A stretch of 61,435 nt of DNA, filler included, from Hausera hauseri (Eukaryota), in the NCBI GenBank assembly GCA_046269625.1. It is 9 parts of 9 records of this genome, joined end to end, with 100 filler letters (N's around TTAATTAATTAA, not from the genome) between each part and the next. Parts side by side here need not be neighbours in the genome. Positions count along the whole stretch, not along the records: positions 14,727 to 24,704 come from JBJURY010261065.1; positions 24,805 to 30,162 come from JBJURY010271952.1; 7 more parts are not named here. The stretch is one strand, 5' to 3'. Positions within the stretch are counted from its first letter, which is position 1. Each line of letters starts with the position of its first letter. A program made the translations under genes and the position numbers. Positions 1-61,435 of this stretch are shown here, in pieces. The notes beneath the pieces are model-generated. The model did no database searches, was not told where the DNA came from, and saw nothing but the letters and a program-made list of their open reading frames with translations.

Positions 1-38
1 TATCCACGATTAATATAACAGATTCAGCCGAGTCCACA

Positions 39-3000
39 TTGAAACACCCGAGTCCCTCATGGATCTCAATATTACTTTGGATACTCTCATTATTTATGTT
101 AAGTAAGATTTCTAGTAATGATGATGAGACGAATGGATCCTGGAATATAATACGTATCTCAACATTCAGTTGGAATGGACATTTCAATAAAAGAGAACCC
201 AAAACACTTAACGACTCAGGTTGCGTATCAAATGAATCCTCCGCAAATAATACAGAAACCCTACTGGAGTCTTATTACATTAACCAACCGACAGAAGAAT
301 ACTCAGACTATCGAGAATTAGCAGATACCCTAAAGGAAATCTGCAAAATACAACCAATATCAGATCAAGACCACCGCATGTACTCCTTATCAGAATTTAT
401 ACACGTCGTCCGTACTCTTGATTGGGACCGAAAAATGGTTAAACCGACGCGTGATAATGAAAATATTTACATCAGGAGAACATGGGCAACATTTGACTCT
501 TCCTTTTGCAGAGATGTAATGAGGCATAGACCCTTATTTATCGGAAGCCCATAAGAACGAGTGTTTCTTACTCATTTCTTAAGAGAAGAAATACCGTGAA
601 TCCCTAATATATATACTTACCCTATTGCAACAGACATCCCCATTATGCGATGTTTATATATCCCAAAAAAGAGCTGAGAAGGTGGGAGAATGATGCATCG
701 GATTATTCAAGAATTTCGGCGGAGATTTAATAAAAAAGAAAGTAAACAATTCATTTGCAGTTAATTGTTGGTTAACATATACGTTAATGACAATAAAGGA
801 CGATCTAGGAAAAGAAGAAATAGAGGAGATGGAAAAGGAAGAAACTCGGATACTATGGAATGATTATGTACGTAGAGATAGAGACACCATTTTAGCTAGT
901 AACGAAAACAAAGAAATTAGTTGACTGGAACAAGTAAGCACCAGAAGATTGTCCGACAATCTAAATGCTCTGCGTTACAGACTGCTATTTTATATGTTGG
1001 ATGACGACCAAGAGATAGCTGTACCTTTCAAAGGAGAAAGCGAAGATCTCATTTATAGTAAGACCATTTTGGAGCACTAAGACACCACACCCCAATATAT
1101 AGCTTCCACCATACTAAATAAGCCAAGACACTCAATAGATGATAAAAAATTGGTAGATGAAATACTGTACGATGTGACCAGACCGGATTCCACACGAAAA
1201 GTTTCATCGAACTTTTTATTTGACGGACAATCCTATGAGGAACAATACTACCAACAAGTAAAACTTGGTGATAATTATTCTAATTTAATACGAGTAGTGC
1301 GAGAATACCAAAAAGGAAAAGTACATCATGACTATTCCTCTCACAGAAAAAAGGATGTCATATCCAAACCAATTTAAAGGTCGGAAGACTAACGAGCTTG
1401 AATATTAACCCCTCTCAAGGAAACGAAAATATTCCTGTCCTAAAGAAATATTCCAGGAAGACTATACTAATACTGAAAATTGGAACGAATTATCTGAACC
1501 CATACAAGACGCCATGGACGAATTAAACAAGAACGGAAGCGAATATAAACCATGCAGAACCAGATGGCTACTTGCGTCAGACTTAATAGAAGCAACACAA
1601 GAGGACCTTAACATGACATCAATAACGACGACACCTAAAACTAACATAATTCTAGTCACTATTGCAAACGTAATAGATCCCGTAGGAGAATACAATTACG
1701 CGTTAGCCAGCCAGATAATTCCTTACTTCAGAACAGTAAATACTCTAAAAATAAAACCCAAGTAAACTCCCGTCAACCAGAGAGGAATTAAATCGAGTAA
1801 TGTATAGACTAGTATATCAATCGTTGTATCACTCTATTGTTAACTCATTAAAAATATGTCCCCAAGGCCAAGATCTTTTAACCACTATAAAAATCTACGC
1901 TTTATAGCAAATATAACCGAACAATGGTTAGACAATGTTGAATCAAAAGATGACCAATCTAGCAGTATACTTCATGACGGCCAATCCACTACTGTACTTC
2001 CTATATTTGGACAGACCCTTCATGAATGGGCCAGAGATTATAAATTGTTTATTGATTACAGGTAGCATAGATCAATTACCCAAAGAGGACCAAAAAGATT
2101 TCATGAAATTATATATGACCTTATATGAACCGTATTTTGATCGACTAAATCAGGAAACCGGAACAAACTTTAAAGAATCAGATTATAAATACCAATTACT
2201 TTTAATAGCTAGCATCTTATATACTTCTTAAAAAATTCCAGCCAATAAATCAATATCCTGCACGTTAAATGATTTTCAAACCAAAGTGTACTGTGAAGGA
2301 CTTTATTTACTTCAACAAATTTTAATGGAGATATCCTCATAACCTATATAGTTACAACCTATCAATATCATGATAGGGACCTAGAATGATATAGTGGGAA
2401 TACCATGCAATGAACCCATATGTACAAAACATGAATCATTGTTAAAATCCCGAATAGAAACACATTCTACATTACAGATAATACGTTATCTTTGGTCATT
2501 TGACCCATTAATAGAAAAGTACAGACTAACTCACGAAAAAATCATACTGTATGTAGATAAAACCAAATATCAATCTTTATTCGTCGGAAGCCGTAAAGAA
2601 CGTGTACTGATCTTTCGTTTCTTACGAGGAAAACCATTATTATTTACCATAGCGGACATTATTAGTCTTCTCCAAAGAATCTCACGGAATTAGTAGCAAA
2701 TAAACCTACGAAAAGAATTGCCAAATTGGCCGATATATGTCTAGGACTATTTAAGAGTTACGGCGAAGAGCTAACAGATAAAGTTCAAACGGATTTTTTT
2801 ATGATCAATTGTTGGATGACATACACACGAATGGCGATAAAAGATGATATTACTCAGGAAGAAATAGACGCCTATGAATAAGAAGCACGAATATTATGGA
2901 ATAATTATGTGAATCTGGATGTAAATACACCATTAATCCCGTTGGATTACGAAAATATAGATAAGTTCTACATGGTGAATTCAAGCGGATTTTCATGTAA

Positions 3001-5021
3001 GTTAGATGCCTTACGATACCATCTAATATTTTGTGAATTAAACGACAGCAAGGAAATAGCTAGACCATTTAAAAAGGAACGAGAAAGATTAATAAGTATC
3101 CGTCGACTAAGATCAGATAAAGAAAAGAAAGTGATAACAGATATGACAAAGAACTTACGACGACTAAATGCCTTCGAAAAATGTATCATGCGTATTTACT
3201 ATAATAGAGAATCATCCAAAATGGAAGAATATGAGGATACACCGCATAGCGACGATGATCACTATGAGATGAAAGGAAATATTAATATTAAATCACCAAC
3301 GGTAGTTGAGATACAACATAAAATATTTCAGTCCGACGTCAATAACGACCAAGCAGTGACCAGTGATAACGTCAACTCAAACAAACCCATGTCTATGAAA
3401 ATAATTAAACAAATAGCACAGAAAGAAATTACAGATCCCATTATTCATAAGGAAAATGACACCGACACCCAACCAGTATTAAGAGAAAACCAGTTTAGGA
3501 TAGTTAGTAACGGGTTCACCTTTTCAACATTAATATTACTTATTATTCCATTCATATTATTTGGAACGGCCGAGGCTACTTCTCCCACGGCAAATACTAC
3601 TCAGGAAATTTCATTAGTTTGGCTATTATTATTAATCTTAGTTAACTTAATGCTTCACATGAAAAAATCTGAACCATCAAGCAGAAACGAAAGGATTACT
3701 CCAACTGAAGGGCACACGATAATAGAAGAAGTTCCAACCATTAAACCAAAATATATGAAACGTCGAACACTAGCAAGAATGAAGGACATACCAATCACTA
3801 AACCTTTGTTATCCGATAATAATAACAAAAACGTCGACCCCACAAACGACTACTGCTGCTAGCAAATAGAGTCAAATAAATCCCTAAACCCCGTACCAAA
3901 CCCACTTCTATCACTATCTCAAGAAGTTGAACATTATAAAATAAAAAGGCTGCGAGAGTATAAGCGAGAAAACCAAATTTTTATCTAGAATTTTGATCAA
4001 ACAACAGAATGGTCAAATTTAGACGGCTCAGTACAATTAAACCTAGAAACTTATGCTAAAAATCATATGATGAATCGCCATTATATACAGTTAGGAGCAC
4101 AGAATGAAGATATTATCAAATATATAAAAGCGGAAATAAATTCATCATTCGGTATACTCTCAGAAGAAACGCAGATAATCATAGCCATAGTAGCTAACAG
4201 AGTATACTTAATAGCGGAACACCCCTATTTAACTGTTAGCAAAGTAGTCCCAACATTTCTTGATATAAATAAGCTCCGCAAAGATAGATATGAATTATCA
4301 CCTGAAGAGTATGAACTATATACCGTAGCCAACCGCTTGGCTCAGTGCCATTAGATAATAGAACCCCCACAACAGTACTAGAACAAAGCCCGTATAAACG
4401 GATAATGCTTAATGACCTCAGACAAGCATACGTAACTCACCTGGAATGGAAAAAGGAGATGAGACAATTCGACCTAGTCGGAAGAAATACACTATTAATG
4501 TACAAGAGCGGAATACAACTTTATCGAAAAAATAACGCAGACGTCTATCAAAGCATTCAATACGCGAATCGCTTATGGGAAACGCCTGATCATACCAGAA
4601 AAGAACTTATATCCTTCTATCTCGACATGTATAACAAATATTTCGAGCAATGTCAGAAGGAATCACGATATAATCCTAACACTCATCCCATGAGAGATAA
4701 TTTACTACTAATCACCAGCTTCCTACGACAACTTTCAAAGGTAGCACAGCATGAAGGTAGATCTTTTAGAGAACGCTACGAGAATGACCCAATAAACTGT
4801 AACTCAGGACTGAGAATATTTGACGAAATCATGAATGTGTCTGGCTTAAAGCTTTCATGGTATAACCACATGCATGAATTAGCCAAAGCTTGGAACTATA
4901 GATGTGGAATAAAATCCACCCACTTTGAAAATCGGAAACACGAGCTAATAATTATGCATAAATTACAACTATCAACTATACCACAACTAATAGAAAAAAT
5001 ACGATCAGTCGACTTACTAAA
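39..5021 (+). mobile_element. Decayed accessory (non-gag/pol) polyprotein region of a large Ty3/gypsy-like element, internally duplicated
   Basis: All long ORFs are on + and broken by stops/frameshifts. Peptides (PSWISILLWILSLFMLSK, EFIHVVRTLDW, PLFIGS, CIGLFKNFGG) match ORFs 3' of the integrase in contig 4 (SSWTSTLLLWVLSLLIMSK, ELIHYIHTVNW, PLFIGGMQER, CIGLFQNFGG). Confidence 0.6.
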
Positions 5022-5121
5022 NNNNNNNNNNNNNNNNNNNNNNNNNNNNNNNNNNNNNNNNNNNNTTAATTAATTAANNNNNNNNNNNNNNNNNNNNNNN
5101 NNNNNNNNNNNNNNNNNNNNN
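5022..5121. other. Artificial contig spacer (44N-TTAATTAATTAA-44N); identical spacers at 14627-14726, 24705-24804, 30163-30262, 37950-38049, 47257-47356, 51334-51433, 56939-57038
   Basis: Identical 100-bp N-padded linker with stop codons in all six frames occurs 8 times; sequences on either side are unrelated. Confidence 0.98.
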
Positions 5122-6279
5122 GATTACCAACGGTTTCAATGATTTTCTTTGGAAATGTTTTTGAAGTTATCAAACAAACTAAATTATTCTGGCGATATCT
5201 CTTCTGAATACGATACAACGTAGCTATTCCACATGGAGGTTTTATAATTTTCTTTATTTCAAAAACAATTGCCATCTTTTAAATGATCCACAACCAAATT
5301 CTGAATGTCTCGTGAAATCATATTGCAACTGACTACTTCTAATGTGAAAATATTTATGCTATAAATTTCTGACAGCTCATTAAGTTTTCTACTGATTATT
5401 TGTTTGGCAGTTTGCCAAATTTCACTTCATATGAAAATATTCAAATTTTGATAAGCTATCAAAAGTAAGTTTCCACTCCGTAAACTTATTAACTTCGAAA
5501 TCGTACTTCACGTGCTTTAACACTGAACGATAATCAGTAAGCGACTAAAACCAACGTAATTGAATTCAACTGAAATCACACTCAATTCTGCATCCAAGTT
5601 GGTAATTTATAAAACTGTATTCGATATCCAACGGACTTGACTGATAATTATTCTGATTCGCTGACTCTTGAATTATTTTCTCTTTCGTGGTGGTAATTTA
5701 TTTTGTCTGATTATTGATTTCTCCCTTTGCTAACTAACACACTGTTTTTGGCTGGCTATAAGTCTATCTATATATATTCGTGGAGCAAGCACGTGTGTAA
5801 CGATTAATATTTTCTTGAATTAACTACGAATTGTTTTCGATTTTCAACAATTTCTAATAGCTTTATTTTCGTAATATTTTTCAAATATTAATATAAATTC
5901 AACACATGCTCCAAAAATTATTAAAGATGTGGCAAACCCTTCTGATTATTGTTGTCTAATTATTTCCAAGTTTTCTAATTCATACAATGACGTATAAGGC
6001 TAAGGTAACATACAATTCTACACGTTGACAATGAGTGTGTATAATTTTACAACATTTCGCCTCTAAGCGGCATCCTCGCATGTGCTTATTGCGTCAGGAA
6101 AGGTGACGCCCAATTGCTGTCGTCGCAGTAGGTCCAATCTACTCCGGAGACTACTGTCATCGACTGGATCAGCTTGGAACCCTATTTCATCTGCTTCTAA
6201 TGCATAACTGGTGCTGGGTTTGGTTTGAATTTGGACTAATCGGTTACACTCACCATTCGAGAAATATTTCAATCCGCTT

Positions 6280-6425
6280 GCCTGAACCCGACATATTTGG
6301 TACGTGGTTTTCCCGTTTTGTAGGCTTCATGTCTGTAAGCAAGTACGACAATACTTATGACGGCATTCCTTGTTATCCAATTTACGTATCCTTGCGAAAT
6401 GTTCTGTTTACAAACCGTGCAGATA
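6280..6425 (-). pseudogene. C3HC4 RING finger domain (frameshifted)
   Basis: Joining frames gives CTVCKQNISQGYVNxDNKECRHKYCRTCLQT*SLQNGKTTYQICR, i.e. C-x2-C...C-x-H-x2-C-x2-C...(C>Y)-x2-C. Confidence 0.75.
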
Positions 6426-7589
6426 TATTCGTCTTCGTTAGTGTTTTCTTCATCGAGGTCTATATTGGGAATAATTCTAATCCGTTCAAACACTAGACCA
6501 TCGTGGTCATGATATAGGTAACCATGAAGTTCCTTTTGTAGAATGTTAATCCAGCTCTTTCAGGGGTCATATTTTATCGGTACCAACGTCCGATCTATAA
6601 CGGTTTCTTTATCCAGATCGGGAACGTTGCCTTCCCTCTGGTATGCATGGTATTGCTTTTTCAACATTAACTTGATCTGGGCGTCCACAGGAATTGACAG
6701 TTTGCATGTTCTCTTTGATTTAAATACTGCAGCCAAGTATTATCCTATTTCCGTGTTTTCGCAAACGTATGCGCCATCCGGGGTATCGTATATTCCTTTG
6801 TTTTTCACATAAGATATTGCTTCTCTCTGTTTTTGGTGACTGCAGTACTATGCTGTAATCAATAACTGTGGGTAGTCTTTAGCTGTTGAATAATGGATAT
6901 TTACTTGAGATTTTTTTCTTAAGTACGTTCACTCCAGTGAATATCTGTGTAGAGTCATTTTCTGACTTTCTTCTTGGTGCTTGGGTTTGAACTTTTCTAT
7001 AGACCTTTTCTGACTGGGTTACGTCTATTTCGTTTGGTGGTTCTGTAATCCTAGTGTAAGTTTGCGAATTTCGCTCTATTACTTTCTTTTCCTTTTGGAT
7101 TTTTGCCTCCTTTGTTCGTAGTTTTGGAATTTGATTATCCTCGAGCGATTTTCTCTCTTACGGATTTTCTTGCCCCTTTGTCTTCTTCACGGTTTTTCTT
7201 TTTGTATAAGTAATTGTAGAGTGATAGTTTTCTCTTGTTTACGGATACTGCGGCTTCATCATTCTTTTCCTTGCAAATGCTGGACTTTTCCTCATGCTTT
7301 TTCAAAATTTCTTGTATCTTGAAGGTTGTTTGTGGTTCAGCAATCTTCGTTGAAGCCTTCGAGCCGAAGCTGTAACTCGTACTAGGTCTGTCGTCCGTTT
7401 TCAGTCGTAGAACGACTGGTTCTGTGTTGGATTCTTGTATGGTTATTCGATAATTTGCTCGTTCTTTAGACTCGATAGTTCTAGGAGGAGAATAGGGTCG
7501 GAATTATCGTCTATGTCTAGTACTCAGTTTTTCTGAGTTAGTGGGGCTTTTCAAATTCGTACTCGGGTTGTCTGAGGCCCATTCATGGT

Positions 7590-8114
7590 TCATTTTAATT
7601 CTGCATTTATGTCACGTAAATATTGGGAACATTGACTAACTGTTAATAAATGGCTCATTCTGACGTGCTTACCGCTCAATGATTCGAGAATTAACTTAAA
7701 TCGGCCTTCAACGGTCGGCAGTAGGTAACCATTTCTTTCCTTAAGGGTATGTTCCATTCGTTCTATTATTGTAGGATGGGTTTATATTTCTAGCATTCCT
7801 ACTATATGTGTGAGGGGCAACTTCAATTTTTCCACAATCTTTTCTACCTGATATCCCACAGGGATACATTGGTACAAACAGTGTGTCAATTCTTCGCGGA
7901 CCAGTTCGATATCCTTACCGTGGGCTAGCTGTTCTTTCTTTACTCCTGTTACTTCCGCGTAAGTTTCCCTTATCCTTTTTCTTGGACTGATTGTTTTTGA
8001 GTAAATTTCAACGTCCTCCGTTTTCCGAACGGATACTTCGACTGGAATATAGTTTCCATCATTTCCTCCATAATTCAATGCTACTATTCTGGTATTTCTT
8101 GCATCTTGTATCAA
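7590..8114 (-). pseudogene. DEDDh 3'-5' exonuclease-like domain (REX4/ISG20/DnaQ fold), acidic catalytic residues apparently lost
   Basis: RIVALNYG...IYSKTISPRKRIRETYAEVTGVKKEQLAHGKDIELVREELTHCLYQCIPVGYQV follows the DEDDh pattern VAlDcE...y...vkP...i...t.vtGI....l......v..el...l....lVGH. Confidence 0.55.
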
Positions 8115-8783
8115 ACTGAAGTTGTGTAGATGTCCGTATTAGTCCTTTTCAGTAGGTTCCTGTTTAAACTTTAAGGGTGGTAACTGAACAATGGGCGCGT
8201 TCTCATAAGTCACCTCAATCATCAACTTAACCGGTAATACACCACCTCGGAACTCTACTTCACAACTGTAGTGATAGAAATCTCTGCTGTTGATTAGAAA
8301 GGTGCTGTATTGGCATTGACTTCCTTGCCAGGAATCCCAAGCTTGATCCTTTAGTCGATAGTAAATTTCTTCATCTCCTAAATGAATAAATTTATTTTGA
8401 TGGTAGACGGGTTCGTATTGAAGTAATTGTCGCAAGGCATATGCTTTCGCATCTTTATCTTTACTCAGCGTATAAACGTACGACTCTGTTCTCTTCAGTG
8501 GTTCCTTTAAGATTATTAGAGATGACACTGGTCTGTTTGTATTCAACGAAAAATTTTCCTTGCAATTCATTATTGATCTGTCTGAATATCGACTTGGATT
8601 GGGAAATTAATACTGTCGCACACTTCTGTAGAAAATCGTCGATACTACGTCGCTCGTTATTGTGGTCATTTGAATACTTACCGGTCTGAAAAACAAATAG
8701 TAACGGTTAATCATAAAACAAAGTGTGGTTTTAAACCAAAATCAATTCTTTGTTTGATGATAGAATAACCCGATCTGTAATTG

Positions 8784-10082
8784 TCAGGTTACTTTATCAT
8801 AGAGATACTCTTGCGGTTCCAATTTCCTTAATTCCCGCTCTAAGATTTTAGCACGGTTATTAAGACACTTTTTGGTAACTAGTCGAAAAGTTGCTATGAA
8901 TATTACTAGCACAAACGTTGACAAACCTGTAATCATTATTATTGGAAAAACCGTGGGCTCTTTAGGTTTTATAGTGACAACTTCTACGGATTTGTCGTGT
9001 TCTGTGTCTTTACTCAAGTGTGGTTCTGCCTGAACTTCATCTAAGGTATGGAGTGTGAAGATTTGACTCTGTTTGTCTTTCGCGCTTATTTGTATTATGT
9101 ATTCTGGTTTCGATTTTAATGAGTTGCATTCAGTCTGATAAGTACTTTTCAACAAAGTACTTTTCGATGATTGTACATTGTACGACAAATTTATTTCGAC
9201 AGAAAACACTATTTTATGTTGCTGTGTCAAACACTTAACGGGAATTTTAGCTATTTTTCTCTCAGGCATTTTCACTTGAGTAGTTGGTTTGCTCGTCGTT
9301 ATTTCGACTACAATTTGTCAGATTTTATTTTTTGGATAATATCTTCCTAAATAGATGCTCGATTTATTTATTTGAGTTCCATAGAAGTCGAACTGAATTC
9401 TGTACTCGTAACCTTTCGGCATGCTACAAAATGGATTTGGTCTCGCGTTTCCAATGATACAATAATACGGAGATGGACTTGACCTATTTATTTTGATAAA
9501 TTGAACTGAAATCTCCTGGTTGCTTGGCAATCTTCTTTTTGTTTTTATCTGGATTCATTTGTCGTTCTCGTCTCTGGAGATCCCAATTATATTTTCGTCT
9601 AACACCCATTTGATCGAATCTGTCGATTGGACTATATCGCTGAAATCTGTTACACTAATTCGCTCTATGATGGGTATCACTAGTTTTAATGGTGGTCTTA
9701 TCGCTCCATGTGTGCATTCGTAGTTTTCATAGTACATCCGTATTGTGAATGTATATGTGTTTCCATAATTTATATTGCAACATCCTTCTTGATATCCGTA
9801 AGGAAGATCACAATGGGTCATTACCCGCTTGTTCACGTTCAAAAGAACTATTTGGTATTTTACTGGTTTCCTGGCAGACCTGTCTGTTCCGAATAGCACA
9901 CAGTTTCTTATTGGATCTGTATTCCGGGCCTTGAAGGCATCTAAAACACTTACGTCGTTTCTCTTCATGTCTAGCAACTCGCTTTTCATTCATTTGTTTA
10001 GTATTTGAATCATTCCTTTTTGAGCCTTCGCTTATGGGATATTCGAAGCTATTAATGATAATGCTAATACTATCTGCATGTA
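8784..10082 (-). pseudogene. Type I membrane protein-like ORF following integrase (signal peptide, ectodomain, C-terminal TM)
   Basis: YMQIVLALSLIASNIP*AKAQ signal-like segment at ~10080-10021; Cys-containing fragments 9555-9989 and 9318-9530; TM VFPIIMITGLSTFVLVIFIATFRLV followed by a basic tail. Confidence 0.55.
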
Positions 10083-10176
10083 AGATATGGGTTTGGCAGT
10101 TATGGACGAGGCTTTTGTTTTTCTATCATTTGGTTTCTGATTCACTTTTGCATCACTAAAAAGCAAATTTTATAGT

Positions 10177-11283
10177 TTATCCGGTTTCATTTCCGTTTTC
10201 ACGACTCTGCATCGATACGACCTCTTCATTTCCATTTTTATTAATATAAACTGTAGTGGGTGTCGTCCTGATAACTTCGTATAGTCCTCTTCCAGTACGC
10301 GTAAGTTTTAACCATGTACCCTTTTTGGCTACGGGATAGTGCGCATAAACCCAATTCCCGATTTCTAAATCATGCGGTTTCGCTTTTCTATCGTATTGCT
10401 TTTTAAATTCTTCTTCATATTCTAGGGATAATGTTTTCGCGAGTTCCCAACATTTTTGTAATCCAGTTTGTAGAACTTCTGCAAAATTTGGTTTTAAATC
10501 CTCGGGATTTGCTTCATACGGAATCATTTCTAAGTCCGTATGCAATGCTGCTTCTCGTCCATACATCATAAAGAATGGCGTAAAACTTTTCGCAGTATGT
10601 AGTGTCGTATTGATAGCGAATTGCGTACCTTCTAGGAATTCGTCCCAATCCTTCTGATCCTTTGCGACTACTGTTGATAATATTCGTATAAGGGTGGCGT
10701 TCATACATTCAACCATTCCATTACATTGAGGGTGGTAAGATGTCGTGGTTAATCTCTCAATTTTGAATATTTTGATAATTTTGACAAACAACTCACTAGT
10801 AAAGTTTCTTCCTCGGTCAGTTAGTATCTGTTCTGGCGGTACGTATCTACAGATCATTTTCCTCACTACTGCCTATGATAAAGTTTCTTCTTTTGATCGT
10901 GTAAAGCTACTAACTCTACGAAATGAGTTAAAGGATCAACGCGTGTTAATATATTTATTATTCTTGCGAGATGTAGGTAATGGTCCTACGATGTCCATAG
11001 ACATAGCTTGCATTGGTCTATCTGGTAAATTTATCGGTTTGAGTTGCGCTACGTAATTTCGTACTTTCCTTTCTTTAGTTGCGCATACTTCGCAAGCGCT
11101 TGCCCAATTTTTTACATCAATATAGATAATTGTCCAGTAGTATTTGTTTAGTATCCTTTCTAACGTCTTTTTCCAGGACATGTGTCCAGCTAAATACAAA
11201 TCATGTTCAACCATTAAAACTTCTGTTCGTAAATTCTTGCGTATAACTACTAATTTCCTTCCTTTCCAATCATAATACAACAC
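10177..11283 (-). pseudogene. pol: Ty3/gypsy integrase (HHCC Zn finger, rve core, degenerate GPY/F)
   Basis: EHDLYLAGHMS...CEVCA, MDIVGPLP, ILTDRGRNFTS, SYHPQCNGMVE, GRGLYEV. Confidence 0.95.
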
Positions 11284-11322
11284 TCTTTCGTCACCTCTAT
11301 TCGTGGAAACGCAATATTTGTG

Positions 11323-13123
11323 TCAATGTCTTTGTAAGTGTTTCTTTAACTGGTGACCTTTGGGCATTTCGTCTGTTTCAGTATATTCAATAATTTGCTG
11401 GGTAACTTTATCTTTCTTTTGTTCGATTGAAATTTTGATCGCTTTATCTAACGTTAGGATACGCTGTTGATATACTAACTCTTCGAGTCGGTTTTTCTTC
11501 GTTGTCATATTAGTACTCGTTTTCGTCTTCAATTTTGATAATGAGTCAGCATCAATATGCATAGTACCAGGTTTATATTGAAATTCAATATTATATCTCG
11601 AAATTTCTTTGATCCATTTATTCAATCTGCATGTAAGGTTATTTGCTCGTCCTTTTAAAGTTGTAACTGCCTTGTGATCAGTAAAGATTATTATTTTCTA
11701 TCCATACTCATAGACGTTGAAGTATCTCAAGGCTTCTTTTACTGCTAACGTTTCTAATTCCATTACCAAATAATTTTTCTCACCTTTCTTTAAGTTGCGT
11801 TCTCCGTAAACGATCGGATGTTCCAATTCTTCATCCTCGCGTTTCTGTGCTAATTCATATCCAATACCTTCCTTACTTGCATGTGTTTTGATAATAAATG
11901 GCAATTTGAAATCAGGATATCTTAACACTAGTTCGCTGGTCAATATATTCTTCATTTTATCAAACACTTTTGTTCAACATCCGTCCTTTTCCATTTGATT
12001 CCTTGTTCAATAATCGGTATAATGACGCATTTATTTTCGAATTATCTGGTAAGTAATCAGCATAATATCCACATAGGCTTAACCAATGTCTTAATTCTTT
12101 TTGGTTGTGAGGTCCCATACAGGCCGAAATTTTGCTCAATAAGGATTTATCTAGTTTGGATCTTCCCTTTCCAACTATCTTCCTGAGGTATGATACGGCA
12201 TTCTGAGCCCACTTACATTTCTTTGCATTCAACTTTAACTCAGCTTGTTCTAATTTTATGAGTGTGTCTTCAATGTCTTTTAGATTCTCTTGTTCTGTTT
12301 TTGATGCGATCATTACGTCGTCTAAGTACGCAAATGCATGTTCAAACCCCATTAACATTTTATTCATCATGTTGATGAAAATAGCTAGTCCAGTGGTAAT
12401 TCCGAACGGCATAACTGTAATTTCATATACCCTATCGTGGGTGTTAGACGCTGTTTTATAACGATCCTCATCCTCAATCTCTACCTGCCAATATCCGGAT
12501 TGTAAGTCCAGAGTGGTAAACCATTTTGTTCCTGAGAGCCTATGTAGAGCCTCTTTTACAGATGGTAGGGGAAATGAATCTTTCATCATAAGAGTATTTA
12601 ATGCTCCGTAATTGATACAAAATCGATGTTTCATGGTACCTTTCTTTTTGACCATAAGAAAAGTTGAGTACCAAGATCTAAAACGTGGCCTAATTATATC
12701 GGCCTTAAGCATCCGTTCTACATCCTTAGTTATCTCAAATCTTAAGGAATGTTGTAGTGGATACCACTTTGGCATTTTCTGTTCCTCGAGATCTATTTCG
12801 TCATTGGAACCGGGCTTTTTCTTCAGTGGTATAGCTAGTCTTAATGCTTTTGCTCGACCAATGCCTTCTTCGTCCCTAGCAATAATTAATTTGTAGCGGC
12901 ATAGTAACTCATAAAATCGACAATAGACTTCTGGTGAGAATTTAGTGTGTACATGAAGTGCAAACTCGGCATATTTGTGTGGCTTCTTTTCAATAGTTAT
13001 CGCTGATACTTTGTAAGTGTGACTCAAGGTAGTGTTCGCGTATAACTTTACTGGCATTGGCGCGTTGTTCATTATTTTGACTGGTATTCGACCAGATGCT
13101 ACACAGATTAATATATTATTCAA
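11323..13123 (-). pseudogene. pol: Ty3/gypsy reverse transcriptase and RNase H
   Basis: RFCINYGALN, LDLQSGYWQV, VMPFG, AYLDDVMI; RNase H PFIIKTHASKEGIG, ELETLAV, YKPGTMHIDADSLS. Confidence 0.95.
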
Positions 13124-13324
13124 AATTATACATGGATTTAGTGTTTCTTTCGGCTCGAAATATACTGGTAAGTCGTCGACTTGACAGATTCATGCAAATA
13201 TTATCATTTCCGTTTTAGGCGGAATATTTTCGTCAACTGTGATCCATACTTCTCCGAGTTCTCTTTCCTTATTAATTGTTGCTCATTTTATCGGTCCAAG
13301 TTCAATTAGCTTCGAAGTGTTTAA

Positions 13325-13640
13325 GTCTACCGCAATATTTGGTAGACGTCTTAATACATCGCATCCTAATACTATATCATCCGTCAAGTGTTCAATTATA
13401 GAAAATTCATGTTGGAATCTCTGGCCCATTATCTCGATATTAGGATTCCATTTGAACCTCGGTCTCGATTCTTATCCGAAATCTCCTATGCTTCCGAGAT
13501 TGATTGCGAGAGGTGGCCTCAAATGAGTTCGTAACGATTTTGGTATTGATCCGTCTTTTATAAATGATTTTTCCTATCCGGTGTCTATTAACGCATATAC
13601 TTCCCAATCGTCAATACTATTTTTGGCGAACGGCCTACCT
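13325..13640 (-). pseudogene. Retropepsin aspartic protease
   Basis: GRPFAKNSIDDWEVYALIDTG*EKSFI ... DDIVLGCDVLRRL. Confidence 0.85.
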
Positions 13641-14289
13641 TCTTTAATCTTGGGCTGTTTAACGGCAGATATCTTGTGTCCATTAATACTGATTTCTGGT
13701 ATGCTGCTGGAGTCTTCGGCTATTTGTCTCAATTCATCTGCGGGGTATAATTCATTATTTACGCAGTTTTCATTATCATTTTCCTGCGTACTGATTAATG
13801 GTTCTCGGTTATTTGTGTATAAGGATATGCATTCGCGGATTATCCCAAATTTCTGATTTTGTTTCTATACCTCGTGGGATCCTTGGGAAGTATATCACCC
13901 TGTGGCCATCAACCGATCGATGACATAACTCTACCCTCTCTCTAATTCCATACATTTTCTGTAAAGCACCGTATTGCTTAGTCCCTTCATAAGGGTCTTC
14001 ATAACTGAAAGGTTTTCGATAGATTTCCAACCTGTAAGAGTTAACTGATCTTTTGTCGCAGTCCTCATACACTGGTGCCGTAGGGGGCAGTATAGGCAAA
14101 GGCGATTTTATGACCGAGTGTGCCTTATGCTTACATATTTTAGAGACCACGTCTCCTCCCTTAGACTCGTCGTTATCCGAATTGTTTTTTCGTGATTTTG
14201 CAACCCTTTGTCCTATAAAGAATATGGCTTTTCTCTTTCATTTCCGATTATAATTGCCGACATGTCTTTCGACATCGCTTTTCCATTTG

Positions 14290-14626
14290 GTCTCTTAATA
14301 CACTTTCAAGAATTTTCCGAAAGGAGTTATGATTGTTGTCAAAATTTTACACGAAAATCCAGTTAAGGTAAATATTTCGTAGCCGTTAATAACGGGCTGA
14401 ATTACTGCTTTGATTAGTTGTATCAAGAAATAGGTGGCTAGGAATACAGATGCTGCTTGTCAGAAAATTAAAAATCTTCCCCAGATTTTGTACAATACTT
14501 CCGTGGTAACTCTTTGATAATGATTAGCTACGAGTAAGGATTCCAATTTTGCTTGATAGCGAGTATCGTCTATTACTGTTGACATAGCTGTATTCAATTC
14601 ATGTGTATGCTGACGAGGAAAAGCTA
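14290..14626 (-). pseudogene. C-terminal membrane-proximal/TM region of a chuvirus-type envelope glycoprotein (truncated by contig end)
   Basis: AFPRQHTHELNTAMST...KIWGRFLIF*QAASVFLATYFLIQLIKAVIQPVINGYEIFTLTGFSCKIL resembles the recalled consensus FP...LNT...W..F..FG..sa.....i..liK..i...i.GY.l....G.S..ll of chuvirus-like G in retroelements; absent from the ORF track because of an internal stop. Confidence 0.6.
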
Positions 14627-14726
14627 NNNNNNNNNNNNNNNNNNNNNNNNNNNNNNNNNNNNNNNNNNNNTTAATTAATTAANNNNNNNNNNNNNNNNNN
14701 NNNNNNNNNNNNNNNNNNNNNNNNNN

Positions 14727-15690
<964 letters not shown>

Positions 15691-17814
15691 TTTCGATAAT
15701 TTACTCAGTAAATTGCTATCACATCTCTGTATGATATCCAATATTGGAATAATAATATTGGAAGAGTTCTTTTGGTAATGATGTGACAAATTCGCAGCAA
15801 CAATCATGAAGAAATTCTTGGTTATTTAAATTGAGACTCTTGTTTGAATGACTGACGTCCTTGTAAATGTCCTTGTAAACATGAACAACCAATTCCTGCA
15901 TGTTTTTACGACCATCTGACACCAATGAGGTTTTCTTGTTAAACCAGGGATTTTAAATAATTCCATCAAAAAGCACTATGAACACATAACAACAAGAATT
16001 GATTTATTTAATTATTTTTTTTATCAATTTCTTTAATTTTTTATTTACAAGGAATTTATTAATACAGCTTTACATAGCATAAACCCAAAAATAAATACTA
16101 TCAAAAGCAAGATGAGGATTTCAATATCGAGTGATATCACTGTTAGAAATTCTAGAATTATTTTCATTTTATTAATTATGTACAGTCATTTAAAAATCGA
16201 TCGACCAAGATCCTGATCACAAACAATTCTCGAAACACACCTTGTAGTAGATTTAATTGTAGAATCTTTAATGATATAATTTCGCTCCGTGATAAACTTT
16301 TCGTCTTCCAAATCTCCGAGTACAGTATCGTGGACCGCTAAAATCATATTTCAGGAATTTACTGTTTTACACATGACATTACTGTCAATCAGCATAGATA
16401 TAACGGCAGCTCGAACGTTAGCAAGAAAGATACGTATCCTAACCAATTAATAGTCATGAATAACTTGTATCAGAGTTTTAACACTAACAGAGTCAATAAA
16501 ACCACACGTTGAAAAATCAATGATTATATGTTTATATGATTTCCAGTTTGATATGATTATATGAGACTGCTAGAAGCGCGATCACGCTGAGAATACATTC
16601 TGTCCTCGTCAGTATTTTCCACGCTTGGCTTTAGTGATTGACAGTATAATTGGTTTTATCATCATTATGTACCAAATCGTCGGCGATTACGAAAACGAAT
16701 AACAAAATAGAAAACAATAACAGTGTATTTACATGTAAAATTCAAAGAAGCACGACCTCGTATATACCGCTGATGTTTTATCAGAATTATTAAAGAGCTC
16801 CTAATATGTCTGCAAACAGTATGGAATGGTATGTGCTGTAAACATTTGATAAGTGCTGGTCCTGTTCTTGGACAATTGATCGATCCATTCCTTTCATTAT
16901 CACAATTACGTTAACTATAGAAAAGGAAATTGAATTACAATTAAGAATTTTTATAACTCTAATGAAATTAATGTCAAATATGGAAGAATCTTTCAATTCC
17001 GAGGCACATTTCAAAAGTGATAGCATTGGAAATTTATCTAACTTTGCAATTTTACCAAATTTACCTTGGCAAGCCGGAAGAACAGCCGAAGATTTACGTG
17101 GTATTGCAGTAACATGCTTATGGAGTATTCTGGTTGAATACTGTAAATTGTCAAAAACTTTATTTCCGAAATCCGTTCGCTGATTTGTCATCATTTGTTT
17201 GGACGGTATCCAATCTGGTGGGATTTATAGACAATTCTATTCTATACTCGACGGTGAAACTGATACGATGGTGTGAGATTTGTTATTGTGTACCGTTCGT
17301 CTGGCAACCATTTTTTCTATTTCGCCTTTTATTAACGATTCCTATTTTTTGTTTTTCTCATATGTTTTTGTTCATAACGTCCACCGTTGACACACCATCG
17401 ACGCTTTTAAACATAGCCTTCAGTTGTGGTTGCCATTTCAGACCCATTTACTTCGATACTTCAAATACTTCAAAATGTTTACGGTTCCCCAATATTGACA
17501 ACTGTCCATTCACTTCGTGCAGGTTCGCTGACTTATCGTTCATTACCGAGGCCGTGTCCTTCACGTTGCAAATTAACATGCAAAGCGGTATAGCAATTGC
17601 TGAATACTTTGCTGCAACATTACAGCTCATCAGACTTGATTTAAAAGAATATGACGTAAAGACAGCAGGCCTTACGGCTATTCCTCACCTTATGAGAATA
17701 AGTATATGTATAACTAGATTTGACATTGTTCCGACCCCTAAACGTGATAGAAGTTATACCGATTCGTTGTCAATGATTCTCCACAGTACGCATAACGAAG
17801 CTGTTGAGTTCTGA

Positions 17815-20800
17815 GTACATCACAGCGTGACCGACTGCTCAACCGGTTTTCCAGTGTCTGTCGGTGCTACGCTACGGTCCGTTGCGTCACCACTAGGGCC
17901 AACACCAACTCTTTCCTTTTTATTCTTCCTAAATAATCGTCATTTTCTCACACTCGATACAAGGTATTTTATAGACACACATTACTTGCACAATTATATG
18001 CTACACTTTGCTAATTTTCCTGATTTTTACCTCATTTACAACAACTTACCTGTAATTAATGTCAATTTTCGCAACCTTTTTGTTCCTTCTTCCCGTTATG
18101 TCATTATTCACGTAGACATTCGCTTTCGTGGTGGCATGGAATCTTCGACCACCATTAATACTACTAACAAAACTACCTCTAAACCATCACCTTTCACTTT
18201 TTACCAAAAATCAACGACCGTCACCACGCCATCTACTTTCACCATTTATACACCTTCCATCCCGCCATCCAAACACACTTCTCCGTGTACAGAATACTTT
18301 ATGTCCACGAAAAGTCCAGCAAAACCTGGCTTAACTTTTACAAACTTTGGCTGCAGTCTAACAATAATAATGATTTATCTGCCAAAGCTCATAGTTTACT
18401 TTGCCTCTTACCGAACTCAGTAAAGAATTCTCTTCACGATATTTTAGACATATTTTAACAATCCGACCCTTACACCCATCTCTATAACGCAGTTTTAAAA
18501 CTCACGGAACCGTCTATGGAATCTATAATCCATAGATTCTCTCGATCAACTGCAAACACTCGGCGTTAACAAACAAAATAATTCCCATCTCTTACGACGT
18601 TACTTTCTAAACGCATTACCGATCCAAATCAGAGGCCTGCTTTCCGTCGTCGAGGAATTGACGGCGCTGGATAAGTTAGCCGAACTTGCGGACAAAACGT
18701 ATGAGATATAACATTTGAACACTCAACCTATTATTTCAGCAGCACTTACAGCAAACGACAACACAGAATATCAAATACAACAGTTACGAGCCGAAAATGG
18801 AGCCATACATAATACGACTAACAATATCAATGATAGATTAAATAAAATCTCTTTGTCTCAACGAAAGAGTTTCGCCTCCGATCGCACACGCTGTGTACCC
18901 AGAGGTCGGTCACCTTCTTCTGCACGACCGCTGATCTGTTTCTACCATGATAGGTTTGCTCATAAAGCATAAAAATGTCATCTTGGGTGCCGCTTTTACA
19001 CCAAAAGGTATCAGTTAACAACCCTATTTGCATCTACCACGCAAAATTTAAGAATGAGGCACATAAATGTATTCCTGGTTGTACCTTCAGAAGCAGCACA
19101 CAGCATACGAACGTCGGACATACTGTCTCGTCTTCTAACAGCCCCCCAAGTTCATCACTGCAAAAAAAGTAATTCTACCGCCAGAACTTACGGCGAGTCC
19201 TGGCGAAGATTATTCTTCAGTTTCTACCAGCCGAAAACTTTCTTTCGCCGCATTTACTGTAAAAGCAGTAACTACGTTACCAACATTCCGCCCCATAGAT
19301 TTCCTCGTCGATTCAGATGCAGCGATTTCCTTACTGCCGCTCACTTTTTCAATTCAAGACACTTTATCCAACTATGAACCTCTATTTACAGCTTCCGGAC
19401 AACATCTACATGTTTCCGGTACTTGTAGGCTTTCTTTTACCCTTCCGACATTTCCTTCAATGTCTCACTGCACGTTTAATGTTGTGAACGTCCAGACAGC
19501 CATTTTAGGATCCGACTTTCTTTCGCACTATAATCTCCTTGTCGATTGCAAACAACGTTGCTTAACAAGTGGTTGCAATAAGGAGCGATTCGATCACGTC
19601 GATACCATTTCAACTGTCGTACAGGTGAAGGCAAGTCGAAAACCGATATTAAAAACCTTTGAACAAACCTTTTTCTTACAATCATGGTACCTTGTTTTAT
19701 AAATTACTAAAGAACAATACTACTGACGATTGAGGTTTGCACGGCGATGAAAGTGATTCCGTTACCACTGCAATATCATTAGATAAAACTACCAGCTGCA
19801 ATACCACCTTTAATACTACCATCCTGCATTGAATACCACTTCATTTTAGATCACCAAATAACGTCCAAATTGCAACAGTTACCGATACAACCACCTCGCT
19901 CCCACCAAAATTTTCACAATTACCTGCAAGTCTGCAGCAGTTTATCAACTTATCCTCTTCTAGAATAATTAAAAAAGACAGGTCTTTTACTCCAGAAAAT
20001 ACCACTTTTCACCACATTGTGACACAACATCAAAGACTTATCCGCCAAAAAGTGTCCATTATCTCCTCGTCGTAGACATGCAGTTGAAGCCGAATTTTTA
20101 GAACTCGAACATTCCGGCATTGTACGTCGCTCCAAATCCCCATGGTCGTCACCATTACATGTCGTGCAAAAGAAAGACGTAACTTTTCGACTATGTGGCG
20201 ATTATCGTCAGTTGAACACTTTGACAATAATGGATGCATACCCGCTACCACTCATTAAGGATATCTTACACCTTCTTAACAACATCACAATTTATTCTAC
20301 CATCGATTTATTCAAAGCCTACCACCAAATTCCGGTGGCACCTGAGGATATCGAAAAAACACGTCACTAGTCCTTTTGGCCTTTACGAATATCTGTACAT
20401 GACTTTTGGCTCACACAGACCTTCCAACGCCACATCAATGCTATACTTTCTGACTTTCCATATGCTCATACCTATATTGATGACATATTAGTTGTTTCGT
20501 CTTCGACTCAACAACACGAGGAACATCTCAGATCAATTTTTCAACGTTTACACCAGTATAACCTGCAAATTAATTTCGCCAAATGTCACTTTCTCCAGAA
20601 GCGTAAACTTCCTTGGTCACATTATTTCTTCCGAAGGCCACTCGCCTCAGTTCGATCGAGTTGAAGTGCTAAAAAGAGCGCTGCTGCCTTGAACAACAAC
20701 AGAAATGAGGAGCTTTTTGGGCACTTTGCACTTCGTTTACAAGTATGTGCCGTACTGCTCCGAACTTACCGCAACATTTGCCCACTTAAGCGGCAGCAAA

Positions 20801-22784
20801 AGACTTTAGACAATCCAGTGGACACCCGAACTGGTTAACAGGTTTGATAAGCTACGCGAAGGAATTAAGATCGTCGACATTCTCGCTTTCCACAAAGCAG
20901 AAAATCAACCGCTCGAAATTTTCTCTTGTAAGCTAACATCTCCTGAAACTAGATATTCAACGTTCGATTGAGAATTATTGGCCATCGTTCTCAATTTAAA
21001 GCATTTCTCCCACCTACTTGTCGCTCGCCATTTTACTTTACAGACAGATCACAAGCCCTTTCTAAACATCATGGCTATGAAACATCCTTCCTCACGCCAA
21101 GAACGACAGATATAATATCTGTCGACATTCAACTTCGACATAAAACATATTAACGGGCTTAAGAATTTGGTTGCCGATTTCTTATCTAGGACGGTTGGTT
21201 CGATTAATTTTTTACCAATCTTCACTCAAGTACAACTTCAACAGAACCAGCCACCTCAAGACATGCTTAATTTTTTTAAGTCCTGCACAATTGTCGACGA
21301 CGTGGCCTTAGACACTTCCAAACCAAGCCATTCCGTAATAATTCTCGCACCACCTTTACAACGGCAAGCATTTAACAGTGCACATTCGCTACACACCCTG
21401 GCGCTAAAGCCACCTTTCGTTTACTCCACCGACAAGTAGTTTGGCCGTCAATGCGTTCCGATGTGCAGGCTTGGGTTAAGGAGTATGTGGCCTGTTAGAA
21501 ATTCAAAACAACTAAACATTTAAAGCCGCCACTATTCCACTTTCCATTCACATCGCGTTTCGAATCCGTGCATATTGATATCGTCGGTCCTCTTCCTCTG
21601 GACAACGGTCATCAATTCATTCTCACTATGATGGACCGTTCCTCGCGATGGCCAGAAGCCATCCCTCTGCGAAGCACAAATACCGACACAGTAGCTGACG
21701 TTTTCATTCGTACATGGATTAGCAGGTTTGGATCACCTTGCTTCTTCATCACGGACCAGGGTCCACAGCTTGAATCCAATCTGTTCAAATCCCTTGTTAA
21801 CCGATTGTAGTTCCAGCACATACATACTATGCCTTATCACCCTCAATCGAATGGCATTTGAGAACGTTTCCACCGAACATTGAAAACGTCACTAAAAATC
21901 CTTGCAGAGTCCAAAACTGGTTGGACGAATGTTCTTCCACTTGTTCTGCTAGGCTGACGGAACACTCCGTCTACTTCTATAGGATGCTCACCACTGAAGC
22001 CTTATTCGGAACTCCTGTACGGTCATTATTGGACCTTAGTGCCCTATACGACTCTCCTACAAATGAAACGATACGGGCAGCGCAAAATCACTTTTTTGCA
22101 ATAATTAAAGATTCGTTCTGCAAGTTACTTCAAGAAGACAAAACATATTTACCTGAAGACTTGTATTCGGCAAAATTCGTCTGGCTAAAAATTTAAACGC
22201 CGTGCGGTTTTGAACCACGGTATTTGGGATCTTACAAACTCCCCCAATTGCACTGCCACAATGCCATTATTTCTAAAGACGGTAAAGAACTAGCGGTGCA
22301 TATCAACGACGTCAAGCCCGCTTTTTTCGTACATGATACTCCCCAAATTGAATCTTCTAACCCTTTTCTGACTCCGCCATCTTTCTCCCTGTCAGTTCCT
22401 CCAACCCCTGCCTCCCTTTTCATTCCAAACCCTACACCTACTCCTTTACTAGAACCTACTCAAAAATTCCCTTCTACTAACCTCCACACTTTTCTTTTCT
22501 TTTCTACTACATTTTGTCCTCCATCCCCTTTATCGTCTCTGAACGATACCTCACCTTCAACGACGAAATCTGACATTGTTTACCTCAATCACCTCTGCAA
22601 CCAGATTCAAAGACAATAAATATTTGCAAATCCGTTACATTTAGTACCTACAGTAAGGAGATTAACACTGCAGGGATACAACGTCTTAATCATACAAAAA
22701 CCTCCTAAACAGCCTGCACTGTTTCAACACATTTTCAACTTTCTTACCCTGTAGTCTCTTCTTTGCTCCGGGAGCGGGAGATGA
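17815..22784 (+). mobile_element. Ty3/gypsy element, CsRN1/Kabuki-like family copy 1 (gag-PR-RT-RH-INT, decayed)
   Basis: Gag LRRYFLNALP...LDKLAELADK and CHCC knuckles; PR FLVDSDA...ILGSDFL; RT LCGDYRQLN, YIDDILV; INT HIDIVGPLP, ITDQGPQ, YHPQSNG; collinear with 57039-61381. Confidence 0.93.
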
Positions 22785-22800
22785 TGTTGTGTCCAACAAG
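22768..22800 (+). other. Polypurine tract and probable start of 3' LTR (TGTTGTG at ~22785)
   Basis: GGGAGCGGGAGATGA-TGTTGTGTCCAA after the integrase; matching G-run + GACGTTGTGCCCAA at 61366-61394 in the sister copy. Confidence 0.65.
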
Positions 22801-23648
22801 GACCTGTAAATACACGATTATTGTTTTCTCATTTGTTGTTATTTGTTTCCTAATCGCCGACGAATTGATACGCTTTCGTCGTTTTATCTCATCGCACCAG
22901 AATATAGATGTGTACCGTGGTCTCAATTTTATTATATATTTCTCTCTTTGCACGGCCGTCTGTGCTCAGAAAATTAACATGACGTCTTTGGCGGATTTAT
23001 TTGTAACTCTTATTTATTCGTAGAGAAAGGTTTCTGTAAAGGCATGTGTGTCACTATTATTGGCTACATTTTTATTTCGTTATTGCATATAATGAGCAAA
23101 ATGCGGACTTATTCATTTGGCTTTCCTCAATGACATTGTTGCGTATGTGAACCTTTTCTACTGTGCTTATAACACGAAAAGAAATTGTTTCATTAAAAAG
23201 TGCCATCCGCATCTTCACAAACGTTTAATAGACTGTAAAGATGACCAGAAGCAGAACATTATTCAATCTTATATTGAGAATCTTATAAATGAAAATTTTG
23301 AGATCTCTGAAACAGTCTGACTAAGCCAGTGATTGTGGGGAAATAATATATGTACCCGAAGTAAACAGTAACTTTGAAACCGGTGGAGAAAGAGACTATA
23401 AAAACTTTTGCATGATTTTCAATGCAGCAGTTTGAATACAGAAGAGGTCATTTTACCAACAACCGAAGAAAGTTGTACATTTAAAGACATTTATAATCTC
23501 AACAAAGCATTGACTACCGATGAAATATAAAGATGTTTGTAAATATTGATTTTGTGAACTTAAAAAATTATATCATATATTTGCTATTCATTTTTGCTTT
23601 TAAATGAAGGAATCAAGTAAAATTACTGATTTAACACAAAAACTACAA

Positions 23649-23665
23649 TGGTGTCAGAAGTGGGA
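23649..23665 (+). other. tRNA-Leu primer-binding site immediately after ...CA (probable 5' LTR end)
   Basis: ACA-A-TGGTGTCAGAAGTGGGA is complementary to the tRNA-Leu 3' end UCCCACUUCUGACACCA, the usual PBS of Mag-type gypsy elements. Confidence 0.8.
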
Positions 23666-25283
23666 GTTACTCCTACTTACATAGGAGTAAGTATATATAC
23701 TCCTACTAGAATACCTCCTATTAGTATATTATGTATATAATAACTAAATCGAATGCTGTATTGGATTTTTACGAGTGGATCAATTAATTTTTCCGCACCT
23801 GTAGCTTACATTTTAATGATAAATGTACGTCTAGTCAAAGTTTAATGTACGAGCCAAAATTAAATGACAAAATATTGCTTCAAAGATAACAAATTAATAA
23901 CAAGTTAGTTAAAAGCAAACTGATTTGATTGAAACCATTGCATGTGATGTCAAGTGTGCTCATTGTCTTGAATAAATAACCACGGTGAATCCGTGAAGCA
24001 TCATCATATTCACCTCATACTTTACCGCTGATTCTGATTGTTCAATAAAACGACAGGGTTCAGGTGACGCATCAAGCTGATTTTTGATATACTGGACATT
24101 GAAAGTGCTGGTTCAGAGGATAATTCATCAGACAAAGCTAAAGTCTTCCATCAATCAGGAGAGGTATACGAATGTACAAATCAGGTTTCATTGTGTCTGT
24201 GCTTACATGTATAGTGACATCAGTGGTGTTCTAGATTTACCGCTACAGCAATTGCATTTCGGTTACACTAGGAATCCAAAATTATCAGGTGCCTTATAGA
24301 TGTATTGCGATTTGATTCCCGCCCAAATTAACCAACCATTTTAATGATACACTTCCTCTATCATTTACCACATTACAAACAATAAAAACTCGTTCAATTT
24401 GTTTATTAAATTTGTCAGTATATCCCTTAATCTATAGTTCAACAAACAACATATTGAAATAAAATTGTGTGCATTTCAGCAACTAATTAAAGCATTTCGC
24501 TGAAATTAATTTTATTTCGGGAAAATTGGTACAACCTTTCATACTATAATTAAATTTACATTAAAAGTTACATATTTTACAGAAAACAGAATTCACCAAA
24601 TTTCTTAGTCTACGTGAAAAAACTCATTTTAGAAGTATATATTACATTGCCTAAAAGTTTGATTGCCGCTAAAAGAAACACTTAGATAAAACCTGTCTAC
24701 ACCANNNNNNNNNNNNNNNNNNNNNNNNNNNNNNNNNNNNNNNNNNNNTTAATTAATTAANNNNNNNNNNNNNNNNNNNNNNNNNNNNNNNNNNNNNNNN
24801 NNNNGAGAAGGTCATGACAAACATACACGCATTTTCTCTTCGACTTTGAGTAGCCTCTCGCATTTTTGTAACATTAACGTAGAACTGTCTATCCCACCCA
24901 AGCATCTAGTTGAAAAGAGTATTAAATATTAAGCGACATTTCTGGGTATTCGTAATACGCTAGCATCCAAAACTGGAAAAGTGATGCTTCTCTACGTTTC
25001 TGTTGAAGTTTTCAATCTGACTGAGGCTCTTCGTTTTACAGAAAGAGGTCAATTTTTTTGTTATTGTGAGGACACCTCCAGTCATACTCAGCGACATTTG
25101 TGAAGGTAGCACTGCTGCATGCTGTTTCGCAAGAGCTTTGTGGTGTTTTAAAACAAGTCCTCTCAAAATACACGAGCAAAATGGTGTTAAACTGCACGCC
25201 AAAAACAAGTGACTGCCGAAGGCAAACTATGCGAGGACATTAAAAACAGTTTATATGTCCTAAATAACAGAGGAATTGTTAAT

Positions 25284-25638
25284 GATTGATTGATTGATGG
25301 TCTTCCATCACCGCACGTTGGGTGAGCCCCGATAAGGGTTGTAGTCCTTAGGACTATGGAGTAGTGGCACTGAGCTTTCCTGTTGTAACGGTGATGTCTA
25401 GGAGGCTGGACCGAGGTCCTCAAGGCTTCCGTGCAATGCTTGGCCTGTTAGAAACGAACCACCTCACAACTGGGGACCATGTCCAACTTCCGCCAGTTAG
25501 CCAGCAGTTTTCCCTACCGTAGCCCGGGACGACGACAGGGACGTCTGGCAAAGGATCTTGGCCGACTATGGTTCGTCTGCCCTGGCACTGAGTATCAGGG
25601 TCGGCTATGGGTCGCCGTCCACAGAGCACCTCCGTCCC
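25284..25638 (-). mobile_element. Complete non-autonomous non-LTR retroelement (SIDE/SINE-like, probably RTE-derived) with 5' HDV-like ribozyme and (AATC)n tail
   Basis: GC-rich island; flanking direct repeats AGGAATTGTTAAT (25271-25283) and AGAAATTGTCAAT (25639-25651), 11/13 identical; AATCAATCAATC 3' tail. Confidence 0.85.
25492..25638 (-). ncRNA. HDV-like self-cleaving ribozyme with long J1/2 insertion
   Basis: Minus strand: P1 GGGACG(25638-33)/CGUCCC(25531-26); P2 GCCAG(25549-45)/CUGGC(25496-92); P3 ACG/CGU; L3 UCCCUGU; P1.1 CC/GG; P4 hairpin; J4/2 CUAA with catalytic C at 25500. Confidence 0.85.
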
Positions 25639-28285
25639 AGAAATTGTCAATAAAGCCATACACCCGGATGCAAAAAAGGACCATATTATTTATTGGGAGA
25701 AAAACAAAACCTCATTATTCATTTCAGTTTGAAATCAATTCACCGCCTCTTTGTTGCAACATCGCTATCTCTCTATACATCGCAAGGAAACAACAAAGAC
25801 CGTCTGGCAAGTATTTAAAGAAAAGTCTCATTGATTATAGCTGAATCGTAAAAATCTAAACCTATGATTTTACAATGATATTGATATCAAAATAATAATG
25901 TACCCAATGTGAGAACGGAACAAATTTAACAATAAACATAAGGCAGTAAACTACTCTTATAAGTTCTCTCAGTGATTTCCTCTATTTCTTCTCTTTTTAA
26001 TTCGTCCTTTATTGCCATCAGTGTATAAGTCAAACAAACAGTTGATTACAAATGCATTAGATGTTCTTTCATCTACCAGTTCTCCTCCGAAATTTTGAAA
26101 TAATCCGATACATTTTTCGCCCACTTCTTTAGCTTTTTCTTGAGTTACATATTTACCACATAATGGAGACGTTTGTTGCAATAAAGCAAGTGTATTATTA
26201 GTAGATATTTTTGGGATTTCTTTTCCGAAATAATGAATAAGGAAATTTCGTTCCTGCATACCGCCAATAAACAAAGGTTCGTATCTTGACAAATGGTTTG
26301 AGCATTTCAATATGGTCCACTGTTCCTCATTATCATTATCATCATAATCAACCGGTTAAGTGTACTTAATTTCCAATTAACAGTATGAATATAATGGATC
26401 AGTTCTATCGGAGTAAATGTTTGAGTAAATAACAACCTCAGCTCACATATTTCCCTCAAATCTTTTGCTAATTTATCATAATTTACGCAGTTGCATATTG
26501 ATTGATATTCATAAGGAAACTCCAAGGGTGATTTTTTTACATACTCGAATTGTTTTTGTATCAATGTATTAGTGAGTGTATAATCAGATATTATTTCCAT
26601 AACATCCGAAGCGACTTGATTTGGCGTATTGTCCATTTCTTCATCAACAGTATATGTTCCATCTTCTTCCTCATCATCGAGTGTGTCATTCAAGGAATTT
26701 GGGACTTTTATTAGTTTTTTTGCGTTTAGAGAAACGTTCGTTAGATTTGTCATCGTCGTTGCCAAAGAATTTACTCATTATCAACAACGAAAGTACCCAT
26801 AATAATAATGTTGAGGTCCATGAAGAATTAGGGTGATGAGATTTAGTCTTGACTGCTTCTGTTACAATGATCATGGAGAGAAAACATATTCCAATAAGGG
26901 ATAACGTTCCCAGTGAAAATGTGGAGTAACCCTTGATACCTGATGATTCGCGCTTTTTATCCTTTTCTTGAAGGTCTTGAATATGCATTGCTCTCGTTTC
27001 ATTAGCTATGTCGTCCATATATTTAATGCTATTTCCCGCAAATTGTAATCAATCTATCTTCATCCACTGTTCAGGAGGGAGATTACTATCTAAAGGCTGT
27101 CCCATTCTTCTGTTCCAGACTCGTTTAACCTCTTCTACCTCATTAATGAGTTCTCGACCTCCTTTGTTCATATTATGATGTTTAAAGATTTTTATTGCTC
27201 GACTAGCGGCTACATAATAGTGATGTTTTGATTTTCCTGGACTAGCTAAATCAGGAATCGTATAATATACTTCTTCGCAACTTATCTTCAAGAAAAATTT
27301 GTCCAGAGCGGTTAGTGTATTAAAATCTAATTTTAGGTACTCGCATATTAATTTTTTTATGGGTCTATACTGTTCATCCGTTATTCCGCACTTCTCGTGG
27401 TATTTACTACGGAAATCTCTTAATTCCGTTATACTGTTTATAGGTCTTTTGACTAATTGTTGTGCATGATTTATGCGTTCTGGTGTGGCTAACACAAAAT
27501 TCTCTAGCCGGTGTCGATTAGCGGCTTCTCTAGTTAACGGAAGTGGTGGTAGATTCCCCCTTTTCGTTGAGGCAATTCAAAATAATTTTGTTCAATTGGT
27601 TTAACTTCTTTACATTGCGCCTGCTTAGTAAGGTCTATTTTTCTTAGCTTCATATCGTTATACACTGGGAATTTGGGGCTCTCTTCCGGTTGATGTTTTT
27701 CAATTTCCTCTCTCAGTCGTTTAATATTTTCTTCAGCTTCTTCCAGCTTCTTACCTAAGACGATATAAATCACGGACGGCTGCATCTCGCTTGTGGTCTG
27801 CATTTCCATTAAGTCAGGATATATTGAAGTTGTTGATATAGGTCTTGATAGGTCTTGAAGCGAATTTCGTGGTAGTTTCTGTGGGACTCTTGCTATACTA
27901 TTTATCGAACAAGTGTCCATGTCGGTTATCAAAGGCAAGAGTACTTGTTTTCTTGCTTGATCATTCAGGGAGAAATTATTGGTTTCTTTATCATCAACTA
28001 TCATACGGCTGTTAAACATATAGTATGCTAATATCAACAGTAACATGACCGTACTGCTCCACGCATTTGTAGCAGTAGTCGTGCGCGTTGGTTGAGCATT
28101 TGCACATCCGAATAATATAAGCAGTATTAGCGTCAACAGGGTTATTGTAAACAATTTAAAGGGACTACCGAAAATTGTAGGTGGGGTATTAATTGCAGGT
28201 ATTTCCATTATTCGCGTTTGCGTTATTTTCCGTGCTAGTGTAGATTCCGTACTTTGTTCACTGATTTGCTATAATGTAGCATAAT

Positions 28286-29455
28286 TCAACGGGGGGGGAC
28301 AGCCTCTTCTCCTGGTGCGAACCACCATTGATCATTAGGTTGAGGCATGGTATCTTGGTAACCTTCGCAACTGAATATGATTGATCTTCCGATAACTTTC
28401 AGTTCTGCTCCCGTCAGTTTGTATAGTACATCTAAACCAATAATAAGATCAGAATACGACTCTTGTGGGTTGGCGTAACATGTAAAATCAATATACCCTA
28501 TGGTTAGATCCAATTTTCCGCATGCTTCGGGTATATAATATGTAATTCGTCTATATAATCGTAAACTTATACGAGTCAGCGGAGTAGTGGTATCAAGTTC
28601 CGCATTAACGTACTTACAGTACACCTTGACCAATATTGGTATCAACAAAGGATAATCATTATAATTCTGACGATAATGCATATTATATAATAACTCTAAC
28701 CTTTTTATCTCTTCCTCGAGCTCGTTCGCATTTTTTCCATATTTCTCCAAATCCTTCGTTTTTTCCAACGAATTTGTAGCTACGTCTATTACTATATCGT
28801 AATCTATTAGCGTATCTCTACCTATGCTACAAGGAATGTTGGAATTTTCTAGTATATGGTATAAAATCTTTGATCGCTTGTTTTTTAATTTGGTCAAGGC
28901 TGTAACTACGCCTATCACCTTTAGCTGATTGCCATTTATTAGTTTGTGGTTTATCTCACTACTTTCATTTAATTTTAGTTTTAAAATTTCTATTGTAGTC
29001 TTACTTAAGTAATTTTTTGCTGCTCCTGTATCTATTATTGCTTCAATTTTAACTTTATTTATAGTTATAGTTGTAGTTACCATATTATTTGATCCATCTT
29101 CTATAAACGCCATCATTGTATTTTTATCTTCCGATTGCATTCTGTTCCTTAGGGGATACCTACAAGGTGGTGTTCGTTTTTGTTCCGTATTCTCGTCCTC
29201 CAACTGCATTCTACTCCTTAATGGGTACTTGCAAGGTGGTGTTTGCTCCAGTTTGCGTTCTTTAGCTACTGGTCTACATCGTTGTACACTCATCCAAGAG
29301 GTTTTATTTGGATTAGACAAATTCTGCAATTCTACACTTGATTCAGTTATTTGTAATATCTTGTATGGTCCTTTGTATGGTAATTTCAATTTCGGGCTTT
29401 CGCCGTGTTTACAAGTCTCATCTAGTATATTAACCAAGTCTCCGATTTGGTACAC
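28286..29455 (-). CDS. Integrase C-terminal (GPY/F) region fused to two retropepsin-like domains
   Basis: 389-aa open frame with YKGPY, a duplicated PPCxYPLRxRMQxEDxNT, a DTGA protease and a second DTT protease-like domain. Confidence 0.7.
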   Translation of the reverse strand: MYQIGDLVNILDETCKHGESPKLKLPYKGPYKILQITESSVELQNLSNPNKTSWMSVQRCRPVAKERKLEQTPPCKYPLRSRMQLEDENTEQKRTPPCRYPLRNRMQSEDKNTMMAFIEDGSNNMVTTTITINKVKIEAIIDTGAAKNYLSKTTIEILKLKLNESSEINHKLINGNQLKVIGVVTALTKLKNKRSKILYHILENSNIPCSIGRDTLIDYDIVIDVATNSLEKTKDLEKYGKNANELEEEIKRLELLYNMHYRQNYNDYPLLIPILVKVYCKYVNAELDTTTPLTRISLRLYRRITYYIPEACGKLDLTIGYIDFTCYANPQESYSDLIIGLDVLYKLTGAELKVIGRSIIFSCEGYQDTMPQPNDQWWFAPGEEAVPPR

Positions 29456-29479
29456 ATGGGGTTTTGTCTTCTTGTCGTA

Positions 29480-30127
29480 CTAATCTTTGTAGTTTTCTTG
29501 TTGATATTTAATTTTTAATCCTGCTCTGATCCATGCTTCTTGTAATATTTCCTGTAGAACTGTTGCATAATCCAGTTCCTCCATCAGCTGTGACTGTGGT
29601 TGTTTATATTCAAGGTCAATTGACATAATATCTCCTCTGCCATACAATAAAAAGAAGGGTGATTCTCCAATTGTCGTATGAAGACTTTGTCGGTAAGCAT
29701 ATACACAAGGTTTTATGTATAGATCCCAATCAGCTGGGTGATCATATGCGTAACTGGATCTCATAATTGAAAATTGTTTATTAAAAGCTTCTACCGCGCC
29801 GCTGGCTTGTGGATGGTAGGGCGATATAAATTTATGATTAACTCCTAGTATTGCCAATACTTTTTCCATAAGTTTGGTGCAAAAATTACTTCCTCTACGC
29901 GATATCATTGTCATTTGTACTCCATATTTGAATATTATGTCGTCTACCAATCTCCTGGCCATAACATCCGTGGTTTGGTTTACCATTGGCATCGCTATTG
30001 GAAATTTTGAGTGGTAGTCAATAGCTGTAAGTACACATGTATTTCCTCTAGCGATGGTTTGTAATGGTCCAACTATATCAATGCTTATACAAACGAATGG
30101 TGATGCTAAAACTGGTACTGGTTTCAA
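29480..30127 (-). pseudogene. pol: Ty3/gypsy integrase catalytic core
   Basis: ISIDIVGPL, AIDYHSKF, ISRRGSNF (catalytic D mutated), PYHPQASGAVEAFN. Confidence 0.92.
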
Positions 30128-30339
30128 TGGTGTTTTTCTTGCTTGGAAATTTCCTCTTCTTTNNNNNNNNNNNNNNNNNNNNNNNNNNNNNNNNNNNNNN
30201 NNNNNNTTAATTAATTAANNNNNNNNNNNNNNNNNNNNNNNNNNNNNNNNNNNNNNNNNNNNCGTTTTGATACACGTTTCTTGCCGCCGGACACCTGTTT
30301 GGTAGGGTTACGTTTAACAATCGTTTTCAGAAAATTCTT

Positions 30340-31010
30340 CATTTTTATCATAATCATATCGTAGATTTTCGAATTTGTTTATAGATACATACACCATGTT
30401 TCTGATTGAAAATATCTGTTCGTACACGCATGTCATCGGGACACTGTTGTGTGAAGTCGATGAACAACTACACGAGTGGCTCGGTCGAAGCATTATGATA
30501 TTCTTCTATCAAGTAGGCTCGATTGTGAGAAAATGTTTTTGTGCAACATAATCAATGATAGTCTGATCACGGGGATGTTTGAACAACACCAAATAGTGTA
30601 CGTATAGATTTTGTTCGATGCTGTCCACCCTGATGGAACATGTTTTGCTTAAATAAAATACCCGTTACGCCACGGTGTCGTGCAATCTTCGTGAACAGGT
30701 TGTTGAAGTCCAATTGTCTCGCGGCTTCCTGAGATAAATCGCCAATGACAATAACGTCACCGTTGCGTAATCTCTAGGACCAGTTATCATCAAACCCATC
30801 AATTATTGTTATCAATTTCAGTTCACAAAATTCCCTATGTGTCTAGTCGGACTCACGATCATCACCAACACCCTGATGCCAGTATGTGTGATTGTACCAC
30901 AGTGAATGGAACATGCCACAGCAGTTCTGCAACTGTTTACACGCAAAGTGTGTTTTGCCACTTCTACTGGGGCTTACAATCTGGAAAATGGCGTCATTCT
31001 GCAGCTTCAT
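30340..31010 (-). pseudogene. A32/FtsK-HerA family DNA-packaging ATPase
   Basis: FQIVSPSRSGKT (Walker A), VIVIGDL (Walker B, D>G), LFTKIARHRGVT, QNMFHQG, FKHPRDQ. Confidence 0.85.
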
Positions 31011-31107
31011 CTAATAATAATAATACACATTTTCCTCGCCACATGATTTGTTTATAATCGTGTTACACGCACATATAAATAGCTATAGTACAAATACTGT
31101 TTCCATA

Positions 31108-31520
31108 ATGTTAGCTAATATCAACTATCGCGGACATGTTACCGATTGTGGCATTAAGACACTAACTTTTAATCAGTGGAAGACGAGGCAGTACGTACTC
31201 AAGTGTCCACCGGATTTTACATGCATCGTATTTCAATCAAGAAAGTGTTGCATTATGGGTTGTCGCAAACCAATCACAACTGATAAACTACTATCATTCG
31301 GAATTGTCATTGACAAAATCCAATCTGTACAAATTAGCAATGGTCACTGCTGAATGTACGTAAGAACCCGAACGGTTTCATGCACTGAGACTGACATCGT
31401 TTCGCCCACCATGTGTCAATGTGTTTAACAATGGAAAAATTGTTGTACTCCGTATTCGGACAGTGGACTATGAACCAATCATTAATCAAATTAAAAGCCA
31501 CATAAATGTTTTAGTGAATC
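31108..31520 (+). pseudogene. TATA-binding protein (TBP)-like gene
   Basis: Repeat 1 MLANINYRG...TCIVFQSRKCCIMGC; repeat 2 (other frame) NLYKLAMVTAECT*EPERFHALRLTSFRPPCVNVFNNGKIVVL, compared with TBP YEPELFPGLIYR...LIFVSGKVVLTG. Confidence 0.75.
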
Positions 31521-32366
31521 AAAATAATGTACATTGCACAGCAACAAACTACAAATACCATTTCCATGCTCATTCAGATATTACTGCCATGGAAGTCGAA
31601 GACGATAAAACGATTCTGCTCAATGATGATGATGGTTGTGCGAATGATGAAAGTTCATATTGGTCAAAAAAAAATCTAATGTCAAACTGCTGGAACCTGT
31701 CCAACAATTAGAAAAACCGGGCTATTGTCTGCGTATTGATTGTCTGCAAACGAAACAGGAACTTGCTCAGAAAGCAGCAGCAGCAGCAAAACAGACGTTA
31801 AAAAGGCAAAATGCAATGATTGAAATACGTAAACGAAAATCAAAACCGTCGGCACGCCAAACAGAGATATTTTTACCCCAACGAATTTTTTGCAAGCATG
31901 AAATGCATTTTCTGCAAACTGATTTTGCATTTTCTGCCCGTACTGATTTCATTGAATGATCCCGTGTATCTATGCGCACTCAAGTACAGGTAGCGAAGTA
32001 ATACGGCTTTTGTGTGAAAATTTGGATAAACTTTTTGGTGCTCTACATCAATTAAACGTGGATGTAAAGTTGAACGAAACGACCGCGCAACAGCAATATG
32101 TCGATTTACCAGCGAAGAAAACGAAACGGTTTGATTTCATCGCTCACGAAATGTTTCATGTACCCGATGATGATGGTTTAGAGTATCGACTGAATATCGA
32201 ATTGCAAGGATACAAGGAAAAAGCCGGTATCAAAAGTACGATTTGGCGTGTAGCTGAAGAACAATTTAATTATCAATAAATTTTATTTTACCGATCTTCT
32301 TTCGTCAACCCAATTAACGAGTATAAATGTACGTAAAATTTTAATACTGGCATAGGAATAAAAATA

Positions 32367-32830
32367 ATGAATAATGTAAATTTATCTTAACAGACAAAAA
32401 TGCCTTTGTACAGAGACGTGTTACGGCAAGCTGTGCAAGCTACGATGTGTTTTCCAATATCAATACGACAATTTCCGACAGCACAATCAAATGCATAACG
32501 ACTGGAATTCGATTGGCAATTCCACCACGTTATTACGGCCAACAGATATCGAAAAGCGGAGTGGCAAAGCTCACATTGACGGTTGTGGGCGGCGTTATTG
32601 ATTTAGATTTCTGCGGTGAAATTAAGATGTTGTTGGAAAATTAATCCGAAGAACTGTGTACTTTTTCGAAAGGCAGTGCAATCGCACAAATCGTTTTTCT
32701 TCACTGTGAAGAGGCAGAATTCAGTGTAATGTCACCGAAACAATGCGGATTGTTTTGTGTCAGTGAATTGACATGAAATTAACGCAAAGAATTTGGCTTT
32801 GGTCATATGGACAAAGCCACCTATGTTTAG
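32367..32830 (+). pseudogene. dut: dUTPase
   Basis: ASYDV, TGIRLAIPPRYYGQ, SKSG, GGVIDLDFCGEIK, SAIAQIVF, FGFGH motifs. Confidence 0.9.
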
Positions 32831-32906
32831 TGATTTGTTATGATAATGTTAATAGTTAGTTGTTTTGCTTGTATTATAAGCAAAAATGATTTTTACCAGA
32901 TAAGTA

Positions 32907-33389
32907 ATGGCGACAGGATTTATAGATATTGAAGCTTTGCAATGTGATAATTCTCGGTACATAATAAAGGAATTATGCATTATGGATGTCGGTAACATTT
33001 TCAAAACGCTTATGTATATATTTAAGCCCGGTATTGTGTGGAAAGACCTGACAAAAAAGCGAAAATTACAGATGGATTTCTCTTTCGACATCGTCATGGA
33101 CTTCATTGGTATGAAGACAATTCAAAATGTTGTGAGCCATGTATCATGGGCGAGATATGTGATCGTTTTGACATTAAGAATACAATATTTTAAATTAAAG
33201 ATCAAATTTACGGCCAAAAGTTTACATAACTCTATTCACAGTTTTCCGAGTTGCGAATAACGACGTATTTGAACAACTCGCTGACGATGGTGCCTGACAA
33301 TATCCGATGTGGTATCGTGATCATGTGCCGCATTGTGCTTACAAAAATGTCCACGGCTTTGTATTGACTATATTTCATGTAAATAAATA
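32907..33389 (+). pseudogene. Small DEDD/DnaQ-like protein typical of Polinton/viral-like insertions
   Basis: GFIDIEALQ...YIIKELCI...YIFKP...FLFRHRHGLHW; C-terminal C..H..HCA. Confidence 0.6.
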
Positions 33390-34301
33390 AATGTATTTCT
33401 CTGTTATTTCTCTGTTCAAAACTAAAAATACATATATGTTATATTAATAGTAATTATGGACTATAATGGAAATTGCACATATTTATTACGAATGACTTCA
33501 GTATCATGAAAGTAATTTGTATAATTGCAATGAGACAATACTCACAAAGTAAATATCTATTGTTTGCAGTGAAAACAAACCTTTGTTATAAATAGAGATA
33601 CAATTTCCGTTCACGTTTGTCTTTTTCAAACAATATCTTTTGAAAAAAATTCAGCAGTTGTGATAGTCTTTCAAAAAAGCCATGGTACAGCGAAAATTCG
33701 CTCAGAAATTCCCGGTTATATAATGGATACAACTTACATTATCTGCGCAACGCTATTCAATTGCTATTGACGCAAACGGTCTAAATCAACCGGTGAAATA
33801 TGGTCTATTTGTGAAAAAGATCAGCGACGTTGATTTGAATACAATGGAAGACACGATTAGAAAAGTTGACAGTAATTTGTTGTTGACTAACGATATCCGA
33901 GACATCGTCGATTTTTCTCGAAGGAAATATGACCAATATCGTCCGTTCACATGGCAGAGAAACAGTAGCAACAGCAGCCTTGCCACTAGAAGGAGCTAAA
34001 GTTCATTTAACATTGAAGATGAAAGGATACAAGAAAGCTGGAAAGTTTATGCTGATTTGACTTACTTTGTTCTTGATTTTAGCTTATGATTAATAAATTT
34101 TATTGATTTTGTTTTTCATACTGTTTCTCATCACATTAAGTTAAATATATAAATCTGTATATATATATAAATTAAATGATAATAAAACAAAGGGCAAAAA
34201 CAACGAACAATATACATTATTTACACAAAATAAACAGATCACAATAAATTGTCACAGTAATTTGATCTGTCCGTATCATCAGCACCGAATTCATGCATGT
34301 T

Positions 34302-37220
34302 TTATTTTAAATACCAATGTCCATACGCCGAACTGTTATTATTCCATACATACTTATGCTTATCATCATTGCATGTTAAATCGTCTTTTGTATTGGTCAC
34401 GGTATACTGCTGGTACTCAATCGATCGGATGATCGTTTGTGACACAACAGCCTTTGATTGTCCTCCTCCCGCCTCCTCCACTGCCTTCTGCTCCTACTTC
34501 ATAGATACGGCAATAATCGCCGTGATTTATCTCCGTCGGGCCAAATGAACTCCTTTAACGCGCATTTTCGGTCCACCGTCATTTAAAAGGATATAACATT
34601 TTGGCCTTACAAATACCCATTCTTGATACTGAACCCTTCCTTTACTTTCATCCTTGAAGCAGCCGATTTTGTAGGTGATTGCGCTGCTGTACAATGGATG
34701 ATCCGGTGGATAGTTTAACGTTTTCAGTAATCCATCTGACTGCATTTGCTGCAGTAGCTGTTCGCGATTGACTTTCTTCAAACGCAGGAAAAAACTATCT
34801 GTATCACCGGCAATTATACTAATGTCACCACCGTCAAACATTTGACGGTAACGTGCCGAATCGCGATACTGCAGCTCATACATTCGCAACTTGCTCAGAT
34901 CCAATGCCACTTGTCCTATATAACTTGGCCGGTCCAGTAAGACTTCTTCCCTGTTTAAACAAACGGCAACCAATTCATCGTCAATATGCATTGACCGCCG
35001 AAACTGTGCCTTGCTGGTATACGTAAAGAGCCGCTTTTCCAAGCCGCTTTTTCAGATTCTCTACTGTTTTTCGTACAGAGATCGTTTTACAGCTTGTAAT
35101 AGTCCTTTTCGAACTTTGTACAAGCTTCGGCTCGTTTCTCCGAATTTCCCTCTATGTACTCCTTAAACATGAGAGCCAAAATAAATTGGATTGCACGATG
35201 CAGCTGTGTGACGCGCCCACCGAGCTGCATGTAGAACTGTAGCAGACGCCAATGGACCACGTAATTCAGCTTTGGTTTATGTGTCATGAGCAGTTTCTTC
35301 ACTTTTGAGCCTGGCGGACATTGATTAAATGGTGCGACCGGTAAATCGTCCAAAATGTCATGCAGCTCATCCGGTACCACGAGATCGACCTCCATCAGGT
35401 ATCCGACTGAGCTTGCCATGTCTGCTCGTGATAGGTTGACCATTATGTCGTCCAGATCTTGTCAGTCGACTACCCATTCAAATTAACCGTACGGGAAGGT
35501 TTGCGAATGGAGGTCGATCTTGAGATATGAGCCGTACAGGTTATTAATATCAATATACAGCAGTGATGTGGTATCGGCGGCGGCGGCGCTGACCTGATGC
35601 TTGTTGACAAATGCCATGCCACCGCGAATACGAACATCAAACATTCGGCACATTTCCGGGTTTTGCAGCAGCTTAATGTCTCGATCTAGTGACATTAGAG
35701 CTGACTCCAAATTCATTCCCGTATGGAATAAAAGTTGAGTGGCTCCGACCTGTCTTCCCTCAGCGCTTTGTTCCAAAATGCTTCAAACACATCGGCTAAT
35801 AAGTACACGTTTAGTGTATAATACTAGAGCATGTAACCCAACATGTTTGTACAGTTCAGTTCTGTCCAAGATTCTTGTGCTCTCCGATATTCATCTTCTG
35901 CGATATCTGTCGATCGAGGAGGTAATTCCTTTTCTGTCCCGAGTCGCTCATATAATGTTGCAAAGTCATATGGAAATATGACTTTTTTGCGTGAAATATG
36001 TGCGGGGAACTGCGTCAGTACTAGCGACATATCTGGCAAGACATTTATCAGCTTTTCCAGAGATTCATTGAAAAATTGCAATGAATGAAGGAAGCGTACC
36101 TGGAACCGGTTAATACAAGCAGACGATGACAAGCAATGCTGAATCGTAGTCGGAATTATGGAGAATTCCCAGTGGGGGAAGCCGCTAATAGCCCATTTGA
36201 GAATATGGTGACAGTCATAACCTTGGAAATTATAAAAAGTCACCGAGAGGAATGGTCGCACTCGCCTTCATAAATTGCATGAATTGCATGCTACTCCCAA
36301 GTATCGACCGGTAAAATGGTCGTGATTCATTACGAGCCGTTTCTGTGCATCAAACGGTATTATTTTGTGGCACACTTAGCATTCATCAGTGACAGAAAAA
36401 AGCAACGGTTTATATTCGTCTGTCCAAATCGCTGGCTTATTGCAATTGTTGCAATACCATGGCGCGATTTCCGTTTCAACTATGGTGTCTAACTGTTGTA
36501 GAAAATCATGTACACAGTTCCAACGATGGGAAACGTAATACTGCGGTTGTCTGGAGGCTTTTATTGGTACTAGCAACATACCGACGGCAATTGGAACGTG
36601 CTTTTGATCGTATACATTGTGCCGTTGTAGAATTGCTTCGATATGAAGGACTGTCCGTTTTTTGACCAGTAACTAAATCTCAACTCCTTTTTGACCGGCA
36701 TAACATACATTGTGGTTTCTGACGAAGTTTGACTACTCAGCGCTACATGCATTTCCCATGTCTTTTTTCACCTGAATCCATGCAGACACACGGGACACCA
36801 TTTGCATCACATACGCTTCTTGATGAACTGGTCATGCTCCATGTTCAACAATCTGTCCAAATTGGTCACGGCCATGTAATGAAACTTTTCTTCATTCTCC
36901 AACAGCAACAAATTTACTGGGTGTCCAATTGAATTTCGACTGCGGTAAATTACATCCACGTGAGGATTCTTGTAAATTTTCACATCCTCCTGTATCTCTA
37001 CAATTGTGTTGAACCGGAACACGTTGATTGCCAGTGTCAAATTACGCCGTTCAAAAGCTGGAATGGATTTTAGTTTTATCGGTATCCAACACTCGTCGTA
37101 GTCAAATTCTGAGAATAATGAGCAGGCGAGAGTATATTGAATTACTGGTCAGATCTTTCTTCGTAAAACGTATCGAGAATGAAATAAGACAAAAACGACA
37201 ACGACGTATTAATTTCTTCA
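34302..37220 (-). pseudogene. Protein-primed family B DNA polymerase (Polinton type, with endonuclease VII-like insert), copy 1
   Basis: HDHFTGRYLGVACNSCNL, FYNFQGYDCH, KVIFPYD, IRGG, YIDINNLYG, YIGQVALDLSK, GDTDSFF, GCFKDE, RPKCY. Confidence 0.93.
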
Positions 37221-37854
37221 TTGACCTTGTATTTATTGCTTCGCTTTGTATTGTAATGGAAAAGTTTATTAACCGTATTTAATCACAAATATGTATTATT
37301 TTGCTAGGTTTGTTTTAGTGAATCAATATAATTTATTTTACGTGTCTTTGTTGTTACATTTAAGTATTATTACATGCGCTTATTTACGGTATGACATTAC
37401 GACATGTCCCATTTAACAGAACTCAATTGTTTATAGCACTCGTTTGACGGTCTCCAAAGTCACCTTTACAATCATGATCGACTTTTACATGATGCACGAT
37501 ACTGTTCTCCCGAAGAGATACTCCGGCGTGCTCAGGAGAAGTTGAGAGAACGAGAACTTTATCTACGACATATTAAGCAGGTTGTTGATAACATGGATAT
37601 GATATTCGGTCAGTTGTTTTGCACATATCGGAACTTGTAGGATTACTACGCATTAAATGGCAACCCTTGTCAAATACGGTTTATGGAAGAATTTGTCAAA
37701 GGTGATTCCAACATTACAACGTGGCAGTCAGCAAATCGGATTTGTTTGAAGCAACATTGCAATGTAACTAATTCCGATGGACTGCTTCATTTTCTTACGG
37801 AATTGGTTAACCCATGTGGATTGTGTGCTCCTAATTCAATAAAAACGATTTAAT

Positions 37855-37881
37855 TGTTGTTGTTGATTTTGCTGTTGTTGC

Positions 37882-37948
<67 letters not shown>

Positions 37949-37949
37949 G
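37855..37949. repeat. (TTG)n microsatellite at contig end
   Basis: Long TTG run with a few interruptions at its left edge. Confidence 0.97.
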
Positions 37950-39732
37950 NNNNNNNNNNNNNNNNNNNNNNNNNNNNNNNNNNNNNNNNNNNNTTAATTA
38001 ATTAANNNNNNNNNNNNNNNNNNNNNNNNNNNNNNNNNNNNNNNNNNNNCTGACTAAATGTCTCATACAATAGCTCGCCATGTGCAATTGCTGAAATCTG
38101 CCATGTCTGACTTGAGAGTTCATCAGTACAGGTTCTAGCCTTGCATTTGTAGACCTTTTTTGCTTTGTCTCTTACTCTCACTTGCCAGGCTATTTTGAAT
38201 TTTAGTTATGCAGAACTTACAAGACAGAATCCACTTTGGTGAAAATTCATTACTGCCCATATCTTTTGGTCCTCTTATGCAGATGTGGTCATCTTGCTGG
38301 TGTGTGTCAATGACTCGCTATGTTTGCTCCACAGCCAACTCAAAGTCCTCTTTGCCAGCTCAGCTATTCTCATGAGTGCTTTTGGACATTGTCTCTCCCT
38401 TCTGTCCTAATTGCTTCATGACATTGTTTACCGAGGTTGTGACCAGACCCAACTTCCACAGCTAAGGTTCTGTTTTACTTCATTTGGTCAGGTCATTATA
38501 CCTTGACATTTTCAAGCTATTCTGCTCCTCAAGCCTAATTTTGAAAAGTTTTCGATCTTGGGTTTGAAGGGTCTTATCTGTGATTATGTGTCTACATGCA
38601 ATCATGCACCCACTTGTTGATAGAGGGAGTAATGCACGCTCTGCTATTTTAGTCATGTTGAATAAAGAATAACTTTTCTAAAAAAATAAAGTGGAAAACA
38701 TTTAGCAAGGAATGAGGAACTTAGACGAGTCAGTTTTCATTTGGTGTTGCAACCATTTGACATGTATCTGTGTTTTTTGTTGCAAGTTAATTATTTTTGA
38801 GAAAAGAGAAATTGTTCACTGTAATTTAGTCACATTAAAGATTTGTGGCCTTGCCGCTCATAAAACATTATCCATGAAATTAAATAATAATATGGTGGAT
38901 AAGCAGAAAACAAATCAAATTGTGGATAATTATGAGTGAGACTAACGATGAGAAAAACAAAGCTACCAAATGAAAATACGATTAAATAGTTGGCGTTGCC
39001 TACAGTGAAAGTTACTGGATACCAGGCGATGTTCAATCTCCTAGCTTTGTTTCTTAAAATTAAGTGGTACTTGTGTACTATTTATAGTTACCATTTTAAG
39101 CACCACAGCGGTAATGTGACAACGTAAGAATGAATTTTAAGATTTTAAAATCCTATATCCACATCATTTGGGTTTCCTCCATCATCAACGACACTTCCAT
39201 CATCACGGGGCCTCATCACTTGTTTTATGTATAACAAATATTAACATAACACGAAGGACAAAATCCATATCCTACTTTCATTGATATGCAGTTGACGATA
39301 AATTTTGTTTGATGATATCAATTAGTTGTACCACTGACCGAATAGTTTTTATAATTAAATGGCTTAATGTGTTACAAGCGTTTTTACTGCTAGGCGGAAT
39401 TATTTTTTATGAAAATTAGTTATATAGGTACAAAATTTTATGCTGGATAATATTATGAATTAACTTTCACGCAAAAATAGAAATACATAAAAAGTAAGAC
39501 ATTCCAATTGTTACTCCATTTCACTCTTCAATTTTCCCCTAATATGCAGAACTTCGAAACTCTGCTAGCAAGGAGCACTATCTTACTTTTAGTGAGAGTT
39601 TTCCCAGTTCTGCAAGTACGATATTTTATACTGATTAATAATGTGAAAAGTATTTTTGCAAACAAAACTAAGAATATGCAATATGAGATTCAACATGTTA
39701 TGTCATTTTGCACTTCATCAATTTCGTCCTAA

Positions 39733-40050
39733 AGTAGGTAGATGTGAGGACACCAGATCAGACCCCCCCGGGGAAGGAAGGAAAGGTTTGGTTCGCGGAT
39801 GAGTCATGGGGTAGAAAAAATGATACATACATGCACGGTTAATAGGGCGGAGATAGGAGACACAAAGTCAGAAAGTGGATACACACAGGCGGGCGTACGG
39901 TATGGATTTTAGGTACGTGTAAAAATTTGAATTTGGCGCGAAAGAATTTGTTTAAATTTTCTCAGTGAAGAAAGGGATTTCTGCGGCAGATTGGGTTTCA
40001 CTATTCCCACCTCCATTTGGCGTAATCTGATTGGTCGGTTTGCGCCAAAA
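39733..40050. promoter_or_regulatory. Putative Polinton terminal/promoter region with E2F, CHR, CCAAT, GC-box and AP-1 motifs
   Basis: AGTAGGTAG 39733; TGAGTCA 39800; GGGCGG 39845; TTTGAA-TTTGGCGCGAAA 39926-39943; TTTGGCG 40016; CTGATTGG 40027; TTTGCGCCAAAA 40039. Confidence 0.45.
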
Positions 40051-40309
40051 AACATTAGAGATAAATTTAGAAAAAGACAAAGAAATATTTTACTGGTGTG
40101 TAGTATTCTTACTGGTGCAGTTGTAATATTTTTATCAAGATTTGTTCGATAATGTGTTTAACCTTTTTATTTTATAAATGTTCACAAACGGTGTAAAAGT
40201 TCACAAAACCAAAACGTAATTACAATGATTAAAAAACCTTATTAACAAAACAAAGACGGTAAAGAAAGAAATATTTATTAACATGAAATATATACAATAA
40301 TCAAATACA

Positions 40310-42344
40310 ATAATGTCCATAAGCAACTGATCGGTTTTTCTCAATCCATTGGCGTTTATCGTCAAAGGGATCCAATGCTTTCTTTTTTGAGCAGATTGAC
40401 ATAAGTTGATGGTTTTTACTGCCAATTCATTCTTGGTCCACTATAGTCCCACAACCGGTTTCATAAGCTTGTAAGTAGCTATCGAATTGTAAATCTGATT
40501 GTTTTAGATTTACACCCTTGCACTTGAGAACTGGTTTGTTTTGAGTTTTGAGAGCATAGGATTTCGGTCGTAGGAAAATCGCCTCCTGATACTGAACGCT
40601 GCCCTTGCTTTCGTCTTTAAATTTCCCAATTACTGATGCAAAACGAGTCGAATACAGCGGATCACTCTTATCATATTTTGATGTATCTAATTGTTCATTT
40701 GTTATCATTGCAGGTAAAAGTCGGGATTGTAAGTCCACACCACAGAATTCAATGAAGAAACTGTCAGTGTCACCAGCAACAACATTATGTTCACAATTGA
40801 ACTCCAACTTGATGTAATTCAATTCATACATTTGTAACTTAGACAGATCAAGTACGGCCTGACCGATGTATGATGGTCTATTTAATGTGACCATATCTTT
40901 GTCAAGGAGAACAGCAACCAGATCATCGGCTATGATAATGCTCTCTTTAAACTGGGCCTTATTAGCATATGTGACTAGTTTTTTAGGATTATTACACAGT
41001 CTAACGTTTGACCTATTTAGCAAATTCTTTACTGTTTTACCGTATAAGCTGTTGTTCTTAAGCTTAAAAAAGTCTTTTTCAAAAGGATTATTTGCGGCAG
41101 CCCTTTTAGCAGTATTTAGATCGATGTAATCCTTAAAGACATAACCCTGGTCAAACTCAACAGCCCGATGCACTTTCTCAACTACAGCACCTAACTCGAT
41201 GTACAACTGTAAGAGCATGTAGTGAACAACATAGTTGGACTTATGCTCATGTGTAAGCAGCAATTTCTTAACTTTAGAACCAGGTGGACATTTATTAATT
41301 GGAGCAAGAGGTAATTGGTCAAAATTATCATGTTTGTCAGCCGGAATGCTTAAATCAACTTCAAATACTAAGCCCCGTTTTTCCTTAACACAGTCAATGT
41401 AAGGTAATTGTTGGATCAGACTGGTCAAGACGTCCTCATCGTAAATCCAAGTCAGATTCGCAAATGACACAGGTTGTGATAAAGCCCAACTGTATAAATT
41501 ATTTACATCTATGTATAGGAGACTGGTACTTTCATCGGAGACAACCGTATGATTATTTACAAAAGTCATGCCACCGCGAATACCTGATTGAAAGAAATTA
41601 TACATCTCAGTATTTTGAATGAGTTCAATACGGCACGGATTCATTTTCAGTGCAGTTGGCCAAGATAAACCAGGAATAGAGACAAATTTAAGGGCCTCTA
41701 AACCATCCTGCAATTTAACCTCCTTTCTAAACCGTTCAAAGACATCGCCTAACAAGTATACGGCTACAACTGTCTTTAGACCAAATCAGTTGTGCTTCCG
41801 CATAATTAGTATAACTAACACAATCCAATTTCGGTGGTAACTCCTTAATAGACTGCAAGTCAGTGAAACATTTGGCTGCAGTATATGGAAAAATACCCTT
41901 TCCCTTAATAGTTTTAGAAGGAAAAGCCGACTCAGTAAATGGGTAACTGTCTAAGTTGGAAGCTAAAATCGTCAGTGAAGCCGGAAGAAACTGCAGCGAG
42001 TCGAGAAACCGAATAGATACTAACGTCTTTCCCGATTAGCGCATAATTGCATTCATTGTTAGGAACTTCTCTGTAGTTTGTGAGATAACATTTAATCCCC
42101 AACTTCCGAATTTACTAAATTCATGTTTCAAGATATGATGCAGGTCATATCCACGCAAATTGTGAAATATAACAGGTAAATTATTATCAAATTTTACTTT
42201 AACGTCGCACTGTTGATAACAACGTACTTGATTCGCAACATGACCGGGTGTGCGCACCGTGACCTTTGGCCTTCTGATGACCTTATTCGCCTCATAATTA
42301 CGAATAAGCTGTACTTTTATGTCAATTACGTGTTTGTTGAACAT
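40310..42344 (-). pseudogene. Protein-primed DNA polymerase B, divergent copy 2
   Basis: FHNLRGYDLH, GIRGG, YIDVNNLY, KLKNNSLYGK, YIGQAVLDLSK, AGDTDSFF, GKFKDE, LRPKSY. Confidence 0.93.
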
Positions 42345-45299
42345 TTGGTCAGCAACATGAATATTGACATTGGCCGATGTAGTATCAATAGCGTAATCAA
42401 GTATAGCCTACTCGTTTTCGAAAATCGTTGAATCGCAATTTTTTATAAATTCAATAAAAGTCTTCTGGAACATGTTAGGGAAGTTAATAATATTTGAGGC
42501 CAACGTATTATATAGGTAATTCAATTTGAATACATCAACAATCAGGTCATTACACCATCCAAAAAGAAATGCCTCTGACAATTCCAAAAGATGATAGTAG
42601 AACTTCATAACTTTGCATCAACTGATGAAACACAATTGTCTTCATTGTTAGTGTGATTTTTCTATATGATAAAGATCTCTGAGAATTTACTGGCGGTTAT
42701 AAAATATAATTATCCAATTTCATCCGAAATATAAAAAAATGGCACAGCAAAGAAAAAAAAATTAACTTCAAATTTCAAGCGAGTTCAAAAATTTATTACT
42801 TTGTTTAAACAACTAAAAATTATTCACATATAACATAGTTTAAATCACAAGTCTGATACTAAATTCCTCATCGCAAGTATTTACAAAATAAACAATAGTA
42901 CATATTCGTACAAGAGTTCAAACACGTCTCACTGAATCCCTTATGGAATTGCCGTAAAATATAAGATCCAGCCACGGAAAATATGTTATTACTTATTGAC
43001 GACGTATTTTGCAATGGCAATCTGCATTCCGTTGTTATTGCCATCGGGATAAAATTCCAGTTTGTGACATTTGGGAAATAATTTCGTAACGGTTTTATTT
43101 TTGACGATTTTCAGAATATTTTCAGTGTAGAATGTTGAAGTTGTAATTTTCAATATCAACATTAATTGACGGATAAAGAAAAGCAAATATTTGCTCATTA
43201 TCCACAATGGCTGACTGAACTTCTTCGGCATAAAAAACTGCTTTGCAGGCAGTTGGCAATTCAATGAAAATCAAACGCCCTCTGGATCCATTTAAGAAAA
43301 AATGCGTTACCAATTCCGGAACCATCTGTTTCAATTTCTCATAATTTACATTTTGAAAGCAGGATATAATTAACGTTCGCAGTCTGCGGTTAATGATGAG
43401 ATTTGGTATTTCGTTTCGCTGACGAAAGTTTATAGATTTAGTGATAAATTTAACGGTAGATTGTTCGTCATTGACTGTTTCTTCTGTTTATTCTACTTCG
43501 TCTCTCGTTGAATCTGCTATATTGCCAATATGATCTAGTATGAAAATACTTTCATCGTCAGTATTCTTAACTTTCTTCGCTTTATGTTTTAACGGACTTT
43601 CGGTTATGCTTTTTAATTTACATTTCTTGCTTTTTACTTTGACTTCCGCTTCATTTACAATTATTTCGGCGTCATCTGCAACATCATCAGTCTTAAGATA
43701 AGTAACCTTTTGATTCTTCTGTTGTTTCCCTTTTGGTTGTTTCGGAATAGTACCGTGGCTTTTGTTTGCTTTATTCTTATTATTTTAATTTATTACTTTG
43801 ATTCATTTTGAGGATCACCAGTTAAGAAAAATGGAATTATGAACTTTTGAGTTTTGTTTCTGTTGCGGATGGACCAAAAACTTATAGCTGTTTCACCAAT
43901 ATACACAGTCTCTACTCTTCCACGGTTCCTCCAAATAACGTTTGACGTATTGGCAACGGCAATTTTTGATTTTTGCCGAATTGCTATCGTGATCGGATTC
44001 CCGAAATATCTTTACACTAACGAATGGTTTTTCCAAAGAGTGAGAAATTGATGACGTTCGGAACCTTTTTTTCCTTTTTTTGACAAATTATTTCTATATG
44101 CTCAACCATCTGTTGCAACGTTGCTTGTGGCTAATGCTCAATGAATTTTAGCGAATATTGTCCAATGGAATGATCTAGTTTGACAGATTTGCATCGGGAG
44201 TGTTTTTCCGAACTGGTACGGCCATATTTTTGATAACTGTAAATTATGTATTTTACTGTTGACTCTGGAATACCCAAACGATTGTCTAACAAAATGTAAT
44301 CTTGATTATTTAAAAATGTGTTGACGAGTTTTTCTTTATCGAAATCTCATACAGCTGATCATATCTTCCGCTTCTTCATCTGAGCATCTGTATTATCTGC
44401 ATCATCATCGTAACTTTCTTCGTCTGTTTCTGACGATGATTTTGTTGGTTCTGCAATCTCCAAGCTAATTTGAGACAAAGGAATTCTTCGAGTGACTACC
44501 ACTTGTCGCATTACTTGATTTATCTAATTTTAATACCATCAATGTTACTCATTAGTATTTTGTCATAAGACTTATGATGTTTAATAAATTCTCAAAGTCA
44601 TGCAGGAAACGCAAAAAATATCACCGTCCAAAATCCCTTCGTTCGAATTCAATTCGATCGATAGTCGAAAAGTTGTAAAGACTAGATCTTTGTCAATGAG
44701 TAAGACAAATGCAACGTTTGGCCTGTTCGAATTTTCTCCTTTAAATGTGGATGATACTTTGTGGAAAATATCGATTTGGCGGGAAAACAGTGGAGAATCG
44801 TTGTTGAGACAGACGATAAATGTCATTGATGGTGATTTGATAATGTTTTCCAACTGTTGTTAAGACGTGGGGTGATGATATGGGAAGTAGAGTCTCGATG
44901 CGAAGTCGTGGACGTCAACTGGGTCATAGGAACCTTTGTATTCGACAAAAAATCGAGTATGCAAGTGAGCTAACAATTGTAGAAATCGGATGAGTTTTAG
45001 GACTCGGTAACATTCGCTTTTATTGTTCTAGCAGTTGATGGACACAACGGGCACTTTATATTCCAGTATATCGGCAATATGGGTGATACCCTTCCGGCGA
45101 ATTAGACTTTAAAATTAGTTGAAACCTGTCGAGATGTAGAAGCACTAGTCTGAGATTTTGGATTACGGAAATTTTCGAGTCGGAAGATCGGGCCCAACTA
45201 TGGGTCCGACTTGGCGCCAACGGAGGCCCAGCCGTGCCAAACCAAATGGGTCAAACGGCACCGCCGCTGTGGGCACCATACTATGTGCCTTTGAAATGT

Positions 45300-46520
45300 T
45301 TTCGAGGCACTACAAAGTCCGAATGTCATGAAAAATACTCGAAAAGGCCGAAAGGTGTTGTTACAGCCGTTTCCGGTATGTCAGCTGGATCCACGGGAAT
45401 CTGATGGTAGGCTTATGAATATCGATTGATGAAAATATGATTTTGCCATGGAGTTGATGTAAAATGTTGTTAATAAGAGGTAATGGATATGCATCCATTA
45501 CCGTTATGGTGTTTAATTGTCGTAAATCGCCACAAGGACTAAATGTGCCGTCCTTCTTGGTTACAATGTGTAATGGTTAGGCCCAAGGAGATTTTGACCT
45601 TCTTATACTTCCTGTTTTTTCTAGTTTGTTAAATTCCAACTCTATCGCTTTGCGTCTACGAGGAGAAAGTGGCCTAACCTTCTGTTTAATTGGTCTTTGG
45701 TGTTCAATGACAATGTGATGGTACTTTGTAGAACCAGGTTTAAAATTAGGATCTTTCTTTAATGTTCTGGCACAAGAAGTTGTTATGTAATCGCGAAGAG
45801 CTGAATTTATTTGTAAGAATGGAGATGCAGGCTGAGATGCAATGTTTATATTAGCAGTTGTTTTTTTAGTTATTGTATGAATAGAATCGTCACCATTGGT
45901 ACTATCAACACTCAATTCATTTAGTTTGATTAGAGATTTTTTAATATCGATTTCGGCATCGCAGCAAGATTCGCGAAAATTGTGTACCGTTTTGTGATTT
46001 TGTATTATCGATTGTATTTTTGATAATACGAGGCTGTTTGAGTCTGCAAGTAAATTGAGATATGATAGAAAATCAGTACCTAAGATAGGAGTTTTGATGT
46101 CAGCGACTATAAATTTCCATAGGAAGACTTCAGAGAAATGTGCTACAGTAAAAGAAAGTTGTGCAGTACCAGAAATGTACAAAGCTTGCCAAGTAGCAGT
46201 GAAAAGTCTGGCAAACGTGGGAAGTATTTTTAAGGAGTTTAAGGATGAAGAAATAAATAGACGGCTGCACCCGAGTCGATCAGAAAATTGGTGTGGCGCG
46301 GAAAAGATGCGAATTCAGGGTCCAAAAGAAAAACAGCGTTGGTACGGCGATTAAATGTTGAAAAATGGCCTTTGCCAGAGGTTGCCGTAGTTTCTGGCGG
46401 CTTTACTCCTTTTTCTAAATAAATAAAGATGTTGGTGTTTTCTGGATGTAAAACTTACACCCAGCTAAGCAGCGTTTTGCATTGTCTTTAAAATTGCTGT
46501 GTTAGATGCAGACCGCATCA
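45300..46520 (-). mobile_element. Ty3/gypsy CsRN1-like family fragment (gag end, PR, RT N-terminus)
   Basis: ILGTDFL, RPIKQKVRPLSPRRRKAIE...SKSPWA, PCGDLRQLN, TPFG. Confidence 0.88.
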
Positions 46521-46619
46521 TGTTATTGGAAACGCTGCGTATAGAACCTGCCGCCTATACAGCATCTTTTAGCATTTCGATTGAATTTGACGTGAGTAGT
46601 GAGAAAATGGCGTTCTGGC

Positions 46620-47256
46620 CCACCCCCGGGGGGGGGGTAATCGATAAATCGATTTTGCACATGCGCCGATCAATAGTGCACGCTGTGCACTATCGATCCA
46701 TGAAGTGTCTAGCAACGGTGCCGCTAGGCACCGTTGCTAAGAGCACTTTTGCACTTTCCACATATTGATCGCTGCATAGTGCAGCATTGATCGAATCGAT
46801 CGGGATAAAGTGCTAATCCATAGAGCACATCAAGGCGCATAGATTGGTGCACAGCGCAAGTGTGCAGCACATTTGCAAGTGTGCAAAAATCAATAATATT
46901 AAATTTTCGAGTTTTCAAAAATCGATTTTTGGGACTCGAGACCGGGTGCAATCGGTAGTGCACTTGATCTTGTATATGAATGTTCAGTTAGAATTTAAAT
47001 CGATTGATTGATTTTCGAATAATTCGCAAGTCGGCTAGAACCGCCATAGGCCTTTCCGTTATAAAGTTTAAATCAATGATATCAAAATGGCACATGTACA
47101 GGCGCGTGCAGTAGGCGATACACTTTCAATCAGTGCACAATTCAAGTGTGCATTGATTATCGATCGGTGTGCAGGTGCACTTTTCACTTTACACACTTTT
47201 GCAATTGTGCAGCGTAGGATTGATGGAATTGATCGGGATCAAGTGCAGTTAGATAG
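46620..47256. repeat. Palindrome/hairpin-rich non-coding element
   Basis: ATAGTGCAC-gct-GTGCACTAT (46673-46693); perfect 13-bp stem TAGCAACGGTGCC-gcta-GGCACCGTTGCTA (46710-46739); many GTGCAC/TGCA and ATCGAT/GATC motifs. Confidence 0.6.
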
Positions 47257-47595
47257 NNNNNNNNNNNNNNNNNNNNNNNNNNNNNNNNNNNNNNNNNNNN
47301 TTAATTAATTAANNNNNNNNNNNNNNNNNNNNNNNNNNNNNNNNNNNNNNNNNNNNAAATGTCTCATGTACCCGATGGCGATGATGGTTTAAAGTGTCGA
47401 CTGAATATCGAGTTACAAGGATACAAGGAAAAATCTGGTATCAAAAGCCCGATTTGGCGTATAGCTGAAGCACATTTTAATTAACAATAAATTTTGTTGT
47501 CTTTGTTGTTTTGTTATACCGTTCTTCTTTCATCAACCCAATTAACGAGTATAAATATACGTGTAATTTTAATGTTGGCATAAGAATAATGATAA

Positions 47596-48062
47596 TGAAT
47601 GATGTAAAGATTATCTTAACAGACGTAAATGCCTTTGTACCGAGACGTGTTGCAGCAAACAGTGCAGGCTACGATGTTTTTTACAATGTCAATACGACAA
47701 TTCTGGACAGCACAATCAAATGCAGAACGACTGGGATTTGATTGGCGATTACACTCGGTTACTACGGCCAACTTTTATCGAAAAGCGGATTGACAGAGCT
47801 CGGACTGACGGTTGTGGGTGGCGGCGTCATTGATTCAGACTTTCGTAGTGACATTAAGGTGTTGTTGGAAAATCAATCCAAGGAACCGTATGCTTTTTCG
47901 AAAGGCAGTGCCATCGCACAAATCGTTTTTCTTTGATGCGAAGAGGCGGAATTCAGTGTAATGTCATCAGAATAATAGAAATTGTTCTTCATCAATGAAT
48001 CGATACGAAATGAATGCAAAGAATTTGGCTTTGGCGGTATGGACAAAAGGAATTATGTTTAA
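47596..48062 (+). pseudogene. dut: dUTPase
   Basis: PRRVAANSAGYDV, GYYGQLLSKSG, GGVIDSDFRSDIKV, SAIAQIVF. Confidence 0.92.
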
Positions 48063-48134
48063 TGATTTTGATAATAATAATAGTTAGTTGTTTTGCTTGT
48101 TATAAACAAAAAATGATTTTGTACAAGATAAGTA

Positions 48135-48605
48135 ATGGCAACAGGATTTATAGATATTGAAGCTTTCTGAGATGATAATGCTCGGTACATAATATAGGAA
48201 TTATGCATTATGGACGTGAGTAACATTCTTGAACCGCTTGTGTACATATTCAAGCCCGGTATTGTGTGAGAAGACCTGACAAAAAAATATAAAATTATAA
48301 ATGGATTTCTCTTTCGACATCGTCATGGACTTTATTTGTATTAAGGCAATTTAATTTTCTGTATGGCGTGTATTACGGGAGAGATTTGTGATCGTTTTGA
48401 TATTGAAAATACAATATTTTACATTAGAGATCAAATTGACGGGCAAAAGTTTACACAACACCATTCACTGTTTTTTGACTTGCGAATGACGACGTGTTCA
48501 ACAACATCGAACAACTCGCTGGCGATAGTACTTGACAATATCCAATGTCAGTATCGTGATCATGTCTATGGCTTTGTATTGACTATGTTTCATGCAAATA
48601 AATAA
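48135..48605 (+). pseudogene. DEDD-like small protein, copy 2
   Basis: MATGFIDIEAF..., homologous to 32907-33389. Confidence 0.6.
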
Positions 48606-49007
48606 ATGTATTTCTGTTTCTTTTTTCTTTCCGTAAATAAAGTACGCTGTATTGATCAGCTGAATAAGTCAAAAATTATAAATACGGGTAGGAAGTAATA
48701 TTAGTCATCATGGAAATAGTTAATCAACTGAAGCAATTGCAAAATTTTTATGGATTATCAATTTCAGACTTGGTACGATGGCGGTAAGTACTTGATAGTG
48801 ATTTGATTGCGAGAGAAGCAGGTGATTTTGGATTCAAAGAAGATTTAGCGTCAATAGCATTGATGACAGCAACAAGAGATTGCAGCTCTATAGAAATTCT
48901 AATTACTGTGTTAAATCAAATGTACAATCACCGATTGTACGATACAAATGACTTTTAATACTGTTGGAAAGGTACGCGGTAGATTAACGAATTTGAAATA
49001 GAAAATA

Positions 49008-49190
49008 ATGGACAAAGTACGAGACTGTCAGCTTATGTGTGTACTATATAAACAAAGAAAGTGGATGCGGTATTATTAATGTGAGGCCATCTTGTTTGTC
49101 AAATGTGTGACACCAAAGTAACATCCCAATGTCCAGAATGTAAATGTGCTATAATGAAAATTGTAAACATGGACTTCAATAACGTATAGG
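49008..49190 (+). pseudogene. C3HC4 RING finger (IAP-like spacing)
   Basis: CVLYKQRK/VDAVLLM*GHLVCQMCDTKVTSQCPECKCAI across one frameshift. Confidence 0.7.
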
Positions 49191-50039
49191 TAATTTGTAT
49201 CATTGTGATAGGAGACAATACTCACAAAGTAAATGTCTTGTTTTCAATGAAAACAAACCTTTGATATAAATAGAGATGCAATTTCATTTCACGTTTGTCT
49301 TATTTAAAAAGTGTTTTTGGTAAACAATTTAGCAGGTGACAGTCTCTCAAAAAATCCACGGTACAGCGAATATTCTTTCAGAAATTTCCGACTGTATAAT
49401 AGATGCAACTTACATTATCTGTGCAACGCTATTCAATTGCCATTGACGCAAATGGTCAAAATCAAACCGGTAAAATATGGTCTATTGGTGAAAAAGATCT
49501 GCGACAATGATTCGGATACGATGAAAGACAGAATTAGAAAGGTTGACAGTGATTTGGCGTTGAGTAACAATATCCGAGATACATTGTCGATTTTTTTCAA
49601 AAGAAATATGGCGAAACAGCAGCAGCAGTTTTGTCACTGGAAGGAACTAAAGGCTATCTGACACTGAAGCTCAAAGGATTCAAGGAGATGAGCGGCGTCA
49701 AATTTCCAATATGGAAAATTTGGAAGTTTACTATGATTTAACTGACTTACTTTGTGTTTTTGTGATTTAGTTTTTTTCCGATCAATAAATAAATGCATTC
49801 CTGTTACATATTTTACTTTCTCGTGCAAGGTAGTTGTTTCACTTTTACTTCTCTCTTACTTAATAATAATAGCTTAAGTAAGTAACCGAAAAAAAACACA
49901 AAAGACACTGAACAAAATACGTTGTTGAAATATAAAAAGCAATATACATCGAATAATTGTCAATGATTGTCACAGTAACTAAACTGAACTGAACGGAACT
50001 GATGAGTCTGAACTGACAGAGCACCTATTGTTTGGACGT

Positions 50040-51333
50040 GCATTTATTTCAGCCACCAATGTCTATACGCTTAACTCTCATTTCGCCCCNNNNNNNNNNC
50101 CCACTTTCGCATATCATCGTTACATGACAAAGCGAATTTCGCACTAGTTATTGTGAACAGCTGATGTTCAATTGATCGGTGATCGTTTGAGACATAACAG
50201 CCACTGATTGTCCTCCTTCTGCTGTTTCTTCACATATACGGCGGTAATCAACGTGGTCGATTTTCGCCTGTTTCAGCTTTTCTCCTTTTTCCGCATTTTC
50301 GGTCCACAGTCCATCAGAAGACTGTAGCACTTTGGGCGTAGGAATATCCATTCCCAATACTGAACCCTGCCTTCACTTTTATCCTTGAAGTAGCCGATTT
50401 TGTTGGTAATCGCGCTGCTTTACAACGGATGATCCGGTGGATAGTTGGACGTGTCCAGTAATCCATCTGACCGCATTTCTGCAATAGCTGTTAGCGATTG
50501 CCTTTTTTCAGCTGCAGGAAAAAAACTGTCTGTGTCACCGGCAATTATACTAATGTTACAGCCGTCAAACGTTTGCCGGTAACGTGCCAAATCGTGATAT
50601 TATAGCTCATACATCCGCAACTTACTCAGGTCCAATACCACTTGTCCGATGTAACTTGGCCGGTCCAGAACGACTTCTTGTCTATTTAACAGCACCGCAA
50701 GCAATGCATCGGCAATGTGCATTGGCCGCCTGAACTGTGCCTTGCTCGTGTACGTGACCAACCGCTTTTCGCTATTGCGTAGGCGTACATTAAGCCGCTT
50801 TTTCAGATTCGCTACTGTTTTCTGTACAGAGAATTGTTTTTCAGCTTGTAGTAGTCCTTTTCGAACCTTGTACAAGCTGCGGCTCGTTTTTCCTAATTTC
50901 TGTCTACGTACGCCTTGAATATGGGAGCCTGAACAGATCGGATTGCACGATGTAGCTGTGTGACGCGAACACCGAGCTGCATGTAGAACTGTAGTAAACG
51001 TCAATGGACCACGTAATTTAGCTTCGGTTCATGCGCATGAGCAGTTTCTTCACTTTTGAGCCTGGCAGACATTGGTTAAATGGTGCGACCAGTAAATCGT
51101 AAAAAACGTCATGCGGCTCATCTAGTACCACGAAATCGACCTCCATCAGGTATCCGACTGAGCCTGTCATGTCTGCTCATGGTAGGTTGGCCATTATGTC
51201 GTCCAGATCTTATCTGTCGAGAAGCCATTTGAATGAACCATACGGCAAGGGTTGCGAAAGCGCCCAGCCGTGCAGGTTATTAATATCAATATACATCATT
51301 GATATGGCATCGGTAGCACTGACTTGATGCTTG
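50040..51333 (-). pseudogene. pPolB C-terminal half, copy 3 (close to copy 1)
   Basis: YIDINNLHGWALSQPLP, YIGQVVLDLSKLRMYEL, GDTD, GYFKDK. Confidence 0.9.
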
Positions 51334-51433
51334 NNNNNNNNNNNNNNNNNNNNNNNNNNNNNNNNNNNNNNNNNNNNTTAATTAATTAANNNNNNNNNNN
51401 NNNNNNNNNNNNNNNNNNNNNNNNNNNNNNNNN

Positions 51434-54400
51434 TTCCTAGAATAAAATTCTAATGGCTCGTCGACACCATTAGAGATCTGGTGTAGTAAAGCACCAGTAG
51501 CTGTGGTTGAGGCATCGATTGTAAGAATAAGATCTGCCTTGGGTTTCGGATAAGCCAGTATTTCTACTGTTTTAAAACCTTCGCGCAAGTGATTAAACTT
51601 GGTTACCAAATCAGGAGGCCAGTGGATCAACTGACACTTTTCTTCCGGATGATAAATGTGCGAAAGGTGCTGTAAGCTCAGAGCAATGTAGTACGTATTT
51701 GTGGATGAAGTTGAATGTGCCTAAGAAACTTCTGATGTCCGTGTTAGTCGTTGGTAGAGTTATGTTCTTCAATTGTTGTAGTTGATTCCGTTGTGGAGAG
51801 TGGCCGTGAGGAGTGATGACATGACCTAGGAAATTAACACGTTTTTGGGAAAAATGACATTTGGAGAAGTTGACTTGCAAATTGCTATGATGTAATCTAT
51901 GAAAAATAATACGAAGGTGTTCTTGATGTTGTTTGGCGGACATAGAGGCAACTAATATGTCATCAATATACGGATAAGCGAAGTCTAGGCCTGAGAGTAC
52001 GGTATCAATGTGCCTTTGGAAAGCTTGAGAAGCACTACGTAAACCAAATGGCATAAAGATATTCGTAGAAGCCAAATGAATTAATAATAGCAGTTTTCGG
52101 AATATCATCCGGTGCAACAGGAATTTGATGATATGCTTTATGCAAGTCAGTTGTGGAGTATATGTTAGTGTTGGTAAGGCTGTGCAGGATGTCATTTATT
52201 AAAGGTAAATGGTAAGCATTCAGGACTGTTAGATTATTTAATGACGGTAGTCACCACATGGTATGGTTAGTGCCATCTATCTTCGTCACAACATGCAAAG
52301 ACGAAGCCCATGGTGATTTTGATCGTCGAATAATGCCTGCCTTTTCGAGTTCATTGAACTCTGATTCAATAGCTTTTCGTTTGCGAGGTGAAAGTGGCCT
52401 TACCTTTTGTCTGATAGGTCTTTGGTCTTCGGTGACTATGTGGTGATATGTTGTAGAATGCGGATTGAAACTGATGTCCTTCTTAAGAATACGGGAACAA
52501 GAAGTTTTAATGTAGGATTTAAGATCAGAACCCAACGATAAGAATAATGAAGGCATATTATTGAAAGAATCAGTGGCTGTAATTGATGTAGAATGACTGA
52601 ATAATTCATTAACGACATTCGACTCAGCCGACTATTTCAAGATTGATTTGTTCCCACTTGATGAGATTGAAAATATTGATGAATTGTTAAGTGTGTTGTT
52701 ATCAACCGATTAACAGAATGTCAAATTGACATTTGAATGATCAGAGGAAGAAAAAGTGTCCGACTGGTCATTTGGTGAGTATTTGTTAGAATTTGCAACG
52801 AAGTTCTGCGCAGAAGACATTTATGCTTGCAGTCAACTAACAAATCGTATGCGGCCAAGAATTCGGACCCTATTATGGTCGATGTAATGTTGGCTACGTG
52901 AAATTTCCAGGAGAATTTCCCTGGTAGGTTGGAAAATGTAAAAGTCAGTTTTGTGGTTCCTACAGTGTTCAGAGGTTGTCCTCAGGCAGTGAAGAGTGGA
53001 GGAGAGAAAACTGTGTTAAACGTAGGAGCGAAAGACAAAACAAAAAGTGAAAAGGCAGCTCCTGAATCGATAAGGAAGTCTATGTGTGAGGTGTCTCCAA
53101 ATAACAGTTCAGCTTTCAACAGAAAGACTGCAGAGGCGGTGTTGAAACGGCCAAAAGATTGAACGATATTGTCTGTACCAGAATGTGCCGTAGCATTTGG
53201 TGGCATTATTGGTTTTTTGTGACTTGTTGGCAGAAAGAAGAGGAATGATGAGTGCGAGGAGGCGAAGAAGATGGAGAGAAACTAGAATTACTTTTATAAT
53301 GTTTACATCCTGACACGCACGATCTAGCCTTGGACTGATACTTTGTGTGATAAATGCAGATTGGATTGTCTACTGCATAACGTTCGTCGTAAAATCGACA
53401 GCCCAAAACACATTTCCTCGCGTCTCTGCGGAATTTACTGTAATAAATACACGTCATTCTACCATCTCTGGATTTGGATCGAGAAGAGTGCCTGGAAAAA
53501 CTGCGATTGCGTGAAATACGATTTTCGCTTCCTCGAGGCATGGATAAGTCACTCAGTTGGGCTATTATTGAAGAAATTCCTTGTTGTAGTGTGTCGAACT
53601 GCTTTTGCATCATATGCAGTTGTTGTGCAAATAAAGTTTTGTCTGAAGGTGTGTGAGCGGTTTCTGCCTCTACTGGCTATGAATTATTAGACGGCAGAAT
53701 ATCAAAACTTTTGTCTGCCAACAAAGCGAGTTTTTTAATGGCAGTAGAGTCGTCTACTACAGTGAGCAGTGCTCGGATGGAGGTTGGCAAAGATGACAAA
53801 AAATACCGACGAAGATCGGCATTGTTTGTGGGAGTGACGCCCAAGGAGCTCAATTGCGAGATGGCAGTTTTAAGGAAATCCGATGGTTTTTGATTTCCGA
53901 TGGCATGTTCATTAAAATATTTCTGAATTATGCTGTCGATAGAAGGGTCGGTGATATGTAGAATTGGTTCATACAGCATATCATATGGGTTTGAAAAAGG
54001 GAGTATGTCAGCCAGATTATTTATTTGCTGCTTGATGTTAGCTGGAAGTAATAGCAGAAAACTGTTAGCCCGCAGAAAGGAATCTGTAATGTGATTAGCT
54101 TTGAGCCATTGCAAATGAAACTGTAACCAAGTGCGGCTCGAATTCGTTTTATCTAGGAAAAATCTGTGCAGGGGAGATTCGGCGATGTAGTTGGTGTGGG
54201 GTCGACAAAACGACGACCAGACCTGGTCTTTGTGGGGTTTTCCATATAAGAAGGATCGGGGTCCGATCCACCCGTAAGCGAAAGTGGACCACGAGACAGA
54301 TGTTTGGGCGTTCGCGGCATACGAAAGATAAGAGGGAGTCTGAAGGATGTACAATAAGCCCTTTATATGTAAATTAAAAATCAGAAGTGCAATATGACGA

Positions 54401-54720
54401 GGACAAAGCGTTATGTAAAAACTCTGCTGTCTCGTTAAGTGGAGCTTGTAAGGTTGTATTGTGTTGGTTGTAACAGAAGACCATAAAAGATAATTGTGAT
54501 GAGGTCATCCCAAAGGAACGATGAAATGCACGGTGGCTTGGGCGGTTACCTTTTGAATTAAGAAGCTTTTCGAGTGTACAGCCGGAATAGCGGTGGCAAA
54601 TGATGTTTAAGAAAAAGAAATATACTTTTTAAAATAAAAAATGATTTGAGACAGGAAGGGTCTGCATATGCGCAGAGAGTAGTCACACCGGTGGACGCGC
54701 ATCAAAGAAAGAAATCTCAC
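51434..54720 (-). mobile_element. Ty3/gypsy CsRN1-like family copy (gag, PR, RT, RNase H start)
   Basis: Gag GNQKPSDFL...LRRYFLSSLP...LADK; two CHCC knuckles; FLIDSGA; PYIDDILV; LTIDASTTATG. Confidence 0.93.
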
Positions 54721-55265
54721 CCACCTTTATTTAGATGGCTCTGATGATGGAATGTCCGCCGGTAGATTGCTGAGGTTACGATTTAATACACACCACGGCA
54801 ATAAATACAACATGACTGCGTTATTGCTTGAAAACCTCTTCCAACTGTTGTATGACGATAATTGACTAGAATTCTGTGAGGAATTTTCTTTACTTTCATT
54901 CGTTTGATTGTTTGTCAATTCGGAAATTTCGAAACTATAGTTCAGAAGCAATCTCGATCGGCACTCAATGTTTGCTTTGAATTTCTGTTTGCTCGATCTG
55001 GTAACACTTTTGTTGTTGTCAAAGAGTTCCTGTTCTGCTTGGACACCTGAACCTTGGTAACAATTTCTATTTAAAAATCCAAAAGTAGTCGTTTCGTTTG
55101 GCGCAGTAGGAACCGTCAACTGTTTTGGAACTATCGACGCCCAAGATTGTTGCATACAAGGCGTACTTGGTCTTCTATCTGTAGATACAGCAGTAAGAAT
55201 TTTTCTTTTCAACGAGTGTGTGTAGTCCCTGTCATTGTCAAATTCGATTTTCAGTTTCATTTCTT

Positions 55266-56010
55266 CTAATGTCTTAGGTTCGATCTTTTGATGATGCTGT
55301 ATTTTCCGTAAATGCCATTTTTATCACGTATTTCCAATATATCCAAAATTTGAAAACGCACACGACTTTCACTCTTTTCCGTTGAATAAGCTGTTGCTTC
55401 GTTGCATAGACTAATGAACAGAGAAACGAACCACCAGATAAATTTTCGACATTTTGTCCAGATTCTGTTTTCTACTTTATCGTTGAATTTCCTGAAAATC
55501 TCATTAAATTCAATATACATGTCATTGAGTAAGAAATTAATCTCACAACCCAAGTGATCTAAATCCAAAATCTACTGTTGTTGTACTGTGGGGTCTTCCA
55601 TGGACTTAATTACAACCATTACTTCGTGGATAAATGAATTTTTCAAGGCCGATGATTTTATTATAGTCGATTTGGTTGGTTCCAACAGATACTGAGCGAT
55701 ATCGGTACAACGAATTTGCATAAGAAAACGGATGATTTCGGAAGTTTGTGGTCGACGAATACATTCTGAATAAAGCATGGCACCTTTCGTTGCAGAAATA
55801 TATACAATGCTCATATCGAAATAAAATGCACTACTAATCGGATGAGTAACGCCAACGATGGGGAAAATTAAGGTTCGACAAAAAGTAATTAAAAGCTTAG
55901 GCGGTTTCCGCGAACTACTCATAAATGATGTTATTTCGGTCTGCAGCAATTTATGTAATTGTTTATCCAAATCATCTGATGCACAGCACTTCATCAATTC
56001 ATGCATTGCA
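55266..56010 (-). pseudogene. MIF4G-domain-like fragment fused in frame to the kelch pseudogene
   Basis: Helical region ending SRVRFQILDILEIR, similar to the eIF4G MIF4G C-terminal motif SRIRFMLQDVLDLR. Confidence 0.4.
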
Positions 56011-56019
56011 AAGTACGCG

Positions 56020-56938
56020 GGTATGTATAGCTGTTGGACTGATGTCCATTTATTTGTCAAACCCGGTTGCCATTTTTCAACAAGAGCTATTGTAGAATTG
56101 CCACTTCTTATGTTTCTGATTGGAGCTATTTGAGTCCATTGATCAAGTTTAGGATCGTACACTTCAACCGAATAATAAAAGTGATGCCAATCAAAACCAC
56201 CACATATCTGGGCATCACATCCAGCATCGCTTCTAAACTGTTTCATAGGTGGCACGAATGACCAATGGTTTTGTGTTGGATAATATCGTTCAATTGAGCT
56301 AAGTCTGTTTCTGCCATTATGTCCGCCGATTGCGTAAATAAAATCGTCCAGCAAGCAACAAGTTATATGGCTTCTTTTTTACGCATTGGTGATAAGTATT
56401 TCCATTGTTTAAAAATAAAATCGAACATTTTCAGGGTCTGAGTCGGACCAGATGTTACGTAACCGCCGATAACATAAATCCTATTACGGTAAATTACACA
56501 TCCCGAGTATGCATGCCCTTCGTCGAGTCCCATTGTCTCGTCAACAATTCGTCTCCACAAATTTGCTCGGCTGTCGTAAACTTGTATGGCTTTTGACGGG
56601 CCAAAATTTGGATCATCTTGGTTGCCTTCCCATCCACCAACCACTATTATTGCCTCTCGAGGTAGTCTCGGTCGGTGGAAATACATCATCGCCGACAGGT
56701 TCGAATCATTTCGGCTAATTTGCGATATTTCAGATGACATTTTAGCCCATGGAATAAAAATGCTGCAATCACTCCATGACTTTGTGACATATTTACAATT
56801 CACAACTCGATTAAGTTCATCTTCAGTCAATCTGCCCAAACGCAAACATTTAATTATATCAGGACAAATGGCGATTCGATCATTTGGATTGAATTCGATC
56901 CATTTTTCTACAATAGGCAAAAGTTTTAATTCATTTTT
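56020..56938 (-). pseudogene. KLHL10: KLHL10-like BACK/Kelch protein, intronless, with frameshift and in-frame deletions
   Basis: RPRLPREAIIVVGGW, VYDSRANLW, IYVIGG, IYAIGGHNGRNRLSSIERY, RSDAG, ICGGF, IAPIRNIRSG match the KLHL10 layout as recalled. Confidence 0.75.
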
Positions 56939-57038
56939 NNNNNNNNNNNNNNNNNNNNNNNNNNNNNNNNNNNNNNNNNNNNTTAATTAATTAANNNNNN
57001 NNNNNNNNNNNNNNNNNNNNNNNNNNNNNNNNNNNNNN

Positions 57039-60000
57039 TTCCACTTCAAACCCTTGGTGTGACTAAACAACATAACGCTGATTTTTTGCGACTCTACTTC
57101 CTGAACGCATTGCCCGTACAAATGAGGGCCTTACTTACTGTCGTCGAAGAATCGACGACACTTGATAAATTGGCCGAACTGGCAGACAAAACATACGAGG
57201 TACTGAATGCATACACCCAACCAGTCATTTCTGCAGCCGTTACTACCAACAATGTTACATTCGAACAGCAGTTAAATCAACTACGAGCCGAAAATGCGGC
57301 TCTACAAACAACAATAAATAATATCAACAATAAACTGAACGAGACTTCATTAACTCGACGGGAGGGTTTCATACGTGACCGCAATTGTTCAATATCTAGT
57401 GGTCGTTCACCTTAATCTGGACGATCACTGATTTGCTATTACAAATGTAGGTTTGATAGTAGCGCACAAAAATGCAACCTAGGGGACGAATTTTATGATC
57501 CGAGATATCATACAGACAATACCATTTGCATATATCATGCAAAATTCAGACGTAATGCACGTAGATGCATTCCTGATTGCACTTTTAAAAACAAAACTTA
57601 TCATGCAAGCGACAAACGCACAAATCACTTTCTAAGAGCCGTTCTGTTTCCCCCTTTTCAAAAAAATAATTTCGCCACCAATGCCCACGGCAGAGTCTGG
57701 CAAATGCAACTTCTCTAATACTACCTGCCGACACACTTATTTTGCAGTCCTTACATTAAAGGCTTCGATAACCACACCAACAACTCAATCCATAGATTTT
57801 CTTATCGACACAGGCGCTGCGGTTTTTCTGCTACCACTCACTTTTCTGTACAAAATTTACCATTCAAAGCTGAATCGTTATTTGCGGCTTCAGGAGAACC
57901 GCTAGACATTTCGGGTACATCTAAATTGTCGTTCACCTTACCAAACTTCCAGTCCACGTTTTATTTGACGTTTACCGTCGCTAACGTCCGTACAGCAATC
58001 CTAAGTTCAAAATTCTTATTACACTATAATCTTTTAGTTGATTGCAAACAACAATGTCTGAAACGTAACACAACTGGACATCTTACCGAACAAATAAATA
58101 GTATATCCGCTAAGGCACAAGCGATCTCCCCGCAGAAGTCTATACTCAAAAATCCTGTAAGTCATCAAAACCTATGCATCAAGCATTTTTCATTTCGCAA
58201 ATTTTTAATGATAATATCGATATTCAGTCGAGATTTGGTTCTGACAACTACGATTGTGTTGATTCAGTATATTCGCTAGACAAAATTACTTCTTCGAACA
58301 CTATTTTTAATACCACTATCCTACACCAAATTCATCTTGATTTCAATAACTCGCCAACATCTTTCGTCACAGCACATATTGACGCAACACCACAACCAAC
58401 ACATAATTTCTCGCAATTGTCTGAAAGTCTTCGGCAATACATACACAATTCGTGCCCCCGCTTAATTCAGAAAGATCGAACCCTCATACCTACAAACAGC
58501 ACTTTTCAGCACATCATAACGCAGCACCAAAGATCTATTCGTCAAAAGGTACGTTCTTTGTCACCTCGTCATAGGCCAGCTGTTGAAGCGGAATTTCTAG
58601 ACCTTGAACGCTCCGACATTGTACGCAGATCTAAATCGCCGTGGCCTTTGCCTTTACCCGTTGTCCAAAAAAGATGGATTCTTCCAACCATGCGGTGATT
58701 ACCGTCAACTAAACACTTTAAATGTTATAAACGCATATCCTTTACCATTAATTAAGGATATCCTGTACCGGCTCAATTTCACTACAGTATATTCAACCAT
58801 AGATTTAGCCAAGGCATATAATCAAATCCCTGTAGCACCCGAGAACATCGGGAAAACTGCCGTTACGACACCTTTCGGCCTATGCGAATACATTTATATG
58901 CCTTTTGGTTTACGCAACACTGCGGAGACTTTCCAGCGTCACATCGATTCCATTCTCTGGGATTTCACTTTCCCACACCAATATTTTAAAGATATCTTTC
59001 TTGTTTTGTCTTCAACCAAGCAGCATGAGGAACACTTTTGTTTTGTTTTCGAGCGACTTAGCAACCATAATTTACAAATTAATTTTATGAAATGTCACTT
59101 CTTTCAAAAGAGTATTAAGTTTCTCGGACATATCATTTCATCAAATGGTCACTCTCCTCAGCCAGAACATGTTGAAGCGCTCAAAAGTATACAACTACAT
59201 CGAAAAACATCAAAAATGAGAAGCTTCTTTGGAACTTTGCACTTCGTTCACAAGTATGTGCCGTACTGCTCTAAACTTACCGCACCATTTGCTAACCTAA
59301 GCGGCGGCAAAAACATCAGCCAATCCAGTAGACACCTGACCTGATCGATAAGTTCGACAAGCTTTGTGAAGGAATTAAGACCGTCGATATTCTCGCTTTT
59401 CCTAAGCCTGACGCGGAACTCATTCTTACTACAGACGCTTCAACCACTGCGGTAGGTGCTGTGATTCATCAAATATACAAAGGAGAAAATCAACCAAAAG
59501 AATCTTTCTCTCGTAAGCTGACATCCCCTAAAACTCGATATTTAACGTTTGATCGAGAATCATTGGCCATCGTACTCGCTTTCAAGCATTTCGCTCACAT
59601 ACTGGTCGCTCGCCGTTTTATCATACAGACCGATCACATGCCCTTGCTAAACATCATTGCTATGAAACATCCTTCCTCGCACCAAGAACGACAAATATCA
59701 TATCTGTTGACATTCACCTTTGACATAAAGCATATTAATGGCGTCAATAATTTGGTTGCCGATTTTCTATCCAAGACGGTTGGTTCGATTAATTTTTCAA
59801 CAATTTTCTTTCAAGTACAACTCCAATAGTACCAGCCACCTCAGGATATACTCAATTCTTTTAAGTCTTACACAATTTTTAACGGTGTGGCTTTAGACAC
59901 TTTCAAACCACATAATTCCGTAATAATTTTCGCACCACCTTTACAACGGCAAGCGTTTAACAGTGTACATTCACTGCACCATTCTGGCGCTAAGGCAACT

Positions 60001-61381
60001 TTTTGCTTACTCCACCGGCAAGTAATAAGGCCATCTATGCGTTCTGATGTGCAAACGTGGGTTAAGGAGTGCGTGGCTTGCCAGAAATTTAAAATTACCA
60101 AACATTTAAAGCCACCACTTTATCATTTCCCTTTCACTTCACGTTTTGAGTCTGTTCATGTTAATCTCCTTGGCCCTATTCCTCCTGACAATGGCTATCA
60201 GTTTATTTTTACCATGATGGATCGTTCCTCATTTTGGCCAGAATCTGTCCCACTACAGAGCACTAATACGGACACAATAGCCGACATTTTTATACGTACT
60301 TGGATCAGAAGATTTGGATCCCTAGATTTATTCTTACAGACCAAAGTACTTAGTTTGAGTCCAATTTGTTTAATTCTCTTGTTAACCGATTAGGAATTAG
60401 CCATATCCACACATCACCGTATCACCCTCAATCGAATGGTCTTCTAGAAAGATTCCACAGAACACTAAAAACGTAACTGAGAATACTGGCAGAATTCAAT
60501 AGCAGTTGGACTACTTTTCTTCCATTGGTTCTTCTTGGTTGGCGCAACACTCCTTCTATGTATACTGGTTGTTCACCTACGGAAGCCTTTTCGGAACACC
60601 CGTACGTTCATTATTTGAGTTAACTGCCTTGGAAGATACATCTACTGACGAAGCTATCCGAACGGCACAGGACCATTTTGTTTTGGTCAGTAAAGATTCA
60701 TTCTGCAGGATACTTAATAACAATAAAATGTACCTACCGGAGGATTTATACTACGCAAAGTTCGTCTGGTTAAAAAACCAGACACCACGCAGTTTTCAAC
60801 CACAGTATTTTGGACCTTACAAACTCGTTCAATTGCATGCTCACAATGCCATTATTTCCAAAGATGGAAAGGAACTAGCGGTGCATATCAACAACGTCAA
60901 ACCCACATTTTTTGTAGATGATACCCCCAAAATTGAATCTTCCAACCCCTTACTGACTCCTCCGCCTTTTCTTCCTTCAGTTCTTCCACCACTTGCACGT
61001 TTTCACACGTCGACTACTACTTCTACTCCTTTACCAGAAACTACCCCAAACTCCCTTTCTACTAGCCTTCCGACCTTTCCTTTCTTTCTTCCTACATCCC
61101 CTTCCCCGGCTACCCTTTTACTCACGAACAACACAACACCTTCAACGATGCAATACGACATTGTTATACCTCCATCACTTTCACAACCAGATTCGAAGAT
61201 ATCAAATATTCGCAAATCGGTCACATTCAGTACTTATACTAAAGTGCTAAATATTGATGGAATATAACGTCTCGTACATACGAAGACCACACAGTTAGTT
61301 TACACTGTTACGTTTAATTTTCATTCCGTACATCCTTTTGTATTTACGTTGCACATCTTACCACCGGGGGGGGGGGGGTGA
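57039..61381 (+). mobile_element. Ty3/gypsy CsRN1-like family copy (gag to INT, then PPT)
   Basis: LRLYFLNALP, FLIDTGA, PCGDYRQLN, MPFGLRN, TTDAS, FDRESLAI, HHSGAK...CVACQ, YFGPY; G-run PPT 61366-61380. Confidence 0.95.
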
Positions 61382-61435
61382 CGTTGTGCCCAAACGAGGT
61401 CGTATTTTATTTATTTTTGTACATACAATTTTATT

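Follow-up and report, generated by a model that had tools for sequence, protein, structure and literature searches.

Among described systems, the closest to the locus considered here are the GAG-ENV-POL errantiviruses of nematodes, bryozoans and flatworms, in which, as here, a viral-type fusion glycoprotein gene stands before a Ty3/gypsy pol (Chary and Hayashi, PMC13524379). An HSV/gB-type ectodomain with cysteine bridges and a gag upstream of env characterise that group; of env, the last ~90 residues are present in our contig, and gag would be situated beyond the contig end. In the table of that study, no LTR is listed within the 3 kb searched for 8 of the 9 flatworm and 4 of the 10 bryozoan elements; in the other six bryozoan elements the interval from pol to the 3′ LTR is, by our own arithmetic, 1.1–2.2 kb, enough to accommodate cargo. 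Unlike in the present locus, no 3′ accessory genes are described for these elements; exonuclease, RING and fibronectin go unmentioned in the text and in seven supplements, and DEDD goes unmentioned in these supplements. A second likeness is offered by the giant planarian LTR elements Burro and GYPSM1 (PMC6431247). Burro possesses, between its gag and protease, an env-like region that matches mononegavirus glycoproteins, as well as extra domains tied to ubiquitination or apoptosis, including a RING-type AIR1 motif. Its env lies in frame within the gag–pol polyprotein, a dUTPase-like segment is found between PR and RT, BIR, BCL2, MATH and ankyrin domains are present, and the element exceeds 25 kb. 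However, the extra domains of Burro sit in or upstream of the polyprotein, whereas those described below lie 3′ of the integrase, and neither DEDD nor exonuclease occurs as a whole word in the Burro review.

A DEDD-fold ORF downstream of pol is also carried by the bdelloid LTR elements Vesta and Juno (PMC5408684). Theirs is RNase D-like (DEDDy) with intact catalytic residues, env has been replaced and there is no RING, whereas the predicted domain in our element is DEDDh-like (on the REX/SDN1/ISG20 side), dead and fused to a RING, with env also present. The association of a RING with a catalytically dead DEDDh-fold nucleic-acid-binding domain (PXL) in one protein is known from PML-1 (PMC13659232); PML-1, however, belongs to the antiviral proteins of the host and combines an N-terminal RBCC and EXO-SAM module in the opposite domain order; no homology is implied. 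Similarly, the accessory protein CERV, which the invertebrate LTR element Cer1 produces from a spliced mRNA (PMC10309623), contains a pseudo-enzyme domain; this dead domain, however, mimics a GTPase, CERV acts in genomic RNA export, and no RING accompanies it. Finally, a viral DEDDh domain is found in the arenavirus nucleoprotein, the ExoN of which is used against innate immunity (PMC7968707); unlike ours, this ExoN is catalytically active, is part of a nucleoprotein and has no RING in its chain.

The locus lies in a window of 61,435 nucleotides (the whole stretch of Hausera hauseri DNA that was analysed, filler included), where a decayed retroelement occupies a contig at 5122–14626 on the minus strand. 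Pfam profiles recovered a pol in the order PR-RT-RH-INT, from which we assign the element to the Ty3/gypsy (Metaviridae) LTR retroelements: a decayed aspartic protease (13343–13639; RVP, E = 1.7e-4), a reverse transcriptase core (12185–12652; RVT_1, E = 1.9e-25), an RNase H (11593–11913; RT_RNaseH, E = 2.8e-25) and an integrase with H2C2, core and C-terminal parts (10177–11241; Integrase_H2C2, E = 1.3e-14; rve, E = 2.4e-7). The ~100-residue segment between PR and RT had no Pfam match at E ≤ 10. About 660 nt ahead of the protease match, at 14301–14579, a viral fusion glycoprotein gene was detected, of which the contig end leaves only the C-terminal portion with its TM region (PF24664, Monjiviricetes_fusion, profile positions 511–601 of 653; E = 1.2e-13, 50.4 bits for a cut-off of 27). 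Because this gene end precedes the protease, the element is classed, on its predicted gene order, as env-before-pol, like Burro and the GAG-ENV-POL errantiviruses; env and PR are in different frames in the decayed window copy. By eye, two stretches resembling Zn knuckles can be made out between env and PR, but they have no Pfam support and are not claimed.

As the 9.5-kb contig already starts inside env, the element must be well over 9 kb, in agreement with the first-pass annotation. Its more general proposal, that a large LTR element carries a virus-like set of accessory genes, is likewise supported, all named features being found where it had placed them, on the minus strand. Conversely, the 3′ LTR or PPT that it had suggested looking for beyond 6063 did not appear: there was no LTR and no convincing PPT, a purine run at 5728–5718 is not followed by TG, and no long direct repeat (LTR pair) was found on the contig. 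No Rfam family matched the contig at E ≤ 1. From 5′ to 3′ on the minus strand, the gene order is thus env fragment, PR-RT-RH-INT, ORF2 and ORF3.

ORF2 (8784–10079) is predicted to encode a type I membrane protein, with a signal peptide (10079 to ~10023), an ectodomain, a TM segment from 8951 and a short tail. It extends in a single frame from a Met at 10079 to a stop at 8784–8786 and contains four internal stops in 433 codons, where 31.6 are expected from composition (P = 3e-10); the signal-like hydrophobic segment has a KD value of 1.49 and the TM one of 2.57. A signal peptide–ectodomain–TM protein had been annotated at this place, and is indeed seen there. The accompanying idea that the integrase reads on into the signal-peptide segment did not hold: in the window copy the integrase has its own stop (10177–10179), while ORF2 starts from a separate Met in a different frame, so that read-through is not seen. 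Tentatively, the ectodomain may consist of three FN3/Ig-like modules, as suggested by FN3-like strand motifs at 9773, 9422 and 9119 (spaced 117 and 101 residues). Three such motifs were reached in 1 of 5000 shuffles, a figure that is no valid P value because the pattern was written after the motifs had been seen, and module-to-module alignments lacked significance, their scores being attained by 32, 394 and 280 of 500 shuffles. Ig_J/fn3 clusters are atlas neighbours of ORF2 at 0.87–0.88, which, being below 0.9, is a lead only. No Pfam family matched ORF2 at E ≤ 1, nor did fn3, and no homologue was found in the PDB or in a protein search among lengths of 258–823.

ORF3 follows on the same strand and shows six successive parts: an N-terminal domain with no assigned family (8140–8652; 52% and 38% identity to the homologues P0009 and P0010, frameshift near 8470); a DEDDh-like domain without the ExoI and ExoII catalytic residues (7593–8100); a basic, poorly conserved linker (6882–7590; several frameshifts, 25% identity to P0009) with 22–23% K+R, a figure inflated for Lys because the coding strand is A-rich; a conserved domain ahead of the RING with no assigned family and no credible Pfam or PDB match (6430–6886; 41% identity to P0009 598–759); a C3HC4 RING finger (6291–6421); and a C-terminal tail (6063–6290), with similarity to P0009 as far as 6195 and a stop at 6063–6065. 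P0009, an uninterrupted 870-aa protein, aligns with ORF3 over five collinear blocks that span 8643–6195. Since this homologue presents the same order of N-domain, DEDDh-like domain, basic linker, pre-RING domain and C3HC4 RING, the DEDDh-like domain, linker and RING of ORF3 are read as parts of a single predicted protein. The pseudo-nuclease and RING E3 of the first-pass annotation therefore both stand as domains, but not as separate proteins. The family is tiny, with four matches among 1.84 billion representatives; a profile search returned only P0009 and P0010, compared here as proteins alone (source contigs of 16,242 and 12,445 bp), and the window piece used as query retrieved no homologue among longer proteins.

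Taken by itself, the window protein shows a weak resemblance to DEDDh nucleases in this second domain (PolC exonuclease, E = 0.15). With the family profile, all four PDB matches at E ≤ 1 were DEDDh nucleases (PolC, 5.6e-5; SDN1, 0.0023; ISG20L2, 0.13; ISG20, 0.64), P0009 as query matched DnaQ (E = 8e-4), and the domain matched phrog_192 (1.1e-4). Pfam RNase_T gave no match at E ≤ 0.1; the top atlas rows were RNase_T or arenavirus nucleoprotein clusters, the latter in second row, as a lead only. Taking SDN1 as reference, the D-x-E of ExoI is replaced in all four members of the family (N-Y-G in the window, within an ALNYG at 8081; N-T-G in P0009; N-L-A in P0010; T-Y-G in P0011), a Glu standing one residue past the ExoI position in P0009 and P0010. 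The Asp of ExoII (position 7859) is absent in the three members that reach it, P0010 ending earlier, and no His-x4-Asp pair of ExoIII is present at the place expected by eye; this last register is an alignment by eye because the only fold model, a single-sequence one of P0009, was useless (pLDDT 31) and was left unused. P0012 carries four RNase_T repeats, of which one shows D-C-E and another AINYG; as its likeness is confined to the exonuclease core, it does not enter the count of catalytic residues.

The window RING, interrupted by a frameshift and a stop, retains seven of eight ligands, and its 3′ half matches zf-C3HC4 at E = 0.002. In P0009, all eight ligands are present in C3HC4 spacing and the match (E = 2.6e-7) is above the Pfam cut-off, so that an E3-type RING can be retained as a predicted domain. 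Both the inactive-looking DEDDh exonuclease and the C3HC4 RING proposed at first reading were accordingly recovered by profile search. Nothing in the sequence names the target of the RING.

Taken together, we would give about an even chance to the reading in which a Ty3/gypsy element with a fusogen before pol carries two 3′ accessory genes, the predicted role of the ORF3 product being to bind RNA and, probably, to mark silencing or restriction proteins of the host with ubiquitin. ORF2 and ORF3 would be expressed from spliced subgenomic RNAs, with acceptors in the two intergenic gaps. One candidate acceptor, suggestive by its position, lies in the INT–ORF2 gap (10156–10168, one of three sites at a relaxed threshold); another, just upstream of ORF3 (8686–8700), is the strongest on the coding strand of the contig and the only one at a strict threshold (shuffle mean 0.51). 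The number of acceptors is not above chance (3 versus a shuffle mean of 1.4), with thresholds chosen after inspection, and the ORF2–ORF3 gap has only a modest folding potential (z = −2.0, equalled by 9 of 200 shuffles). The dead nuclease domain, helped by the basic linker, may hold RNA (that of the element, or the 3′ ends of small RNAs) without cleaving it; RNA binding by a dead DEDD domain has precedents in the PXL of the RING protein PML-1 (PMC13659232) and, as cited in PMC5408684, in Maelstrom/EXD1. The RING would thereby be placed beside host proteins bound to RNA, for example PIWI/Argonaute complexes or RNA sensors; these could then be ubiquitinated and removed, while ORF2, on the cell or particle surface, might act as adhesion or attachment partner of the fusogen. 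ORF3 would most likely be an RNA-tethered E3 ligase acting against host silencing, a role comparable to that of accessory genes in complex viruses.

Several other explanations have to be weighed against this reading. That ORF2 and ORF3 are not functional parts of the element, and represent a neighbouring or nested repeat, or host sequence passively captured beside pol only here, seems quite unlikely. No LTR closes the unit, and in run X1, which may be the window's own sample, the bins of the cargo are 10–100 times shallower than those of pol, with none of the eight pieces listed bridging the INT–ORF2 junction. However, a lower cargo depth is expected, since at 80% likeness the pol bins also take in other families, and each of the 13 bins overlapping the cargo has coverage, for the most part from diverged contigs (of the 8,986 records aligned to the contig, no more than 209 are at least 99% alike); depth, which when summed does not give copy numbers, is lower over the linker than over the domains. 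It counts against the main reading that no other locus carrying this cargo or this pol was found among viral contigs, metagenome contigs, prokaryote genomes and phages; the single prokaryote locus retrieved resembled the pre-RT segment alone (68 aa, 28%). Against a foreign origin, both genes lie on the pol strand with gaps of only ~100–130 nt, and neither ORF3 nor P0009 has introns. Moreover, because the density of stops is alike (9 in 1237 codons for pol, 4 in 433 for ORF2, 7 in 874 for ORF3) and the A-rich strand bias is unbroken from env to 6127, the data fit a single unit whose parts decayed together. It is also unlikely, if slightly less so, that ORF2 represents another envelope or fusion protein, or a processed tail of the pol polyprotein, instead of a separate adhesion-type protein. 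ORF2 does occupy the usual env position with a signal peptide and a TM, ~30 open codons precede its Met, and copies in run X1 vary by indels along the element, including near the integrase end, so that the frame relation of integrase and ORF2 may vary among copies. Yet a furin-type site (R-x-K/R-R) is absent, the ectodomain contains only nine cysteines, no fusion-protein family is matched whereas the upstream fragment matches one strongly, and the integrase stop of the window copy argues against a pol tail. As a fusion-glycoprotein gene is already present upstream of the protease, ORF2 is probably not the env.

With regard to ORF3, a once-active exonuclease, comparable to the ORF3 nucleases of rotifer Vesta/Juno and deprived of its residues by decay of the window copy, is largely refuted and very improbable. 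The window copy is decayed throughout and rotifer LTR elements do carry nucleases with intact motifs (PMC5408684), but the uninterrupted P0009 and two more relatives are also devoid of these residues. ALNYG as the decay of an active motif was rejected for this reason; the loss of the ExoI acidic pair in all four members instead indicates that the predicted dead nuclease is a conserved trait of the family. It is doubtful that ORF3 is instead a Rev- or CERV-like regulator of the element's own RNA, which would bind unspliced genomic RNA and promote its export or stability, the RING serving complex assembly or turnover and not anti-defence. An element whose two 3′ genes are probably spliced needs its unspliced RNA exported, as Cer1 of Caenorhabditis elegans achieves through CERV, a spliced protein with a pseudo-GTPase domain (PMC10309623), and the basic linker could carry nuclear signals. 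Nevertheless, no similarity to CERV is known, the domains described for CERV include neither DEDD nor RING, and export does not need a RING with all its ligands.

An extension of the ligase reading, which we regard as rather unlikely, would see here an enveloped invertebrate retroelement lineage with an independent toolkit of the complex-virus kind, combining a two-part entry system (a separate FN3/Ig-like attachment protein working with a chuvirus/gB-type fusogen, the gene of which precedes pol) with an RNA-tethered ligase that would suppress the piRNA pathway, its dead DEDDh domain gripping small-RNA ends so that PIWI/Argonaute complexes are destroyed.

To our knowledge, animal retrotransposon proteins that fight host silencing are rarely known, and invertebrate elements carrying env have been catalogued for gag, env and pol only. 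The conserved fusion of a dead nuclease and a RING, with an intact natural homologue, provides a concrete and assayable candidate for counter-defence, and the unannotated 1–4 kb behind pol in env-before-pol elements deserve a systematic look. If ORF2 is indeed an attachment protein, the element would offer a parallel to the two-protein entry systems of larger viruses.

The contig at 5122-14626 (JBJURY010353264.1) carries a Ty3/gypsy element with env ahead of pol, plus genes for two orphan or little-known products: a membrane protein without relatives, and a conserved accessory protein in which a pseudo-nuclease is joined to a RING, the adjacency of pol and cargo being read from this decayed copy. 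Window contigs are separated by N-TTAATTAATTAA-N linkers, and stops were translated as X before the Pfam search of this contig. On the minus strand, protease, RT, RNase H and integrase follow one another in Ty3/gypsy order. In this copy the integrase has a stop of its own (10177-10179), and the read-through into the membrane protein proposed by the first-pass annotation is not seen: the two are not fused. The first 380 bases of the contig, 5′ of the protease, match PF24664 (Monjiviricetes_fusion; E 1.2e-13; 50 bits, where 27 is the cut-off; positions 511-601 of a 653-position profile), a viral fusion glycoprotein (env) fragment absent from that annotation; env thus lies ahead of pol. Monjiviricetes comprise mononegaviruses and chuviruses.

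Planarian Burro elements are reported to have the same order (PMC6431247), as are nematode, bryozoan and flatworm errantiviruses, whose env are all of gB type, a protein that chuvirus-like glycoproteins resemble (PMC13524379). The likeness to Burro and to GAG-ENV-POL errantiviruses lies in env preceding pol, whereas cargo 3′ of pol is a feature of this element. As the contig leaves out gag and the greater part of env, the element is probably at least 13 kb long. No LTR pair was found on this contig; depth in run X1, a sequencing run whose contigs were compared with this one in bins, falls to 7 at 5439-5755, hence the element may end near 5750. By eye, and without Pfam support, 5122-5400 (-) resembles the start of a Tc1/mariner transposase.

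The cargo, namely ORF2 (8784..10079, -) and ORF3 (approx. 6063..8652, -), is real. Stops number 4 in the 433 codons of ORF2 (31.6 expected), 7 in the 874 codons of the six ORF3 pieces and 9 in the 1237 codons of pol, and each piece is the most open among the three sense frames. An A-rich strand bias extends from env through the end of ORF3, fading below about 5600. The equal decay of pol and cargo is compatible with one unit inserted and aged together, without proving it. Contig pieces of run X1 that align at 80% likeness number 8,986 (only 209 at 99% or more) and cover all 30 bins. Summed depths, which are not copy numbers and may come from the window's own sample, were 32-384 in cargo bins (one spike excepted) and 2,553-27,254 in pol bins; ORF3 linker bins (32-55) were thinner than domain bins, and the three exact-match pieces listed had depths of 5-9. 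This coverage of the cargo indicates that it is repeated in the source, and no piece bridging integrase and ORF2 was found among the 8 matches listed. The spike at 8609-8925 (15,693 versus about 100-150 on its flanks, with loose ends at 8707) indicates that a much more abundant repeat has a short piece in common with the ORF2-ORF3 gap; this piece can form a hairpin of modest stability (z -2.0).

Of the acceptor-like sites in coding orientation, the strongest (8686) lies directly 5′ of ORF3 and a weaker one (10156) directly 5′ of ORF2; the counts of such sites are within chance, and two of the three fall in the two short gaps. A GTAAGT donor-like site (8681-8686, -) stands only 4 nt past the site at 8686. 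Near their starts, P0009 and P0010, two relatives of ORF3, are similarly Phe-rich, then Val-Ser, which may reflect a conserved micro-exon signal; their Phe-rich starts may represent the pyrimidine tract of the acceptor in translation.

The ORF3 family is tiny, with 4 matches in a search of 1.84 billion representatives. P0009, an uninterrupted protein of 870 aa (source contig, 16.2 kb), aligns with the window from 8643 to 6195 in five collinear blocks (25-59% identity), which makes the exonuclease-like domain, the K/R-rich linker and the RING parts of one protein; all three had been noticed earlier, albeit as separate frames. Two additional conserved domains are of unknown family. P0010 (333 aa; source contig, 12.4 kb) spans the N-terminal part, and P0011 is a distant relative. 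The P0009 RING retains all eight ligands and scores above the Pfam cut-off; that of the window is broken, with seven.

Searched against PDB at E ≤ 1, the family profile returned four matches, all DEDDh nucleases (PolC exonuclease, SDN1, ISG20L2 and ISG20). Read from the alignment to SDN1, the ExoI Asp-x-Glu is replaced in all four members (N-Y-G in the window, N-T-G in P0009, N-L-A in P0010, T-Y-G in P0011), in agreement with the inactive-looking exonuclease initially described. The ExoII Asp is a hydrophobic residue in the three members reaching it, and ExoIII, by eye only, seems lost too. A Glu one residue past the ExoI position occurs in P0009 and P0010 and is absent from the window and P0011. 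Decay of a once-active site, at first rated a fairly probable origin of the window's ALNYG, was overturned by these homologues with the same loss. P0012 (804 aa, from a 4,990-bp Logan contig), which shares the exonuclease core only, consists of four tandem REX4-like RNase_T repeats; in most of them the catalytic motifs are degenerate, and one has AINYG, resembling the window's ALNYG.

ORF2 starts with a Met at 10079 (-) and a signal-like segment, followed by an ectodomain of roughly 355 aa (9 cysteines, 3 N-glycosylation sites), a TM segment from 8951 (-) and a short tail. It lacks an R-x-K/R-R site and matches neither a Pfam family (fn3 included) nor a PDB entry; a homologue search restricted to lengths of 258-823 aa found none. 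Three strand motifs of the type found in FN3 modules lie at spacings of 117 and 101 residues, and Ig_J/fn3 clusters lie near the first module in the atlas (0.87-0.88); alignment of the modules to one another was not significant. The chances of an FN3-like fold are about even. Our best guess is an adhesion or attachment protein, a role favoured because a fusogen is already encoded upstream.

More LTR elements occur on other window contigs, as do kelch genes and genes for protein-primed DNA polymerases, a content that makes an animal genome the probable source. Another LTR-type element with cargo (24805-30162, -) begins with an integrase core (29480-30214, -). Past the integrase C-terminus, the open frame continues into a second aspartic protease (28286-29479, -; gag-asp_proteas, E 7.6e-7), after which come an ORF with two TM segments (27534-28268, -) and several orphan ORFs that extend to about 25970 (-). 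One orphan coding segment is shared with contig 1-5021 (616-768, +, and 26038-26190, -; 59% identity, 51 aa, E 1e-17), which therefore probably represents the 3′ cargo from a related family; an ORF with two TM segments on that contig (2882-3862) looks similar to 27534-28268 by eye, not by BLAST. Several decayed fragments of Polinton-like, protein-primed DNA polymerase B genes lie at 32169-36267, 40427-42407 and 47380-51258, two being 75-89% alike. A kelch-repeat gene (55572-56986, -) and a kinase fragment (15463-15825, -) are apparently intronless over the stretch read.

In the full-text literature searched, which takes in few subscription journals, neither a pseudo-DEDDh/RING protein nor an FN3-like membrane protein is described 3′ of pol, though an earlier annotation may exist; the same holds for the available parts of PMC5408684, PMC6431247, PMC13524379, PMC10309623, PMC13659232, PMC7968707 and PMC9040795. 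The features of the first-pass annotation are borne out, and its interpretation is partly supported.

A single chain, retained in distant relatives, combines a RING with a basic linker and a DEDDh-like domain that is catalytically dead; taken alone, this anatomy is very probable. The dead domain could serve as an RNA-binding module, a use described for PML-1 PXL (PMC13659232) and for the dead DEDD domains of Maelstrom and EXD1 (as cited in PMC5408684). In the main rival reading, ORF3 would resemble CERV (PMC10309623) and export RNA of the element itself. On the RING-based reading, the RNA-bound protein would ubiquitinate whatever sits on that RNA, and the likeliest targets for a mobile element would be silencing or sensing complexes. 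That ORF3 would act as an RNA-bound RING against such complexes is, as a whole, an evenly balanced proposition.

Follow-up and report, generated by a model that had tools for sequence, protein, structure and literature searches.

Origin of the fusion glycoprotein fragment

Does a fragment of a viral fusion glycoprotein that lies next to a Ty3/gypsy pol gene in the genome of Hausera hauseri belong to that retroelement, and what would an envelope gene (env) placed ahead of pol mean for the lineage? The locus is found in a stretch of 61,435 nucleotides (the window), which consists of nine contigs joined end to end through spacers of N, TTAATTAATTAA and N. The element sits at the end of the contig at 5122-14626 and is cut at 14626, so most of the glycoprotein (G) and everything upstream of it, gag included, fall outside the sequence. 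As gag, the long terminal repeats (LTRs) and most of env are beyond the contig end, the full structure is deduced only from relatives that are 23-41% identical. A second copy of 5122-7600, a possible LTR, was not found within the window. The element is a decayed copy with many stops and frameshifts, unable to make the protein (table 1).

The peptide quoted in an earlier note on this DNA is encoded as described, in the minus-strand frame starting at 14624, and a profile match agrees with its reading as a viral glycoprotein. Residues 23-108 align with positions 516-601 of the 653 in the Pfam family Monjiviricetes_fusion (PF24664; E = 5.1e-13, 48.3 bits with a cut-off of 27), a match that covers solely the stem or membrane-proximal region and the anchor. 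The fragment comprises the membrane-proximal region, the transmembrane anchor (approximately 14456-14400) and a second hydrophobic stretch, with one internal stop. Stops in the G frame occur at 14462-14460, 14297-14295 and 14240-14238, and the frame is open again from 14237 to 13812, a stretch containing a PTAP motif. A word-seeded search with the G fragment retrieved none of 37 candidates, and the peptide comprising G and the linker gave nothing meaningful against PDB sequences. The C-terminal PF24664 match, together with full-length PF24664 matches in relatives, places this env in the gB/chuvirus-like class III type. The earlier label "chuvirus-type" holds only at the level of this broad family and not as a closer identity, since the nearest relatives with readable context are retroelement envelopes of the Schmidtea type.

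Table 1. Features of the env-bearing element and the adjoining spacer, in window coordinates.
Feature	Position	Strand	Basis and remarks
Assembly spacer (N44, TTAATTAATTAA, N44)	14627..14726	.	Contig end, non-biological
C-terminal ~110 codons of Monjiviricetes/gB-type fusion glycoprotein (env)	14298..14624	-	PF24664, alignment with 12 relatives, hydropathy
Linker between env anchor and protease, predicted to be cytoplasmic	13640..14297	-	Two stops, frame break near 13.8 kb; mostly tiled by diverged contigs
PTAP tetrapeptide in linker, candidate late domain	14073..14084	-	Not conserved in relatives
Retropepsin protease, DTG at 13585, in-frame stops	13343..13639	-	RVP E = 2.1e-4
Segment between protease and reverse transcriptase, colinear with relatives	13010..13273	-	BLASTP alignment with P0048 and P0052 is unbroken across it
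Reverse transcriptase (YLDD at 12328) and connection	11960..12652	-	RVT_1 E = 2.4e-25, tree
RNase H, frame differs from reverse transcriptase (frame break)	11593..11970	-	RT_RNaseH E = 2.7e-25
Integrase: H2C2 zinc finger, core, C-terminal part	10200..11241	-	Integrase_H2C2 E = 1.3e-14, rve E = 2.4e-7
Predicted second membrane protein, type I-like, four stops	8787..10090	-	Layout, weak profile matches
Accessory ORF remnant, weak DnaQ/DEDD exonuclease likeness	7590..8138	-	PDB 2p1j E = 0.061; diverged contigs cover region
Further co-oriented ORF remnants of no recognised kind	6063..7589	-	No LTR identified

Gene order and relatives

Pfam matches on the minus strand give the order G C-terminal end, linker with PTAP, protease (PR), reverse transcriptase (RT), RNase H (RH) and integrase (IN). 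The PR-RT-RH-IN order of pol is of the Ty3/gypsy (Metaviridae) type, and env stands directly upstream on the same strand, with about 0.9 kb between its anchor and the protease DTG, which falls just outside the interval 13640..14626 delimited by the earlier note. The distance from the G anchor to YxDD is approximately 719 codons, compared with 540-1859 in six relatives. The single frame change that had been noticed between the linker ORF and the protease is indeed there, near 13.8 kb; further stops and frame breaks run throughout pol, and the integrase region has stops and apparent internal frame breaks.

Searched by phmmer, 1.84 billion proteins gave 17 matches to the G-linker peptide, 15 of them with PF24664; the other two (P0136 and P0138) are WD40 proteins and were rejected as spurious. 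A retropepsin lies downstream in the same ORF in nine of the 15, and five of the remaining six are fragments of 113-183 amino acids. The complete series G-PR-RT-RH-IN is found within one ORF in P0048, P0052, P0077, P0125, P0141 and P0143, and seven relatives have a stop-free passage from G into RT. A search with PR-RT among long proteins recovered at least three with PF24664 among the 120 listed of its 673 matches, each with G upstream of the protease. The Pfam order and these single-ORF relatives bear out the proposal of an env located before pol in a Ty3/gypsy element. The proposal that env-PR-RT-RH-INT formed the entire polyprotein is not upheld, as P0143, P0131 and P0077 begin with gag, with zinc-knuckle or capsid matches preceding G.

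The RT leads to the same proteins. Among 122 RT-bearing proteins the five best RT scores are those of P0126, P0125, P0062, P0041 and P0143, all of this lineage, and in a 70-row tree the window RT is sister to a nine-row group holding these five (SH-aLRT 86), and in this tree joins the lineage. The tree derives from a quick search, with a long window branch (2.66), support below 95 and a sampling that excluded named Burro and errantivirus RTs, a BEL/copia outgroup and 53 of the 122 RT-bearing rows, mostly Cordylochernes predictions; P0057 yielded no RT row. All tree neighbours carry gypsy-type domain sets, and the window RT nests among them. G and RT each retrieve P0125, P0126 and P0143, and thus point independently to one lineage.

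Other features of the relatives recall planarian elements. The env of P0048, P0052, P0129, P0131, P0134, P0135 and P0141 contains the motif YQES, which in the published env table occurs in four Schmidtea rows and in no other row (PMC13524379); by motif, the relatives' env resembles the Schmidtea C1a rows. A Bcl-2-like domain was recognised in P0129 (E = 9.6e-4) and ankyrin in P0062 and P0141. By hydropathy, the relatives have hydrophobic segments on either side of G and again behind the integrase. Among P0141, P0131, P0134, P0129 and P0062 there are several tandem protease-like domains (up to six stretches in P0141), C2H2 fingers, ankyrin repeats and a Bcl-2-like domain immediately before env. 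The 2627-aa P0125 is a gag-env-pol-membrane polyprotein of an animal-type retroelement, yet its NCBI entry calls it hypothetical and assigns it to a Flavobacteriaceae metagenome-assembled genome (MAG), a bacterial label likely due to bin contamination.

In our reading, to which we assign a probability of roughly 85%, the locus is a decayed multi-copy Ty3/gypsy element with a class III-type env before PR-RT-RH-IN, likely encoding one Gag-Env-Pol polyprotein of the Burro/GYPSM1 kind.

The PTAP motif in the linker

PTAP, PPxY and YPxL are late domains, and the earlier note took the PTAP of the linker as what links env to pol. Put most strongly, the motif would be a conserved, functional TSG101-binding late domain coupling the Env tail and Pol to budding. 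By composition P[TS]AP is rare: of 20000 shuffled linkers, 30 contain it. The PTAP also lies on the predicted cytoplasmic side. Moreover, PPxY or YPx(1-3)[LI] occurs in the tails of five of the 12 relatives where 1.0 is expected, a count obtained with a YP pattern broadened post hoc and on rows that include near-duplicates and are not independent. Against a conserved role, P[TS]AP is absent between anchor and protease in all 12 relatives, and some late-domain-like motif arises in 2199 of 20000 linker shuffles. A conserved late domain thus described seems to us possible, though on balance doubtful. PTAP as the defining link between env and pol is not supported, while the relatives' linkers are somewhat enriched in other late-domain-like motifs. 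That the Env tail carried some signal for budding is plausible.

A probable second membrane protein behind the integrase

The region that follows the integrase has the layout of a type I-like membrane protein: a hydrophobic leader (at approximately 10085), a cysteine-bearing beta-rich region, a transmembrane helix (8951-8883) and a short tail. The predicted ectodomain extends over about 380 codons and includes cysteines and three N-glycosylation sequons. Among 89 fetched proteins with an integrase motif, seven continue past it for more than 400 residues and show a strong hydrophobic segment there; each of these falls in the RT group of the window. Common to them is a repeat, selected with a pattern picked by eye, that has two cysteines and a stretch resembling L-x-P-x-T-x-Y. 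In a leave-one-out comparison the repeat profile beats all 200 shuffles in five of six relatives and fails for P0062, where 148 of 200 shuffles score as high. An AlphaFold model of the post-integrase domain of P0048, built on a six-row alignment, is a beta-sandwich (pLDDT 70, pTM 0.61) for which the top PDB rows in Foldseek are fibronectin-III domains (best E = 6.5e-4). The VIA search of the same model agrees (IL-22R1, Z 8.3, rmsd 4.4, 93 aligned residues), with the proviso that a common fold may by itself give a Z of about 8.

The window itself is less easily read. The hhalign comparison of its post-integrase protein with the relatives' domain gave a probability of 0.4%, and its single-sequence fold (pLDDT 36.8) was unusable. 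Scans of the post-integrase domains against Pfam and PDB sequences returned no FN3 match; a homologue search with the post-integrase region of P0143 found just its own cluster mate among 8000 scored, and the ESM Atlas gave no usable match to P0041 1225-1585. The ORFs between 10.1 and 6.0 kb could be viewed as unrelated host or repeat sequence rather than a second envelope protein. They have no Pfam, PDB-sequence or significant profile match, their frame differs from that of the integrase in this copy, and the depth beyond 10.2 kb is far below that of pol in most bins. Yet, as in the seven relatives, a leader, an ectodomain and an anchor follow directly behind the integrase in the same orientation, and diverged contigs cover the region. 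Furthermore, when the relatives' repeat profile was run over six frames of the 61 kb, the top two matches (9081-9167 and 9729-9830) both landed here, although they are not significant (5 of 500 shuffles as high). We judge the view of an unrelated neighbour unlikely. By its layout the window copy likely also carries a second membrane protein behind the integrase, which likely contains fibronectin-III-like repeats, the fold itself being predicted for the domain of P0048 and not for the window.

A post-integrase protein of this kind is undescribed in the text of PMC13524379 and in the portions of PMC6431247 and PMC5408684 that were available; their figures, Repbase, Grohme 2018 and Sacco 2022 may mention it. 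Further downstream, the ORF remnant at 7590..8138, for which there is no Pfam match, is probably part of the element, and the remnants at 6063..7589 are probably its 3' accessory region.

Diverged copies in a sequencing run

A search for sequencing runs with DNA of the element gave one run (X1), maybe the source of the window itself, and listed no RNA run. Positions 13300-14626 align with 1042 contigs of X1, 941 of which are less than 95% alike. Diverged contigs (about 82-89% alike) span 13433-13920, 13996-14391 and 14206-14626, the last extending 389 bases beyond the contig end; among the matches listed (eight pieces, with 1047 more) no diverged contig bridges 13920-13996. More than 93% of the aligned depth differs from this copy at every one of the three stops in the G frame, and likewise at one stop in the protease; at the frame break near 13.8 kb four contigs do (depth 20.8 of 30). 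The stops and the frame break are therefore likely lesions of this copy.

These data bear on whether env and pol were instead separate ORFs joined by programmed frameshifting or read-through, the break at 13.8 kb being regulatory and not a sign of decay. Frameshifting ahead of pol is common in LTR elements, and the window does show a frame change between linker and protease. Additionally, P0135, a locus record ending with G, stops before RT, although it could equally be a broken copy. The variation among contigs at the break speaks against a regulatory site, as do the relatives that read from G into RT without a stop and the comparable breaks inside pol of this copy, where recoding is not expected. 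Programmed recoding is in our view very unlikely.

The weakest alternative, that G is a separate chuvirus-like endogenous viral element (EVE) or part of an Anakin-like BEL/Pao element beside gypsy pol by chance, draws on the stops and frame break separating G from PR here and on Jingchuvirales glycoprotein EVEs, which often have gypsy fragments at their flanks in the absence of true capture (PMC10084718, in part), but is extremely improbable given that the best G relatives are G-protease fusions, that G and RT indicate the same three proteins, that other copies cover the G-PR junction, and that no BEL/Pao-type domain was matched. The earlier note had left room for a G fragment belonging to a separate nested element; diverged copies tile most of the G-PR junction, mostly without breaks, and the assignment of G to the gypsy element is confirmed at the level of sequence comparison.

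Other elements in the window

Decayed mobile elements are abundant across the window, which has the appearance of unplaced repeat contigs from an animal genome. The 3' part of a second Burro-like element lies at 24805-30162 on the minus strand, with an integrase at 30160-29483, then, in colinearity with P0052 and P0062, an aspartic protease (Pfam E = 7.6e-7, at approximately 29.1-28.7 kb), and ORFs with hydrophobic segments after it. Extra post-integrase proteases are likewise present in P0048, P0062 and P0141. Plus-strand ORF remnants with hydrophobic segments at 1-5021 gave no informative Pfam match and include two stretches of approximately 70% nucleotide identity to the 24805-30162 contig; they likely correspond to a related element's accessory region.

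A fragment of a protein-primed family B DNA polymerase was found at 40430-41785 on the minus strand (DNA_pol_B_2, E = 3e-16), and further family B polymerase fragments were recognised by eye at 34.5-36.3 and 50.6-51.0 kb; these probably derive from DNA elements of the Polinton kind or related ones. An ordinary gag-pol gypsy family, with no env visible, has several decayed copies, at 18.5-22.6, 45.3-46.3, 51.4-54.5 and 57.0-61.3 kb. The RT at 58601, the sole one of this family placed in the tree, is far from that of the env-first element. Finally, broken fragments of protein-kinase and kelch/BACK host-type genes lie on the minus strand at 14913-15700 and 55575-56938.

Comparison with described elements

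The giant planarian element Burro/GYPSM1 has an env with mononegavirus fusion glycoprotein matches, in frame between gag and pol, and was called the first such case, with decayed copies noted in another planarian (Arkhipova and Yushenova 2019, PMC6431247, in part). Its planarian hosts are Dugesiidae; for the window a flatworm host would be plausible from the env type. Gypsy elements of GAG-ENV-POL order with a gB/chuvirus-like env are reported from flatworms, nematodes and bryozoans (PMC13524379), Sacco 2022 being cited for the nematode elements (PMC13524379, in part). Both the order and the glycoprotein type are thus already published for gypsy elements, and the novelty that the earlier note saw in the order does not stand. 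Its premise that chuvirus-like G capture is mainly a matter of BEL/Pao elements agrees with an earlier arthropod survey that found no clear gypsy capture (PMC10084718, in part), a survey since superseded. The Chuviridae-like glycoprotein of mosquito BEL/Pao elements also adjoins gypsy pol genes (PMC13524379, in part).

Burro/GYPSM1 resembles the present element in its mononegavirus-type Env in frame between gag and pol, its accessory ORFs and its decayed copies with stops and frameshifts, and Bcl-2-like and ankyrin domains are found both in Burro and in relatives of the window element (PMC6431247, in part). The internal region of Burro/GYPSM1 reaches 25 kb, with Bcl-2, BIR, MATH and ankyrin domains, whereas the window contig, which is cut, measures 9.5 kb. 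A dUTPase-like domain is reported between PR and RT in Burro; the window has a colinear segment at that place, which gave no Pfam or PDB-sequence match. The Burro env is in frame with pol; in the window the frame is broken, although most of the related depth is without breaks and six relatives are intact. The available text on Burro/GYPSM1, its figure falling outside this scope, names no post-integrase membrane or fibronectin-III domain (PMC6431247, in part).

The GAG-ENV-POL errantiviruses (Chary and Hayashi, eLife, PMC13524379) likewise combine a Ty3/gypsy pol with a gB/chuvirus-like env upstream. Those of Schmidtea are present in up to 215 intact copies (PMC13524379), whereas the window copy is dead. 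The cysteine-bridge class of errantiviruses rests on env domains I-II, which the window fragment lacks. The main text of that study makes no mention of fibronectin, FN3, a late domain or ESCRT. Anakin, a BEL/Pao element of mosquitoes (Dezordi 2020), is another case of an LTR retrotransposon capturing a glycoprotein of the same broad family (PMC7642597, PMC12440569 and PMC13524379, in part), but with a BEL/Pao pol, in contrast to the Ty3/gypsy pol of the window (RVT_1, RT_RNaseH and Integrase_H2C2, with no match to a BEL-type family). Gypsy-like LTR elements of bdelloid rotifers (Rodriguez 2017) have a dUTPase between PR and RT and, after pol, either small transmembrane ORFs or a DEDD exonuclease. 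A separate ORF 3' of pol encodes their env, which is of the paramyxovirus F type, whereas the env of the window precedes pol, and the likeness of the window remnant to the DEDD exonuclease is weak (PMC5408684, in part). Troyka was set aside as a comparison because it is without env. The window element is a dead and rather diverged member of the described group of Burro-like, GAG-ENV-POL gypsy elements, and being one more decayed member its env-first feature matters little by itself.

Proposed particle assembly and cell entry

How might such a polyprotein have worked in the intact lineage? We propose that it would be made on the endoplasmic reticulum, with Gag kept in the cytosol, an internal signal sequence directing Env into the lumen and the Env anchor bringing the chain back to the cytosol. 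Signal peptidase would part Gag from Env, and for this reason Pol would reach particles via the Env tail: hanging on that tail instead of on Gag, it would be packaged by the tether until the protease frees the enzymes. A second internal signal after the integrase would send the fibronectin-III-like ectodomain to the lumen, ending in a second anchor, and particles would bud carrying the fusogen and a second surface protein. PTAP may have aided ESCRT recruitment from the Env tail, though it is not fixed in the lineage. Topology, processing and packaging of the polyprotein are inferred here; the hydrophobic segments of the relatives would fit the topology. A once-infectious status of the lineage, as suggested in the earlier note, is plausible but putative.

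Taken further, Burro-like GAG-ENV-POL elements might be two-glycoprotein retroviruses, with a gB-like fusogen before Pol and an FN3-fold type I protein after the integrase as attachment or trigger partner or host-receptor mimic, and with Pol packaged tethered between the two membrane proteins, not fused to Gag. We advance this idea only tentatively and would sooner expect part of it to be wrong. The second membrane protein, located on the particle or on the host cell, could mediate attachment, partner the fusogen or mimic a receptor. How gB-bearing errantiviruses enter cells has no explanation so far, given that the gB of herpesviruses requires partner glycoproteins (PMC13524379). A second membrane protein, encoded in the same polyprotein throughout the lineage and predicted to fold as fibronectin III, would be a candidate partner for the gB-like fusogen.

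What the first reader, a model, noticed from the sequence alone, without database searches (positions are those of the whole stretch)
25271..25651. Complete 355-bp retroelement beginning exactly at the cleavage site of an HDV-like ribozyme
Seen: on the minus strand all HDV pseudoknot pairings can be built. P1 is GGGACG/CGUCCC, P2 GCCAG/CUGGC, P3 ACG/CGU. L3 UCCCUGU has the U.G pair and CC for P1.1 with GG, followed by P4 and J4/2 CUAA. J1/2 carries an ~80-nt insert. The first ribozyme G (25638) abuts one copy of a 13-bp direct repeat, and the other copy follows an (AATC)3 tail. Known: HDV-like ribozymes define the 5' ends of R2/RTE-type LINEs and of their short internally deleted derivatives. 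Inference: this is a non-coding, ribozyme-headed SINE/SIDE family mobilised by an RTE-like LINE, invisible to ORF annotation.
Basis: partly seen in the sequence, partly recalled or inferred. Interest (0 to 1): 0.85.

Follow-up and report, generated by a model that had tools for sequence, protein, structure and literature searches.

The report
Ribozyme-headed short retroelement, high-copy family
A 355-base non-coding mobile element sits here whose very first base is the predicted cut site of an HDV-type self-cleaving RNA; at least several hundred other copies in the same genome start at that same base, so it is a convincing new example of an already known trick by which promoter-less retroelements free themselves from host transcripts.

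Summary
On the minus strand, 25638->25284 is a GC-rich (56%) insert in unique AT-rich DNA. It ends in an (ATCA)4/(AATC)3 tail and is flanked by a 13-bp duplication that is 11/13 identical, not perfect. Every helix of an HDV-like nested double pseudoknot can be drawn from nt 1, with L3 UCCCUGU, P1.1 CC/GG and J4/2 CUAA (C at 25500). My descriptor hit once in the piece and never in 40 Mb of composition-matched random sequence.

Independent support comes from the only public run holding this locus. The 5' part of the element is laid at about 10^4 times the flank depth, and 338 contigs break off into unrelated sequence exactly at 25638, the predicted G1.

Caveats:
- No other copy could be fetched, so covariation is untested.
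- Rfam models do not recognise the motif.
- The cleavage-site pair is G-C, not G.U.
- An alternative fold is a few kcal/mol better.
- The last ~65 nt plus tail are 50-100 times rarer than the 5' module.
- The RTE-type partner is unsupported.

Verdict: a non-autonomous non-LTR retroelement headed by an HDV-like ribozyme, SIDE-like rather than a pol III SINE. It is a new member of a known kind.

The parts
25639..25651 (-). Upstream copy of the target-site duplication (ATTGACAATTTCT). U at -1 (25639) directly precedes the predicted cleavage site.
   Evidence: 11/13 identical to 25283-25271; P about 2e-5 for this register
25633..25638 (-). P1 5' strand GGGACG. G1 = 25638 is the first base of the element and the predicted cleavage site (5' of it).
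   Evidence: pairs with 25531-25526; 338 contigs of run X1 have unrelated loose ends beginning right behind 25638.
25553..25632 (-). J1/2 insert, 80 nt. It folds on its own (-26 kcal/mol). It holds a second GGACGG (25620-25615) that could act as a 5-bp alternative P1.
   Evidence: Long J1/2 loops (216-498 nt) occur in active silkmoth R2 ribozymes (PMC3774820).
25545..25552 (-). P2 5' strand UUUGCCAG (core GCCAG 25549-25545)
   Evidence: 8 bp with 25496-25489, duplex -9.5 kcal/mol
25532..25544 (-). P3 (ACG / CGU) enclosing L3 UCCCUGU (25541-25535). L3 has the U...G reverse-wobble positions and the CC of P1.1.
   Evidence: The role of the L3 G and U follows PMC3774820 and PMC1874588.
25524..25531 (-). 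P1 3' strand CGUCCC (25531-25526), followed by GG (25525-25524) that pairs with the L3 CC to form P1.1
25501..25522 (-). P4 hairpin, 7 bp with a 2-nt bulge and a GGAAAA loop
25497..25500 (-). J4/2 CUAA. C25500 is the predicted catalytic cytosine (equivalent of HDV C75/C76).
   Evidence: The equivalence rests on established knowledge of the HDV fold.
25489..25496 (-). P2 3' strand CUGGCGGA, the 3' end of the ribozyme (element nt 150)
25299..25488 (-). Non-coding body of the element. It includes a perfect 6-bp hairpin TAGTCC-TAA-GGACTA (25356-25342), near which the depth of related contigs falls about 50-100 fold.
   Evidence: depth 756 at 25349 against a bin mean of 31622. No Rfam family, no tRNA.
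25283..25298 (-).
   Evidence: TRF, 4.0 copies, 100% matches
25271..25283 (-). Downstream copy of the target-site duplication (ATTAACAATTCCT). Base 25283 is shared with the tail.

Best explanation
This is one insertion of a non-autonomous, non-coding non-LTR retroelement whose 5' 150 nt encode an HDV-like self-cleaving ribozyme with an 80-nt J1/2 insert.

Proposed mechanism:
1. Inferred: the element has no promoter of its own and is transcribed as part of a longer host or neighbouring-repeat transcript.
2. Inferred from the fold: the ribozyme folds and cuts 5' of G1 (25638), removing all upstream sequence.
3. Inferred: the released RNA, ending in an (AUCA)n repeat, is copied into new sites by the reverse transcriptase and endonuclease of an autonomous LINE, by target-primed reverse transcription.

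Shown here:
- The insert with tail and a ~13-bp target duplication.
- A multi-copy family whose copies share the exact 5' end at G1.
- A complete HDV-type motif anchored on that base.
- No pol III-type head and no coding capacity.

The 5' ribozyme module is far more abundant than this copy's 3' ~65 nt and tail. This copy therefore probably belongs to a minor subfamily, or is an internally deleted or recombined derivative (SIDE-like), of a larger family that shares the ribozyme head.
For: - Fold: every helix and the conserved single-stranded residues are present. There is one match in the piece and 0 in 40 Mb of matched random sequence. Given the P1 3' strand, P1 can start only at element nt 1.
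- Independent boundary: in run X1 the flanks have depth 2.6-4.9 and the element bins 23000-31600. 338 contigs run on into unrelated AT-rich letters (agreement 0.4) exactly behind 25638. A 316-nt contig matches the unique left flank (24844-25159) without any difference, so the run is probably of the same species.
- Insertion hallmarks: 56% GC against 38% in the flanks, a simple-repeat tail, and a TSD of 11/13 found only in the exact register.
- No tRNA, 5S, 7SL or other Rfam family. No protein relatives of the longest frame.
- Literature: HDV-like ribozymes define the 5' ends of R2, R4/Dong, baggins and L1Tc (PMC3774820) and are reported for RTE elements (PMC6765202). They occur in ORF-less derivatives: SIDEs (PMC3414825) and NARTc (PMC3383444). 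J1/2 loops of hundreds of nt are compatible with activity (PMC3774820).
Against: - No second copy could be retrieved, so there is no covariation test.
- Rfam's HDV-type models give no hit even at E<=10 on short sub-ranges.
- The cleavage-site pair is G1-C113 rather than the G.U wobble that the viral ribozymes need for full activity (PMC1874588). The active L1Tc ribozyme does cleave at a C1 within a G-C-rich P1 (PMC3185411).
- The nested part of the ribozyme fold plus P2 comes to about -50 kcal/mol, against -56 for a competing non-ribozyme fold. Overall folding energy is not better than shuffles, z -0.4.
- P3 is only 3 bp, P1 only 6 bp, and P4 is weak.
- The 3' ~65 nt and tail are 50-100 times less represented than the 5' part, which is unexplained.
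Confidence: 0.8

Rival explanations
1. The element is a retroelement, but the HDV-like motif in this family is catalytically dead or was never a ribozyme. The common 5' end would then reflect a transcription start (an internal promoter) and not self-cleavage.
For: A G1-C pair replaces the G.U wobble (PMC1874588). There is no Rfam hit. A competing fold is about 6 kcal/mol more stable. No covariation data exist. The TSD has two mismatches, so this copy is not young.
Against: The full motif is expected less than once per 40 Mb by chance, yet its P1 begins on the very base where 338 independent copies begin. The conserved L3 U/CC/G, the GG of P1.1 and the C in J4/2 are all intact. No promoter-type RNA gene head was found.
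Confidence: 0.12
2. The abundant repeat is the 5' UTR of an autonomous LINE. Under this reading the window copy is a one-off internally deleted or 3'-recombined insertion, not a member of an amplifying short family.
For: Depth falls 50-100 fold between the 5' module and the last ~65 nt plus tail. Several contigs join 25427-25451 directly to 25539-25547 or replace inner segments, which shows structural variants (tables 5 and 5c).
Against: LINE copies are usually 5'-truncated, so a LINE's 5' end should be rarer than its 3' end, not commoner. The residual depth of ~370-750 over the 3' part is still about 100 times the flank depth, so this 3' module is itself multi-copy. The TSD shows the 355-nt RNA was inserted as a unit. 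This rival differs from the best explanation only in which unit amplifies.
Confidence: 0.2
3. It is a classical pol III SINE (tRNA-, 5S- or 7SL-derived), or a fragment of another transposon class, and the ribozyme-like pairings are coincidental.
For: Weak A-box-like (TGGCGGAAGTTGG, 25495-25483) and B-box-like (GGTTCGTTTC, 25460-25451) strings lie 35 nt apart, downstream of the ribozyme (read; similarity judged from memory of the consensus).
Against: ARAGORN finds no tRNA. Rfam finds no tRNA, 5S, 7SL or snRNA hit at E<=10 on small sub-ranges. The box-like strings lie 140-190 nt inside the element, not at its head. Coincidence of the full HDV motif with the family's first base is very unlikely.
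Confidence: 0.03

Closest known systems
R2 SIDEs and R2/R1 hybrid SIDEs of Drosophila (Eickbush & Eickbush 2012, PMC3414825)
   Same: Both are short ORF-less elements made of a 5' HDV-like ribozyme joined to a LINE-type 3' end. Both depend on co-transcription plus self-cleavage for their 5' end and on a LINE's machinery in trans.
   Different: SIDEs are rare and sit in rDNA at the R2 or R1 site. This element is dispersed in unique AT-rich DNA, its 5' module is very abundant, its tail is a tetranucleotide repeat, and its parent LINE is unknown.
HDV-like ribozymes at the 5' termini of R4/Dong, baggins and L1Tc (PMC3774820, PMC3185411) and those reported for RTE elements (Ruminski et al. 2011, as summarised in PMC6765202)
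   Same: [quoted passage not shown] The elements lack promoters and are read through from introns or upstream LTR elements. Here an LTR-type repeat block lies upstream on the same strand.
   Different: The primary paper (PMC3308841) was not available to me, so I could not compare sequences.
NARTc / L1Tc Pr77-L1TcRz of Trypanosoma cruzi (PMC3383444, PMC4035085)
   Same: A non-autonomous element shares the ribozyme-bearing 5' end of a LINE and is dispersed at high copy. The active ribozyme lacks a G1.U wobble, since cleavage is at C1.
   Different: L1TcRz is compact (77 nt) and doubles as an internal promoter. The tails are poly(A), and the host is a trypanosomatid with polycistronic transcription.
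R2 ribozymes with long J1/2 loops (silkmoths, PMC3774820)
   Same: A large insertion between P1 and P2 (80 nt here; 216-498 nt there) is compatible with the fold.
   Different: In those R2 elements part of P1 is 28S rRNA sequence and cleavage lies upstream of the junction. Here P1 is wholly within the element.

Membership tests
HDV-like self-cleaving ribozyme | Nested double pseudoknot with strands in the order P1-(J1/2)-P2-P3-L3-P3'-P1'-P1.1-P4-J4/2-P2' | tested here: met
   all helices complementary, with a unique solution in the piece; 0 matches in 40 Mb of random sequence.
HDV-like self-cleaving ribozyme | Cytosine in J4/2 (general acid, C75/C76 equivalent) | tested here: met
   J4/2 = CUAA, with C at window 25500
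HDV-like self-cleaving ribozyme | 7-nt L3 with U (position 1) and G (position 6) for the reverse wobble, and CC pairing with GG 3' of P1 (P1.1) | tested here: met
   L3 UCCCUGU, GG at nt 114-115. The importance of the L3 G is described in PMC3774820.
HDV-like self-cleaving ribozyme | G1.U wobble closing P1 at the cleavage site | tested here: not met
   G1 pairs with C113. The wobble is required for full activity of the viral ribozymes (PMC1874588) but is absent from the active L1Tc ribozyme, which cleaves at C1 (PMC3185411). It is therefore typical rather than strictly defining.
HDV-like self-cleaving ribozyme | Match to curated covariance models | tested here: not met
   No HDV-type Rfam family at E<=10. 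This is expected if the 80-nt J1/2 insert and the pseudoknots defeat the models, but it gives no support.
HDV-like self-cleaving ribozyme | Covariation that preserves the helices among homologues | not testable with these tools
   No other copy could be fetched (look-up of encoding contigs closed; read laying cap reached).
HDV-like self-cleaving ribozyme | Mg2+-dependent site-specific self-cleavage leaving a 5'-OH on nt 1 | not testable with these tools
   Needs a bench assay.
Non-autonomous non-LTR retroelement (SINE/SIDE) | Dispersed multi-copy family with different flanks and a common 5' end | tested here: met
   depth >20000 against 3-5 in the flanks. 338 contigs diverge exactly at 25638 into unrelated sequence.
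Non-autonomous non-LTR retroelement (SINE/SIDE) | 3' A-rich or simple-repeat tail and a target-site duplication | tested here: met
   (ATCA)4; TSD 11/13, P about 2e-5
Non-autonomous non-LTR retroelement (SINE/SIDE) | No coding capacity | tested here: met
   Longest open frame is 72 codons, with no protein relatives.
Non-autonomous non-LTR retroelement (SINE/SIDE) | 5' and/or 3' end shared with an autonomous LINE that supplies RT/EN | not testable with these tools
   No LINE is present in the piece and none could be retrieved. The RTE assignment is untested.
Classical SINE (pol III head) | Head derived from tRNA, 5S or 7SL RNA with an internal pol III promoter | tested here: not met
   ARAGORN found none. 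Rfam found none at E<=10.

The most novel reading that the evidence does not exclude
The HDV-like ribozyme here may be the shared 'head' of a very abundant, modular superfamily of short retroelements in this genome (summed contig depth about 10^4 times the flanks). In that superfamily one ribozyme module would be combined with different bodies or 3' tails and so serve several LINE partners. A self-cleaving RNA would then take the place of the pol III promoter as the SINE head on a genome-wide scale.
Probability: 0.3. Interest if true: 0.6.

Novelty: new member of a known kind. Interest (0 to 1): 0.45.

Why it matters
Ribozyme-headed non-autonomous retroelements are documented mainly for rDNA-specific SIDEs and trypanosomatid NARTc. 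A dispersed family of at least several hundred copies in an AT-rich, repeat-rich genome would show that co-transcription plus self-cleavage can sustain SINE-like amplification without a pol III promoter.

It would also give an abundant natural set of ribozyme variants for covariation and activity studies, including a G1-C cleavage-site pair and an 80-nt J1/2 insert. Such elements are invisible to ORF- and tRNA-based annotation and to Rfam models, so they are probably under-counted.

Tried and rejected
- Rfam scans of the whole piece and of three sub-ranges found no ribozyme, tRNA, 5S or 7SL. ARAGORN found nothing.
- Plain MFE folding is not informative. Pseudoknots are not modelled, and z is -0.4 and -0.7.
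- Fetching other copies failed:
  - Two exact-pattern scans of metagenome contigs, on the ribozyme core and on the 3' hairpin, gave 0 hits.
  - A 20-mer scan of prokaryotic genome contigs and of viral contigs gave four loci. All share only the 20-21 nt, so they are chance hits.
  - A protein-word search with the longest in-element frame and with the neighbouring integrase gave nothing.
  - Only one public run held the locus, and the single read-laying run is spent.
- A text search of papers for the core sequence gave 0 hits.
- Ruminski et al. 2011 (PMC3308841) and Chen et al. 2009 (PMC2645270) are not held.
- The Atlas search with the integrase gave only generic rve clusters and no lineage.
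- A chance GC island is rejected, because the depth is ~10^4 times that of the flanks and the boundary is sharp.
- A pol III SINE is rejected, because there is no such head.
- The idea that the ribozyme belongs to the upstream LTR-type repeat is rejected, because about 240 nt of single-copy DNA separate them.
Full report
**What is in the sequence**

Read on the minus strand, window 25638->25284 is a 355-nt stretch of 56% G+C, set in flanks of 38% G+C. It ends in a perfect tetranucleotide repeat.

The 13 bases before the first G (25651-25639) and the 13 bases after the tail (25283-25271) agree at 11 of 13 positions, and the two differences are transitions. With the flank composition, that many matches in one register has P of about 2e-5. 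No other register within +-10 gives more than 6/13.

So the 'direct repeat' is real but imperfect, as expected for a target-site duplication of an insertion that is not young.

**The ribozyme motif**

I number the element from G1 = 25638, so nt n is window 25639-n.
- P1: nt 1-6 with nt 108-113, six Watson-Crick pairs.
- P2: nt 90-94 with nt 143-147, extendable to 8 bp (nt 87-94 with nt 143-150) with two G.U pairs.
- P3: nt 95-97 with nt 105-107.
- L3: UCCCUGU.
- P1.1: C99 C100 with G114 G115.
- P4: nt 117-125 with nt 132-138, 7 bp with a 2-nt bulge.
- J4/2: CUAA, with the candidate catalytic C at nt 139 = window 25500.
- J1/2: 80 nt.

I wrote a descriptor with these features:
- P1 of 6 bp, P2 of 5 bp and P3 of 3 bp, each allowing at most one G.U.
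- L3 = UCCNNGN.
- GG directly after P1'.
- CNAA directly before P2'.

It finds exactly one match on the two strands of the 5.4-kb piece, and the only possible P1 start is element nt 1. In 40 Mb of first-order Markov sequence with the element's own composition there were 790 P3/L3/GG cores, 79 with a P1 partner, and no full match.

**Independent evidence for the boundary**

Only one public run (X1) holds this locus. One of its contigs matches the unique left flank (24844-25159) over 316 nt without a difference, so it is probably the same species.

Laid at 80% likeness, the flanks have summed contig depth 3.9-4.9 on the left and 2.6 on the right (25700-25878). The two bins covering the element's 5' 300 nt reach 31622 and 23371. 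The strongest loose-end signal of the whole piece is at 25638. There, 338 contigs continue behind that base into letters that agree with each other only at 0.4, meaning different AT-rich flanks.

So at least several hundred independent copies, at low sequencing depth, begin on the very nucleotide that the fold predicts as the cleavage product's 5' end. The fold was derived from the sequence alone, and the boundary comes from other copies. Their coincidence is the main argument that the ribozyme defines the element's 5' end.

**What it is not**
- ARAGORN finds no tRNA.
- Rfam at E<=10, on the piece and on three short sub-ranges, finds no tRNA, 5S, 7SL or snRNA, and also no HDV-type family.
- The longest open frame inside the element is 72 codons, and a protein search with it found nothing.

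The element thus has neither a pol III head nor coding capacity. The missing Rfam hit is no support for the ribozyme. It is what one expects from models that cannot bridge an 80-nt J1/2 insert or score pseudoknots, but that is an explanation and not evidence.

**Weak points of the ribozyme reading**
- The pair at the cleavage site is G1-C113. The viral ribozymes need the G1.U37 wobble for full activity (PMC1874588, introduction). Against that, the active L1Tc ribozyme cleaves at C1 in a P1 with three G-C pairs (PMC3185411), so the wobble is not universal among retrotransposon ribozymes.
- The ribozyme's nested helices with J1/2 folded give -40.6 kcal/mol, and P2 adds about -9.5. An alternative hairpin that sequesters L3, P3' and P1' reaches -56.1. 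Folding energy is not better than shuffles.
- A second GGACGG at nt 19-24 could form a 5-bp alternative P1.

In this copy the -1 base is U, the most favourable identity for HDV (PMC1874588). That base belongs to the target site and will vary between copies.

**An unexplained asymmetry**

Depth is ~31600 in bin 25342-25520 but only 756 at place 25349 (table 4). It is about 370 over the element's last 58 nt, back-calculated from the bin mean of 126.

The 3' ~65 nt and the tail are therefore 50-100 times less represented than the ribozyme-bearing part, though still ~100 times above the flanks. The transition lies near a perfect 6-bp hairpin (25356-25342). No sharp, well-agreed loose end was listed there. 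Several low-depth contigs join 25427-25451 to 25539-25547 or replace inner segments (tables 5 and 5c), so structural variants exist.

Two readings remain:
- The ribozyme head is shared with a much commoner family, either a parent LINE's 5' UTR or sister short elements with other 3' modules.
- The 3' ends are too variable to be laid.

I could not decide. The TSD shows that this particular 355-nt RNA was inserted as a unit.

**Context**

From 25879 to 30162 all long ORFs lie on the same (minus) strand. The block is itself highly repeated in X1. It carries an rve integrase core (29483-30127) and, further downstream, an aspartic-protease domain.

The ribozyme element lies about 240 nt of single-copy DNA downstream of this block on the same strand. 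That would allow read-through co-transcription, as described for baggins and RTE elements downstream of LTR elements (PMC6765202). This is inference only.

**Comparison with what is known**

HDV-like ribozymes are known at the 5' ends of R2, R4/Dong, baggins and L1Tc (PMC3774820, PMC3185411) and are reported for RTE elements (PMC6765202). ORF-less derivatives that keep the ribozyme are known too: R2 and R2/R1 SIDEs (PMC3414825) and NARTc (PMC3383444). J1/2 loops of 216-498 nt occur in active silkmoth R2 ribozymes (PMC3774820). A review also states that some SINEs use HDV-like ribozymes (PMC6765202).

The present element works like these and fits the definition of a SIDE-like element better than that of a classical SINE. 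Its differences are dispersed insertion into unique DNA, very high abundance of the head, a tetranucleotide tail, a G1-C cleavage-site pair, and an unknown partner.

**Verdict**
- It is a new member of a known kind.
- Confidence is 0.8 that this is a ribozyme-headed non-autonomous retroelement.
- I put the odds that this particular copy's ribozyme still cleaves efficiently at roughly even.

Noticed in passing
window 28289-30127 (minus strand): An rve integrase core (29483-30127, PF00665 E 1.4e-10) is followed downstream on the same strand by an ORF (28289-29455). That ORF starts like an integrase C-terminus and then carries an aspartic-protease domain (aa 124-224). Integrase before protease is not the usual Ty3/gypsy or Bel order, so these may be two adjacent or nested elements. 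The block is extremely abundant in run X1 (depth 18000-65000).
   Followed up: partly
window 29118-29243: A tandem duplication of 69 nt (two 57-nt copies, 77% alike) lies inside the ORF 28289-29455. It encodes a repeated TPPC(K/R)YPLR(S/N)RMQ peptide. Several X1 contigs skip 71-90 nt here, so the copy number of the unit varies among family members.
   Followed up: no
window 25972-28208 (minus strand): Five consecutive ORFs of 110-224 aa on the minus strand have no Pfam match, yet are repeated in X1 (depth 700-36000, uneven between bins). They are probably decayed parts of one or more further repeats.
   Followed up: no
window 25342-25356: A perfect 6-bp hairpin (TAGTCC-TAA-GGACTA on the minus strand) sits where the depth of related contigs drops 50-100 fold. 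Four contigs carry a 3-nt insertion in its loop (behind 25349). It may be a recognition hairpin or a module junction of the element.
   Followed up: partly
window 25660-25699: The flank just upstream of the element is held by about 5 contigs at depth 19-36, all with T instead of G at 25678. The next bin is single-copy. This is a short low-copy repeat or a duplicated locus.
   Followed up: no
window 25451-25495 (minus strand): Strings resembling pol III box A (25495-25483) and box B (25460-25451) lie 35 nt apart just 3' of the ribozyme. No tRNA-like fold or Rfam hit supports them.
   Followed up: partly

Follow-up and report, generated by a model that had tools for sequence, protein, structure and literature searches.

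Does a retropepsin belong behind the integrase of a gypsy-type element and, if so, what would it do there? Retroelement proteases precede RT, and two precursors must dimerise, so that activation is timed. The Pol order of Ty3/gypsy elements (Metaviridae) is PR-(dUTPase-like)-RT-RH-IN, whereas at the locus described here two retropepsin-type domains stand behind IN. The locus lies in a window (the whole stretch of DNA analysed) of 61,435 nucleotides from Hausera hauseri, assembly GCA_046269625.1, which consists of nine small contigs joined by eight N44-TTAATTAATTAA-N44 linkers (sites in 5022-57038). Because the contigs were joined artificially, neighbours across a linker are not real neighbours. 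The frame under study is on the minus strand of the piece 24805-30162.

The integrase-PR1-PR2 frame in this copy

The domains follow one another in one frame, in the order integrase, GPY/F, basic PPCxYPLRxR repeat, PR1, linker and PR2. The features of the piece are as follows.

29483..30160, minus strand: gypsy-type integrase core (Pfam rve, E 1.6e-10; 39% identity over 324 aa to the protein P0028)
29480..29482, minus strand: in-frame stop inside the integrase, between the core and the GPY/F part, a break in this copy
29280..29479, minus strand: integrase C-terminal GPY/F module (PYKGPY at 29363-29380; lower boundary approximate)
29141..29239, minus strand: two PPC[K/R]YPLRxR copies (motif search; 69-nt unit)
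28763..29083, minus strand: PR1, retropepsin (three Pfam models above cut-off)
28649..28762, minus strand: linker of ~41 residues (probable helix at 28685-28720)
28340..28648, minus strand: PR2, degenerate retropepsin-like domain (profile, feature and model tests; lower boundary approximate)
28286..28288, minus strand: stop that closes the frame here, probably a break private to this copy
27537..28268, minus strand: accessory ORF A1 (signal-like hydrophobic segment at 28104-28154 and a second hydrophobic segment)
25972..27576, minus strand: accessory ORFs A2-A5, in changing frames (ORF and homology comparison)

The first-pass annotation described an intact frame of 389 aa. The open frame is real and slightly longer: 397 codons are open (29479-28289), and the earlier start is an internal GTG of this frame. 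The GPY/F tail, the duplicated PPCxYPLRxR motif, IGRDTL and IIGLDVL were all located in one frame, as that annotation had read them. However, the copy cannot be called intact, because a stop interrupts its integrase and the DDE triad has a substitution at its second acidic position. A chance open frame is ruled out, as the probability of 397 open codons at the local base composition is ~2e-13. The DDE integrase and the GPY/F module are of Ty3/gypsy type (Pfam rve, PYKGPY and tree position among gypsy polyproteins). The two PPC[K/R]YPLR motifs, at 29210-29239 and 29141-29170, lie 69 nt apart, and 44 of 57 nt are identical.

Thus, with its in-frame integrase stop, its substituted DDE residue and its accessory ORFs in changing frames, the copy at 24805-30162 is a dead fragment. 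The N-terminal side of the integrase core is cut by the assembly gap at 30163 (the contig ends at 30162). At the other end, family-level contig cover stops near 25900-26000, so the 3′ end of this copy looks truncated. The contig holds no direct repeat (LTR) and no Rfam match.

A thinly covered stretch parts the element tail from a GC-rich repeat at 25340-25663, which lies under very many contigs. The repeat is bounded by TG and CA, has AATAAA near its right end (plus strand) and gave no match in Rfam. It is possibly a solo LTR or a SINE of another family.

Recurrence of the layout in other copies and in relatives

Copies were sought in two public runs, X1 and X2, the second of which carries another organism label and comes from another study. 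Contigs were placed on the stretch at 80% likeness, and summed depth was kept out of the ranking of parts and out of copy counts. X1 gave 22,023 contigs on the stretch, 8,634 of them less than 90% alike, and X2 gave 2,004; most of the contigs are less than 95% alike. Only a fraction of 0.01 of the X1 contigs continue into unlike sequence. X1 is possibly the source of the window itself, and every listed piece covers only part of the stretch.

The junction between PR1 and PR2 recurs in X2, where the pieces 28671-28875, 28608-28806, 28450-28655 and 28348-28550 tile the end of PR1, the linker and PR2 with no gaps in any of them. These pieces carry 33-39 differences per ~200 nt (~83% identity to this copy). 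As the tiling is gapless, the short core of PR2 is a family trait. The junction between the integrase tail and PR1 is bridged by one X1 contig over 29097-29186, with at least 84 letters per side and one repeat unit skipped. A second joint has 79 letters per side and the others have fewer than 50; no bridge of this kind is among the X2 pieces listed. The joints in the repeat skip one PPC[K/R]YPLRxR unit, and one joint turns back within the unit. Thus, copies of the family differ in how many of these units they have. A junction unique to this copy, as might arise by recombination or nested insertion, is ruled out, since diverged copies bridge the integrase-PR1 joint in X1 and the PR1-PR2 joint in X2. 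The integrase-PR1-PR2 layout is real and family-wide, and it is seen here only in a dead fragment.

The same pieces bear on where the frame ends. Two listed pieces span 28216-28421, one from each run, and each has one gap against this copy; in addition, the stop just ahead of A1 is not common to the contigs that cover it (19 in X1 and 4 in X2). These observations suggest that the frame end at 28286, which had been taken as the end of the ORF, is probably a break private to this copy. There is no indel near 28290 among the differences listed, so the run-on into A1, which rests on these two pieces and one site, is put as probable. We thus read the polyprotein of other copies as one that probably continues from PR2 into A1.

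A1 has no Pfam family above cut-off. Its hydrophobic hairpin is repeated in A3 and is also found in the related element at 1-5021 of the window. A3-A5 are homologous to 3-830 of the window, and A5 also to 2562-2868. The piece at 1-5021 (plus strand) is the accessory region of this related element; its second A5-like unit (2562-2868) follows ~2 kb after 3-830, it has another hydrophobic hairpin at 3500-3658, and its internally duplicated tail is at least 5 kb long, with no Pfam family above cut-off. A2 (27052-27576, minus strand) resembles SAM-like core-binding domains of tyrosine recombinases in ESM Atlas features (0.92-0.94); its recognition value falls short of the mark, so that this is a weak lead.

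Relatives were searched for with the integrase stop read as X and among proteins of 1093-3120 aa. By far the best match to the integrase frame was P0028, an ENA protein of 1862 aa (270 bits; the 39% identity extends over integrase core and GPY/F). Its order is PR-RT-RH-IN, followed in frame by a signal peptide, an ectodomain and a transmembrane segment. In a quick tree of 50 integrases, the integrase of our element is sister to P0028 (SH-aLRT 92), and the next to join is the element at 5122-14626 of the window (80), in which RT and, at 13630-13307, a 5′ protease are present. Membrane-type proteins stand right behind the integrase in both, in frame in P0028 and in broken frames in the window element. 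As both nearest relatives carry membrane proteins there, the position behind the integrase is one that takes added modules in this group. P0028 thus resembles our family in having an in-frame extension behind the integrase, but its extension is a membrane protein and its sole protease lies 5′ of RT.

The element at 5122-14626 (minus strand) is a second decayed gypsy element. Its order is the canonical PR-RT-RH-IN, and the accessory ORFs that follow the integrase, a transmembrane protein among them, extend over ~4 kb. A possible exonuclease-like piece was seen in it by eye at ~7782-8138, with no Pfam match.

Could the locus be a DNA transposon instead? Ginger1 DNA transposons combine a gypsy-like integrase and GPY/F with an in-frame OTU or Ulp1 cysteine protease, according to the available part of the source (PMC2836005). 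An element of this layout with C-terminal aspartic instead of cysteine proteases, and with no RT, would look much like our contig, which ends inside the integrase and holds no RT; moreover, the size range of our relative search left out Ginger transposases of 500-800 aa. We nevertheless regard such an origin as very improbable. In the tree, which has no Ginger row, the integrase nests among RT-linked polyproteins as sister to P0028. More than 2 kb of accessory ORFs lie downstream, and the accessory region of the relative at 1-5021 is at least 5 kb long. No terminal inverted repeat was seen in the contig, which is without both element ends, whereas Ginger1 elements are described in that part of the source as 2.6-7 kb long, with terminal inverted repeats and no RT. 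In place of an OTU or Ulp1 protease, the C-terminal part of our frame matches only aspartic-protease families in Pfam.

We also looked at the wider set of 132 integrase relatives (80 loci and 52 proteins). These are mostly distant, and the 49 with room behind the integrase give a background rate only: none of the 49 has a protease in frame there. In three of the 132, a protease lies 2.5-4 kb downstream, where it follows the gag-type ORF of another unit and is no part of the integrase ORF. As these three belong to separate gag-PR units, the count of matches remains at zero. In our own frame, PR1 and PR2 are not the next element of a tandem array, which is ruled out by the lack of a gag before PR1 and of RT after PR2.

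These counts bear on a reading in which PR1 and PR2 are passengers, a protease piece of another element that an ancestor captured in frame and that was amplified and is now decaying without function. PR2 is heavily degenerate, PR1 has no relative closer than 36%, and a protease can come to lie downstream of an integrase through nesting or tandem arrangement of elements, as in the three cases just mentioned. However, those cases are separate units outside the integrase ORF, and our region is gapless in copies ~17% apart. In addition, codon positions 1-2 hold 13 of the 15 best-supported differences that set this copy apart in the frame (p 0.08; 40 of the 988 differences of this copy are listed), which hints weakly at constraint in the other copies. 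We consider decay without function distinctly unlikely.

The retropepsin PR1 and the degenerate domain PR2

The first-pass annotation counted two aspartic-protease domains and asked for a Pfam search of both halves; one of the two is clear. PR1 passes the Pfam cut-offs of gag-asp_proteas (31.1 bits against 28.2), Asp_protease and Asp_protease_2. It has IIDTGAA (DTG) at 29018-29038, a flap-type NG..VIG at 28910-28939 and IGRDTL (IGRD) at 28808-28825, and its Asp-to-Gly spacing of 70 is within the 68-73 of the compared retropepsins. Among solved chains, Ddi1, Ty3 Gag-Pol and ASPRV1 come closest to it, and its match to pepsins is far poorer than that to the profiles of retropepsins, Ddi1 and ASPRV1. 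A HMMER search with the 397-aa ORF (1.84 billion representatives) gave 26 matches, whose best stretch is PR1 only, at 21-34% identity; a word-index protein search, viral contigs and metagenome contigs gave no relative of this ORF. Judged by its sequence, PR1 is an ordinary retropepsin, and it is putatively proteolytic as a dimer.

It is conceivable that PR1 is the only protease of the family, relocated so that the order is RT-RH-IN-PR. Domain shuffles of Pol are known (Gmr1 order), and the long room behind the integrase in P0034-P0042 fits a shuffle of this type. PR1 looks fully canonical and the 5′ part of the element lies outside the contig, both of which would suit a relocated enzyme. Against this, both nearest relatives have a 5′ protease, and PR1 stands apart from those two: in a quick and largely unresolved protease tree (5 of 63 branches starred), they pair with each other at a support of 84 and PR1 is not grouped with them. 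Relocation fits either role of PR2 and overlaps the other readings; we think it quite unlikely.

PR2 is a different matter. No Pfam family matches it at E<=2, it has no BLAST similarity to PR1, the hhalign probability of the pair is 1.9%, and PDB gave no convincing sequence match. Thus, the name aspartic protease does not carry over to the second half on these tests. Weaker tests do find a likeness to retropepsins, so that the complete lack of it, which would have spoken against the first reading, is not what we see. On a retropepsin profile built from PR1 and 38 retropepsin segments and without PR2, PR2 scores 9.7 bits, which none of 2000 shuffles reach (best 7.0), and the profile finds exactly the two PR2 motifs, ELDTTTP (DTT) at 28580-28600 and IIGLDVL at 28424-28444. 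In ESM Atlas features, PR2 reaches 0.96 to an RVP cluster, a value that shuffled proteins reach about 1 time in 100 (a rate for whole proteins, not for parts), and the ten best family-bearing matches all share the family or clan. On this sequence evidence the homology of PR2 to retropepsins is weak.

The motifs show what is kept and what is lost. According to the available part of PMC11313796, the D-T/S-G motif and the hydrophobic-hydrophobic-Gly loop are the psi-loop hallmark, the Thr forms the fireman's grip, and Asp/Gly pairs count among the ligand-binding residues. PR2 retains the Asp, the Thr and the second loop, in which IIGLD aligns to the invariant Gly column. In place of D-T/S-G it reads DTT in this copy, with Thr replacing a Gly that is present in all 15 compared retropepsins. 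Its Asp-to-Gly spacing is 52, as against 68-73 in 15 of 15 (PR1 included), and it is ~18 residues short, in the flap and the adjacent strands. As PR2 departs from retropepsins in two features, it is not to be filed as a protease, and the name degenerate partner domain suits it better than second protease does. Its DTT may have arisen by decay in this copy alone, since a catalytic residue of the integrase of the same copy is likewise substituted.

Structure prediction is compatible with this description. When PR2 was modelled with AlphaFold on an imposed retropepsin alignment, the pLDDT was 66; the core is confident, the three C-terminal strands reach 70-83, and values fall below 50 in residues 47-66. 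Foldseek placed Ddi1 proteases first (E 5e-4, TM 0.46), and in VIA acid proteases filled the top 21 rows (Z up to 4.7). Because the model was built on an imposed retropepsin alignment, these two results are circular and indicate compatibility only. An AlphaFold model of PR1 plus PR2 without alignment has the linker helix at residues 129-147, at low confidence (pLDDT 30.5). A prediction of the PR1-PR2 complex, made without alignments or control folds, scored 0.30 against a mark of 0.34 and is evidence neither way.

Tandem retropepsins are not unique as such. Two such domains per chain are also found in P0002 (Caenorhabditis nigoni, CAO4382312.1), P0016, P0001 and P0013, where both domains keep D-T/S-G and normal length and are sisters in the tree (support 81-92). 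In the retroelements among these, P0002 and P0016, the tandem lies 5′ of RT. Thus, the 3′ position and the asymmetry are what sets our family apart. Both are gypsy polyproteins in which a fusion domain of the glycoprotein-B type stands between Gag and the tandem canonical retropepsins.

Two lobes in one chain invite a comparison with pepsins, which are thought to come from duplication and fusion (available parts of PMC11402058 and PMC4140852), and with tethered HIV-1 protease dimers. PR1-PR2 resembles both in having two protease lobes per chain, with the pairing of PR1 and PR2 putative; unlike PR2 with its DTT, both lobes of pepsin family A1 keep D-T/S-G. This comparison leads to an alternative in which PR1, linker and PR2 form an active single-chain, asymmetric, one-flap enzyme with one Asp per half, a pepsin-like protease re-invented from retropepsins. 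PR2 does keep Asp-Thr, IIG-LD and, in the model, the three C-terminal strands, with a flap region that is short and unconfident. Its Asp is kept despite the longest branch of the protease tree (2.92). The linker of 41 residues permits pairing, and engineered tethered HIV protease dimers of 203 residues are in the PDB. What speaks against such an enzyme is that the D-T/S-G Gly, found in all 15 retropepsins and part of the hallmark motif (PMC11313796, in the part available), is missing from PR2, and that PR1 and PR2, unlike the other tandem pairs, are not sisters in the mostly unresolved tree. We consider an active PR1-PR2 enzyme unlikely, though deserving of serious attention. If it were true, the enzyme would work without dimerisation of two precursors.

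A model for the module behind the integrase

Our best explanation, in which as a whole we have about even confidence, is that the element belongs to a many-copy Ty3/gypsy-type family in which the Pol polyprotein has come to reach beyond the point where integrase usually ends. The basic PPCxYPLRxR repeat resembles what we take to be the usual end of gypsy integrases, and this resemblance suggests that the protease module was added behind the old Pol end. We hypothesize that the added module cuts the long post-integrase polyprotein, with PR2 as a tethered, probably non-catalytic partner; taken as one statement, this seems to us evenly balanced between right and wrong.

The first part of the model concerns the substrate. 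In working copies, the frame would continue past PR2 into membrane-anchored accessory proteins, and the PR1-PR2 module would be a second protease unit dedicated to the polyprotein tail. The first-pass annotation had proposed extra proteases for the downstream polyprotein. The proposed role in tail processing is supported indirectly, in that the frame of other copies appears to stay open into the membrane-anchored ORF that follows PR2. The word extra presumes a 5′ protease beyond the contig. The element probably does have a normal 5′ protease as well, to judge by its nearest relatives, which have one.

The second part of the model explains how the two domains may share the work. PR1 would give the canonical half active site and, by cutting the precursor, would release the integrase as well as the accessory proteins. 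PR2, retaining only parts of the dimer core (Asp-Thr, the hydrophobic-hydrophobic-Gly loop and the C-terminal strands), would most likely be a tethered lobe that structures or restrains PR1 and not a protease itself, with catalysis carried out by PR1 homodimers. If PR2 is dead, it would be a tethered pseudo-protease and a possible built-in regulator. Conversely, if PR1 and PR2 pair in one chain, nature would offer in them an instance of the step from homodimer to bilobal enzyme that has been inferred for pepsins. That nature has placed a single-chain asymmetric protease, with a full flap lobe and a short DTT lobe, behind an integrase, so repeating the pepsin duplication-fusion independently and perhaps even as the only protease (RT-RH-IN-PR), strikes us as a minority prospect, and we doubt it. 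The PR1-PR2 module is a protein of fewer than 300 residues.

A family with a protease module after its integrase alters the accepted layout of Pol and points to a separate processing step for the long accessory tail. A parallel in the literature for such a tail is Burro, the giant gypsy-like elements of planarians, which are described in the available part of PMC6431247 as having extra domains in very long polyproteins, accessory ORFs and thousands of copies. Burro shares with our family a gypsy Pol with a long accessory tail. By that description, on which alone we compared them, its extra domains differ in lying between Gag and PR (env, BIR and BCL2 domains) or in accessory ORFs, and it has one protease, in the order PR-RT-RH-IN, and none behind IN. 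A literature search whose scope excluded most subscription journals, Repbase and supplements turned up no report of a gypsy integrase followed by an aspartic protease, nor of a duplicated protease in LTR elements. The layout with a protease behind the integrase is apparently undescribed.

Other elements are present elsewhere in the window, and their gypsy-type and family-B DNA polymerase fragments point to a repeat-rich eukaryotic source, probably an animal. Polinton-type fragments at 32169-37148, 40427-42407 and 47380-51258 are present twice, at 75-89% identity; they include a family-B DNA polymerase at 40430-41785 (PF03175, E 3e-16) and, by eye, a dUTPase-like piece at ~32400-32700. Host-type gene fragments, seen by eye and apparently degenerate, lie at 55572-56938 and 15463-15825 (both minus strand) and consist of a Kelch-repeat protein and an N-terminal piece of a protein kinase. 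Finally, a smaller gypsy family, which has its protease at the 5′ side and which we presume to be CsRN1-like, is represented by several decayed copies at 18000-22600, 45577-46314, 51400-54500 and 57000-61267.

Follow-up and report, generated by a model that had tools for sequence, protein, structure and literature searches.

The gene at positions 31108-31520 of the window, by which we mean the whole 61,435-nt stretch of Hausera hauseri DNA that was analysed, is confirmed as a broken copy of a gene for a TBP-fold protein of about 147 aa that belongs to a clade of Polinton/Maverick elements. We refer to this protein as mini-TBP. Our preferred reading, for which we estimate a probability of roughly 55% from sequence comparison, is that mini-TBP is an early-expressed TBP of altered specificity that would serve late promoters by recruiting host TFIIB and RNA polymerase II. 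The fold, the linkage to Polinton genes, purifying selection, the loss of helix H2, the kept TFIIB stirrup, the altered DNA face, and the presence of two promoter classes all speak for this role. The copy in the window is itself a dead relic that is unable to make protein, and the interest rests with its family.

The window consists of unrelated contigs joined by eight linkers of the form N44-TTAATTAATTAA-N44, and genes on opposite sides of a linker are unlinked. The linkers that flank the gene cluster, at 30163-30262 and 37950-38049, both lie outside it, which rules out a scaffolding artefact as the source of the linkage. Because the ATPase, the TBP gene, the dUTPase, and the protein-primed DNA polymerase B (pPolB) share a single contig (30263-37949, JBJURY010908754.1), the association of the TBP gene with a Polinton is real; pPolB and a packaging ATPase, the pair by which we recognise a Polinton/Maverick, are both present on it. 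A reading made earlier from the sequence alone had placed a TBP-like gene inside a Polinton-like element, divergent from the packaging ATPase. This arrangement is borne out, as the two genes stand head-to-head with 97 bp between the ATPase start (31010) and the TBP ATG, and pPolB lies on the same contig.

Table 1 Features of the TBP gene cluster and its surroundings in the window
Feature	Position	Strand	Remarks
Integrase	29483-30160		Retrotransposon gene, on another contig than the TBP gene
A32-type packaging ATPase, broken	30354..31010	-	Stops, frameshifts; 52% identity to L023 ATPase, E 3.5e-60
Second TATAAAC	30377..30383	-	Inside ATPase 3' end, 40 nt ahead of next ATG (30342)
TATAAAC	31050..31056	-	Candidate late promoter; non-coding, ~45 nt ahead of ATPase start
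Canonical TATA box TATAAATA	31074..31081	+	Candidate early promoter, ahead of TBP gene
Mini-TBP gene, broken copy	31108..31520	+	ATG 31108; frameshifting deletion near 31321; in-frame stop (TAA) 31361-31363
Predicted ssDNA-binding protein gene (T7 gp2.5/Enc34-type OB fold)	31589..32279	+	Frameshifted
dUTPase, open piece	32375..32641	+	Pfam PF00692 E 6.1e-10
DEDD-type exonuclease-like gene, fragmented	32904..33363	+	blastx to cluster found in 22/80 related loci
Protein-primed DNA polymerase B (pPolB), fragmented	34305..37118	-	36-48% identity to L033 pPolB

A relative of the window ATPase matches Pfam Pox_A32 above the cut-off, and the window pPolB itself gives PF03175 with E 0.0028, below the cut-off. 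The gene after mini-TBP is, as a lead only from fold comparison (Z 7.4-7.6, rmsd 2.6-3.0, 101-105 residues aligned), a putative single-strand DNA-binding protein (SSB) gene. The exonuclease-like gene has no Pfam match, and its DEDD label follows motifs that we take to be those of such enzymes. Elsewhere in the window, 47357-51333 is another decayed copy of the element that carries the TBP gene; it comprises the SSB end, the dUTPase, the exonuclease, and pPolB and is 78-80% identical to 32149-35603. A separate contig carries the pPolB of another Polinton family on the minus strand (40304-42212; Pfam E 3e-16), with an MMACHC-family match upstream of it (42039-42407; E 1.7e-6). Kelch-repeat ORFs with no obvious introns lie at 55575-56935 on the minus strand, beside a reverse transcriptase fragment on the same contig.

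Both TBP half-repeats that the sequence-only reading had recognised are found with the motifs as it quoted them, the motifs being partly decayed forms of those of the family. The frame-shifting deletion that it placed near 31320 also holds up. A DNA search for sister copies, with 40 scored among 1816 candidates, was followed by pairwise alignment of the window copy to 19 of them; at 31320-31326 the window copy has a gap of 44 nt relative to 14 sisters and of 39-41 nt relative to 3, and the remaining 2 carry indels of their own at this site. The in-frame TAA downstream of the gap had been overlooked. Divergence between the window copy and its sisters amounts to 9-12% of sites. The frame is open over the core in 3 of 20 copies, with a pooled dN/dS of 0.63 among them, and the other 17 are broken. 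Because open frames are so few and the ratio stands at this value, the window family is an old burst that is now decaying. The virus-like Polinton family to which it belongs has many decayed copies in the H. hauseri genome.

A naturally open sister copy (L005) matches the Pfam TBP profile (PF00352) in two stretches with 54.4 bits (E 1.2e-14), whereas the broken window copy alone stays below the cut-off of 22.9, its N-half giving no match and its C-half 14.2 bits (E 0.039). All PDB sequence matches are TBP. Searching for homologs yielded 156 proteins out of 179 candidates, most of them 144-180 aa long and 36-76% identical. The predicted model, built from an alignment of 84 sequences (pLDDT 95.6), superposes on TBP with Z 13.4 and rmsd 2.5 over 143 aligned residues, its residues 1-147 covering yeast TBP 66-234, whereas the next-best fold reaches Z 6.6. 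In a Foldseek search with this model, 44 matches had E <= 0.001, and those listed are TBP throughout. Thus, membership of the TBP superfamily (PF00352) follows from two repeats above the cut-off in L005 and from the saddle fold. Among distant relatives, one protein of 219 aa has an extra TBP half-repeat (P0189), and another of 388 aa has a long N-terminal extension (P0246).

The residues of the binding saddle were compared in yeast numbering, assigned through the host TBP loci L102/L103 and the motif register, over 84 aligned homologs. Kept residues are N69 (80 of 84), F116 (83), F190 (84), P191 (76), and F207 (84), as well as the acidic C-lobe stirrup that contacts TFIIB, recognised by sequence only (E186 in 82, E188 in 83, and L189 in 78). 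Fixed changes affect V71 (N in 82), F99 (P in 84), V122 (R in 83), T124 (M in 84), N159 (S in 83), I194 (R in 82), V203 (C in 84), and L205 (N in 84); V161 is likewise replaced and fixed, and T215 is Leu in 67. Three of the four canonical intercalating phenylalanines are therefore retained, with proline at the F99 position in 84 of 84 homologs by motif register. Of the canonical N69/N159 and T124/T215 set, only N69 survives, the other three being replaced. Helix H2 of the N-lobe is missing: the model has no helix of at least 4 residues between strands 46-52 and 66-79, and the spacing over this region is at most 27 residues in 81 of 84 homologs versus 34 in host TBP, with host-like spacing retained in the other 3. 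The F99 and H2 assignments come from motif register and the predicted model, not from residue-level superposition. We take H2 to be the docking surface for TFIIA, TAF1, Mot1, and Brf1; a literature search on H2 partners found no paper.

The gene is widespread. Of 132 metagenome loci with a TBP homolog, 80 were kept, and 38 of these have one or more of the core Polinton genes, namely those for ATPase, integrase, capsid, penton-like protein, protease, and pPolB; the others are mostly short. Neighbour clusters comprise ATPase (27 loci), exonuclease-like (22), SSB-like (22), integrase (17), penton-like (14), PLA2 (14), capsid (11), protease (9), and pPolB (8), so that the linkage to pPolB and ATPase expected from the window recurs in other loci. 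Mini-TBP genes occur in Polintons with PLA2 and in Polintons without it. In the genome of H. hauseri itself, three contigs with 79-85% identity to the contig at 30263-37949 (L174, L186, and L187) join the window-family TBP to ATPase, integrase, and virion genes, including those for major and minor capsid proteins and a cysteine protease. Their gene order is protease, capsid, core-like, penton-like, integrase, small gene, and ATPase, followed on the divergent arm by TBP, SSB, dUTPase, and exonuclease. The integrase and protease calls are backed by relatives that pass Pfam; the capsid call stems from a weak Capsid_N match (E 0.0073), size, and position, and the penton call from position only. 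A 12.7-kb TBP-bearing Polinton contig (L171, JANOGQ010000345.1) is binned in a Lysobacterales MAG, where it is probably contamination. A viral contig scan with the TBP alignment returned one large-virus TBP and no element.

Mini-TBP is under purifying selection between elements: for diverged pairs (<92% identity), dN/dS is 0.07-0.46 and mostly 0.13-0.3, and near-identical pairs give noisy values, two of them above 1. In an unrooted quick-search tree of 71 hand-picked rows (54 element, 8 cellular, and 9 other), all 54 element proteins cluster together (SH-aLRT 100), and the host TBP groups apart from them with eukaryotic TBPs. The tree rules out a recent capture of host TBP; its rows include no herpesvirus, nimavirus, or poxvirus TBPs, so it assigns no donor. 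It had also been proposed that this lineage carried its own minimal TBP. Profile, fold, linkage, and purifying selection uphold a TBP of the elements' own, but not one specific to a lineage, as the clade is wide and counts 156 homologs; mini-TBP is an old gene of a wide Polinton clade. These data largely refute a very improbable reading in which the gene is a functionless host TBP retrocopy within a transposon or owes its neighbours to assembly. While TBP-derived pseudogene-like loci occur in the genome, the window is built of joined contigs, and 17 of 20 copies are broken, the gene shares a contig with ATPase and pPolB, the same layout recurs on other contigs, the element TBPs stand as one group apart from host TBP, and selection has acted between elements.

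A search for TBP families in this genome (150 scored among 1995 candidates, all above the cut-off) revealed at least three mini-TBP families, at least two of them besides the window family (L107, L113, L121, and L125). The same assembly contains host-type TBP loci that are intron-free over long stretches, along with two BRF1-like genes and a TFIIB gene (L102, L103, L108, L137, L139, and L144). The two BRF1-like genes are very different, and the TFIIB gene is intronless and divergent. One BRF1 is presumably nematode-like and the other vertebrate-like, and the assembly may therefore be mixed.

Two promoter classes emerge upstream of the element genes. A canonical TATA box precedes the TBP gene in 16 of 19 sister copies and in 26 of 43 non-redundant relatives (9.6 expected). 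For the SSB gene, the canonical TATA box is at chance level in relatives (5 of 17), yet it is present in 12 of 15 sister copies from the same genome. The second class is TATAAAC, which lies ahead of the ATPase in 16 of 19 sister copies. With near-duplicates removed, ATAAAC within 80 nt of the start was counted against 200 shuffles, and it was found upstream of ATPase in 25 of 25 cases (2.0 expected), capsid in 9 of 10, PLA2 in 9 of 11, penton-like in 9 of 13, and small basic genes in 5 of 7, as well as ahead of the non-virion genes exonuclease (15 of 22) and integrase (7 of 14). Each of these seven counts exceeds all 200 shuffles. The motif is rare upstream of TBP genes (2 of 43) and SSB genes (3 of 17). 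In own-genome capsid loci, it was scored in 12 of 22, with window edges and decay explaining some of the misses.

The base 5' of ATAAAC is T at 56 and C at 26 of 87 sites, hence YATAAAC. Among 90 motif sites, 42 are non-coding, 33 lie within the upstream ORF, and 15 fall on the upstream stop codon; 8 of 9 capsid sites belong to these last two groups. The ATPase sites are non-coding in 19 of 25 cases, and 17 of 25 are located 28-55 nt before the ATG (p 0.002). A stop-codon or poly(A) by-product is thus an insufficient account of the motif: non-coding DNA holds 42 of the 90 sites, a pyrimidine precedes 82 of 87, and the motif of the window family sits between divergent genes.

Moreover, the motif accompanies the TBP gene. 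In 16 loci with a TBP gene, ATAAAC stands ahead of 46 of 90 ORFs, compared with 6 of 159 (11.9 expected) in 24 loci that have pPolB or ATPase and no TBP match; this contrast is confounded by ancestry because the TBP-less controls are distant and partial contigs. In the TBP-less loci, it precedes 1 of 14 Walker-A ATPases, one false row having been dropped. Viral contig scans for close TBP-less controls, with an ATPase alignment and a capsid protein, found none, and the controls used are distant pPolB elements only; shared ancestry, with one clade set against distant partial contigs, could thus be the source of the contrast. The same assembly also has a GC-rich family of Polinton-like elements (L131 and L132) in which an ORF of capsid size immediately precedes the ATPase and ATAAAC is absent.

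As TATAAAC is one base off the canonical TATA, host TBP might read it. This proximity, together with the kept TFIIB stirrup and three phenylalanines, would suit a general TBP stand-in or decoy that binds ordinary TATA boxes or, by sequestering TFIIB, lowers host transcription, host TBP or another factor being the reader of YATAAAC. We consider this unlikely. The DNA-facing changes are near-invariant across homologs that are 41-77% identical to the query, as expected for specific sequence reading, and the motif tracks the TBP gene while avoiding that gene's own promoter. Less likely still is a TBP fold that now serves to bend DNA in replication or genome packaging rather than in transcription. 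In favour of this role, 22 of 80 loci have an SSB-like gene next to the TBP gene, the TBP frame continues into the SSB frame in 11 of 19 window-family copies, and the N-lobe is heavily remodelled. Against it, the TFIIB-binding stirrup residues show 93-99% conservation, and the motif is strand-specific and lies as far from start codons as a promoter would. The SSB gene also has a TATA box to itself, and longer forms, when searched for, amounted to 2 proteins (267-275 aa) among 113 candidates. A TBP-SSB fusion as the normal form is unsupported on these last two grounds.

TBP and TFIIB are a textbook, DNA-dependent pair. Under the preferred reading of a late-promoter TBP, transcription of the TBP and SSB genes would come first, driven by host TFIID at their canonical TATA boxes. 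Mini-TBP would then bind YATAAAC, with the C at position 7 under the remodelled N-lobe, and dock host TFIIB via its stirrup to bring in RNA polymerase II, so that ATPase, capsid, and other virion genes would be transcribed late. The loss of H2 would free mini-TBP from host factors presumed to grip that surface (TFIIA, TAF1, Mot1, and Brf1). Available passages of one study describe I194, V203, and L205 as the three sites of the altered-specificity mutant TBPm3, assign reading of the 3' half of the TATA box to the N-lobe, and report that TBPm3 selects against C at positions 6-8 (PMC1636458). All three sites are replaced in mini-TBP, and the unusual C of the motif falls in the 3' half. No TFIIB-like partner was seen among the scanned neighbour clusters, and the intronless TFIIB-like gene L144 does not lie beside Polinton genes in its locus ORF list. 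The suggestion that the elements redirect host transcription to their own promoters is plausible from sequence comparison, and it now has a candidate target motif.

Although Polintons have capsid genes, they encode no RNA polymerase; mini-TBP and the candidate heptamer make the timing of their virion-gene expression a testable question. We advance more tentatively the idea that a clade of animal Polintons runs an early/late cascade through a one-gene switch, in which a 147-aa TBP, having lost half of its regulatory surface and acquired a naturally altered DNA specificity, would read a private YATAAAC and bring in host TFIIB and Pol II with neither TFIID nor any other viral factor. If true, this switch would amount to a minimal system for late transcription in a virus and would indicate that these elements had a true lytic programme. 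Mini-TBP is also a natural deletion and specificity mutant that shows which TBP surfaces are dispensable.

The adintoviruses and MELD viruses are the same type of element as the mini-TBP Polintons, as far as the available passages describe them (Starrett et al. 2021, PMC8502044). There, the legend of Fig. 5, which belongs to the non-animal section and covers MELD viruses with related elements, bears the label "TBP". Those passages contain no TBP analysis, distribution, or promoter motif and specify neither genome nor family for the label, and TBP is absent from one supplement file. In the main text of Jeong 2023 (PMC10748475), TBP, TATA, and promoter have 0 occurrences. This bare label is thus the only published mention of a Polinton, Maverick, or adintovirus TBP found in the texts available, whose figures and preprint supplements may bear on priority.

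Cellular TBP (PF00352; PDB 1ytb, 1cdw, and 1mp9) and mini-TBP share the two-repeat saddle fold (Z 13.4), and N69, F116, F190, P191, F207, and the stirrup residues E186/E188/L189 are common to both. However, mini-TBP is ~25 residues shorter, lacks H2 and has a reduced H1 in the N-lobe, has F99, N159, and at least 6 other DNA-facing positions replaced, is 17-25% identical, and forms a separate long-branch clade. It is a member of the TBP superfamily that fails three tests of a canonical TBP, namely the phenylalanines, the Asn/Thr set, and H2. Large DNA viruses (NCLDV and haloviruses) likewise encode proteins of TBP fold, whereas their BFVD matches at E <= 0.001 are 186-547 aa long, and in the tree the sampled L021-type proteins lie outside the clade of element proteins. 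Many large DNA viruses with TBP-like genes encode their own RNA polymerase.

A functional parallel may be the vTBP of beta- and gammaherpesviruses. KSHV ORF24 is described as mimicking TBP and as reading the TATT of late promoters with a DNA face that is polar (PMC12529657); mini-TBP is likewise a viral TBP with a more polar DNA face and a TATA variant before structural genes. According to the same source, ORF24 is a multidomain protein of 752 aa in which the four phenylalanines are all retained, the acidic residues for TFIIB are missing, and five further viral factors are needed as partners (PMC12529657), whereas mini-TBP is a bare core with the stirrup kept, no extra domains, and no partner gene found. 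By analogy, mini-TBP may work like a herpesvirus vTBP, though it is not a member of that family.
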